Positions 1 to 32,000 of a stretch of DNA of 32,000 nt are shown piece after piece. The position numbers and the translations under genes were made by a program. Each line of letters opens with the position of its first letter. The first letter of the stretch is position 1. Where the stretch lies: the NCBI GenBank assembly GCA_022843095.1, contig JALHOH010000001.1, forward strand, positions 480,001 through 512,000, given 5' to 3'. This DNA is from Candidatus Saccharimonadota bacterium (GTDB lineage Bacteria; Patescibacteriota; Patescibacteriia; 2-12-FULL-60-25). The notes beneath the pieces were generated by a model. That model saw only the letters and a list, made by a program, of their open reading frames with translations, ran no database searches and was not told where the DNA came from.

Positions 1-2
1 GG

Positions 3-437
3 ACGGGAGGCGCGCTCCGGGCGGCGGAGTCGGTGATCGTGAGCGATCGGTTTTTGGTGATCAACGGGGATGATGTATATGCCGCGGAAGATTTGCAGGC
101 GCTTGTTCGTTGCCATCGGGGATTGATCGCCGCGAAACAGGTACTCCCGCGTCCTCTGGATACGTGGGAAGTGCGAGATGGCGCCGCGTTACGCATGACC
201 AAGGCGGTGCCAACGGGTGCGGAAGGGTGGGTCAATACGGGGGCCTATCTCCTGGGAAAAGACTGGTTTTTGACAACGCCGGTTTTGACCCCAGGAAAAA
301 CAGATGAGTACAGCTTGCCGCACGCGCTTCCCGAACTCATGGCGAACACGCGTTTCGAGGTCATTCCGGCAACGCGGTGGATGATGTGTGGCACCCCAGA
401 AGAATTGGCGGCGTGTACCCGAGCGTTGGCATCGTAA
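3..437 (+). CDS. Sugar-phosphate nucleotidyltransferase, C-terminal part (5' end lies upstream of the window)
   Basis: The frame of listed ORF 33..437 stays open back to base 3, so the GTG at 33 is probably internal. The translation ...VIVSDRFLVINGDDVY...WVNTGAYLL...WMMCGTPEEL fits the NTP_transferase fold (NGDD motif). Stop TAA at 435-437. Confidence 0.6.
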   Translation, partial: TGGALRAAESVIVSDRFLVINGDDVYAAEDLQALVRCHRGLIAAKQVLPRPLDTWEVRDGAALRMTKAVPTGAEGWVNTGAYLLGKDWFLTTPVLTPGKTDEYSLPHALPELMANTRFEVIPATRWMMCGTPEELAACTRALAS

Positions 438-467
438 TTGACGAAGCCTGCATGCAGTGGCTACGGT
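438..467 (+). promoter_or_regulatory. Possible sigma70-type promoter for paralog A
   Basis: TTGACG (438-443), 18-nt spacer, TACGGT (462-467). It lies about 35 nt upstream of the GGAGG RBS. The -10 is weak (3/6). Confidence 0.3.
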
Positions 468-503
468 GCTTCTGCGCAGGTTTTTGCGTATTGGAGGATG
501 GTG

Positions 504-1577
504 ATGAAAACCAGGGGATGGGGAGTGTGTGTGTTGGGTGTGATCTCTATCGGATGTTCGCTTGGGCATCCGGGTCCGAGCGCGCGCTTTTTGCCGGATG
601 CATCCGATGACCGTCGCGCCGATACATCGGTGATCCAGGATGCTGCGCCGGAAACGGCGTTGGATATCCTGCCGAGCCAGGAAGTGGTCATGTCTCGCCC
701 CGATGAAGGGGGAGAGGTGTCGGACGGCATGCTCGACGCGTGGGATGGGGGAGATGCGCTGGATGACCCCATCGTCGCGGAAGATGCAGGAATGATCGAG
801 CCGGATGTCGTGCCGGATCAGGCGCCGCCGGACGAAGCGCTGCCGGATGTGTTGATTGCGCCGATGGATGTGGCAGATATTTCGGACGTCTTCATGATGG
901 ACCAGGGTCCGGAACCGGTTCCGGATGTGATCGTCATGGATCTGGTGGATCGACCGGATGTCCCGGATCAGATGATGGTGCCGGATCGAGTGGCGCCACC
1001 GGATGTTCCGCCTCCGCCTGATGTGCGGCCACCTCTGGATATCCAGCCTCCACCAGATGTCCAACCTCCACCGGACATTCAGCCACCCCCAGATATCCAG
1101 CCGCCCCCTGACGTACAGGTGCCGATGGATGTCGTGCCGGATGAACCTCCGCCCGACGTCCCGCCCCCGCTCGTCACGGCTCCCATCGTGGTCGAGTACG
1201 CCCATGTCGATCCGCGCTATCCGGGTCGTGATGTTCCATCCTTCGCCGACTACTGGTGGCGGGTGGAATACACGATGCCTGTGGTACGAGTCGAAGACTG
1301 GCGTCGTGGAAGGTGCATGGGAGGGATCGTCATGATCTCTGCCACCACCTCTCGCTGTACGCTGGATGTGCCCGTTCCAGATGGAACGACCATCAAGTTC
1401 TATCCCGTCTTCGGCGGAGACGTTCCGGTCTGCCCGCGCGGTGCTTCGTGCCCCGTGGGCTACATGGAACGCTACACTGTTCGCTACGGGATGCGTTCCT
1501 ACGACAACCGACGGTTGACGCTCGACTTCGAGTTCGTCCCGACGGAACGGCAGTTCGTGTTCTTGCGGGTGCCGTAG
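504..1577 (+). CDS. Predicted secreted lipoprotein, paralog A: acidic Pro/Asp/Val-rich tail plus conserved four-Cys C-terminal domain of unknown family
   Basis: Lies within ORF 438..1577. GGAGG at 493-497 sits 6 nt before ATG 504. N-terminus MKTRGWGVCVLGVISIGC-SLG is a signal h-region ending in Cys. A ~200-aa PDV/PPPD[IV]Q low-complexity tail follows. The C-terminal 138 aa are identical to paralog B and about 80% identical to paralog C. A hairpin terminator follows the gene. Confidence 0.8.
   Translation: MKTRGWGVCVLGVISIGCSLGHPGPSARFLPDASDDRRADTSVIQDAAPETALDILPSQEVVMSRPDEGGEVSDGMLDAWDGGDALDDPIVAEDAGMIEPDVVPDQAPPDEALPDVLIAPMDVADISDVFMMDQGPEPVPDVIVMDLVDRPDVPDQMMVPDRVAPPDVPPPPDVRPPLDIQPPPDVQPPPDIQPPPDIQPPPDVQVPMDVVPDEPPPDVPPPLVTAPIVVEYAHVDPRYPGRDVPSFADYWWRVEYTMPVVRVEDWRRGRCMGGIVMISATTSRCTLDVPVPDGTTIKFYPVFGGDVPVCPRGASCPVGYMERYTVRYGMRSYDNRRLTLDFEFVPTERQFVFLRVP
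1011..1118 (+). repeat. In-frame tandem array, 6 x 18 bp, encoding PPPD[VI][RQ] hexapeptides
   Basis: Codon-by-codon reading gives PPPDVR, PPLDIQ, PPPDVQ, PPPDIQ, PPPDIQ, PPPDVQ. The units use different synonymous Pro/Asp/Ile/Val/Gln codons, so the peptide repeat is better conserved than the DNA repeat. Confidence 0.9.
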
Positions 1578-1579
1578 CC
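1147..1579 (+). repeat. Dispersed direct repeat, copy 1 (433 bp; 419 bp perfect from 1161)
   Basis: Base-by-base comparison with 2751..3183 at a constant offset of 1604. There is a single C/T difference at 1160/2764 and no indels. The repeat covers the C-terminal domain, the stop codon and 2 nt beyond. Confidence 0.95.
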
Positions 1580-1585
1580 AAACCA

Positions 1586-1616
1586 CCCCCGCCCGGGTTC
1601 TCTGGGCGGGGTTTTG
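1586..1616 (+). terminator. Rho-independent terminator after paralog A
   Basis: Stem CCCCGCCC (1587-1594) pairs with GGGCGGGG (1604-1611), followed by TTTT (1612-1615). Confidence 0.75.
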
Positions 1617-1750
1617 CGTTGCAAAGAATCGGCGCGGTATCATGGTCGTATATGCCACAACGCGCAACGGCGCAGCAACACGGATTCTTGCTTGGCAAAA
1701 CCATTTTTCGCGGCGCAAATCAAAAACAAATTGAACGGCGTATTTTTGGA

Positions 1751-2299
1751 ATGGATCAAAAAAAATTGACCGGCGCGCTGCAAAAACGGGGATTAGAAAA
1801 AGTGTCCACAAAAGAGGTGGTGGATGTGCTAACCGGAAAATCGCGCACGGGACTAAAAGCGCGGGACATGGCTCGGGTGGTGCAGGCGTTCCAGGATTTG
1901 GGCGTGGCTACCGATCGCGAGGGGGCGAGTACCTTGGTGATGCGCGCAGGTAGAACGGCACAGGGAATGGAGAATGGTGTGACGCTAAAGGACACATTGA
2001 CCGAGGGACAGTTTAAGCGGCGCATGCGGGATCTGGCGGTCGAACGGCGTGCAGAGGCGGATGCAGAGCTTCAAGGAGCTGGCGCAGAACGGCTTGGCGT
2101 ACGTGAACGGATGCGACAGGCGCTCGGACGGGCGCCTTCCGACATGCCGGGGCTTGGGACCCAAGGGCAATCAGAAGGCGCGGCCATCCGCTCGATTCGA
2201 GATCAATTACGCGAACAGCTTTCACTTCGGCCGACGTTTACCGTTCCAAAGCCACCTCCTGGAGTGATGCCTCCTGGGAGGACCCCATTTTCACCCTAA
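1751..2299 (+). CDS. Hypothetical protein, charged, no signal peptide
   Basis: This is the 3' part of ORF 1256..2299. The upstream part of that ORF overlaps paralog A out of frame and its terminator. First plausible ATGs are 1652 and 1751 (MDQKKLTGALQKRGLEK...). It is rich in K/R/E/A with a Pro-rich C-terminus. I recognise no family, and the start is uncertain. Confidence 0.5.
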   Translation: MDQKKLTGALQKRGLEKVSTKEVVDVLTGKSRTGLKARDMARVVQAFQDLGVATDREGASTLVMRAGRTAQGMENGVTLKDTLTEGQFKRRMRDLAVERRAEADAELQGAGAERLGVRERMRQALGRAPSDMPGLGTQGQSEGAAIRSIRDQLREQLSLRPTFTVPKPPPGVMPPGRTPFSP

Positions 2300-2310
2300 C
2301 GGGAAGCGGA

Positions 2311-2339
2311 TTGACAAAACGCAATTTTTTTGCTAGTTT
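2311..2339 (+). promoter_or_regulatory. Sigma70-type promoter for paralog B (extended -10)
   Basis: TTGACA (2311-2316), 17-nt spacer ending in TGc, then TAGTTT (2334-2339). It lies about 55 nt upstream of ATG 2396. Confidence 0.5.
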
Positions 2340-2395
2340 TTCTCGTTCTTTTCTGTCCTTTTACACTACACACAACCCAAACCGGTGGAGGTTTC

Positions 2396-3181
2396 ATGGG
2401 AAAAATTTTGGTCGTGCTGGCGCTGTTTTTCGTCGGATGTTCCCTTCCGCACGCCTTCATTCGGCGCATGCCGGATGGGACGATGGTGGAGGTGGACGGC
2501 GTGTCCACAGATGAGCCGCTCGCGGATGTCGTCAACGAGTCAGCCTCGGAGGTGATGGATGTGATCGAGGACGTCAGAGAAGATACCTTCGCAGATGCAG
2601 ACGGTTCTGCAGATGTGATGGATGTCGCGTCCCCTGACGCATCCGATGTGCGGGACGTTGTGGCGGAAGAGGCGGCTTCGGACGCGACCCGGGATGTGTC
2701 CGATGCATCCGATGGATCGGACGCTCCGGATGCCTCGGACGCATCGGACGCTCCGCCCGACGTTCCGCCCCCGCTCGTCACGGCTCCCATCGTGGTCGAG
2801 TACGCCCATGTCGATCCGCGCTATCCGGGTCGTGATGTTCCATCCTTCGCCGACTACTGGTGGCGGGTGGAATACACGATGCCTGTGGTACGAGTCGAAG
2901 ACTGGCGTCGTGGAAGGTGCATGGGAGGGATCGTCATGATCTCTGCCACCACCTCTCGCTGTACGCTGGATGTGCCCGTTCCAGATGGAACGACCATCAA
3001 GTTCTATCCCGTCTTCGGCGGAGACGTTCCGGTCTGCCCGCGCGGTGCTTCGTGCCCCGTGGGCTACATGGAACGCTACACTGTTCGCTACGGGATGCGT
3101 TCCTACGACAACCGACGGTTGACGCTCGACTTCGAGTTCGTCCCGACGGAACGGCAGTTCGTGTTCTTGCGGGTGCCGTAG
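2396..3181 (+). CDS. Predicted secreted lipoprotein, paralog B: acidic DASD/DVxD tail plus conserved four-Cys C-terminal domain
   Basis: Lies within ORF 2330..3181. GGAGG at 2386-2390 precedes ATG 2396. N-terminus MGKILVVLALFFVGC-SLP is lipobox-like. An Asp/Ala/Ser/Val-rich tail of ~108 aa follows. The C-terminal 138 aa are identical to paralog A at nucleotide level. Confidence 0.85.
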   Translation: MGKILVVLALFFVGCSLPHAFIRRMPDGTMVEVDGVSTDEPLADVVNESASEVMDVIEDVREDTFADADGSADVMDVASPDASDVRDVVAEEAASDATRDVSDASDGSDAPDASDASDAPPDVPPPLVTAPIVVEYAHVDPRYPGRDVPSFADYWWRVEYTMPVVRVEDWRRGRCMGGIVMISATTSRCTLDVPVPDGTTIKFYPVFGGDVPVCPRGASCPVGYMERYTVRYGMRSYDNRRLTLDFEFVPTERQFVFLRVP

Positions 3182-3183
3182 CC
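2751..3183 (+). repeat. Dispersed direct repeat, copy 2
   Basis: Matches 1147..1579 with one mismatch, and is perfect over 2765..3183. Confidence 0.95.
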
Positions 3184-3213
3184 CGCATCACTCAGGCGAG
3201 AACTCTTCGCCGG

Positions 3214-3238
3214 CCGTGGCATTGCTGCCACGGTTTTT
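3214..3238 (+). terminator. Rho-independent terminator after paralog B
   Basis: Stem CCGTGGC (3214-3220) pairs with GCCACGG (3227-3233), followed by TTTTT (3234-3238). Confidence 0.7.
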
Positions 3239-3268
3239 CTATGGTAAGCGAAAAGGACGGAGGTCGTG

Positions 3269-4183
3269 ATGGTGCAGGAACTATGGAAACGGAGTGCAGC
3301 GCGAACGCTCGCGCTCCTCAGTCTGATGTTGGCACACTGTTCGTTGATTCTGGAGCCGCGGTATTTCCGCGCGGTACGTCCCGGATCAGACGGTGCGCTC
3401 ATCGACGGTGCGATGGAAGACGGAGCGATGTCTCCTGATGCGTCGGTGGAAGACACGCTTCCGCAGGACGATGCGGTACACGTTGCGGACGGAACCGTCG
3501 ACGTGGACGCGATGATCGAGAGCGATGTTGTCTTCGATGGGTCGCTCACAGAGGCGGGCGATACACTCGATGCGACGGATGCGATCGATGGGGGCGATGC
3601 CTTGGATGTCACGCATCCTCTGGATGTGGTCGACGTTCGGGACGGGTCGTCTCTGGATGCGATGGACGCATCGGATGTGTCGCGTCCCGATGCGATGCGT
3701 GATGCGGATGTCATGACAGACGCGGTCACGAACGCAGATGTGCGCGACGTGCTGATCGACGTCCAGCCGGACGCCGCTCTCGGACTCCCGGTCGTGATCG
3801 ATTTCACGCATGTCGATCCGCGCTATCCGGGTCGTGATGTTCCGTCCTTCGCCGACTACTGGTGGCGGGTGGAATACACGATGCCCGTGGCACGCGTCGA
3901 AGACTGGCGCACGGGCCGATGCCGCGGCGGGATCGTCATGATTTCCGCATCGGTCTCGCGCTGTACGCTGGATGTGCCCGTTCCAGATGGAACGACCATC
4001 AAGTTCTACCCCGTCTTTGGGGGGAATATCCCGGTCTGTCCGCGAGGAATGCCCTGTCCAACCGGGTTCATGGAGCGGTTCATTGTCCGGTACGGCGCGG
4101 CGGCGTATGACCACCGCGCACTCACCCTGGACTTCGAATTCGTTCCGCTCGAGCGGCAATTCATTTTCCGCCGGTTCCCGTAA
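3269..4183 (+). CDS. Predicted secreted (lipo)protein, paralog C: acidic D[AV]xD tail plus diverged copy of the four-Cys C-terminal domain
   Basis: Lies within ORF 3266..4183. GGAGG at 3259-3263 sits 5 nt before ATG 3269. N-terminus MVQELWKRSAARTLALLSLMLAHC-SLI has a Cys at the end of the h-region, with an atypical His at -1. The acidic tail is ~150 aa. The C-terminal domain aligns to A/B without gaps, and all four Cys are conserved. Confidence 0.8.
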   Translation: MVQELWKRSAARTLALLSLMLAHCSLILEPRYFRAVRPGSDGALIDGAMEDGAMSPDASVEDTLPQDDAVHVADGTVDVDAMIESDVVFDGSLTEAGDTLDATDAIDGGDALDVTHPLDVVDVRDGSSLDAMDASDVSRPDAMRDADVMTDAVTNADVRDVLIDVQPDAALGLPVVIDFTHVDPRYPGRDVPSFADYWWRVEYTMPVARVEDWRTGRCRGGIVMISASVSRCTLDVPVPDGTTIKFYPVFGGNIPVCPRGMPCPTGFMERFIVRYGAAAYDHRALTLDFEFVPLERQFIFRRFP

Positions 4184-4187
4184 ACCC

Positions 4188-4220
4188 AAACCGCCCCGGG
4201 GCTCCAGGGCGGTTTTTTTT
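4188..4220 (+). terminator. Rho-independent terminator after paralog C
   Basis: Stem AAACCGCCC (4188-4196) pairs with GGGCGGTTT (4207-4215), running into a T8 tract ending at 4220. Confidence 0.8.
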
Positions 4221-4231
4221 GTCCCTGGATC

Positions 4232-4260
4232 TTGCCAAAACAGGCAGGATCTCGTATTCT
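4232..4260 (+). promoter_or_regulatory. Sigma70-type promoter for rpsB-tsf
   Basis: TTGCCA (4232-4237), 17-nt spacer, TATTCT (4255-4260). It is followed by a ~115-nt structured leader. Confidence 0.5.
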
Positions 4261-4382
4261 CAGGACGCCTGAAAAAAGGCTTTATCAACCGCAGAATGAC
4301 ATTCAAGCGTCCGTGCTGCTCCTGGCATTTTTCGTACATGCCGCGCACGGCGGTCATTCCTGCATAAAGGAGCGCATTTCCT

Positions 4383-5129
4383 ATGAGCAAGATGCCCGTA
4401 TTGGCCGACCTGCTGCAGGCAGGCGTCCACTTTGGTCACCAGACGTCCCGTTGGCACCCACGGATGAAGAAATTCATCTTTGGCAACCGCCGCGGGATTC
4501 ACATCATCAACTTGGAAGCGACGCAAAAGGCGCTTGAAGAAGCCACGGCGTACGCGAAGAAAGTGACGTTGCGTGGCGGCGTGATCCTCTTTGTGGGGAC
4601 CAAGAAGCAGGCGGCAACGATCGTCGAAACGGCGGCAAAATCCTGTGGAATGCCGTACGTGACGAAGCGGTGGTTGGGAGGGACGCTCACGAACTTCGCG
4701 AGCATCGCCCAGCAGATCCGCAAGCTGAAGGACATGAAGCGCCGGATGGAAAAAGGGGAGTACGCAAAGTACACCAAATTCGAACAGCTCAAACTCAACG
4801 AAGAGTTGCAGATTTTGGAAGAGAAGATCGGAGGCATCCAGGAATTGACCCGCATCCCGGACGCGATCTTTATCATGGATATTCGCAAGGATAAGACGGC
4901 GTTGCAGGAAGCACAGAAGCGCGGCGTGAAGACGCTCGCCGTGTGTGACTCGAACGTGGATCCGTCCGACGTGGACTATCCGATTCCGGCCAACGACGAC
5001 GCCGTGAAGGCGATCGAATTGGTGGCGACGACCATGGCAAATGCGATCAAAGACGGTCGCGAGGAATGGGAACGCAACCGCGCCCGTTTGGGTGGCGCGC
5101 TCGTGACCCCGCAGCCGGCGCAGAAATAA
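4383..5129 (+). CDS. rpsB: 30S ribosomal protein S2
   Basis: Translation MSKMPVLADLLQAGVHFGHQTSRWHPRMKKFIFG...IINLEAT... is a typical S2 N-terminus. AAGGAG at 4368-4373 precedes the ATG. tsf lies immediately downstream, the classic rpsB-tsf pair. Confidence 0.95.
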   Translation: MSKMPVLADLLQAGVHFGHQTSRWHPRMKKFIFGNRRGIHIINLEATQKALEEATAYAKKVTLRGGVILFVGTKKQAATIVETAAKSCGMPYVTKRWLGGTLTNFASIAQQIRKLKDMKRRMEKGEYAKYTKFEQLKLNEELQILEEKIGGIQELTRIPDAIFIMDIRKDKTALQEAQKRGVKTLAVCDSNVDPSDVDYPIPANDDAVKAIELVATTMANAIKDGREEWERNRARLGGALVTPQPAQK

Positions 5130-5163
5130 GCGCTCGGATTAACTCAGCACATTGGTTCTCTCT

Positions 5164-5775
5164 ATGATTGATGCAAAGATGGTCATGGAACTCCGTAACC
5201 GCACGGGTGCCGGGATCGTGGACGCAAAGTCCGCGTTGACGGAAGCGAACGGCAACATGGATGCGGCGATCGAGGTCCTGAAAAAGAAGGGTGCCATCAA
5301 GGCGGCCAAAAAGTCCGCGGAACGCACGGCGTCGGAAGGGTTGCTTGCGACGTATGTCCACCACAACGGCAAGCTTGCCGCGATCGTGGAACTTTCCTGC
5401 GAAACGGACTTCGTGGCGCGCAACGAAGAGTTCAAGGCACTTGCCGCGGATCTCGCGTTGCAAGTGGCTGCCATGGACCCGCAATACGTGAGCCCAGAGG
5501 CAATTCCGGCCGAAGAGGTGGAAAAGAAGAAGCAGGAATTCTTGGCCGAGATGGCAGAAGACAAGAAGCCGGAAGAGATCAAGCAGAAGATCATCGACGG
5601 CAAGCTGAACAAGTGGTACTCGGAGGTGTGCTTGACCAAGCAGTCATTCATCAAGAATGAAGACATCACCATCGAGCAGCTCTTGAACGAAAAGATCGCG
5701 AAGATCGGCGAAAAGATCCAGCCAACGCGCATGATGCGCATGGCGATGGCCGCAAGCCAGGGTCAGACGTGCTAA
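5164..5775 (+). CDS. tsf: Translation elongation factor Ts (short form)
   Basis: Translation MIDAKMVMELRNRTGAGIVDAKSALTEANGNMDAAIEVLKKKG... is the UBA-like EF-Ts N-terminus. The track ORF starts at TTG 5152. ATG 5164 gives the canonical N-terminus, and either start is possible. Confidence 0.9.
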   Translation: MIDAKMVMELRNRTGAGIVDAKSALTEANGNMDAAIEVLKKKGAIKAAKKSAERTASEGLLATYVHHNGKLAAIVELSCETDFVARNEEFKALAADLALQVAAMDPQYVSPEAIPAEEVEKKKQEFLAEMAEDKKPEEIKQKIIDGKLNKWYSEVCLTKQSFIKNEDITIEQLLNEKIAKIGEKIQPTRMMRMAMAASQGQTC

Positions 5776-5788
5776 CGCCGTTTCGTCC

Positions 5789-5818
5789 AAACACCGCCTA
5801 CAAGGGCGGTGTTTGTTT
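5789..5818 (+). terminator. Rho-independent terminator after tsf
   Basis: Stem AAACACCGCC (5789-5798) pairs with GGCGGTGTTT (5805-5814), followed by GTTT. Confidence 0.75.
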
Positions 5819-5845
5819 ACGCGATTCCTTCACGACGCGTATACT
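5816..5845 (+). promoter_or_regulatory. Candidate promoter for gap, -10 box only 8 nt from the ATG
   Basis: TTTACG (5816-5821), 18-nt spacer, TATACT (5840-5845), then TCCGCCAT and ATG 5854. No SD is visible. The 12-mer GTATACTTCCGC is shared with the pgk upstream region. Confidence 0.45.
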
Positions 5846-5853
5846 TCCGCCAT

Positions 5854-6867
5854 ATGCCTACGATTGCCATCAACGGATTCGGTCGCATTGGCCGAAATGT
5901 CTTTAAAGCCGGGCTCGAAAAAACAGGGTTCAACGTGGTTGCGATCAATGATTTGACGGACACGGCGACGCTTGCGCATCTCCTGAAACACGACACGATG
6001 TATCGTCGGTTTGAGCATAAAGTCAGTCATGATGAACAGCATTTGATTGTGGATGGAAAAAAGATTCGCGTCTTTGCAGAAAAGGATCCGTCCGCGTTGC
6101 CTTGGGGGAAGCTCAAGGTGGATATTGTTCTTGAATGTACGGGACGGTTTACGGATGTAGAGGGTGCCTCCAAGCACATTGCGGCTGGGGCAAAGCGCGT
6201 GATCATTTCGGCGCCGGCAAAAGGGGGAGACGTGCCCACGCATGTGATTGGCGTGAATGAAAAAGGGGCCGGACGCGAGGCGGAGGTGATCAACAATGCA
6301 AGTTGCACCACAAATTGCATCACGCCTGTCATCGCCGTGCTGCAATCCGCTTTGGGAATCAAGAAGGCGATGATGACGACGATTCATGCCTACACGGCGG
6401 ATCAGAATCTCCAGGATGGCCCACACAAAGATCTTCGTCGTGCACGCGCCGCGGCCGAGAACATCGTCCCGACCACGACCGGGGCGGCGATTGCGACAAC
6501 GGAAGTGATTCCAGAATTGCGTGGTGTGTTTGATGGGCTGTCGATTCGTGTTCCGGTGCCGGTGACGTCGTTGTCGGATTTTACGATTCTGTTGAAAAAG
6601 AAAACGACGGCGGAAGAGGTGAATGAGTTGTTCCGCAAAGCGGCCAAATCCGCGCTTTGGAAGGGGGTGCTGGAAGTGACGGATGAACCGCTTGTCTCCT
6701 CCGATTTTATTGGGAATTCAGCATCGTGTATCGTGGATTTGGGGCTGACCAAGGTGGTCGACGGGGATTTTTTGAAAGTGATCGCCTGGTACGACAATGA
6801 ATGGGGGTATTCGCATCGCTTGGCAGAGATGGCGTTGCATGTGGCAAAGCAAATGCGCGTGAAATAA
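5854..6867 (+). CDS. gap: Glyceraldehyde-3-phosphate dehydrogenase, type I
   Basis: MPTIAINGFGRIGRNVF is the NAD-binding N-terminus and NASCTTNC is the catalytic Cys motif. The C-terminus is WYDNEWGYS. The upstream extension of ORF 5809.. runs through the tsf terminator and is rejected. Confidence 0.95.
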   Translation: MPTIAINGFGRIGRNVFKAGLEKTGFNVVAINDLTDTATLAHLLKHDTMYRRFEHKVSHDEQHLIVDGKKIRVFAEKDPSALPWGKLKVDIVLECTGRFTDVEGASKHIAAGAKRVIISAPAKGGDVPTHVIGVNEKGAGREAEVINNASCTTNCITPVIAVLQSALGIKKAMMTTIHAYTADQNLQDGPHKDLRRARAAAENIVPTTTGAAIATTEVIPELRGVFDGLSIRVPVPVTSLSDFTILLKKKTTAEEVNELFRKAAKSALWKGVLEVTDEPLVSSDFIGNSASCIVDLGLTKVVDGDFLKVIAWYDNEWGYSHRLAEMALHVAKQMRVK

Positions 6868-6869
6868 CC

Positions 6870-7787
6870 ATGGCGCGGCATCTGGTGCATGACCCGTGGG
6901 AACACCCATTTTTGGAATGGGTGTTTTGGGGATTGCTTGGCTCCGCCGTTTCGATTCTCGCGATTGGATTACTGCTTGGATGGATGCCGCTTGTCGTGTT
7001 TGGGGGGATAGCGACAGGGATCGGGGTGTGGGCGGGATTTTTGGAGCCTGCGCGGATCACGGTCGCACGATACCGTGAGCCGTTGGTTCCGCATCCGACG
7101 ACATGGCTCCGCATCGTATTTTTGTCCGATCTTCACGCGGGGTTGTACAAGCGTGCCCCGTATTATGCCCGGGTCGCAAAACAGGTTCAGGCGCTTGCGC
7201 CCGAGATCGTGATCGTTGGGGGTGACCTTGTGGATGTGGAGGCGCGTGCGGTGCAGGATTTGGAGGCGATTTTACGCATTCCCGCGCCACGGGGACGATT
7301 CTTTATCCTTGGAAACCATGATTATCTGGATGACCCGGCCGCTTTGCGTGCGGTGTTTCGAGATGCAGGATGGACCTCTTTAGAAACGGGTCCGGTGATC
7401 GTGGAAAAAGAAGGATCGCGCTGCGAATTCGTGGCGATGGCAGATCCGCAGCGTAGTCGGCCAAGTGCGCTTCCCGCTCGTATTCCCGGTGTCGCGCGTG
7501 TTCTTGTGTTGCATGAACCAGATAACGCCTTTGATGTTATGGAGCAGGACGCGGATCTTGCGATGACTGGCCATACGCATGGCGGACAGGTCCGGATGCC
7601 GGGGGTGGGCGCGTTACTGATCCCGCAGGTTCTTCCAAAGACATTTGATCGTGGGCGAAAAATGTGGCGGGATACGCCTCTTCTGATCGGGCAGGGAATC
7701 GGGGAATCGGGGGTTCGGGCACGGTTTTTGTGTCCACCGCAAATCGTGGTGATCGAGGTTGGTATCGGCGAATCCACGACCGCATGA
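6870..7787 (+). CDS. Membrane-anchored metallophosphoesterase (calcineurin-like)
   Basis: Starts MARHLV... at ATG 6870, within ORF 6801..7787. Two N-terminal hydrophobic helices are present. Motifs are LSDLHAG, GGDLVD, GNHD, LHEP and GHTHGGQ. Confidence 0.8.
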   Translation: MARHLVHDPWEHPFLEWVFWGLLGSAVSILAIGLLLGWMPLVVFGGIATGIGVWAGFLEPARITVARYREPLVPHPTTWLRIVFLSDLHAGLYKRAPYYARVAKQVQALAPEIVIVGGDLVDVEARAVQDLEAILRIPAPRGRFFILGNHDYLDDPAALRAVFRDAGWTSLETGPVIVEKEGSRCEFVAMADPQRSRPSALPARIPGVARVLVLHEPDNAFDVMEQDADLAMTGHTHGGQVRMPGVGALLIPQVLPKTFDRGRKMWRDTPLLIGQGIGESGVRARFLCPPQIVVIEVGIGESTTA

Positions 7788-7790
7788 TCG

Positions 7791-7799
7791 TGGTATACT
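7791..7799 (+). promoter_or_regulatory. Candidate extended -10 element for pgk, 6 nt from the ATG
   Basis: TGgTATACT (7791-7799), then TCCGCT and ATG 7806. No SD is present. The -35 is weak (AATCCA, 7771-7776). Confidence 0.35.
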
Positions 7800-7805
7800 T
7801 CCGCT

Positions 7806-8999
7806 ATGACGTTAAAAACGCTTCCGAGCACGTTGTCTCTACGTGGCAAGCGCGTGCTTTTGCGCCTGGATTGGAACATTCCTCTTCATGGCGGGCTGCT
7901 TCCTGAGGAATCGCTCAAGATCGAGCGTTCGTTGCCGACCATCGCGATGCTTCGAAAGCGGGGGGCGATCGTGCTCATTTGCACCCATCTTGGACGCCCA
8001 GAGGCGCGAGATCCAGTCTTTAGCACCGAACGATTGTTGCCGTTGCTTGCGCATCAGTATGGATTGCATCCGACTTGGCTCTCCGGACGCATCTCGGACA
8101 AAAAAGAACGCGGATTGATCTGCACCGCGCTTGAAGAGGCGAGTCCGGGGGATCTGTTTTTGCTCGAAAATGTGCGGTTTGAACCCAAGGAAGAAGCGCA
8201 GGACCGTGCCTTGGCAAAGGCGTATGCGGAATGCGCGGATCTGTTTGTGAACGACGCGTTTGCCTCGTGTCACCGAGCGCATGTGTCGGTTGTGGGTGTG
8301 GCGAAGGTGTTGCCTGCGTTTGCCGGTCCAGAACTCGCCAAGGAAGTATTCGCGCTTTCTTCGCTCCTTAAACCAAAAAAACCCTGCGTTGCCGTGGTGG
8401 GAGGGTTAAAATTATCTACCAAAATTCCGGTGATCAAAGCGCTTTTACCCGTCTGTGATGCCGTCTTGATTGGTGGGGCGATGGCGGCGACGATTGCAAA
8501 GGCGCGATCGTATCCGGTGGGCACAACGCCGGTCGAGATGGGGCTTGCAAAAGAGGTAGCAGTACTCGCAAAAAGTACAAAGGTGCATCTTCCGGAGGAT
8601 GTGTTGGTTGCAACGACGCGGTCGACGGCGAGACGTCCACGGCTCGTGGATGCGCGACAGGTCGAGAAGCAGGAGATGATTGTCGATGTCGGTCCGCGGA
8701 CGCTTCGTGGCTGGGCAAAGCTGCTCTCTAAAGCGAAAACGATGATTTGGAACGGGCCGCTTGGCATTGTGGAGATCGAGGCGTGCGGGGCCGGGACGCG
8801 GTTTATGGCGCGCACGATCGGTCGGATGGCGAAGGGATCGGCGTTTGGCGTGGTGGGCGGAGGAGATACGCTTCCTGTCCTCCTTCAGACCAAAACGCTC
8901 CCTTGGTTTGACCATGTTTCTATGGGTGGTGGCGCAATGCTGGATTTCTTGGCGGAAAAGGGAACGTTGCCCGGCCTTGTTCCATTGATGAAAAAATAA
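7806..8999 (+). CDS. pgk: Phosphoglycerate kinase
   Basis: 397 aa. Motifs include ...KRVLLRLDWNIPL..., ENVRFEPKEE, FVNDAFASCHRAH and GGGDT. Confidence 0.95.
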   Translation: MTLKTLPSTLSLRGKRVLLRLDWNIPLHGGLLPEESLKIERSLPTIAMLRKRGAIVLICTHLGRPEARDPVFSTERLLPLLAHQYGLHPTWLSGRISDKKERGLICTALEEASPGDLFLLENVRFEPKEEAQDRALAKAYAECADLFVNDAFASCHRAHVSVVGVAKVLPAFAGPELAKEVFALSSLLKPKKPCVAVVGGLKLSTKIPVIKALLPVCDAVLIGGAMAATIAKARSYPVGTTPVEMGLAKEVAVLAKSTKVHLPEDVLVATTRSTARRPRLVDARQVEKQEMIVDVGPRTLRGWAKLLSKAKTMIWNGPLGIVEIEACGAGTRFMARTIGRMAKGSAFGVVGGGDTLPVLLQTKTLPWFDHVSMGGGAMLDFLAEKGTLPGLVPLMKK

Positions 9000-9008
9000 C
9001 CTCTCAGT

Positions 9009-9275
9009 ATGCCTGAATCCACGCAAGAGCAGTTGAATCTTCGTTTGAAAGTGTTGGAACGGACCGGCGAATTGGTCACCGCAGCGTTTGGTCTTGTCGC
9101 AGCACTGGCATGGAACGACGCGATCCAGACGTTGTTCAAGCAGGTATTTGGAGAAGCGGCGTCCTTGTACGCGAAGTTTTTTTACGCGATTGTTGTCACG
9201 ATCATCGTGGTAAGTGTCACCGTGCGCCTTTCTTCTGCTCAGCGCGCATTGGAACAGAAGATTGCAAAGCGGTAA
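9009..9275 (+). CDS. Small membrane protein (resembles DUF5654-type proteins)
   Basis: 88 aa, with ...AAFGLVAALAWNDAIQTLF... and a second hydrophobic helix FFYAIVVTIIVVSVTV. The family name is recalled from memory and has not been searched. Confidence 0.55.
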   Translation: MPESTQEQLNLRLKVLERTGELVTAAFGLVAALAWNDAIQTLFKQVFGEAASLYAKFFYAIVVTIIVVSVTVRLSSAQRALEQKIAKR

Positions 9276-9306
9276 GATGGGGGCATATGCCCTCATCTTC
9301 TTTTTG
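9274..9306 (+). terminator. Possible hairpin / weak terminator
   Basis: AAGATGGGGGCAT pairs with ATGCCCTCATCTT (one mismatch), followed by CTTTTT. The hairpin contains the ATG (9287) of the next gene, so it may instead modulate translation. Confidence 0.35.
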
Positions 9307-10075
9307 GCCAAATTGGCGTGAGAATCCCACCGCGTCCCTGTTTGTGGCGTTGCTTGGGGTTGCTGGTGCAGCACTTTTAATCGCGCAAACGCGGAATACC
9401 ATCGCGGAATACGACCAGATTGGACGCCCGGATACGGTGCGCGACACGATCACGATTGATGGGGAAGGAAAGGTTTCTGGTGCGCCGGATGTCGCTCAAT
9501 TTTCGGTCGGCTATCGTTCGGAAGGGCGAGATATCTCGACGGTGCAAACCGAAAACACGCGCAAAGTGAACGCCATTTTGGCAGAAATGAAGAAGCTCGG
9601 TATTCCTGACAAAGATTTGCAGACCACCAATTATTCCATCCAGCCGGAATACGATTGGAACAACGGTCGTCAGCAGTTTCGTGCGTATGTCGTGAATCAA
9701 ACGGTGACCGTGAAGGTGCGAGATTTTTCTAAGTTGGACGCCGCCGTGGGGAAGATCGGCCAGTTGGACGCGAATCAATTCTACGGATTAGATTTTACCC
9801 TGGATGACCCAGCGAAGATGAAGCAGGAGGCGCGCAAAAAAGCACTGGAAGATGCACGTCGCAAGGCCGAAGAACTCGCGGATGCGTTGGGGATTCGGCT
9901 GGGTCGGGTGGTGACCTATTCCGAAGGCGGCGGTGGGTATCCGGTGCCGATGTACTACAAAGCAGAGGCGCGCGACATGGCGGTTTCGGCGCCGGCGGCT
10001 GCACCAATGCCAGAAATTCAGGCAGGGGAATTAGACATCCGTTCAAACGTGAGTGTCACGTTTGAGGTGAAGTAG
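9287..10075 (+). CDS. SIMPL / DUF541 domain protein with N-terminal membrane anchor
   Basis: Lies within ORF 9110..10075, whose 5' part overlaps the previous gene. From ATG 9287 it reads MPSSSFWPNWRENPTASLFVALLGVAGAALLIAQ (TM segment). It continues ...ITIDGEGKVSGAPDVAQFSVG...LQTTNYSIQPEYDW...FRAYVVNQTVTVKVRD...EARKKALEDARRKAEELA..., typical of SIMPL proteins. Confidence 0.75.
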   Translation: MPSSSFWPNWRENPTASLFVALLGVAGAALLIAQTRNTIAEYDQIGRPDTVRDTITIDGEGKVSGAPDVAQFSVGYRSEGRDISTVQTENTRKVNAILAEMKKLGIPDKDLQTTNYSIQPEYDWNNGRQQFRAYVVNQTVTVKVRDFSKLDAAVGKIGQLDANQFYGLDFTLDDPAKMKQEARKKALEDARRKAEELADALGIRLGRVVTYSEGGGGYPVPMYYKAEARDMAVSAPAAAPMPEIQAGELDIRSNVSVTFEVK

Positions 10076-10079
10076 CGCT

Positions 10080-11342
10080 ATGTTCGGAGGAAACAAGATC
10101 GCGTCCATTCGTGCCCGTGAGGTGCTTGATTCTCGTGGGAATCCAACGGTGGCCGCACGGGTTGTATTAGGAAATGGGATCACAGCAGAAGCCAAGGTGC
10201 CGAGTGGCGCATCAACGGGGTCACATGAGGCGTTGGAGTTGCGCGACGGGGAAAAGCGGTATGGGGGAAAGGGCGTTCGAAAAGCGGTTGGACACATCGA
10301 GCGCACCATCGCCCCCGCGCTGAAAGGGATGGGGATCGGGGAGCAGCAGGATTTGGATGCGCAGATGTTGGAGTTGGACGGCACAGAAAACAAGTCAATG
10401 CTTGGAGCGAATGCGCTTCTTGCCGTGTCGCTTGCCTGCGCCGAAACTGCGGCGCTAGCTCGCAAGAAGCCGCTTTGGAAGTCCTTGCGTGAAACGTATC
10501 GTTTTCAGCGTGCCGCCGCGCTTCCTGCGCCGACGATGAATGTGTTGAACGGAGGAGCACATGCGGATTGGTCGATCGATGTGCAGGAGTGCATGATCGT
10601 CCCGCGCCAAGCGACATTTTCGGAACGGTTGCGAGCGGGCGTCGAAACGTTTCATGCGCTTGCCAAAGTGTTAAAGAAAGAGGGATTTGCGACGACGGTG
10701 GGCGACGAAGGGGGATTTGCTCCTCGATTACCGCATGTCGAGGCGGCGTTTGAGCTACTGCTTCAGGCGATCAAGCAGGCCGGGTATAAACCGGGAAAAG
10801 AGATCGGCCTCGCAACGGATGTGGCGAGCTCGGAGTTTTACAACGCCAAGACCAAGAAATACGAGATGAAGTCCGAGGGCAAAAAATACTCGGCCAAAGA
10901 ACTCCTCACGCGGTATCAGGCCTGGTTAAAAGACTATCCGCTTGTTTCCATTGAAGATCCGTTTGCGGAAGATGATTGGGAGGCATGGAAAACGGCGCTT
11001 CCATTGCTTGGGAAAAAGGCCTCCGTGGTGGGGGATGACTTTTTTGTCACAAATGTGGCGCGGCTCGAGCGCGGGATCAAAGAAAAAGCGGCGAATGCCA
11101 TTCTGATTAAATTGAACCAGATTGGCACCGTGACCGAAACGGTCGGGGCGATCCAGAAGGCGCATCGTGCCGGCTGGGCGACCAGTATCTCGCATCGTTC
11201 AGGGGAAACAGCCGACACATTCATCGCGGATCTCGCCGTTGCGTGCGGATCGGAGTACATCAAAACCGGAAGTTTGTCGCGCAGTGAACGCGTAGAAAAA
11301 TACAACCGTCTCCTGGAAATCGAGTTAGAAATGGGACGTTGA
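10080..11342 (+). CDS. eno: Enolase
   Basis: 420 aa. The N-terminus is ...IRAREVLDSRGNPTVAARV...VPSGASTGSHEALELRDG... The C-terminal part is ...SHRSGETADTFIADLAVA...IKTGSLSRSERVEKYNRLLEIE. Confidence 0.97.
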   Translation: MFGGNKIASIRAREVLDSRGNPTVAARVVLGNGITAEAKVPSGASTGSHEALELRDGEKRYGGKGVRKAVGHIERTIAPALKGMGIGEQQDLDAQMLELDGTENKSMLGANALLAVSLACAETAALARKKPLWKSLRETYRFQRAAALPAPTMNVLNGGAHADWSIDVQECMIVPRQATFSERLRAGVETFHALAKVLKKEGFATTVGDEGGFAPRLPHVEAAFELLLQAIKQAGYKPGKEIGLATDVASSEFYNAKTKKYEMKSEGKKYSAKELLTRYQAWLKDYPLVSIEDPFAEDDWEAWKTALPLLGKKASVVGDDFFVTNVARLERGIKEKAANAILIKLNQIGTVTETVGAIQKAHRAGWATSISHRSGETADTFIADLAVACGSEYIKTGSLSRSERVEKYNRLLEIELEMGR

Positions 11343-11370
11343 AACAAGGGGCAGTTGCCCCTTGTTTTTT
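11342..11370. terminator. Bidirectional hairpin terminator between convergent eno and the minus-strand gene
   Basis: AAACAAGGGGC (11342-11352) pairs with GCCCCTTGTTT (11357-11367), with a T-run on the plus strand and an A-run before the stem. The stop of the minus-strand ORF (11369-11371) abuts it. Confidence 0.75.
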
Positions 11371-12622
11371 AGGAAGAGGAGGATGGGGCATTCCACGCGG
11401 TGGCGACGGGATCAATGTCCCAAGACGAGCTCTGGGTATCTTTTGCATGCGCGAGGGCCGCCTGCGCTTCGGCGGATGATACGCGAGCCAAGATATGTGG
11501 CCAAATGCGTTCTGTGGGGTGTACTGCGTGGGTGCTGGTAGATGTTGGGATGGAGGGAAGAAGGTCGGAAAAACGTTGAGGATCTCGTTCAAACAGTTCT
11601 TTTGCGGCATTTTTTGCCACCTCGCCCACAAAGGCGGCGCGTGCCATATGGAACGACACCTGCTCGGTGGGTTTGAGTTGTAGTGCTTTGCGCGCCTCCT
11701 GTTTGCCATGTGGAGTTGGATCGTCAGCGGCCCCGACGCCTTCATGGATGGGGCTCAGCAGTGGACTGATTGCTTGGCCTTCGAATGCAGAGGCATGCGC
11801 CGCAATGACGGGCTCGAGGAGTTTGGTCACTCGTCCAGCCTCCGAGGTTGGAGCGTAGACAACGATCCGTTCCGTACGGGCAAGATGCGGAGAGACGGGA
11901 ATTTCTTCGTCATGCGATGCCGGATTCTGCGTAAAAAATTTAATTTCGACGGGCAGATTCTCTTTTTGGATCACCAGTACGCATGCTGCCGCGACCTCTG
12001 CAAGATTTGCCAGTTTTGGATTGAGGTAGATGCGTGAATGCGGGACCTGCTCCGTGGAGTTTTTTTGCTGATACGAAGCCGGTGTTCGAAACACGATAAA
12101 ATCCGTTCCATCTTCCCCCGAAAATCCATTCTGTGCGTAAAAGGGGAGGTATGATCCAAGTGCGCCTAATTCTTGCGCGATTTTGGCGCCGTGTTTTGCC
12201 ATTTTTCCCGAAATGAGATGCTCTATGGTGGGAGGATTCCCCGTGAGTTGCGCAAGAAGGCCTCGCATGGCCGGGGGGACGGGTTCTTGAAGAAAGCGAT
12301 CAAGATTTGTTTGGAGGAGGTGTTTGATCTGCTCAAGATGGATCATCCCTTCTTCTGCGACGCATTCTTTTGCCCGTGTTTGCAGAGGATTCTGCTCATC
12401 ATCCGGGTCGTTTTCGGCAAGTATTCCGGTAGTTAAATAGGAATACAGCATTTTCCAGCCCGGCCTTGCGCCGACTGGGACCGTTGCCGTGTACCGCCGG
12501 AGCGTTTCATGAAACGCGGCAGCAAAGCGTTCAAACGAGGGGGGAGCGAGCTGTTCCCGGAGAGGATTGGAACGAGTCTCTTTGGAGGGAGGGGTCTCTC
12601 GGGGATGTTCATGCGCAAGCAT
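11369..12622 (-). CDS. Hypothetical protein, 417 aa, no family recognised
   Basis: Long ORF on the minority strand with normal amino-acid composition, unlike the R/H-rich shadow ORFs elsewhere. It shows no signal peptide or TM segment. Motifs seen are ...SRIYLNPKL...VEIKFFTQ...ERIVVYAPTSEAG... Confidence 0.7.
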   Translation of the reverse strand: MLAHEHPRETPPSKETRSNPLREQLAPPSFERFAAAFHETLRRYTATVPVGARPGWKMLYSYLTTGILAENDPDDEQNPLQTRAKECVAEEGMIHLEQIKHLLQTNLDRFLQEPVPPAMRGLLAQLTGNPPTIEHLISGKMAKHGAKIAQELGALGSYLPFYAQNGFSGEDGTDFIVFRTPASYQQKNSTEQVPHSRIYLNPKLANLAEVAAACVLVIQKENLPVEIKFFTQNPASHDEEIPVSPHLARTERIVVYAPTSEAGRVTKLLEPVIAAHASAFEGQAISPLLSPIHEGVGAADDPTPHGKQEARKALQLKPTEQVSFHMARAAFVGEVAKNAAKELFERDPQRFSDLLPSIPTSTSTHAVHPTERIWPHILARVSSAEAQAALAHAKDTQSSSWDIDPVATAWNAPSSSS

Positions 12623-12626
12623 AAAG

Positions 12627-12794
12627 TTAGTGATCCCTCTTGTTCAACTGTTCTCGTAACGCATTGATATGTGCCGCATCGATATTCCCGCCCACCTGTT
12701 CAAGTGCCTGAAATTCTTCGTGTCGTATCGTGACCAGATCGTGCTTGAAACGCTTGTAGATATCGACCAATTTTTTTGCAACGTCGTCTGCCAT
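12627..12794 (-). CDS. Small hypothetical protein (55 aa), probably co-transcribed with the 417-aa gene
   Basis: Starts at the ATG at 12794 (MADDVAKKLVDIYKRFKHDLVTIRHEEFQALEQVGGNIDAAHINALREQLNKRDH). AAAGG lies 4 nt upstream. There is a 4-nt gap to the downstream gene. The longer 86-aa version would run into the miaB start region. Confidence 0.5.
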   Translation of the reverse strand: MADDVAKKLVDIYKRFKHDLVTIRHEEFQALEQVGGNIDAAHINALREQLNKRDH

Positions 12795-12803
12795 ATGCCT
12801 TTG

Positions 12804-12833
12804 AGTGTACCGCACGTCCGGATCCTTGTTCAA
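12804..12833 (-). promoter_or_regulatory. Candidate promoter for the minus-strand two-gene unit
   Basis: Read on the minus strand: TTGAAC (plus coordinates 12828-12833), 18-nt spacer, TACACT (12804-12809), then 9 nt containing AAAGG and the ATG. Confidence 0.45.
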
Positions 12834-12861
12834 TGGAGGGGAATTTGATACGTTCCGTCCC

Positions 12862-14208
12862 ATGCAACCGACGTATGCCATCACCACCTTCGGGTGTCAG
12901 ATGAATAAAAACGACAGTGAACGCATTGCCGGCATCCTGTCTGCGCTTGGCTTTGTTGAAACCACGGAGGAAGCGACGGCGGACGTGATTTTGGTGAATA
13001 CTTGCAGCGTCCGTCAGTCGGCAGAGGATCGCGTGTTTGGATCGCAAGAAAAATATCTTGAGTATAAGAAGAAAAAACCGAATCAGATCGTCGCGGTGAC
13101 GGGATGCATGGCCGGCCGCGATAAGAAGCGGGAGTTTTTGCGCCAAATGCCGGCAACAGACCTTTATTTTCCGACGCCAGACATGGTGCATTTGCCCCAA
13201 TGGATCGCGGAGCTTCGTCCAGACTTGGTCAACTCTGCGGACCTGGCCGAAGATTATCTCAAGATCCATCCACTCCGCGCACCGTCTGTGCAGGCGTATG
13301 TCACGATCCAAACGGGGTGCAATAAGTTTTGTACGTACTGCGTCGTGCCGTATGCGCGCGGATTGGAGCGGAATCGTCCGGTGGCGGATATCCTGCAGGA
13401 ATGCCGGGAGCTCGTGGCACATGGCGTGATCGAGCTGACGCTGCTTGGGCAGACGGTGAATTCGTATAAAGCGACTGATCCAGAATCGTTTGCACCGCAA
13501 AATCCGTTCAAAGACCATTTTGCGGCGTTGCTTTGGGAGATCAATCAATTGGAGGGGCTTGAACGTCTTCATTGGACGGCGGCACATCCGAATTCCATGA
13601 CCGACGAGGTGATTGCAGCGCTTGCGTTACCAAAGCAGGTGAACTACCTCCACTTGCCGGTGCAATCGGGGAATAACGAAGTGCTTCGTCGAATGAATCG
13701 CAAGTACACACGCGAGGAGTATCTGGAAAAGATTGCGCGGATCAAGGCGGCACGGCCGGGAATTGCGCTGGGTACGGATATTATCGTTGGGTTTCCGGGC
13801 GAAACGCGCGCGCAGTTTGAAGAGACCTGTTCGCTGTACCGCGAGGTTGGATTTGATGTTTCCTATAACGCCCAGTATTCCCCCCGTTCTGGAACGCTCG
13901 GTGTAAAATTGTATGCCGATGACGTCGAAAAAGAAGAAAAGCGTGATCGATGGAATGTGCTTCAGGGGGTGATGGAGGATCTCGCGCTCGCGAAGAATCA
14001 GGCGTTCATTGGAACGACGGTGCGTGTGTTGGTGGATAAAGTGACACAAGGGTTTGCGAGCGGAACGACGCACGAGATGAAGCTTGCGCGGTTTCCAGCA
14101 ACCGACACCTCGTGGATCGGGAAATGTGTCGACGTTTCGGTGACGGCTGCAAAGACGTGGGTGCTTGAATGTCAGCCGCCTGCCGCAAGCCATGTTGACG
14201 CAGCCTAG
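12862..14208 (+). CDS. miaB: tRNA methylthiotransferase MiaB-like (radical SAM)
   Basis: Starts MQPTYAITTFGCQMNKNDSE (UPF0004 N-terminal domain). It has the radical-SAM CNKFCTYCVVP motif and a C-terminal TRAM-like region. miaA lies immediately downstream. Confidence 0.85.
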   Translation: MQPTYAITTFGCQMNKNDSERIAGILSALGFVETTEEATADVILVNTCSVRQSAEDRVFGSQEKYLEYKKKKPNQIVAVTGCMAGRDKKREFLRQMPATDLYFPTPDMVHLPQWIAELRPDLVNSADLAEDYLKIHPLRAPSVQAYVTIQTGCNKFCTYCVVPYARGLERNRPVADILQECRELVAHGVIELTLLGQTVNSYKATDPESFAPQNPFKDHFAALLWEINQLEGLERLHWTAAHPNSMTDEVIAALALPKQVNYLHLPVQSGNNEVLRRMNRKYTREEYLEKIARIKAARPGIALGTDIIVGFPGETRAQFEETCSLYREVGFDVSYNAQYSPRSGTLGVKLYADDVEKEEKRDRWNVLQGVMEDLALAKNQAFIGTTVRVLVDKVTQGFASGTTHEMKLARFPATDTSWIGKCVDVSVTAAKTWVLECQPPAASHVDAA

Positions 14209-14223
14209 CCCCATCGCTACCAT
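14195..14223 (+). promoter_or_regulatory. Candidate promoter for miaA, -10 box 6 nt from the ATG
   Basis: TTGACG (14195-14200), 17-nt spacer, TACCAT (14218-14223), then TTTTTC and ATG 14230. The -35 lies inside the miaB 3' end. No SD is present. Confidence 0.45.
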
Positions 14224-14229
14224 TTTTTC

Positions 14230-15234
14230 ATGACGAGCACCCCCCGTTCGTCCAAGAACGCTTCGGCCCCGCCGAAGCGGAGTGCACGACGCGCCCTTCC
14301 GCGCGTCGTCTTTGTTGTTGGGCCGACCTCAAGTGGAAAGACAGCACTTGGGATCGCGATTGCAAAAGCGTTAGACGGGGAGGTGATTAACGCGGACGCG
14401 CGACAGGTCTATCAAGGATGTGCCATTGGGACCGGCGTGCCAGAGGGGGGCGTGCGAACGACGTACCAAGGCCATCCCTGTTATTTGGTGGACGGCGTTC
14501 CACATTATTTGATGGATTTTTTGCCGCCGACAGAGGCATATACCGTTACGGAGTGGCGAACCAAGGCGTTGAAGGCGATTCGTGCGATCGCGCGACGCGG
14601 TAAGCTGCCGATCGTCGTGGGGGGGACGGGGATGTATATCCAGGCGTTGGTGGATAATTTTTGGATCCCTCCTGTTGCACCCGAGCCGGCATTTCGCGAA
14701 GCGATGGGGCAGAAACCTCTTTCTGAATTGGTGGCGTTGTTGCAAAAGTTAGATCCGGAAGCCGCACGAACCGTGGATCTGAAGAATCCGCGGCGCGTGA
14801 TTCGTGCGTTGGAAGTGGTAACGTATTCCGGAAAATCATTCGCCAAACAACGACGACGTCGTGCGCCCGTGGTCCACGCCTATCAAATTGGTATCGCGCG
14901 CGAAAAAGAGGAATTGCATGCGCGGATCGATCAGGCGGTGGAGCAGATGATCGAACGCGGCTGGCTGGATGAGATTCGTGCGCTGCGCGAAGAGGGTGTG
15001 GAATGGGATGCGCCAGCCATGACTTCGATTGGGTATCGCGAGCTTGGGGCGTATTTGCGTCGTGAGACGACCCTCGAGTCCGCAATCGCAGCCGTAAAAA
15101 AGGCAACAAAGGAATATACCAAGCGGCAGCGAACCTGGTTTAAGCGAGATGGTCGGATCCAATGGGTGACGTCGGTAGAAGAAGGGGTGACGCAGGTTCG
15201 TGCATGGCTGGCGCAAAAAACAGCGACACGATAA
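14230..15234 (+). CDS. miaA: tRNA dimethylallyltransferase
   Basis: P-loop VVGPTSSGKTALGIAIAK, then INADARQVYQG..IGTG, with overall IPPT family layout. The N-terminus has a basic extension. Confidence 0.9.
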   Translation: MTSTPRSSKNASAPPKRSARRALPRVVFVVGPTSSGKTALGIAIAKALDGEVINADARQVYQGCAIGTGVPEGGVRTTYQGHPCYLVDGVPHYLMDFLPPTEAYTVTEWRTKALKAIRAIARRGKLPIVVGGTGMYIQALVDNFWIPPVAPEPAFREAMGQKPLSELVALLQKLDPEAARTVDLKNPRRVIRALEVVTYSGKSFAKQRRRRAPVVHAYQIGIAREKEELHARIDQAVEQMIERGWLDEIRALREEGVEWDAPAMTSIGYRELGAYLRRETTLESAIAAVKKATKEYTKRQRTWFKRDGRIQWVTSVEEGVTQVRAWLAQKTATR

Positions 15235-15252
15235 GCTCAAAATCATCGCACT

Positions 15253-15666
15253 ATGTCTTATTGGCTCGTAAAAACAGAACCAGAGGAATATTCCTTTGAT
15301 GCGTTGCTACAAGACCAGGTTGCTTCCTGGGATGGGATCCGGAATTATCAGGCGCGAAACTATCTGAACGAGATGCAGGTTGGAGATCGTGTCGTCGTGT
15401 ATCACAGCGGGGAAGATAAAGAAATTCGTGGGTTCGGAGAAATTGTCCGCGCCGCGTATCCGGATCCAACTGCGGATGGAGGGAATTGGGTCGCGGTTGA
15501 TGTGAAGGCGTTGGTACCGGCCGGTCGTCCGCTTGGATTGGAGGAGATTCGAAACACGCACGGGATCGGCGTCATGCCTCTCGTGACCCAGCCGCGACTT
15601 TCGGTCCATCCGGTGTCCGAAGAGCAGTGGAACGCATTACTGAAATACACAAAAACCACGGTATGA
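15253..15666 (+). CDS. EVE (PUA-like) domain protein
   Basis: 137 aa. Begins MSYWLVKTEPEEYSFDAL......WDGIRNYQARNYLNEMQVGDRVVVYHSG, the typical EVE-domain signature. Confidence 0.8.
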   Translation: MSYWLVKTEPEEYSFDALLQDQVASWDGIRNYQARNYLNEMQVGDRVVVYHSGEDKEIRGFGEIVRAAYPDPTADGGNWVAVDVKALVPAGRPLGLEEIRNTHGIGVMPLVTQPRLSVHPVSEEQWNALLKYTKTTV

Positions 15667-16448
15667 TTCGCGAAGCGGTCATTTTGGCGGGAGGAGAAGG
15701 GACGCGTCTGCGTCCGGTGACCTATGAGATTCCAAAGCCACTCGTTCCGGTCCAGGGGCGACCTATTTTGACGTGGCTGGTGCGTTGGTTTGCGCGTGCA
15801 GGGGTCACGCGTGTACGTGTAATCGCCCCTCGTAAATGGGAGACCGTTTTTTTTGACTGGCAACGGACGCTTTCGCAAACCATCGGATTGGAGAATCCGC
15901 CACGCGTGGATATTTGGGTCGAGCCCGAGGCGATGGGAACGATGGGAGCGCTGGTGCACGAACTCGCCTCTTCGCTCGGGGACGAGCCGCTCTTTGTCTC
16001 GAATGGCGATGAATTAAAGGGGTTGGATTTGCAGACACTTGCGTCCGCACATCGAGTGGCAAAAGGACGCGCTCCAAACCTGCTGGGCACATTGGCGTTA
16101 CGAGAGGTTCCAAATCCTTCCGCCTATGGCGTGGCCGAAATGGAGGGGGAGTTTATCCGGGCGTTTCATGAAAAACCGGCAAATCCGCCTTCGAATTTGG
16201 TAAATGCCGGGTTGTATGTCATTGAGCCCGTGGCGTTTCGACAGGTGAATTCGGATGCGCGCATGTTGATGTTCGAAAAAGATCTCTTTCCGCACGCTGC
16301 TGCGTCAGGTGCCTTGGCCGGGTGTGCCTTGGAGGGGCCATGGTTTGATTGTGGGACGCTGGAGCGCTGGGAGGCGGCGATTCATGGATGGAAAGAGCCT
16401 GAATTTGCACAAAAACCGACCCTCGACGCGGATCAAAAAACGGGCTAA
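15663..16448 (+). CDS. Sugar-phosphate nucleotidyltransferase
   Basis: Starts MIREAVILAGGEGTRLRPVTYEIPKPLVPV (the G-x-G-T-R-x motif). ATG 15663 overlaps the EVE stop codon (ATGA). The track ORF start at 15627 is rejected. Confidence 0.85.
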   Translation: MIREAVILAGGEGTRLRPVTYEIPKPLVPVQGRPILTWLVRWFARAGVTRVRVIAPRKWETVFFDWQRTLSQTIGLENPPRVDIWVEPEAMGTMGALVHELASSLGDEPLFVSNGDELKGLDLQTLASAHRVAKGRAPNLLGTLALREVPNPSAYGVAEMEGEFIRAFHEKPANPPSNLVNAGLYVIEPVAFRQVNSDARMLMFEKDLFPHAAASGALAGCALEGPWFDCGTLERWEAAIHGWKEPEFAQKPTLDADQKTG

Positions 16449-16451
16449 TAT
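16423..16451 (+). promoter_or_regulatory. Candidate promoter for lepB, -10 box 6 nt from the ATG
   Basis: TCGACG (16423-16428), 17-nt spacer, TAATAT (16446-16451), then GGGGGT and ATG 16458. The G-run could alternatively act as a weak SD. Confidence 0.35.
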
Positions 16452-16457
16452 GGGGGT

Positions 16458-17063
16458 ATGCCGCTTTCTTTTAAAGAGGTGGAGCAGGTGACGCAAACGC
16501 CGAATGCACGGGGAAAATTAATCGCATTCGTGTTTGAGTTAGTCCAGGTGCTCGCCATCTCGCTCGCCATCATTTTGCCGGTTCGGTATTTTTTGGTGCA
16601 GCCGTTTATCGTCAAAGGGGAGTCCATGGTGCCCAACTTTTACGATAAAGAGTACCTGATCATCGATGAGCTTTCCTACCGATTCCATCCGCCGGTTCGC
16701 GGAGAAATCGTGGTCTTTCGTTACCCCGAAGATCCCAGTCAGTCCTTCATTAAACGGGTCATTGGTTTGCCTGGGGAAACCGTGGAGGTCGCTTCCGGTC
16801 GGGTGAAGATCTACAACGATGAGCAGCCCAACGGATTTGTCTTGGACGAAGAATCCTATCTGGGTGAGCAGGCGACGATGGGGACGCGTACATTGACCTT
16901 GCAGGAGGATGAATACTTTGTCCTCGGAGATAATCGAGGAGGAAGCCTGGATTCTCGGTTTTTCGGTCCTGTGAAAAAGTCACTCATCATTGGTCGTGTT
17001 TGGGTTCGAGGGTTTCCGTTTGATCGCTGGAAGAAGTTTGAGCCGCCAACCTACTCCAATTAA
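16458..17063 (+). CDS. lepB: Signal peptidase I
   Basis: N-terminal TM segment, catalytic GESMVPN, IKRVIGLPGE, and the GDNRGGSLDSR box. Confidence 0.92.
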   Translation: MPLSFKEVEQVTQTPNARGKLIAFVFELVQVLAISLAIILPVRYFLVQPFIVKGESMVPNFYDKEYLIIDELSYRFHPPVRGEIVVFRYPEDPSQSFIKRVIGLPGETVEVASGRVKIYNDEQPNGFVLDEESYLGEQATMGTRTLTLQEDEYFVLGDNRGGSLDSRFFGPVKKSLIIGRVWVRGFPFDRWKKFEPPTYSN

Positions 17064-17068
17064 TCGTT

Positions 17069-18433
17069 ATGCCAACGTCGAAAAAAGTGGAACCGAAGAA
17101 GGCTGCAGGAACAGAAGAGGGCGCCGCGCCAAAAAAAGGGGCACAGCCCATTCAAACGACGCGCGGAATGCGCGATATTTTGCCAATCGATCAGCCGCAT
17201 TGGCAGCGGATCGCAGAGGTGTTTCAGGCCATGGCGCGTGATTACGGTTTTGAACGGATCGATACGCCCATGGTGGAAGATGCATCGCTCTTCGTTCGCG
17301 GCGTCGGCAAAGTAACGGATATCGTCGAAAAAGAGCTTTTTCAGTGGGAAACCCCCGGTGGAGAACATGTGGCGTTGCGTCCAGAAAATACGGCATCTAT
17401 CGTGCGCGCATACGTTCAGCATGGGATGTTGAATCAGCCGCAACCGGTGCGATTGTGGTACAAGGGGCCATTTTTCCGCTATGATCGTCCGCAGGCCGGA
17501 CGGTTTCGCCAGTTTTTTCAGGGCGGATTTGAAGTGCTGGGAGAAGCGGATGCAGTGATCGATGCGCAGTTGATTCTCATCTCCTACAATATTTTGCGCG
17601 AATTGGGGTTGGACCCGATCGTGAAAGTGAATTCGCTTGGGACGCCAGAGTCGCGCGCGAATTATAAGAATGCGTTGGTGGCGTTTTTCCGCAGCAAGAA
17701 AAACAAGCTGACCGAAGACGATAAGAAGCGCTTGTTGAAAAATCCATTGCGTTTGCTGGACTCGAAAGAAGAGCACATGCAAGAACTGAAGGCGGAGGCG
17801 CCTCAGATCGTGGACTGGTTGGATGAAGAGTCCAAGACGCACTTCATGCGCGTGTTGGAATATCTTGATGAAGCGCAGGTGCCGTACCAGTTGGATCCGT
17901 ACTTGGTGCGCGGGCTCGATTATTACACCAAGACCGTGTTTGAATGGTTTGCGGCAAGCGATGATCAGGAGTTGGCGCAAGCGGCGCTTGGAGGCGGGGG
18001 TCGGTATGACGGGCTCACGGAACTTCTCGGTGGGCGTCCGACACCGGCAGCTGGGTTTGCCCTTGGTCTCGATCGCGTGGTGTCACGGTTAAAGGATCTC
18101 CATCCGAATACCACCACCCAGGTGCGTAAAGTGGATGTATTTTTGGCGCAGCTGGGAGAAGTGGCGCGCAAGAAGGCACTGGTCTTGTTTGAAGAATTCC
18201 GTAAGGCGGGCATCCCGGTCGGGGAGGCCTTTGCTAAAGCCTCGATGAAGGGGCAGATGGAGGCAGCGAACAAGCACGGGGCGAAGTGGGCGATCATCAT
18301 CGGTCAAAAAGAGGTCATGGATGGGACGGCGATTTTGCGCGATATGGATGCGGGAACCCAGGAAATCGTCGATATCAAAAAGGCGGTGCACGAGGTCAAA
18401 AAGAAACTCGGACACATTTCGCCGCAAGCCTAA
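17069..18433 (+). CDS. hisS: Histidine--tRNA ligase
   Basis: 454 aa. Motifs are GMRDILP, RYDRPQAGRFRQFFQ, GGGRYDGL and a C-terminal anticodon-binding region. Confidence 0.93.
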   Translation: MPTSKKVEPKKAAGTEEGAAPKKGAQPIQTTRGMRDILPIDQPHWQRIAEVFQAMARDYGFERIDTPMVEDASLFVRGVGKVTDIVEKELFQWETPGGEHVALRPENTASIVRAYVQHGMLNQPQPVRLWYKGPFFRYDRPQAGRFRQFFQGGFEVLGEADAVIDAQLILISYNILRELGLDPIVKVNSLGTPESRANYKNALVAFFRSKKNKLTEDDKKRLLKNPLRLLDSKEEHMQELKAEAPQIVDWLDEESKTHFMRVLEYLDEAQVPYQLDPYLVRGLDYYTKTVFEWFAASDDQELAQAALGGGGRYDGLTELLGGRPTPAAGFALGLDRVVSRLKDLHPNTTTQVRKVDVFLAQLGEVARKKALVLFEEFRKAGIPVGEAFAKASMKGQMEAANKHGAKWAIIIGQKEVMDGTAILRDMDAGTQEIVDIKKAVHEVKKKLGHISPQA

Positions 18434-18470
18434 CCAAAAAACTCGAGATCAAGGCATCTCGAGTTTTTGG
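18434..18470 (+). terminator. Rho-independent terminator after hisS
   Basis: AAAAACTCGAGAT pairs with ATCTCGAGTTTTT around the loop CAAGGC. Confidence 0.85.
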
Positions 18471-18542
18471 TTATACGATGTGCATAACTCCCGCACAAAT
18501 AGTCGCGATTGTGGTATCCTAGGAATGGTCATTCAGCCACGA

Positions 18543-18571
18543 TTGACGAAGCGGAGGGGCTCCCGTATGAT
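18543..18571 (+). promoter_or_regulatory. Sigma70-type promoter for rpsU-yqeY (and possibly the downstream surface-protein operon)
   Basis: TTGACG (18543-18548), 17-nt spacer, TATGAT (18566-18571). Confidence 0.6.
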
Positions 18572-18631
18572 GCGTCGGACATCGTGTAAGCGATGATCCT
18601 ACACAGAAAGGAGTCGAATCCCTCAAATTCT

Positions 18632-18880
18632 ATGGTTGAAGCCAAACGGAAGAAGGGCGAAACATTTGATTCGCTCTATCGCCGGTTCCAGCGCCGCATG
18701 CAAGACAGCGGTCGCACGCCGGAAGTGAAGCGTCGCCGGTTCCTCAAGAAGGATCAGAACAAGAATCAGCGTCGGGACAGTGCCTTGCGCCGCGAAACCA
18801 AGCGCGCAGAGTACGCGTACCAGCTGAAGACCGGACAGGTAAAAGAAGAGTTCGGCCGGTCTCGTGCCCGCCGAACGTAA
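18632..18880 (+). CDS. rpsU: 30S ribosomal protein S21
   Basis: Starts MVEAKRKKGETFDSLYRRFQRRMQDSGRTPEVKRRRFLKK..., the S21 signature (..sfd.alrrFkr......g...e.rrr.f). It is highly basic. The start is chosen inside ORF 18593..18880. Confidence 0.85.
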   Translation: MVEAKRKKGETFDSLYRRFQRRMQDSGRTPEVKRRRFLKKDQNKNQRRDSALRRETKRAEYAYQLKTGQVKEEFGRSRARRT

Positions 18881-18892
18881 CGCGTGATCAGC

Positions 18893-19339
18893 ATGACCAT
18901 CCTTGAACGCGTGGATCAGGACTTTAAGGGGGCGATGAGAGCCAAGGACGACCTTGCGCTTTCCGTCCTCCGATTGCTCCGGACCGCGCTCAAAAACAAG
19001 CAGATCGAACTCATGCACGACCTTGCGGATACAGAAGCGCAAGCCGTGCTGAAGACGATGGTCAAGCAATATTCCGAGGCGCTCGCAGACTTTCGGTCTG
19101 CGGGTCGACTCGATCTCGCGGAGCGTCAGGCGCGTGAAATCGACCTGCTCTCGAAGTATTTGCCGCCATCGATGCCACCGGAAGAGCTTGAACGCCTTGT
19201 GCGGGAAGCTCTTGCGGAGCAAGCGGTGACCGACGTCGGTCGTGCCATGGGAATCGCTATGAAAGCGGTTCAGGGCAAGGCAGACGGTGCGGAAGTCCGG
19301 CGTGTTGTGGAAAAGCTTCTTGGAGGAAGCGGACAATAA
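18893..19339 (+). CDS. yqeY: GatB/YqeY domain protein
   Basis: Translation is MTILERVDQDFKGAMRAKDDLALSVLRLLRTALKNKQIE...LLSKYLP..M..EEL...V.... The rpsU-yqeY adjacency is as in Firmicutes. GTG 18884 is an alternative start. Confidence 0.8.
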   Translation: MTILERVDQDFKGAMRAKDDLALSVLRLLRTALKNKQIELMHDLADTEAQAVLKTMVKQYSEALADFRSAGRLDLAERQAREIDLLSKYLPPSMPPEELERLVREALAEQAVTDVGRAMGIAMKAVQGKADGAEVRRVVEKLLGGSGQ

Positions 19340-19366
19340 CAAACGTGGTTTGAATCTTTCTTTCCC

Positions 19367-21274
19367 ATGCTTGAGAAAGGTTCCGTCATCGCAGCCGTGA
19401 GCCAGCGCATCCTTCGTTGGATGCTTTTGGCGATGGCTGCGTTTGCGTTTTGCGCCGTCCTGACGGATACGGCCTATGCCCAGGCTCTGACCGGGCAGCA
19501 AAACGTCGCGGAAATCGCCCAGGCCGCAGGGGTCGAGGCGAATGCGGATCTCCCGACCGTGATCGGCCGCATTATTTATATCTTTCTCGGGTTGCTTGGG
19601 GTCATTTTGTTGGGAATTTTGTTATACGCAGGCTATTTGTGGATGACGGCCGGAGGGAATGGCGACCAAATTGAAGATGCGAAAAAATACATCCGAAATG
19701 CCGTCATCGGATTGATCATTATCGCCTCGTCGTTTGCCATCACCTCGTTTATTTTGAGCATGCTCGCGGATGCCACGGGGGCGGGCGGAATCGGTGGAGC
19801 GGGAGGGGGCGCCTCCGGCGGAACCTTTCCGGGTCGCGCGGGTTCGCTTGGAGCCGGGGTCATTGAATCCCATGTGCCAGCGCCGAATGCCACCAATGTG
19901 GCACGCAATACCAGCATTATCGTGACGTTTAAGGTGCCGATGCAGGTGGACACCTTGATCCAAGGATGGACCGAGGCGACGTCGAACACCGCGAACGGAT
20001 TGAATGCAACGAACATCCGGATTTATCCGACCGGAGCGGCAGCGCAAGCGTTGCAGACCGCGCAGGTGCGCGTTCGCATGACGGAAGATCGTCGCACGTT
20101 CGTGTTTAAGCCCGTGGAACTGTTGGGTAGCGCTTCGCAGAACACGGATTATACGGTCGAGTTGTTGTCCGGGATTCGTCGGGCCGATGGACGCGCAGCC
20201 TTTACGGGCTCCTTTTCGAGCGGCTATCGATGGCAGTTTCAGGTCTCCACGGTCACGGATACGACGCCACCGAAGGTGGAATCTGTGGTCCCGGTGTCCG
20301 GACAGTATGCGCCCAACATTGTCGTTCAGGTGAACTTTAACGAGCCGGTTGATCCGACGAGTGCGAGCGGATTGTATCGACCGCCGGGTGCAAGTTTTCC
20401 GAACATCCAGGTTTCTTCGGTACCGATTTCAACGCCGGGTGCCGCGCCATCACGTCCCGCTGGAGAATTTAAGCTGTCGAACCAGTATCGCACCGTCGAA
20501 TTCGTGACCGAGTCGCCGTGCACCTCGCCCGTCAACTCCTGCGGTCAGCAAATCTTTTGCCTTCCATCGAATGCGTCGATTACGACCTTGCTTCGCGCTG
20601 CGACGCTGTCGACGAATCCGCCGGAAGCCGTGTTCACCGGTTCGGGGTACGATGGGATTGTGGACTTGGCCGGAAACTCATTGGATGGAAACGGAGACAA
20701 TGTCGCTCAGGGACAAGGGCGCGACGACCGTTCATTCACCTTTGGCACGTCGGATCGTCCAAACCTGGATGCGCCAAAAATCATCGGGACAACTCCGCAA
20801 GCGGGCGTTTCAGCGCAAACAAATAACGTGAGTCCAGATGTACGAATTTCTGCAACGTTTGATTCAATTCTGCGTTCGTCTACGGTGCATTCCGATTCGG
20901 TATATCTCACGCGTCAAAATGAGCGTTCTGGTGATGATTCGTTTTGGTGGTCCTCCAGCGTTGAAACGCTGAGCGCAGCACTTGGGGCACCGTCTGCTGC
21001 AAATCCGCCCGCGCGTGGCCGTCTTACGGTCAATCATCGCGTGTTTGAGCGATGGACGGATCCACGAGCACCTGCACCGATCTACGCGCCACACGTACTC
21101 TCTTCAGTCCAGAATATTTACCAGAACTGTTTTGTACCAGCAGGCGCTGTTGATCTTGCTGATCCGAATAATCCGGCAAATCCGTTGAATTGTTCCGCAA
21201 ATAGCACCAATCCGAATTGTTGTGATAACCGCGCGCAAGGGGCGAGCTGTCCTTTCCGCGCTCCCGCTCCATGA
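19367..21274 (+). CDS. Surface protein: signal peptide, TrbC/VirB2-like pilin hairpin, Gly-rich linker, then SbsA-type Ig-like (Big_5-like) modules
   Basis: Signal peptide ...AFCAVLTDTAYA-Q. TM1 is IIYIFLGLLGVILLGILLYAGY, the loop is LWMTAGGNGDQIEDAKKYIRNA, and TM2 is VIGLIIIASSFAITSFILSML. A GAGGIGGAGGGASGG linker follows. Repeated P..A.NV..N..I.V.F..P(M/V)-type modules follow. Its stop overlaps the next ATG (ATGA at 21271-21274). Confidence 0.8.
   Translation: MLEKGSVIAAVSQRILRWMLLAMAAFAFCAVLTDTAYAQALTGQQNVAEIAQAAGVEANADLPTVIGRIIYIFLGLLGVILLGILLYAGYLWMTAGGNGDQIEDAKKYIRNAVIGLIIIASSFAITSFILSMLADATGAGGIGGAGGGASGGTFPGRAGSLGAGVIESHVPAPNATNVARNTSIIVTFKVPMQVDTLIQGWTEATSNTANGLNATNIRIYPTGAAAQALQTAQVRVRMTEDRRTFVFKPVELLGSASQNTDYTVELLSGIRRADGRAAFTGSFSSGYRWQFQVSTVTDTTPPKVESVVPVSGQYAPNIVVQVNFNEPVDPTSASGLYRPPGASFPNIQVSSVPISTPGAAPSRPAGEFKLSNQYRTVEFVTESPCTSPVNSCGQQIFCLPSNASITTLLRAATLSTNPPEAVFTGSGYDGIVDLAGNSLDGNGDNVAQGQGRDDRSFTFGTSDRPNLDAPKIIGTTPQAGVSAQTNNVSPDVRISATFDSILRSSTVHSDSVYLTRQNERSGDDSFWWSSSVETLSAALGAPSAANPPARGRLTVNHRVFERWTDPRAPAPIYAPHVLSSVQNIYQNCFVPAGAVDLADPNNPANPLNCSANSTNPNCCDNRAQGASCPFRAPAP
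19547..19768 (+). other. TrbC/VirB2-like two-helix pilin-type domain (copy 1)
   Basis: Two hydrophobic helices flank the LWMTAGGN loop. By eye it is roughly 55-60% identical in protein to 21418..21639. Confidence 0.65.
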
Positions 21275-24200
21275 CGCCCTTCTTTCGTCGCGCCCTTGTT
21301 GCGCTTGTCCCGCTGCTCGTAGGAGCCGTGTCTCTTGCGATCGCCCCAATCGTGTTTGCTCAAGGGGTTGATCCTGGACTGCAGGAGGTTGGATCGGTTG
21401 TGCAGCTTTCCGCGGCAGACCCGCGCGTGATTGCGGCGCGTATCATTAATGTCGTGCTTGGATTGCTTGGTATCATCATGGTTTCACTCATGGTGTATGC
21501 CGGCTTTTTGTGGATGACGGCCGGTGGAAATGCGGATCAGTTAGAACGAGCGAAGAACATCATCCGCAACGCCATCATTGGGTTGATCATCGTGATGATG
21601 AGCTGGGCGATCGCGACGTACGTGATTCGAGCGATTTTTGGCGCAACCGAAGGAACGGGGGGAACATCCGGCACGGGTCCGGGCGGTGGTCCTGGTGGTG
21701 GCCTTGGCGGGAGTGGGGCGGGGAGTGGGTTCCAGATTCAGTCGCTTTCACCGACAGGTACGACAACGATTCGCAATATCGAGGTGCGGTTTTTGTTTAA
21801 CCGTCCCGTTGCGCAACCAACCGCCGCTGCCGCGTTGACCGTTGTTCGACTCCGCGACAATGCGCCGGTCGCAGGAACGTTATCGGTTTCCGGTCAGCTT
21901 GCCACGTTTGTTCCGACAGCCGCCTGTCCGGCGCCTCAGGCAGATCGCAAGTGTTTTGACGCCGGCGAGGTGTTTGAGATTCGTGTCGCGAATACGCTTC
22001 GTTCCGAAGATGGTCGGTCGATTTCGTGCACGCCATTTACTCCGCCGTGCCGCGTGCGTTTTGAAACGGGGACGGTGGTGGACACGACTCCGCCACAGGT
22101 CAACGTGACGTCGCCAGCAGCAGGGCAGAGCGTAAATGCGAGTTCCGTGGTCCGGATCGTTGCGGAGGCGACGGATGATGCGGGTGTGAGTCTCGTGGAA
22201 GGATTTGTTGATAACGTTTCCATTGGACGCTCTGCACCAAGCGGAGCAACGCCTCGTACGTTTCAAGGGGTGATGCAGTGGGATCCGACGGGTGCGACCA
22301 TTGGAACACATGCTGTCCGCGCGTCGGCGAATGACGTGGATTCCAACGTTGGACAAAGTGCTCCTGTGTCATTCGCGTTACGCTACGGTCATTGCTTTAA
22401 TGCCGTCCGTGATAGCGATGAAACGGGGATTGATTGTGGAGGATCCAGGTGTGGCGCCTGTTCTGGCGGGACCTGTTCATCCGGAGCAGATTGCCGAAGT
22501 GGTGTCTGTCAGGCGGGCCGATGTGTTGAACAGCCGGTGGTCACCAATCTTTCTCCGCGTGATGGACGACCGGGGACGTTCGTAACGATTTCCGGGTATA
22601 ACTTTGGGACCTCTGGAGAAGTGCGTTTTTGGAACGGTTCTGCGTTTGCGGTGGTGGCGCTTCCTCCTGCCCAGTGCGGAGCTGCGGGAACATGGACCGG
22701 ATCACAGGTGTTGGTTGCTGTTCCTGTCACAGCACAGAGCGGTCCGATTCAGCTGACCAATGGTCAGACGTCATTGCGTGATGCGACAAACGACGCAAAT
22801 GGACCACGCCTTTCGGATTTTACGGTAAACACGGTGACGCGGCCGGGAATTTGTGCCATTACGCCCACCTCTGGTGCGGCGGATACGGAGGTGCGTGTAT
22901 CCGGTGCCGGATTTGGCGGGACGCGTGGCGCAACGGATCGGTTGGTTTTTGGAGAGACCGAACCTTCTTCCTACGTCGGTTGGACGGATACTGAAATCCG
23001 TGGGAATGCCCCGCGCGTTTCTCCGGGATCCTATCCAGTTTCGGTAAAAACGGCGACAACCGAATCGAATGCAGTGAACTTTGATTTGATCGTCCCGGCT
23101 CGAACGGAACCGACCATTGAAACCGTGGATCCGGTTGCAGGTCCGATTGGAACGTATGTGACCTTGTCTGGTCGCAACTTTGGATCACGTGTCGGCGTGG
23201 TGCGTTTTCAGAACATCGCAACGGGGGATGTCGGGACAGCGGATGTGACGTTTCCAGCACAGTGCAGCACTAATTGGTGGCGTGATACGGTCGTGACGGT
23301 AAAGGTTCCGGCGACACTTGGAGCTGGAGCGCTTGGTCGTCCGGTTGGGGTGGGGAATTATCGCATTACACTCGAACGTGACGGGGTGTCGAGTAACGCC
23401 GTTGGGTTTGAGGTGCGCACCGGTACTGCGGCTCCTGGAATTTGTGCGATCGAGCCAATCGCAGGGCCGGTGGGTGTAACGACAACGGCATATGGCGAGC
23501 GTTTTGGAGGCTCGGCGGGACAGGTGACGTTTCAAGGAGCTGGTACCCGTGTCACGGCAAGCGACGTCGCGGAGTGGCAGTCGAATCGCTTTGATGTTCG
23601 TGTCCCGAACGGCAGTCGTACGGGGGCAGTCAAGGTGCGTGTCGGAGGTCAGGACTCCAACGGGGTCGCCTTTACCGTCGCAAATTGTCAAGAAAATCCG
23701 ACCGCGATCTGTGGCGCGGGGCGCGAATGTTGTGCAAACGGGGTATGTGCCGCTGCGGGAACACGTTGTTCTGCCGGTCCGCAATCCGCGATGTATGCCT
23801 GGCGCGTTTCGACAGGGGTGATCCCGGTCAATCCGCGCGTGGTCGAACAGTGTGAAACGACCGGCGCCACACCACTTCCGCCATCACCGGCTCCATGGGA
23901 TGCGCGAACCGATGGACAGAACGTGTGTCTGAATGCGGCGGTGACGTTGCGATTTAACGTGAACATCGTCCCAGGTTCGCTCACGAACAACGTGATCGTG
24001 CGCAAGTGTACGGGAACGGGGGCGAATCCTTGCACCGCGGCAACCAACGTCGCGGGATCGCTCACGTTGCGTAGCGCGGGAACGCCGGGTGAATATGTCT
24101 ATTTTGTCCCGACTGCGCCACTTGAGGCGAATGCGACCTACGAAGTGCAGGTGCGTCAGCAGATTCAGGCCTTGGGAACGAATTTGCAGATGGAACCACA

Positions 24201-27200
24201 GCCTTCGTGTGGGACGGGGTTTGGATATTGCTATCGCTTCCGCACCGGTGGGCCGGGCGCAACGTGCCAAATCCAGCGGGTAAGCGTGACGCCTCCGGCA
24301 CCGCGTTTGACAGAACCGGGCGCAACGCAAGACATGGATGCACTTCCCATGACCAATGGATGTGTAGCGTTGAGCAATGCAATCAACTGGCGGTGGTATG
24401 CCGGACGAAGCGCTGCGCCAGCGGATCAGGATTCGCGCGCCACGGTGACGAATACGGTTCTGCCGTCCGGAAATGTCGCATCCACCCAGCGGGCGACGGC
24501 GGTTGCGGAAACGGGGGCAACGCCCGTGCAGCTGAGTGCGGAGACCGTGATTCCGGGACAATCGCCAGTTCGCGGGTATGCGAATTTGTACATCAACTTT
24601 GTTCCGCCACGCATCGTTACGTTTGGACCGTCCTGTCAGGAGGCGTGTGGGAATGCGGCGATTTACGCCACGTTTAACGTCCCGATGGATCCGGCGCGAC
24701 TGAGCGCCAATCGGGTGTTCCTGCGGAAGTGTACGAATGAAAACTGTGACGCTTATGAACCTTCGACGCCGATCACGTTGTGCGATAGTGGCGTGACGTA
24801 TCAAGATGTCCGTTCCGGGGATCGGACGATCACGAATGGGTTGTTGAATATTGAACCACGAGATCCAGCACGCGGGTGCGCGCCGATCACGCTTGAAGCG
24901 GGCCGGTATTATCGCGTCACCGTCAGAAATGGCACGGATGGCGTATTTGCTCGCAATGGATTGCCGCTCTCGGTAAGCGAAACGCCCGCGAATGCAAGCG
25001 CGGAAGGGTTTACTTGGACATTCCGTGTGAAGACGACCGGTGGTGGACGTTGTGTGCCATCGCGTGTCGATGTGGTGCCGGGAGAAAAAATTGAGTCGTT
25101 GGTGGGCGCGCGTCAGTCGTTCCAGGCGACTCCAGTGAGTGCGCCGGACACCTGTAATGCCGCAGGTCAGCGCTTGGTGGTCGACCAGTCATTTAGCTGG
25201 AACGTTCAGGATGGTTTGGTGGCTCGGCTGTTGAACGGGCGTGGGGGCGCAACGGTTGATACGACGAATGTGTTGCCGGCGAATTGTTCCTCGCAGTGTT
25301 TGTTGACCGGCGCAAATGGCGCACTTGGTCGTGTGGCGAATTGCGGGAACAGCGCGATCGAGACAACGGACGGTCAGTATTGCCGGAATGGAGCGGTGGC
25401 GTGTGCTCCGGGTGCCGCGGGGTGTCGTACGATTCACGGAGACCCGTGTGTGGTGCTTGCTCCTGGTTCGCGTGGCGGTGAGCAGTGTGATTTGGGGGCG
25501 GCGAACGGTGCGCCGGGGTCTTTGTGCAGTGCGCAGTGTACGTGGACGGGGGCAACCGGCGCAGCCTGTGGTAACGGCCTCGTGGATCGCGGTGAACAAT
25601 GTGATGCGCAGCGGTTGACCTGTGCCGGAGGGGTGAATGCAGGGGCAACCTGTGTGCGTGATGCGGATTGTGGGGTTGGAGGCACGTGTACCAACCGTGT
25701 GCCACGTCCGGGATGTTCTTCGCAGTGTGTCGCGCAGGGCTCCATCGCGGGTGGTTCGGTGTGTGGCGAAGGGTCCATCGGTTTTGGAGAAACCTGTGAT
25801 GATGGGAACACGTCTTCTGGCGACGGTTGCAGCAGCATGTGTCTGCATGAAGGTTCTGTGCGTGTTTCCGCGATTTGTGGAAACGGCGTGCGCGAGCCGG
25901 GAGAAGCGTGTGAAGTTGGGGCGGGTGGTGTGTGGCCGGCACGATGCGATCGAACGACCTGCTTGAATCAGGGGACGGATCGTTGTGCGCCAGCGGCTCC
26001 GGGAGCCCCTGTTCCGGCAAATTGCTGTGGGAACAATGTGCGTGACGCGGGGGAAGATTGTGACGATAACTCCGGCGGATGTTCTGAGCGGTGTTTGTTG
26101 AAAGGATCTTCGGCGTCCTACGCAGCGCCTTCGTTCTGTGGGGATGGCTTGCCACTTGGAACGGGAGAACAGTGCGAAGCGACGACGCTTGGCGATGGGT
26201 TGGTTGATAGTCGTCAGCTTGCGGAGATCGTGGGACGTGGGACGGTGGGAGCAAATAACATCATGAGCACGCAGATCCGCACGACCTATGAAACGGTGAA
26301 CGGGTCGGCGGTGTACGGGGTTGCCTGCGGAAAAACGCGCGAACGGGAAGATTGTAATGCCGGGGCGCCGTATGTGAATGGGTTGACGGATCAAGGATGT
26401 TGTATGCGTCGGCCGGTGGTGACCGAAACGCGCAACCCGCAACGCAACGAAACAAATGTCTGTCGCAACGCGCAAATCATGTTTGACTTTGATCAGCCGA
26501 TGCGTGCCGAAACATTGCGTCAAAACATCGTGTTAGCCGAAGAAATCGCAGGCGCCAACTGTCCTGCCGGGACGACGAATGTGACGGGGGTTCAGGCGGC
26601 TGATCGCGGTGTGCGCGGCTGGATGGCGTTCCAGTGGAATCGGTTGGTGAGCTGGATGTTTGGAACAGAGGCGACGGCGGCGTTCTGTGTGGGTGGTGTG
26701 CAAGCGTCTGTTGCAAGCGAAGATGTTGTGGTGGCGCTTGGAGGCGGGGTCACGGCCACGCGCACGCGAGCATATTTGACCATACAAAATGCATTAAAGC
26801 CGAATGCGCGTTATCAAATCGTGGTGAAGGGCGATCCGGATTTGGCGGATGCGGTGAAGCGCGGTGTTCGGAGTCGCGATGGCGTGGTGATGGGTCAGGA
26901 TGATGTTTGGACGTTTACGACCGGGAATCAGGTGTGTGCGGCAAGTCAGTTAAACGTGCAAGACACGTTCCGCGCCGCTCCGAATTTGTTCAAGTCCCGG
27001 AATGAATCCCACGCGTATCAGGCAACGATTGTGTCGCAACAAGGCACGCGCTTGGTTCCGATTGTGCCGGTGCGTGAATACGCCTGGACCTGGCTTCCGT
27101 GGAGTTCGAGCCGCCGGGATGTGGCGACAGCAGGTGCGGGGACGTTGATTGACGAACAATTGCGACAAAGCACAACTACGGTGCAATCCGTCAACAAGAA

Positions 27201-30200
27201 CGGCAGCGCGTTAATTGGTGCGGGGATCCGCGTGTCCACCGACACGGTGTTTACCCCGTCCACGGTTGGTCGCACGATCACGGGGAGTCAGTTGGCAACG
27301 GTTTTGCTGTGTGAACGCCCTTGGCCGTTTGCAACGGGTGAATATGCCGGGACCACGCGCTTTGAAGATCGTCGAGGTTCAGCGGTGTTGCGTGGGACGG
27401 CGTTTGAGGCCGGTCCGTATTTCAACTTCGCCACCTTGTACTGCATGGACGGTGCCTCCGCGCAATCGACGATGGACGATCTTCCGGCGATGAGCGTGCG
27501 TCCGGTGCCGTTGAACGATGTGGATCGTGCCAAGGGGATTCGTCGGCAGTATTTCTTCACGTACGAAACGGCGGGAACGGAAGCCTTGCAGCGTGATGGG
27601 ATTGGGATTCGTGTGATCGAAAATCCACTCCATTATTCGCCGCTTGAATGGTATCGCGCCCAAGGATTTACGGGGCAGCCGAAGGCGGTCACGGTGGATG
27701 GATATGAAGCGGTGCAGGATGGCACGACCTATTACGTTGCCGCAGTGAACACGGATGATGATCCATTTGCGGGCAATGTCAGTACGACGATTTATGTGTT
27801 GTCGTACAACGATGGGGCGCAGGAAACGACGCGCGGTATCTTCCAGCAGTTGGTGGATAACTGGACGTTCAACGTGAACCTGACCCGTGGGATGGAAGGA
27901 ACCTGTGTCGCGGCGGATGGTCAGCCCATGACACGGAATGGACAGGTGGTGCCCTGTGTAGCGGATTGGGAATGTGCCAAATCCGGTGTCGTCGCAACGT
28001 GTGCCAACCTAAAGCCGAAGTTGCAGCGTGATATTGTGCGCATCTCCGACTTCCAGAAGATGAACTTGCGTTTGGCAACGGCATTTTCTGGGGGAGGTCA
28101 GTATCCGAACATGTCTGCGGGGACGTTTGTTCCAGGGATGACGACCAGTAAGTGGCCGAGCTGGGAAGGGACGCTTGGTACGGCGCTCGGCGGTTCGTTA
28201 CCTGTCGATCCGGTGAACCGTTTGATCACCTGTGGCCGGTGTAAAGATGGGTCCGGACGTCTTGGCGATATCTGTCAGGATTCGTCGGAATGTGCAACGG
28301 GTTCGACCTGTGTGAATGAAACCGGGAATGTTCCAGCGAGCGGATTTGATCCACAAACCTGCTGGAATGCGCAGGCGCAGCAGGCGATGTGTCCAACGCT
28401 TGAAAGCGCGTTAGGGGCGGGAGGGATGTCACGTGTTCCGTCTCGGTTCTACCAGTACCGCGCATTGGATGGAGGCGTGCGATACGAGCTGGCAACGGAA
28501 TTGGAAGGGCCGGGTGCCGATCGATATGATCCGCCGCTCATCCGTGAAGTGAAAGCGTGTGTGGGAAGCAGCCGGTTGTGTGTGACGGATGCAGATTGTG
28601 TGACGTACGCCGCGGATGGTCGCACAGTGCTGCGTCGGACGACGTGTGCTGGTACGGGAGGACGCTGGGTCTACAACAACATGTGTACCGGTCAGCGGTT
28701 CGGCAATGACAATGTGTGTGGAAACCGGGTGATCGGGGCGGGCGAGGTTTGCGAAGTGGGAGATTTGCGCGCCACCGCGTGTACATTGCCGGACGGACGC
28801 GCCGGTCAAAAAGTGCAGCAATGCGTGGAATGCCGTGGATTCTCGGATGCGCCAAGTACGATTTGTGTCCCGGTCTCGAGCTGTGGAAACGGGATCGTGG
28901 AACGGCGGAAGTGCTTTGGCGGAAATGGATTCAAATACGGGCAGACCTGTTCTGCGGATACGGACTGTCGCGATGCGCGCGATCCGGCAGGGACGGTCAT
29001 GACCTGTCAGGATGTCCCATCGCCGGAGGTGTGTGATGATGGGGCGTTGAATGGCACGTATGGACGCTGTAACCGCACCTGTTCCGGACTTGGCGCAAGC
29101 TGTGGAGATGGGCAGATTTCCGGGGGAGAATCCTGTGATAATGGGGCGTCGAACGGGGCATACTGCGACACGCGGACTCCGGGAGATGGGGGCGCTGGAT
29201 GCAATCTTGCAAGCTCCTGTGGATTGGATTGCCGAAGTCAGGGGCCGAGCTGTGGGAACGGCACGGTCGATGGTCCGGAGCAGTGTGATGGCGGGACTCA
29301 ATCAACCGAAAAGGCGCTGTGTGCGGGGGGTGTGAACGATAACCAGCCGTGTGGTCAGGCAAGTGATTGTCCGGGTGGAACCTGCGGTGGTGTTGCGGGA
29401 CGTGAAGCATGTACTTCTGTCCGTCGGTGTACCAATGATCCAGCGCGTTCCTGTGCAGCGGATGCAGATTGCGGAACGGGAATTTGTGCCACCTACCCCG
29501 CGGCACATAACCGCACCTGTGGCGCACCGCGCACGGCGAATGCCTGTCGGTATGGTGCGTGGAGCGGATGTGAGCCGGTTGGGGGAGCACGTTGTGGAGA
29601 TGGACGGGTGGATGCGGGAGAAGAGTGTGATGATGGAAACACGAATAATGGGGATGCCTGTACCGCGAGCTGTCGCCGAAACATTTGTGGAGACGGCATC
29701 GTGAATGCGGGGATCGAAGAATGTGATCGCGGATCGGAAAATGGGGGAAGCTGTTCGTCCGAATATGGCGTAAGTTGTCTGGCCTGTTCGCGTGACTGCC
29801 GTAACATCGCCCAATCCGGAGGATATTGCGGAGACGGTACGCGCAACGGGGCAGAGCAATGTGACCGCAGCGACATCCCGTCCGGTGTCAGCTGTCGCTC
29901 GCTCGGATACGATTTTGCGCAGCAGGTGCAGTGTCGCTACACCCAATACGCCACGGATGCGGCGGGGAATGTGGTCTGTACATCCGATGAGGCAACGATC
30001 GGATTCAAGTGCTTGCGCTGTTCACAAGGGGGTGTCGAGGGCGTTGCGCAGGATTTTGGTCGATGTGATACGGCGTCCTGTGCCCGTGGGGGGTGTCGCT
30101 ACTATCCAGGAAGTGGCGTGGGAGGTCGCGGGGATGTGGTCGCGACGCTTGATTCTCGATTCAAGGCCGCCTGTCTGGCTGCAAGTCCGCCGCAAGAAAT

Positions 30201-31257
30201 CCTGAGCTGTGGAAATACCTGTGGCTTAGGTGGATGTGGTCGGTGCTCGGATACACTTCCGGCCGGTCAGGGTGCGACGGTTCAAGGGCAGGTATTCGAC
30301 GCGGTGTACTCCTTCGTTCCGGTGCCAAACGCGCGTGTCACCTTGTATGCGCAAGGGGTACGCGTGACAGAAACCTTTACGGATGAAGACGGGAGATTCC
30401 GAGTGACGGGGCTTCATCCGCGCACAGAATGCGGAGGCTATCGCATCGTCGTTGACTCCTATCGGGATAACCCGTGCACGGCCCTTTCTCCGACGGCGGC
30501 ACGTCCGGCGTGTGGTGGAAGTCCGCGGGTGGGGAACGGGGTGAATGAGGCTACGAATGGCGGATATTGGCCGTTCGAATCACGCCTGTTCAGTGCCACG
30601 AACTTTGCAACGGCTGTCCGAAATAGTGAAGGGAAGATCTTCTTGATCCCACGCGTTGGGCAGAATGAAACCTTGGCAGTGGCTAACTGGAATGGATCGT
30701 TACCGGGGAGCCGATACTTGGACGCGCACCTGAAATTGCCTCAAGGGTATTTGAACGGACTCGGACCGAACATTTACTGGGGCGCGCCGGGAAATGTGAA
30801 TGTGACGGGGACGAATCCGCACGCGTATCTGTACTGTTTCCACTCGGAGAATCCGGCGGATACGAGTTGTGGGAGCTTCCAGAATGGTCCGCAGTCCATC
30901 AAGTATCGTCGTGGAACCTGGGCGCGCAGCGGGCATTACGCCTACGGCTTGAACGACTGGGGGAAGCAAGGTATGAGCGCTGCGGTACAGTACATGTCCC
31001 GAACCATTCCGGACGTGATCGCCCGCATCGTGACCCAAGATCAATACTTTGAGGTCATTCCGCCGTCGACGCCACCTTCTTGTGGATCAGCTGGATCGCT
31101 CTGGCTCGTCATGGCACAAAATGCGGCCAGTGGTCAGGTGACGATCTTCAATCAAACTGGGGCAACAGGAGAATCGGTCGGGGGTCGGTTCGTGTGTAAT
31201 GGGGAGACCATCCCGGAACTTGGTGGAACCGTTTCCGCTTCGTTCCATGGTCTGTAG
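21271..31257 (+). CDS. Giant (3328 aa) multidomain surface protein with a TrbC/VirB2-like pilin hairpin at the N-terminus
   Basis: Uninterrupted 9987-nt ORF. The signal peptide ends ...IAPIVFA-QG. The hairpin is VLGLLGIIMVSLMVYAGFLWMTAGGNADQLERAKNIIRNAIIGLIIVMMSWAIATYVI, followed by a Gly-rich linker. Next come Ig-like modules, 4 IPT/TIG domains, 2 Cys-rich repeat arrays and a CarboxypepD_reg-like module. No C-terminal sorting signal was recognised. Confidence 0.9.
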   Translation: MTPFFRRALVALVPLLVGAVSLAIAPIVFAQGVDPGLQEVGSVVQLSAADPRVIAARIINVVLGLLGIIMVSLMVYAGFLWMTAGGNADQLERAKNIIRNAIIGLIIVMMSWAIATYVIRAIFGATEGTGGTSGTGPGGGPGGGLGGSGAGSGFQIQSLSPTGTTTIRNIEVRFLFNRPVAQPTAAAALTVVRLRDNAPVAGTLSVSGQLATFVPTAACPAPQADRKCFDAGEVFEIRVANTLRSEDGRSISCTPFTPPCRVRFETGTVVDTTPPQVNVTSPAAGQSVNASSVVRIVAEATDDAGVSLVEGFVDNVSIGRSAPSGATPRTFQGVMQWDPTGATIGTHAVRASANDVDSNVGQSAPVSFALRYGHCFNAVRDSDETGIDCGGSRCGACSGGTCSSGADCRSGVCQAGRCVEQPVVTNLSPRDGRPGTFVTISGYNFGTSGEVRFWNGSAFAVVALPPAQCGAAGTWTGSQVLVAVPVTAQSGPIQLTNGQTSLRDATNDANGPRLSDFTVNTVTRPGICAITPTSGAADTEVRVSGAGFGGTRGATDRLVFGETEPSSYVGWTDTEIRGNAPRVSPGSYPVSVKTATTESNAVNFDLIVPARTEPTIETVDPVAGPIGTYVTLSGRNFGSRVGVVRFQNIATGDVGTADVTFPAQCSTNWWRDTVVTVKVPATLGAGALGRPVGVGNYRITLERDGVSSNAVGFEVRTGTAAPGICAIEPIAGPVGVTTTAYGERFGGSAGQVTFQGAGTRVTASDVAEWQSNRFDVRVPNGSRTGAVKVRVGGQDSNGVAFTVANCQENPTAICGAGRECCANGVCAAAGTRCSAGPQSAMYAWRVSTGVIPVNPRVVEQCETTGATPLPPSPAPWDARTDGQNVCLNAAVTLRFNVNIVPGSLTNNVIVRKCTGTGANPCTAATNVAGSLTLRSAGTPGEYVYFVPTAPLEANATYEVQVRQQIQALGTNLQMEPQPSCGTGFGYCYRFRTGGPGATCQIQRVSVTPPAPRLTEPGATQDMDALPMTNGCVALSNAINWRWYAGRSAAPADQDSRATVTNTVLPSGNVASTQRATAVAETGATPVQLSAETVIPGQSPVRGYANLYINFVPPRIVTFGPSCQEACGNAAIYATFNVPMDPARLSANRVFLRKCTNENCDAYEPSTPITLCDSGVTYQDVRSGDRTITNGLLNIEPRDPARGCAPITLEAGRYYRVTVRNGTDGVFARNGLPLSVSETPANASAEGFTWTFRVKTTGGGRCVPSRVDVVPGEKIESLVGARQSFQATPVSAPDTCNAAGQRLVVDQSFSWNVQDGLVARLLNGRGGATVDTTNVLPANCSSQCLLTGANGALGRVANCGNSAIETTDGQYCRNGAVACAPGAAGCRTIHGDPCVVLAPGSRGGEQCDLGAANGAPGSLCSAQCTWTGATGAACGNGLVDRGEQCDAQRLTCAGGVNAGATCVRDADCGVGGTCTNRVPRPGCSSQCVAQGSIAGGSVCGEGSIGFGETCDDGNTSSGDGCSSMCLHEGSVRVSAICGNGVREPGEACEVGAGGVWPARCDRTTCLNQGTDRCAPAAPGAPVPANCCGNNVRDAGEDCDDNSGGCSERCLLKGSSASYAAPSFCGDGLPLGTGEQCEATTLGDGLVDSRQLAEIVGRGTVGANNIMSTQIRTTYETVNGSAVYGVACGKTREREDCNAGAPYVNGLTDQGCCMRRPVVTETRNPQRNETNVCRNAQIMFDFDQPMRAETLRQNIVLAEEIAGANCPAGTTNVTGVQAADRGVRGWMAFQWNRLVSWMFGTEATAAFCVGGVQASVASEDVVVALGGGVTATRTRAYLTIQNALKPNARYQIVVKGDPDLADAVKRGVRSRDGVVMGQDDVWTFTTGNQVCAASQLNVQDTFRAAPNLFKSRNESHAYQATIVSQQGTRLVPIVPVREYAWTWLPWSSSRRDVATAGAGTLIDEQLRQSTTTVQSVNKNGSALIGAGIRVSTDTVFTPSTVGRTITGSQLATVLLCERPWPFATGEYAGTTRFEDRRGSAVLRGTAFEAGPYFNFATLYCMDGASAQSTMDDLPAMSVRPVPLNDVDRAKGIRRQYFFTYETAGTEALQRDGIGIRVIENPLHYSPLEWYRAQGFTGQPKAVTVDGYEAVQDGTTYYVAAVNTDDDPFAGNVSTTIYVLSYNDGAQETTRGIFQQLVDNWTFNVNLTRGMEGTCVAADGQPMTRNGQVVPCVADWECAKSGVVATCANLKPKLQRDIVRISDFQKMNLRLATAFSGGGQYPNMSAGTFVPGMTTSKWPSWEGTLGTALGGSLPVDPVNRLITCGRCKDGSGRLGDICQDSSECATGSTCVNETGNVPASGFDPQTCWNAQAQQAMCPTLESALGAGGMSRVPSRFYQYRALDGGVRYELATELEGPGADRYDPPLIREVKACVGSSRLCVTDADCVTYAADGRTVLRRTTCAGTGGRWVYNNMCTGQRFGNDNVCGNRVIGAGEVCEVGDLRATACTLPDGRAGQKVQQCVECRGFSDAPSTICVPVSSCGNGIVERRKCFGGNGFKYGQTCSADTDCRDARDPAGTVMTCQDVPSPEVCDDGALNGTYGRCNRTCSGLGASCGDGQISGGESCDNGASNGAYCDTRTPGDGGAGCNLASSCGLDCRSQGPSCGNGTVDGPEQCDGGTQSTEKALCAGGVNDNQPCGQASDCPGGTCGGVAGREACTSVRRCTNDPARSCAADADCGTGICATYPAAHNRTCGAPRTANACRYGAWSGCEPVGGARCGDGRVDAGEECDDGNTNNGDACTASCRRNICGDGIVNAGIEECDRGSENGGSCSSEYGVSCLACSRDCRNIAQSGGYCGDGTRNGAEQCDRSDIPSGVSCRSLGYDFAQQVQCRYTQYATDAAGNVVCTSDEATIGFKCLRCSQGGVEGVAQDFGRCDTASCARGGCRYYPGSGVGGRGDVVATLDSRFKAACLAASPPQEILSCGNTCGLGGCGRCSDTLPAGQGATVQGQVFDAVYSFVPVPNARVTLYAQGVRVTETFTDEDGRFRVTGLHPRTECGGYRIVVDSYRDNPCTALSPTAARPACGGSPRVGNGVNEATNGGYWPFESRLFSATNFATAVRNSEGKIFLIPRVGQNETLAVANWNGSLPGSRYLDAHLKLPQGYLNGLGPNIYWGAPGNVNVTGTNPHAYLYCFHSENPADTSCGSFQNGPQSIKYRRGTWARSGHYAYGLNDWGKQGMSAAVQYMSRTIPDVIARIVTQDQYFEVIPPSTPPSCGSAGSLWLVMAQNAASGQVTIFNQTGATGESVGGRFVCNGETIPELGGTVSASFHGL
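21418..21639 (+). other. TrbC/VirB2-like two-helix pilin-type domain (copy 2)
   Basis: Same layout as 19547..19768. The loop-encoding DNA is nearly identical (ttgtggatgacggccgg.gg.aat at 21508-21531 versus 19637-19660). Confidence 0.65.
22534..23679 (+). other. Four tandem IPT/TIG-like domains within the giant protein
   Basis: The units begin PVVTNLSPRDGRPGTFVTISGYNFG, PGICAITPTSGAADTEVRVSGAGFG, PTIETVDPVAGPIGTYVTLSGRNFG and PGICAIEPIAGPVGVTTTAYGERFG. This is the classic P.I..i.P..Gp..Ggt.vtI.G.nF pattern. Confidence 0.75.
25342..26180 (+). other. Cysteine-rich repeat array 1 (CGNG..GE.CD type, Myxococcus cysteine-rich repeat / DUF4215-like)
   Basis: Units include CGNGLVDRGEQCD, CGEGSIGFGETCDDGNTSSGDGCSSMC, CGNGVREPGEACE, CGNNVRDAGEDCDDNSGGCSERC and CGDGLPLGTGEQCE. 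Confidence 0.7.
28717..29870 (+). other. Cysteine-rich repeat array 2 (same repeat type)
   Basis: Units include CGNRVIGAGEVCE, CGDGQISGGESCDNGASNG, CGNGTVDGPEQCDGG, CGDGRVDAGEECDDGNTNNGDACTASC, CGDGIVNAGIEECDRGSENG and CGDGTRNGAEQCD. Confidence 0.7.
30277..30460 (+). other. Carboxypeptidase-regulatory-like (beta-sandwich) module
   Basis: Sequence TVQGQVFDAVYSFVPVPNARVTLYAQGVRVTETFTDEDGRFRVTGLHP...YRIVVDS fits the G.V.D....P...A.V.l......t.TdadG.F.l..L..G.Y pattern. Confidence 0.55.
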
Positions 31258-31260
31258 TCT

Positions 31261-32000
31261 ATGTCACGTCGTGTCTTGCTCATCGTGGTTACAAGTGCCG
31301 TCGCCCTCGTTCTCGTGGGCGGCGGCATTTGGCTGCTTCGGAATCGATCGATAAATGGGGTTCAGGAGACGCCAATTGCCACAGAGTCTTCGCCGGAACC
31401 AACGCCTGAGGTAAATGGGTCCACGGTGCCGCCACCGGTGTACGCCACCAATACGTCGATTGCGCCAAAAACGCTTCCGGATGGAACGCGTATTGCAGGG
31501 CGAGAGGTGGTTGCGCGTGATCAGGATGGAGACGGGTTGTCCGATGCAGATGAGGCGGCGATCGGTACGGACGCACAAAAAGAAGACACGGATGGTGATC
31601 GTTTATCCGACCATGCGGAGGTGTTTGTGTATCGGACCGATCCGTTTGCTGTGGATGCGTTGGATGGTGAGGGAAAGCCGGTACGCATCGAGTATTGGTC
31701 TACGACGACCCGGAGCGGGGTGACCGCACCATCAGCGTCGATGTCTACCTCGACGAATGCGCCAATCGCCCCGGTTGAGGAAGATCGAGATCGCGACGGA
31801 TTGTCTGCGACTCAGGAGGTGCAACTCGGAACGGATGATCAAAAAGCGGATACGGATGGGGATGGATTATCGGATCGGGAAGAGGCGCAGGTGTATCGGA
31901 CCGATCCAACAAAGGCGGATTCTGATGAGGATTCCTTCCTGGATGCACAAGAAATCCAATCAGGGTATAATCCTCTAGGATCAGGTCGTTGCATCCGTCC
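31261..32000 (+). CDS. Membrane-anchored protein with thrombospondin-type-3-like Ca-binding repeats (3' end beyond the window; not in the supplied ORF track)
   Basis: My own translation of frame 1 from ATG 31261, 4 nt after the giant gene's stop, finds no stop codon up to base 32000. It begins MSRRVLLIVVTSAVALVLVGGGIWLL (TM segment). Repeats then follow: DQDGDGLSDADE, DTDGDRLSDHAEVFVYRTDP, DRDRDGLSATQE, DTDGDGLSDREEAQVYRTDP and DSDEDSFLDAQEIQSGYNPLG. Confidence 0.75.
   Translation, partial: MSRRVLLIVVTSAVALVLVGGGIWLLRNRSINGVQETPIATESSPEPTPEVNGSTVPPPVYATNTSIAPKTLPDGTRIAGREVVARDQDGDGLSDADEAAIGTDAQKEDTDGDRLSDHAEVFVYRTDPFAVDALDGEGKPVRIEYWSTTTRSGVTAPSASMSTSTNAPIAPVEEDRDRDGLSATQEVQLGTDDQKADTDGDGLSDREEAQVYRTDPTKADSDEDSFLDAQEIQSGYNPLGSGRCIR

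Follow-up and report, generated by a model that had tools for sequence, protein, structure and literature searches.

Three genes on the forward strand, here named A, B and C, lie in the window analysed (the whole stretch of 32,000 nucleotides), and the locus raises the question of what their products do and why there are three of them. Judged from their sequences, they are paralogues with lipoprotein-type N-termini, polyacidic middle parts and a common four-Cys C-terminal domain. We regard them, with moderate confidence, as anchor–stalk–head proteins of the cell envelope in an Uhrbacteria-like CPR bacterium, whose head-domain DNA has been homogenised by gene conversion.

Gene organization and synteny

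All three open reading frames predicted by a sequence-only reading of this DNA were located (Table 1). Each of them has its own GGAGG ribosome-binding site, as claimed there, with spacers of 6, 4, and 5 nt instead of 5–6 nt. One terminator-like hairpin with a T-tract follows each stop codon, also in agreement with that reading (z = -2.1 to -2.8 versus shuffled sequences).

Table 1. Positions of the genes, signals and repeated tracts within the window
Feature	Position	Strand	Remarks
Sugar-1-phosphate nucleotidyltransferase, 3' part	33..437	+	NCBIfam TIGR03992, E=1.4e-9; gene truncated by window start
RBS of gene A, GGAGG	493..497	+	direct reading; ATG 504 is 6 nt on
Gene A	504..1577	+	357 aa; ATG 504; passes PROSITE PS51257
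Gene A, Cys18 codon	555-557	+	
Gene A, PPPD[IV]Q units	996-1139	+	
Gene A, beta-domain	1155-1574	+	
Gene-conversion or duplication tract, copy 1	1147..1579	+	equals 2751..3183 except C/T at 1160
Terminator-like hairpin + T-tract, 3' of gene A	1587..1616	+	-23.9 kcal/mol
mid	1652..2299	+	215 aa, basic, no signal peptide; conserved orphan between A and B
RBS of gene B, GGAGG	2387..2391	+	direct reading; ATG 2396 is 4 nt on
Gene B	2396..3181	+	261 aa; ATG 2396; product identical to P0002
Gene B, Cys15 codon	2438-2440	+	
Gene B, imperfect repeats	2699-2755	+	
Gene B, beta-domain	2759-3178	+	
Gene-conversion or duplication tract, copy 2	2751..3183	+	mismatch at 2764
Terminator-like hairpin + T-tract, 3' of gene B	3212..3240	+	-17.4 kcal/mol
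RBS of gene C, GGAGG	3259..3263	+	direct reading; ATG 3269 is 5 nt on
Gene C	3269..4183	+	304 aa; ATG 3269; product identical to P0001
Gene C, Cys24 codon	3338-3340	+	followed by 140-aa acidic tail
Gene C, beta-domain	3761-4180	+	
Terminator-like hairpin + T8, 3' of gene C	4188..4220	+	-18.5 kcal/mol
rpsB	4383..5129	+	79% identical to L001 rpsB product
Type I signal peptidase	16458..17063		

The trio had been described as a block sitting abruptly between the nucleotidyltransferase gene and rpsB. It is not an abrupt island: GC content is 0.59–0.62 here and 0.51–0.61 elsewhere in the window, and related contigs have a syntenic gene order. These orders are prfA-mid-lipoprotein-rpsB in contig L001; nucleotidyltransferase-mid-lipoprotein-rpsB-tsf in L025; nucleotidyltransferase-mid followed by two lipoprotein genes in L026 and L028; and mid-lipoprotein-rpsB in L033 and L034. 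NTP_transferase genes hold the same upstream position in L025, L026, and L028, and Ribosomal_S2 holds the same downstream position in L025. The gene mid, which separates A from B, is absent from the earlier description. Homologs of mid were present in L001, L006, L025, L026, and L033–L036, and the protein collection contains an identical 215-aa entry; searches of Pfam and PDB gave no match.

In this lineage, NTP-transferase, mid, lipoprotein, rpsB is the ancestral order. A few related genomes have the lipoprotein gene, in the same place; copy numbers at the NTP-transferase/prfA-mid-rpsB slot are 0–2 in related contigs versus three here. The trio probably arose by local expansion from an ancestral slot mid-lipoprotein-rpsB, occupied by 0 to 2 copies in relatives, which raised the number to three and placed A between mid and the NTP-transferase gene. 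Two further contigs from related CPR genomes, L007 (6405..7856) and L008 (7650..8420), encode lipoproteins in the same slot, after prfA or mid and before rpsB. Like the trio, they have a lipobox that is canonical or nearly so, a tail of Asp/Pro/Val/Ala, and Cys in the C-terminal region; the L007 protein also has CGDGxC-type Cys-rich repeats and a C-terminal beta region. Unlike those of the trio, however, the C-terminal regions of both proteins do not match the family profile (E>1) and are either extremely diverged or non-homologous replacements.

Proposed membrane anchor and head domain

The N-termini of A, B, and C consist of basic residues and a hydrophobic run that ends, as noted previously, in Cys-Ser-Leu (SIGC-SL, FVGC-SL, and LAHC-SL). 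The proposed lipoprotein character agrees well with the lipoboxes of A (ISIG/C) and B (FFVG/C), which pass PROSITE PS51257, but less so with the degenerate putative lipobox of C (LAH/C), which has His at -1 and fails this pattern. Members from other genomes keep G-C-[SAV]-L after the hydrophobic region, and several of them possess unusual residues (Pro or Trp) at lipobox positions -2 to -4. Because of these residues and the His in C, lipidation is not certain. Neither Lgt nor LspA is encoded in the 32-kb window, the sole signal peptidase there being of type I. A Sec-type signal peptide would export all three proteins, which would then stay attached to the cytoplasmic membrane on its outer side, A and B by lipid modification of the conserved Cys via the lipoprotein pathway and C perhaps by an uncleaved signal anchor.

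The C-terminal module with four invariant Cys, also recognized in the sequence-only reading, comprises about 135 aa; A and B have it in identical form (100%), and A and C share 78% identity. Identity across genomes is 30–39%, and eight non-redundant members all retain a Trp and the four Cys. The dN/dS ratio of A versus C (0.15–0.21) indicates purifying selection on the head domain; given also the invariant Cys and Trp, it is not dispensable.

Sequence and profile searches of the domain against Pfam, NCBIfam, and PDB revealed no match. When 1.84 billion representatives were scanned exhaustively with HMMER, only P0003, P0004, and P0005 emerged as credible non-self matches. The AlphaFold2 model, of moderate confidence and built from 5 sequences (pLDDT 70.4, pTM 0.70), contains nine strands and no helices; the best Foldseek matches to it had E-values of 0.13 (PDB) and 0.055 (BFVD) and TM scores below 0.4, none reaching E<0.05. 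Accordingly with the initial impression of an unrecognised domain, the module appears to belong to no described family. Its four Cys probably form two disulfides. This all-beta domain of about 130 residues would be the functional head. Its most likely role is binding, which is what one would assume by default of a stalk-borne beta-domain that is small and disulfide-bonded.

Head-domain DNA, acidic tails and competing explanations

A tract of 433 nt is common to A and B, with one C/T mismatch (1160/2764), and the identity stops 2 nt beyond the stop codon. A and C differ at synonymous sites in a mosaic pattern, with changes in 11 of 56 codons of the 5' part versus 24 of 40 codons of the 3' part (Fisher p=8e-5). 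These two observations point to gene conversion, and the high within-genome identity of the domains seems to be due largely to gene conversion or recent duplication; nucleotide-level constraint could account for part of the clustered synonymous identity instead. Gene conversion is also in line with the grouping of the domains by genome (100% and 78% identity in the window and 41% between P0004 and P0005, versus 30–39% across genomes), whereas the post-lipobox segments group across genomes (C with P0004, z=11.3; A with P0003, z=4.5; B with P0005, z=3.6). Gene conversion would homogenise the head-domain DNA, with the signal-proximal segments and tails retaining separate ancestry.

The acidic low-complexity tails, put at about 200, 108, and 150 aa before, are 199, 106, and 140 aa long in A, B, and C, with net charges of -39, -25, and -29, respectively. 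D+E make up 24–29% and Pro up to 22% of residues, and the pI is about 4. The Asp/Pro-rich tail of A contains around six PPPD[IV]Q units, and that of B is rich in Asp/Ala/Ser/Val, with imperfect 9/18/27-nt repeats. Past the post-lipobox segment the three tails align at best weakly to one another, as had been stated, but this does not extend across genomes: the N-terminal half of C (N-terminus and tail) is orthologous to that of P0004 from another genome, and the two tails are collinear instead of freely divergent, their identity being about equal to that of domains across genomes. The suggested contrast between a conserved domain and a rapidly diversifying tail likewise needs revision. Between close strains, tails change about 4 times faster (11 substitutions in about 230 tail residues versus 3 in about 260 domain residues), which is ordinary for disordered linkers; the domain itself, however, is only 30–39% identical across genomes, and the within-genome contrast is attributable largely to gene conversion or recent duplication of domain DNA. 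These tails, disordered polyanionic segments of 100–200 residues rich in Pro/Val/Ala, may serve as extended spacers: the C-terminal module would be lifted off the membrane, across the wall or S-layer zone, and exposed at the surface.

The layout had also been compared to variable surface antigens or decoys. In such a family the exposed tails would be the functional part, diversifying rapidly by repeat slippage or recombination and so escaping phages, predators, or recognition by a host, and the domain would be no more than a scaffold. We consider this unlikely. The presence of several paralogues with unalignable tails, short tandem repeats in these tails, their faster substitution and a single 3-aa indel between strains, and evidently active recombination among copies are all in line with it. 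However, the repeats are imperfect (67–91% matches, no more than 5 copies), with no perfect tandem repeats among them, and no homopolymer, invertible element or other switch element, silent cassettes, or DGR signature was seen at the trio. Each gene has expression signals of its own, genomes carry merely 0–3 copies, and strains display no length polymorphism above 3 aa. Moreover, C and P0004 share collinear tails even though the identity of their domains is only 34%, and disordered linkers normally change faster. The antigen and decoy comparison is speculation.

An equally doubtful explanation places the function in the tails, as a membrane-tethered polyanion that binds Ca2+, Mg2+, or other metals, or as a charge layer or matrix resembling teichoic acid; the bacterium concerned would make less cell-wall polymer, and the tails would act in its envelope. 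The strong negative charge agrees with this, as does the regular Asp spacing (D-x-x-D, D-A-S-D, P-P-P-D) in the tails of every family member, and the analogous acidic tails of the L007 and L008 proteins on unrelated C-terminal domains suggest that the tail is kept and the head exchangeable. These arguments are all compositional, known Ca-binding repeats (TSP3, RTX, EF-like) gave no Pfam match at E<=1, and the purifying selection on the head with its invariant residues speaks against a mere appendage. The Ca/metal-binding matrix protein proposed earlier is thus also speculative; both antigenic variation and metal binding find little or no support.

Metagenome-assembled genomes are known to be mis-assembled at near-perfect repeats of such length, and the A/B tract might reflect a faulty join or a repeat that was collapsed or duplicated in assembly, the true genome having fewer copies. 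This is very improbable. Gene A as read from ATG 504 is missing from the protein collection, in which B, C, and mid are present, but its open reading frame opens upstream, at TTG 438, and another start-codon call may explain the absence. The flanks of A, the NTP-transferase gene and mid, are neighbours in relatives, so A is a clean insertion and not a junction of unrelated regions. In addition, the tail, RBS, and terminator of A are unique, a plain copy-paste error would hardly leave the mismatch at 1160, and the recorded contig has a length of 683,555 bp. Finally, CPR genomes often carry diversity-generating retroelements (DGRs), which target C-terminal regions of surface proteins, and a repeated DNA tract is present here, but a DGR or other programmed hypermutation is effectively refuted, with little or no support from a trio in which inter-copy differences lack adenine bias (G/C and C/G changes being commonest), the A/B tract is essentially identical instead of variable, the variable part is a low-complexity tail and not a lectin-fold region, and no reverse-transcriptase-like ORF was recognised in the window, its only two YxDD strings residing in a metallophosphoesterase ORF and an uncharacterised 467-aa ORF.

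Comparison with known systems

The anchor–stalk–head organization favoured here is shared by the staphylococcal Clf/Sdr proteins (MSCRAMMs), which are also multi-paralogue and combine an anchor, an acidic low-complexity stalk, and a globular beta-rich head. In these proteins, the length of the stalk sets how the ligand-binding head is displayed outside the wall. They possess a C-terminal LPXTG sortase anchor, true SD dipeptide stalks, and DEv-IgG heads known to Pfam. The trio has the opposite topology, with an N-terminal lipid or signal anchor, and lacks LPXTG, an SD array, and a Pfam match.

Lipoprotein linkers in E. coli are much shorter than 100–200 aa, the length of the trio's tails, which in addition carry charges of -25 to -39. 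The succession of lipidated Cys, disordered linker, and folded domain is nevertheless the same in bacterial lipoproteins (El Rayes et al., bioRxiv 10.1101/2021.01.05.425367), and RsgI and PBP1 of B. subtilis join a membrane anchor to an extracytoplasmic disordered region (PMC9732909). The trio is similar to both in having an anchor, a disordered segment, and a folded domain, the segment, which in the trio would likewise span the envelope, having a positional role. The linkers of El Rayes et al. function in the Lol sorting of diderms, but Patescibacteria are regarded as monoderm-like (PMC12102498).

The Vlp/Vsa/Vsp proteins of Mycoplasma and Arp of Treponema pallidum resemble the trio in lipoprotein-type N-termini, charged repetitive regions, and small gene clusters. 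They occur in host-dependent bacteria with reduced genomes, and their repeat regions differ among strains. Most of their length is made up of near-perfect tandem repeats, with documented phase or size variation, and we know of no conserved folded C-terminal domain in them. The trio, in contrast, combines degenerate repeats with a four-Cys beta-domain under selection at the C-terminus.

Gene organisation and N-termini

Genes A, B and C were identified in the six-frame ORF list as plus-strand reading frames, each with its best start at the ATG given in the table below. GGAGG motifs lie 4–6 nt before these ATGs, and a G+C-rich hairpin with a T-tract follows every stop codon (two of the three were detected by a pattern scan), with folding energies at z = -2.1 to -2.8 relative to shuffled sequences. 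Each gene is its own transcription and translation unit. Alignment of the three proteins is confined to the signal region at the N-terminus and to the final ~135 residues, the four-cysteine head. The tails between these parts are rich in acidic residues (Asp+Glu 24–29%; Pro up to 22%; pI about 4). The overall architecture is an export-type N-terminus, a polyanionic low-complexity middle, and a selected, probably Cys-stabilised beta-domain at the end. The sequence-only reading had described the ORFs, ribosome-binding sites, terminators, acidic middles and restricted alignability accurately. A fourth copy of the gene was not found in the window.

Features of the window and their positions
Feature	Position	Strand	Product	Details
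A	504..1577	+	357 aa	ATG 504; GGAGG 493-497; tail 199 aa, net charge -39; 3' hairpin -23.9 kcal/mol
A terminator region	1578..1616
A/B tract	1147..1579 = 2751..3183			433 nt; one C/T mismatch at 1160
mid	1652..2299	+	215 aa	ATG 1652; basic; without signal peptide; between A and B
B	2396..3181	+	261 aa	ATG 2396; GGAGG 2387-2391; tail 106 aa, net charge -25; 3' hairpin -17.4 kcal/mol
C	3269..4183	+	304 aa	ATG 3269; GGAGG 3259-3263; tail 140 aa, net charge -29; 3' hairpin -18.5 kcal/mol
LMLAH-C of C	3326..3340			His at -1
C terminator region	4184..4220
rpsB	4383..5129	+
Housekeeping block	5809..11342	+		gap, metallophosphoesterase, pgk, SIMPL/DUF541, eno
SIMPL/DUF541 protein	9110..10075	+		N-terminal membrane segment
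Second NTP_transferase	15627..16448	+
Type I signal peptidase	16458..17063	+		Peptidase_S26
First overlapping gene	19367..21274	+	635 aa	T4SS_pilin (PF18895, VirB2-like) membrane domain at start
Second overlapping gene	21271..31257	+	3328 aa	T4SS_pilin (PF18895, VirB2-like) membrane domain at start

Substrates of signal peptidase II (SPase II) were defined by a basic n-region and a hydrophobic h-region followed by a lipobox. The latter was judged by the PROSITE pattern PS51257, [LIVMFWSTAG]2-[LIVMFYSTAGCQ]-[AGS]-C, occurring in roughly the first 35 residues. The pattern is present in A (VCVLGVISIGC) and B (LVVLALFFVGC) and, owing to His at -1, absent from C (LMLAHC). By this pattern, the lipoprotein-type N-termini proposed earlier for all three proteins are canonical in A and B and degenerate in C. 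The C ortholog P0004 from another genome has Gly at this position (PLAG-C). Three relatives, namely P0004 (PLAGC), P0005 (FFWGC) and the protein of locus L001 (STPGC), violate the pattern, taken strictly, at positions -2 to -4 and keep G-C-[SV]-L; G-C-[SAV]-L is conserved in the export-type N-termini of the family. Since His at -1 is incompatible with the known preferences of both SPase II and SPase I, C has perhaps lost its lipid modification and could be held by an uncleaved signal anchor. The 32-kb window encodes neither Lgt nor LspA; a type I signal peptidase is present.

Both overlapping genes in the distal part of the window encode Big_5 after the T4SS_pilin domain, and TIG, Big_7 and CarboxypepD_reg are found in the larger product. 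In the related loci L028-L030, the two lipoprotein genes are followed after ~1 kb by a homologous pair (650 aa and >2000 aa). VirB2-like pilins have been discussed for Patescibacteria in a paper in which the word 'giant' does not occur (PMC12102498). The cumulative GC skew rises monotonically along the window.

The head domain and its relatives

The sequence-only reading had assigned the head to no recognised family, and the searches bore this out. Full-length proteins matched no Pfam family at E<=1, and comparison of six diverse head members with Pfam at E<=10 gave a single zf_CCCH_4 match (E=0.4) in one of the six. Matches to NCBIfam were at chance level, and those to PDB sequences reached E=1 with a single sequence (phmmer) and 0.24 with a profile (hmmsearch).

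When 1.84 billion representatives at 50% identity were scanned exhaustively with HMMER, six proteins were retrieved: B, C, P0003 (E=4.7e-12), P0004 and P0005 (both about 3e-7), and the giant protein P0006 (1955 aa, Big_5/SWM_repeat). P0006 was discarded because its E=5e-6, obtained with a two-sequence profile, is the sum of six weak stretches and because an eight-member profile did not detect it; the head was accordingly not assigned to the bacterial Ig-like proteins (Big_5/SWM_repeat). Proteins from loci L001, L033 and L034 extended the family to eight non-redundant members, in whose alignment one Trp and four Cys are invariant. The two disulfides predicted for the head would fit this invariance. 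Scanning GTDB genomes and JGI metagenomes for the domain pattern yielded no confirmed relative; the relatives came from rpsB, the exhaustive HMMER scan and mid, the adjoining gene. A word-indexed search of 5.8 billion clusters with domain A or a six-member profile yielded no match. It was not counted as evidence, because B, C and P0003-P0005 are present in the collection searched and the method is therefore insensitive for these proteins. Its negatives are unreliable for these orphan proteins with low-complexity flanks. In a collection of about 15 billion proteins, each of the products of B, C and mid is a singleton, and all three are on record from a single 683,555-bp NCBI contig. Literature searches yielded nothing on this family, and a paper on Saccharibacteria and TLR2 was silent on lipoproteins of the Candidate Phyla Radiation (CPR).

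AlphaFold2 was uninformative with the two window sequences (pLDDT 40). With five sequences it gave a model of nine beta-strands and no helix (pLDDT 70.4, pTM 0.70). The structural-neighbour search advised earlier gave no fold neighbour for this model: the best Foldseek values were E=0.13 (PDB) and 0.055 (BFVD), with TM-scores <0.4, and the top matches were a mixture of C2, Ig-like and other beta-sandwich folds. Given the five-sequence model and the lack of a family or fold match, the head is predicted to fold entirely from beta-strands, probably as a sandwich, and to represent an undescribed family.

Locus context and evolution of the paralogues

The rpsB product shares 79% identity with its counterpart on MAG contig CAZFRH010000014 and 73% with those from Candidatus Uhrbacteria MAGs; all more distant matches are from Parcubacteria/Patescibacteria. 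The window is accordingly assigned to a Uhrbacteria-like CPR member.

Gene order in the window and in related contigs
Locus	Gene order
Window	NTP-transferase - A - mid - B - C - rpsB
L001	prfA - mid - lipoprotein - rpsB
L025	NTP-transferase - mid - lipoprotein (P0003) - rpsB - tsf
L026-L030	NTP-transferase - mid - lipoprotein 1 (P0004) - lipoprotein 2 (P0005) - rpsU - yqeY
L033	mid - lipoprotein - rpsB - tsf
L034	mid - lipoprotein - rpsB
L006, L036	prfA - mid - rpsB
L003, L005	prfA - rpsB

The block had been thought to sit abruptly between a nucleotidyltransferase gene and rpsB. This view was abandoned, because relatives carry the same slot with the same neighbours; the conserved order points to an ancestral slot holding 0–2 lipoprotein copies in relatives and three here. 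A is a clean insertion between NTP-transferase and mid, direct neighbours in L025 and L026. The G+C content of the region (0.59–0.62 vs 0.51–0.61 elsewhere in the window) does not indicate foreign origin. The mid gene has homologs in related contigs (32–48% identity) and no Pfam or PDB relative in sequence searches; the same 215-aa product is present in the protein collection. Related contigs have prfA or NTP-transferase on its 5' side and a lipoprotein gene or rpsB on its 3' side, and it is kept even where the lipoprotein gene is missing (L006, L036). The sequence-only reading missed mid, the A/B nucleotide identity, the failure of C to fit the lipobox pattern (His at -1) and the absence of a fourth copy.

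The same prfA-rpsB slot in loci L007 (6405..7856) and L008 (7650..8420) harbours lipoproteins with canonical lipoboxes, Asp-rich tails and other C-termini, neither of which was detected by the family profile. Cys-rich repeats of the Myxococcus type (CGDGxC...C..DC) occur several times in the L007 protein, which has 28 Cys. Since similar acidic tails are thus joined to undetectably related Cys-containing C-termini, the tether may be a habit of the lineage and the head an exchangeable part.

The heads of A and B are 100% identical, and the nucleotide tract they share stops 2 nt past the stop codon; A and C heads are 78% identical. The corresponding values are 41% for P0004 and P0005, which come from one genome, and 22–39% for all cross-genome pairs. 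The 25 residues after the lipobox Cys behave in the opposite manner and cluster across genomes: C with P0004 (CSLILEPRYFR vs CSLTLESRYYR; z=11.3, 0/300 shuffles), A with P0003 (z=4.5), and B with P0005 (FFVGCSLPH vs FFWGCVLPH; z=3.6). The tails of C and P0004 are also collinear throughout (z=4.7), with an identity close to that of their heads (34%). This clustering and collinearity indicate that the family already had at least two paralogues before these genomes diverged and that heads have been homogenised within each genome since. A mosaic of A/C differences agrees with such homogenisation. Of the codons whose amino acid is conserved and degenerate, 11/56 have a synonymous change in head codons 17–82 and 24/40 in codons 83–140 (Fisher p=8e-5), and up to 16 codons in a row are unchanged (permutation p=0.012). 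Overall dS between A and C heads is about 0.9, and a dN/dS of 0.15–0.21 places the head under purifying selection.

The terminator regions of A and C share a CCAAACC-CCCC...GGGCGG-T-run layout, from which that of B differs. A C-like copy may be the origin of the 3' flank of A, even though the coding 3' ends of A and B are identical; the stretch is short.

Close strain variants of the relatives differ by 11 substitutions in ~230 tail residues plus one 3-aa indel vs 3 substitutions in ~260 head residues, so that tails change about four times faster than heads. Faster change is normal for disordered linkers, and the rate is ordinary linker behaviour, not hypervariability. The contrast proposed earlier between a conserved domain and fast-diversifying tails appears, within the genome, to be largely the product of concerted evolution, and the C/P0004 tails are collinear. 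The sole length change among close variants is a 3-aa insertion (TMD) in the PPPPDVV-VMD part of the tail, by which P0011/P0012 and P0005 differ. A within-genome pattern of 'conserved domain plus hypervariable tail' can arise by gene conversion, and orthologs should be checked before variation or an arms race is invoked. The locus is a clean case of concerted evolution inside a tiny genome.

Possible function and known systems

With moderate confidence, we regard A, B and C as membrane-tethered envelope proteins built of anchor, stalk and head. The architectural and evolutionary statements of this reading are well founded; we infer lipidation, exposure at the surface and binding. All three proteins would be exported, A and B lipid-anchored at Cys and C perhaps retained by its signal anchor. 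The acidic, Pro-rich segment would act as an extended, self-repelling spacer; at ~0.3 nm per residue, by our own estimate, 100–200 residues could span 30–60 nm. The head, displayed past the wall or S-layer by this spacer, would serve in binding.

The variable antigen or decoy family suggested by the sequence-only reading would draw on the faster tail change, the small indel and the evident recombination. We consider it unlikely, since perfect repeats, switches, cassettes and length polymorphism beyond 3 aa were not found. Tail repeats detected by TRF are degenerate (18/36-nt units in A, 9/18/27-nt units in B; 67–91% matches, at most 5.2 copies) and strains of the relatives show point substitutions and the single indel, which does not correspond to the Mycoplasma Vlp/Vsa-type signature of near-perfect tandem repeats or homopolymeric switch tracts with known length variation among strains. 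A tethered polyanion or cation binder accords with the tail composition and the recurrence of acidic tails, but leaves the selected head unexplained. It seems improbable to us as well, and the calcium- or metal-binding matrix role suggested earlier found no backing in Pfam, where full-length A, B and C gave no match to TSP type 3, RTX or EF-like repeats at E<=1. Rather doubtful, too, is the broader proposal that the head is an undescribed fold-level family for partner or host recognition in Uhrbacteria-like episymbionts, in which copy expansion, unequal stalks and head conversion tune attachment and mid serves the same function. An assembly artefact, which the A/B repeat might bring to mind, is very unlikely, because both flanks of A are syntenic neighbours, its 5' and 3' parts are unique and the tract contains a mismatch. 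A DGR (variable protein) target was rejected as having a negligible chance: differences among A, B and C lack adenine bias, and the window contains no reverse-transcriptase-like ORF.

The orphan family to which A, B and C belong is real and cleanly delimited. CPR bacteria presumably live in attachment to other cells and, to our knowledge, almost none of their surface proteins has a known role, type IV pili apart. The family is a possible handle on this surface biology, being small, testable and present in 0–3 copies beside rpsB (rpsU in L026-L030). Orphan envelope proteins are abundant in the CPR, about half of the phylum's genes being orphans. Taken alone, the family is one more of these, and a surprising mechanism is not indicated.

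A disordered stalk with a beta-head on a membrane-tethered envelope protein is of a well-known kind; head domain and mid are undescribed and known from only a handful of Uhrbacteria-like contigs. The same anchor-stalk-head logic is found in staphylococcal SD-repeat adhesins, with the topology inverted in A, B and C. Sdr/Clf adhesins have a long SD dipeptide array and a C-terminal LPXTG sorting signal. In contrast, the C-termini here (...FVFLRVP and ...FIFRRFP) possess neither LPXTG nor a hydrophobic tail, and B contains DAS/DAP triplets instead of an SD array. The design extends those reported for lipoproteins with disordered linkers (10.1101/2021.01.05.425367) and for disordered regions that span the envelope in B. 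subtilis (PMC9732909).

Follow-up and report, generated by a model that had tools for sequence, protein, structure and literature searches.

Two adjacent genes in the window (the whole 32,000-nucleotide stretch of DNA that was analysed), which encode proteins of 635 and 3328 residues and are called genes 1 and 2 here, probably specify a conserved pair of surface fibril proteins, that is, modular VirB2-like pilins in which an N-terminal hairpin anchors the proteins and pairs them; we put the probability of this reading at roughly 0.55. It draws upon (i) the family membership of the hairpins, together with AF2 models that contain a hairpin, a disordered tether and confident beta domains; (ii) the topology of both proteins and an AQ motif at the predicted leader cleavage site that is invariant in 66 orthologues; (iii) the conservation of the pair and of its tight junction, in a housekeeping synteny that extends to ftsA and ftsZ and whose sampled flanks were free of type IV secretion system (T4SS) genes; and (iv) the distribution of conservation in the giant protein of gene 2, in which the hairpin is the best conserved block and the C-terminus the least conserved.

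Much of bacterial diversity falls within the Patescibacteria, whose presumed lifestyle is one of attachment to other cells, and to our knowledge no surface structure has been linked to a gene in most of their classes. VirB2-like pilins are what distinguishes the type IV secretion systems of Patescibacteria from the systems of other monoderms. At the locus described here, this pilin module is also fused to giant ectodomains, in a strictly conserved pair of one whole class. Genes 1 and 2 thus offer concrete candidates for fibres on the envelope of uncultivated cells of the Uhrbacteria type, and they raise the question of whether T4SS-type pilins, like type IV pilins, have modular adhesin-bearing forms.

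Gene order and conservation of the locus

A reading of this DNA from its sequence only (the sequence-only reading) had described three plus-strand genes packed with coupling-type junctions. Inspection of the sequence bears this out (Table 1): both ORFs are present, the stop codon of gene 1 and the start codon of gene 2 overlap in an ATGA at 21271–21274, and gene 2 ends with TAG at 31255–31257, followed by the ATG of gene 3 at 31261, whose reading frame is still open at the end of the window. The junction between genes 1 and 2 is also tight in 60 of 63 loci examined, and a median of 91 nt lies between the stop of gene 1 and the hairpin of gene 2 (63 loci), which is approximately the length of a signal peptide.

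Table 1. Features of the locus, with positions in the window
Feature	Position	Strand	Evidence
lepB, signal peptidase I	16458–17063	+	Peptidase_S26, E 1.7e-42; four genes upstream of gene 1
rpsU-like gene	18593–18880	+	Pfam; directly upstream of yqeY
yqeY	18884–19339	+	Pfam; directly upstream of gene 1
Gene 1, putative modular VirB2-like pilin, 635 aa	19367–21274	+	Pfam PF18895, Big_5; AF2
Gene 1 predicted Sec-type signal peptide, residues 1–38, ending AYA↓Q	19367–19480	+	Hydrophobic segment 14–38
Gene 1 predicted two-helix transmembrane hairpin, residues 62–137	19550–19777	+	PF18895 at 62–129; AF2
Gene 1 Gly-rich flexible linker, residues 138–159	19778–19843	+	pLDDT <50
Gene 1 predicted ectodomain, tandem Ig-like (Big_5) beta domains and Cys C-terminal region	19844–21271	+	Pfam, AF2
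Gene 2, putative giant modular VirB2-like pilin, 3328 aa	21271–31257	+	ORF; collinear orthologues
Gene 2 predicted signal peptide, residues 1–30, ending VFA↓Q	21271–21360	+	Hydrophobic segment 4–34
Gene 2 PF18895 hairpin, residues 54–118	21430–21624	+	36.4 bits, cut-off 26.6
Gene 2 predicted membrane-proximal Ig-like block, residues 154–971	21730–24183	+	Pfam
Gene 2 first cysteine-rich acidic repeats, about residues 1380–1640	25408–26190	+	TIGR02232
Gene 2 central alpha/beta region, about residues 2075–2535	27493–28875	+	AF2
Gene 2 second cysteine-rich repeats, about residues 2560–2990	28948–30240	+	DUF4215, BLAST repeats
Gene 2 distal end, CarboxypepD_reg-like beta sandwich and C-terminal region	30277–31254	+	PF13620
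Gene 3, partial (246 aa seen), N-terminal membrane anchor and TSP3 repeats	31261–32000	+	TSP3_bac

The order lepB-hisS-rpsU-yqeY-gene 1-gene 2-gene 3 recurs in essentially all of 80 related loci fetched from Uhrbacteria, Magasanikbacteria and Falkowbacteria, in which a TSP3 gene follows the giant and the locus then runs on to ftsA and ftsZ (the context past base 32000 is taken from these relatives). Since full-length, collinear orthologues of genes 1 and 2 are found in these 80 loci, the two are not chance ORFs. Among the 81 sources with a hairpin ORF (the 80 loci and the window), 75 carry two or three such ORFs each. The gene pair is strictly conserved across a whole bacterial class, beside cell-division genes.

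Only 27 nt separate the yqeY stop from the gene 1 ATG, and the rpsU-like gene and yqeY may therefore share a transcript with gene 1. A promoter-like site at 18543–18571 is a consensus match only, and the counts from a scan for promoters and terminators were at the level of shuffled sequence and uninformative. The position of lepB is kept in the loci of most relatives; signal peptidase I is the enzyme class expected to cleave a leader of the AxA↓Q type, and a functional link may exist. RNA genes, considered for the unannotated first 4.4 kb of the window, were rejected, as neither Rfam nor tRNA matches were obtained there.

Consistent with the earlier statement that the window lacks T4SS ATPase and channel genes, none of the window ORFs scanned matched the VirB4, VirB6 or VirD4 families. 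Sampling of the neighbourhoods in relatives likewise brought up no T4SS genes, the identified flanking ORFs being housekeeping genes, and the virB4/trsD/virB3 association is absent from both the window and the relatives' examined flanks. Free short pilin ORFs are also absent from the window and from within 10 kb of the locus in 80 relatives. Other ABY1 genomes commonly carry VirB4, TrsD and VirB3.

The N-terminal hairpins

As had been claimed, the signal peptide of each protein is followed by a two-helix hairpin whose loop reads LWMTAGGN..AK..IRNA, and the two hairpin regions are 45% identical (E 4e-28). The sequence-only reading had assigned the hairpin to the TrbC/VirB2 type and had called for a profile check, in which PF18895 (T4SS_pilin) exceeded its curated gathering score of 26.6 bits in both proteins, whether full-length sequences (34.0 bits for gene 1 and 30.5 bits for gene 2) or N-termini alone (37.7 and 36.4 bits) were scanned. 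The TrbC/VirB2 part of that assignment fared less well: PF04956 matched gene 1 at 20.7 bits (E 4.7e-4), below its gathering score of 27.9, and did not match gene 2, and a profile of 28 hairpins run against PDB sequences returned nothing below E 0.3 and no solved pilin. A related model, NF045849 (Mbov_0395 pilin-like conjugal transfer protein), scored 34.2 and 24.7 bits, under its equivalog cut-off of 40. By its PF18895 scores, the hairpin belongs to the Patescibacteria VirB2-like pilin family.

The described members of this family are proteins of about 110–170 aa, often encoded in arrays of 2–11 genes and often near virB4 (Quinonero-Coronel et al. 2025, PMC12102498). Genes 1 and 2 have the signal peptide and helix-loop-helix membrane hairpin of these pilins, as judged by AF2, hydrophobicity and the invariant AQ; at 635 and 3328 aa they depart from the small, stand-alone proteins of about 110–170 aa in tandem arrays. 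Nor do they resemble type IV prepilins, which have a class III leader and a single alpha-1 helix, as their leader is of the Sec type (AxA↓Q) and is followed by two helices. The gene 2 hairpin is 48–54% identical to free-standing pilins of 128–145 aa, which occur in tandem arrays elsewhere, and the motif YAG(F/Y)xWMTAGGN..KAK is common to the hairpins of the gene pair and to the free pilins. The mean column identity of the pair's hairpins is 57%, compared with roughly 25% within Patescibacteria pilin arrays (PMC12102498), which fits a buried partner-binding module rather than an exposed shaft subunit.

Apart from the signal peptide and the two helices, neither protein has a hydrophobic segment, and across 148 hairpins Lys and Arg residues number 3.41 in the loop compared with 0.81 and 0.24 in its flanks. 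Because the loop is basic relative to its flanks and the ectodomains contain 8 and 164 cysteines, respectively, the large domains of both proteins are predicted to be outside the cell, in agreement with the earlier proposal. The suggestion that the hairpin is a common N-terminal module in CPR proteins proved too wide: the 150 closest hairpin clusters include 72 long single-hairpin proteins, of which 69 are orthologues of gene 1 or gene 2.

Ectodomains and gene 3

Gene 1 consists of a signal peptide, the PF18895 hairpin, a Gly linker, an Ig-like chain and a Cys-rich C-terminus, and its AF2 model has a mean pLDDT of 81.3. A38 and Q39 do not vary among 66 orthologues, and we infer that the leader is cleaved after A38. 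The predicted helices, residues 62–94 and 99–137 (pLDDT about 88–92), flank the loop WMTAGGN..AKKYIRNA, and the linker that follows retains its Gly-rich consensus in the orthologue alignment. In the ectodomain, which is modelled mostly at pLDDT >90, Big_5 matches in three stretches (E 1.1e-16), and all 8 cysteines lie in the C-terminal region and are invariant among orthologues. A total of 503 homologues were retrieved; the best 120 of these 503 are all 590–685 aa long, and nearly all of them contain both PF18895 and Big_5. In Foldseek, gene 1 is matched best by the S-layer protein SbsC (4uic, E 4e-9), with a TM-score of 0.14–0.15, and the remaining matches are generic Ig chains, which in a whole-model search swamp the hairpin. 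Between the ectodomains of genes 1 and 2 there is only weak Big_5 similarity (E 5e-6).

Orthologues of gene 2 in relatives are collinear and range from 1553 to 3577 aa. In 41 complete orthologues, residues 41–120 have the highest identity of all blocks (0.51–0.54) and the distal end the lowest conservation. The membrane-proximal block comprises Big_5, Big_7, a Cys-rich knot, four IPT/TIG domains and a further Big_5, the TIG-type match among PDB sequences being domain D of cyclodextrin glycosyltransferase. In the first cysteine-rich region TIGR02232 scores 48 bits (cut-off 20.8) and DUF4215 20.0 bits, below its cut-off of 27; in the second, DUF4215 reaches 27.8 bits against the same cut-off. 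Homology searches from gene 2 retrieved many DUF4215 proteins, and a search with its C-terminal third was swamped by unrelated proteins with DUF4215 repeats. At the distal end, PF13620 (CarboxypepD_reg) matches residues 3003–3061 at 34.0 bits (cut-off 32.3), but only in a scan limited to the C-terminal piece, and residues 3064–3328, in the 267-aa C-terminal region, matched no family. The Ig-like, IPT/TIG and Cys-rich extensions described earlier are supported by Pfam; they amount to about 480 residues in gene 1 and 3,200 in gene 2.

The central alpha/beta region of gene 2 was modelled by AF2 at pLDDT 74.4 and pTM 0.72 (the structure prediction input included a 17-row alignment). It had no Foldseek match in the PDB below E 0.01, no PDB profile match, and no Pfam match across 28 orthologous segments; the domain is also found in other architectures. 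A motif at about residues 2250–2420, KLQRD..R..D...YP...LP.DP.N...Y.Y...Y.L..LE, had suggested the head of a type IV pilin. We rejected this candidate, which neither Foldseek, Pfam (28 orthologues) nor PDB profiles matched.

Gene 3, described before as a membrane-anchored protein with calcium-binding repeats, fits that description: TSP3_bac (bacterial thrombospondin type 3, Ca-binding repeats) scores 69.9 bits against a cut-off of 25, and the single hydrophobic segment is N-terminal (residues 1–27).

Candidate functions and known systems

We propose that each protein would be exported by Sec and its leader cut by signal peptidase I at the AxA↓Q site. The PF18895 hairpin would stay in the cytoplasmic membrane, with its basic loop in the cytoplasm and both ends directed outward, as the charge counts support, and would act mainly as a conserved anchor and as a pairing or oligomerisation module for genes 1 and 2. 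The Gly-rich tether would join it to a rod made up of Ig-like, TIG and disulfide-rich domains that may reach through and past the wall, with the small TSP3 calcium-binding membrane protein of gene 3 as a likely partner. Such an assembly would be a core envelope feature of Uhrbacteria-, Magasanikbacteria- and Falkowbacteria-type Patescibacteria, and its conserved base and variable distal end would fit either contact with partner cells or surfaces or the building of an outer layer. Genes 1 and 2 may function in attachment; the ftsA/ftsZ adjacency and the strict conservation speak for a core component of the envelope no less than for an accessory adhesin.

As an argument against this reading, the high conservation of the hairpin and its identity to array pilins could equally mean that it is still handled by a T4SS. 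In a rival explanation, which we consider unlikely, genes 1 and 2 would be true minor pilins of a T4SS-dependent pilus with a VirB4-type machine encoded elsewhere, their hairpins being extracted into a VirB2-like filament of mostly short pilins, at the tip, at the base or sparsely along the shaft, and their Ig-like ectodomains displayed as adhesins, as in PilB and PilC of Streptococcus sanguinis. The likeness to bona fide short pilins that form tandem arrays and the presence of VirB4, TrsD and VirB3 in ABY1 genomes favour this, as do the principle of modular pilins, established for type IV pili (PMC8179133), and the finding that VirB2-like pilin arrays are essential in the sole species tested, a cultured Saccharibacterium (PMC12857230). 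However, the window holds neither T4SS genes nor a free pilin gene, relatives have no free pilin within 10 kb and the ORFs identified in their flanks are housekeeping genes, and the conservation of the pair's hairpins far exceeds that of array pilins; in addition, a 3,200-residue appendage would be sterically hard to place in a helical shaft except at its end, and a VirB2-like pilus of Patescibacteria has not yet been observed directly. We are also doubtful that the VirB2-type hairpin is the polymerising base of a clade-core, chromosomally encoded surface organelle. In such an organelle the two hairpins would assemble together, whether or not the T4SS ATPase takes part, and form a stalk or short filament that is rooted in the membrane and bears the giant Ig-like and Cys-rich arms. 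If so, these would be the first 'modular T4SS pilins' and candidates for the envelope fibres or pili-like structures seen on ultra-small bacteria from groundwater, and the adjacent ftsA and ftsZ might connect them with cell division.

The pair might instead be the main surface layer or envelope scaffold, with a role in cell shape or division rather than host contact, gene 1 forming an anchored stalk, gene 2 a canopy or spacer, and gene 3 calcium-dependent cross-links. Surface-layer assembly commonly involves calcium-binding repeats, and the locus is found throughout the clade in conserved synteny, with ftsA-ftsZ directly downstream of it in relatives. The ectodomains, moreover, are conserved from end to end, which is not typical of variable adhesins. 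We nevertheless regard this role as rather improbable: the SbsC match, although the top structural hit of gene 1, reflects generic tandem Ig-like domains at the low TM-scores given above, neither Pfam nor NCBIfam gave a match to an SLH domain or a known S-layer family, the adjacency to ftsA may merely mirror a compact genome, and the distal end of the giant is variable. It is very hard to credit that the hairpin is a plain two-pass anchor that resembles pilins by hydrophobic composition, leaving the T4SS_pilin label biologically empty. The sub-threshold TrbC/VirB2 score, the lack of a profile match to solved pilins and the fact that PF18895 members have never been shown to form pili would agree with such an anchor, but PF18895 scores about 10 bits over its cut-off in both proteins, the polar loop motif is conserved and not the helices alone, identity to free pilins is about 50%, and a second, independent model, the Mycoplasma ICE pilin-like NF045849, matches at E 1.5e-8.

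Among known systems, VirB2 and TraA carry a long leader that signal peptidase I removes, a membrane hairpin with a basic cytoplasmic loop, and both ends outside the membrane. Genes 1 and 2 resemble the TrbC/VirB2/TraA proteins (PF04956) in a leader for signal peptidase I, a helix-loop-helix hairpin and a predicted cytoplasmic basic loop; they differ in their monoderm host, their location off conjugative elements and their huge C-terminal fusions. SbsC, an S-layer protein built of a chain of Ig-like domains, is a generic match of gene 1, and the pairing of a smaller anchored protein with a much larger partner recalls the stalk and canopy of archaeal SlaA/SlaB, but no S-layer family signature is present in genes 1 and 2, which are anchored by an N-terminal hairpin and not through SLH domains or a helix at the C-terminus. 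The CPR predator Vampirococcus lugosii encodes giant membrane proteins of 1,392–4,163 aa with interaction domains, proposed to form a fibrous surface and to attach to the host (PMC8080830). Like gene 2 they are giant and membrane-localised, and we count them in favour of surface fibrils, although no pilin-type anchor was reported for them and they belong to Absconditabacterales, with other domain sets. PilB and PilC of S. sanguinis likewise combine an N-terminal pilin module with C-terminal modules (adhesive in PilB/PilC), by analogy only, as they belong to an unrelated filament superfamily with a prepilin leader and a single alpha-1 helix in place of a Sec leader and a hairpin. The Pam pili of Saccharimonadia (bioRxiv 10.64898/2026.03.03.709456) were set aside as an unrelated system. 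In leader, two-helix hairpin, loop motif and above-cut-off family score, genes 1 and 2 resemble the Patescibacteria VirB2-like pilins of PF18895 (PMC12102498), to which they add 480 or 3,200 predicted extracellular residues, a housekeeping locus and far greater conservation.

A conserved hairpin-fusion pair beside housekeeping and division genes

As the sequence-only reading had claimed, three packed plus-strand ORFs are present: gene 1, whose product fuses an N-terminal two-helix membrane hairpin to a large ectodomain, gene 2, encoding a giant protein of the same layout, and the partial gene 3. The stop of gene 1 overlaps the start of gene 2 in an ATGA read directly at 21271-21274, the giant ends in a TAG (31255-31257) followed by an ATG at 31261, and only 27 nt separate the yqeY stop (19339) from the gene 1 ATG.

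Features of the window, with coordinates, strand and basis
Feature	Coordinates	Strand	Basis or remark
Three paralogous lipoprotein-like ORFs	438-1577, 2330-3181, 3266-4183	+	ORFs, window 438-4183
Three family-less ORFs (417, 295, 198 aa)	11369-14223	-	family scans
lepB (signal peptidase I)	16458-17063		
Gene 1	19367-21274	+	ORF, 635 aa
Gene 2 (giant)	21271-31257	+	ORF, 3328 aa
Cys-rich knot of giant	22351-22590		residues ~361-440
Central alpha/beta region of giant	27493-28875	+	AlphaFold2 model, residues ~2075-2535
Gene 3	from 31261, past window end	+	partial ORF

The pair and its neighbourhood of housekeeping and division genes are conserved across a class. Scanning one genome per species, we found 295 relatives of gene 1, and the best 80 of these 295 loci belong to Candidatus Uhrbacteria, Magasanikbacteria, Falkowbacteria, Komeilibacteria and further Patescibacteria MAGs; as the top identity to gene 1 is 53-55%, the window's own species is absent from the 80. 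The order lepB-hisS-rpsU-yqeY-gene 1-gene 2 is kept in essentially all of them, together with gene 3 where the sequence reaches, and the giant is collinear almost end to end, to residue 2850, in 56-80 of the 80 loci, the drop at its C-terminus being due to the 10 kb extent of the related loci. The gene 2 hairpin begins a median of 91 nt after the gene 1 stop, with 60 of 63 loci falling between 75 and 139 nt; this is roughly a leader's length, so that the tight junction is also conserved. By a hairpin HMM, 62 sources have two hairpin ORFs and 13 have three; out to 10 kb, neither the 80 loci nor the window has a genuine free-standing short pilin. Relatives with shorter giants have, downstream, a gene for a small protein of TSP3 type, then one or two for further family-less membrane proteins, then ybeY or dagK, and after these ftsA and ftsZ. 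Complete chromosomes with the locus include OZ246408.1, OY970181.1 and JAVHLR010000001.1.

In one of the 80 loci (L057, 9917-19216), three successive hairpin-fusion genes (538, 1664 and 900 aa) are present instead of two, with the same small membrane proteins next. Across the clade (L001-L080), lepB has a fixed place four genes upstream of the pair, and the leaders of the two fusion proteins invariably end in AxA|Q; the position of lepB could be functional or just a conserved order of housekeeping genes.

Elsewhere in the window, the lipoprotein-like paralogues, none of which has a Pfam match, each comprise a leader with a Cys close to its end, a spacer that is acidic and rich in Asp and Pro, and a common C-terminal domain of ~125 aa (APIVVEYAHVDPRYPGRDVPSFADYWWRVEY...); identity is 100% between bases 1147-1446 and 2751-3050 and 77% for 3753-4052. 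The 417-aa minus-strand ORF gave a weak HopA1-like match alone (E 0.0023, below cut-off), and several relatives keep the 295- and 198-aa ORFs beside miaA.

Hairpin family, topology and ectodomains

The hairpins of both proteins are members of a Patescibacteria pilin family: against PF18895 (T4SS_pilin; curated cut-off 26.6 bits), the isolated N-termini of genes 1 and 2 score 37.7 and 36.4 bits. For the classical TrbC/VirB2 Pfam model (cut-off 27.9 bits), the N-terminus of gene 1 reaches 20.7 bits and that of gene 2 has no match; NCBIfam NF045849 (Mycoplasma ICE pilin-like protein) gives 34.2 and 24.7 bits, sub-threshold against its 40 bits. The earlier assignment to a TrbC/VirB2-type hairpin thus holds in both proteins by PF18895, but not by the classical model. 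The two hairpins share 45% identity (E 4e-28); the ectodomains have a faint common Big_5 similarity and nothing further.

The AlphaFold2 model of gene 1 (alignment of 66 homologues, mean pLDDT 81.3) consists of a leader helix, a confident hairpin (helices 62-94 and 99-137), a disordered Gly-rich tether (residues 138-159) and a chain of confident beta domains; Big_5 Ig-like domains are assigned downstream of the hairpin. Foldseek comparison with the PDB placed the S-layer protein SbsC first, followed by L,D-transpeptidase Ig-like domains, cadherins and titin, but since all TM-scores are low, we take these matches to be generic tandem Ig chains.

The hairpin topology is N-out/C-out and the ectodomains are extracellular in character, which bears out the proposed location of the large domains. 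Averaged over 148 hairpins (window plus related loci), Lys+Arg residues number 3.41 in the loop, 0.81 in the stretch before the first helix and 0.24 in that after the second; the leader and the two helices are the only hydrophobic segments of either protein; the ectodomains hold 8 cysteines in gene 1, invariant among orthologues, and 164 in gene 2; and all of 66 orthologues have Ala-Gln where the leader is predicted to be cut. Together, these features put the loop on the cytoplasmic side and the large domains outside the cell; we infer that the leader is cleaved, which would leave Q39 (gene 1) and Q31 (gene 2) as the first residues, and that the ectodomains contain disulfides.

The giant contains, in order, Big_5, Big_7, four IPT/TIG, Big_5, Cys-rich acidic repeats (TIGR02232/DUF4215), Big_5, a family-less central region, a second Cys-rich region, a CarboxypepD_reg-like sandwich and a family-less C-terminus. 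In 41 complete orthologues its hairpin is the most conserved block (0.51-0.54 identity) and the C-terminal part the least conserved stretch; a Cys-rich knot (GHCFNAVRDSDETGIDCGGSRCGACSGGTCSS...CQAGRC) without family assignment ranks second (0.48-0.49). The gene 3 product has a single hydrophobic segment, at its N-terminus, as well as bacterial thrombospondin type 3 repeats (69.9 bits).

A model of giant residues 1990-2570, built on a 17-row alignment (AlphaFold2, pLDDT 74.4, pTM 0.72), contains a confident mixed alpha/beta region. For this central region, a fold search of the PDB gave nothing below E 0.01, Pfam matched none of 28 orthologues and a PDB profile search was likewise empty, so that the idea that part of it resembles a type IV pilin head is unsupported. 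Some of this region turns up again in proteins of unrelated architecture that contain He_PIG, Big_7, CBM or Sushi domains.

Relatives of the hairpin

Searched with phmmer against the full library, the giant's hairpin matched 29,343 clusters (50% identity) at E <= 1e-3, of which 6,913 also pass E <= 1e-10. Among the best 150 of the 29,343, 53 have two to ten or more hairpins per polypeptide; the single-hairpin proteins comprise 16 of up to 200 aa, 9 of 201-400 aa and 72 of more than 400 aa. The hairpin is N-terminal in all 72 of these long proteins, 69 of which are gene 1 or gene 2 orthologues, the remaining three partly resembling gene 2. Near the giant's hairpin, fusion is therefore essentially a matter of these two conserved genes and no broad habit, and the suggestion that the hairpin is a common N-terminal module of CPR proteins is not borne out among these clusters.

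Several of the short relatives are complete pilins of 128-145 aa that have 48-54% identity to the giant's hairpin, share with it the motif YAG(F/Y)xWMTAGGN..KAK and occur in tandem arrays. Among relatives reached through the hairpin search (L085, 5145-14393, and L086), an array of 16 consecutive PF18895 genes comes after a solute-binding-protein gene, and VirB4 is absent out to 10 kb; P0209 (427 aa), a member of this array, has four hairpins in one polypeptide. The largest of the 53 polypilins, as we term proteins with several tandem hairpins among the 150 closest clusters (P0209-P0358), has 1775 aa (P0279). We found no discussion of this architecture in the literature consulted.

Readings of the pair and comparison with known pilins

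The conserved hairpin-fusion pair is a real finding, reproducible across many genomes, and the anatomy originally described (leader, hairpin and large ectodomain, within three ORFs) proved right. VirB2-like pilins (PF04956 and PF18895) have been reported from 1,948 Patescibacteria assemblies, in arrays of 2-11 genes with ~25% identity inside an array, and near virB4 in 1,135 assemblies (PMC12102498); that study makes no mention of large-ectodomain fusions. Patescibacteria are considered unique among monoderms in having such pilins, an array of which is essential in Southlakia epibionticum (2025 review, PMC12857230). Beyond work on VirB2-like pilins, we found PF18895/T4SS_pilin in the full-text literature only in one structure-clustering preprint. 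Gene 1 orthologues are labelled 'pilin', 'Ig-like domain-containing protein' or 'hypothetical' in databases; the fusion is visible to automatic annotation, but we found no published description of it.

The attachment or surface-layer role proposed in the sequence-only reading is a hypothesis. As the hairpin is far better conserved than exposed array pilins, and as we take genes 1 and 2 to be always produced together, we favor, with a probability of about 0.55, the reading that the hairpin is a conserved module that serves mainly to anchor surface fibrils and to pair their proteins; the conserved base and variable tip would suit partner contact or the building of an outer layer. A fibrous, adhesive surface made of giant membrane proteins has been proposed for Vampirococcus (PMC8080830). 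That the hairpin is merely a generic membrane anchor seems very improbable.

The products might instead be modular minor pilins mounted on a T4SS pilus, which we consider unlikely. Streptococcus sanguinis is an established case of modular type IV pilins that bear adhesive modules (PMC8179133), and VirB4, TrsD and VirB3 are listed for other ABY1 genomes, in which T4SS loci adjoin comF, recG and radA (Quinonero-Coronel et al. and supplementary tables, PMC12102498). No window ORF scanned matched a T4SS ATPase or channel family, in agreement with the sequence-only reading, and the genes identified in the sampled flanks of relatives are housekeeping genes only, with no T4SS gene. A surface-layer or envelope scaffold tied to division is, in our estimate, rather unlikely.

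Compared with known systems, the gene 1 and gene 2 products agree with PF18895 in profile and fold, but depart from that family's usual size, array organization and T4SS linkage, and they fall below the thresholds for classical TrbC/VirB2 pilins. We therefore class them not with ordinary pilins but as a variant of the VirB2-like kind found in Patescibacteria.
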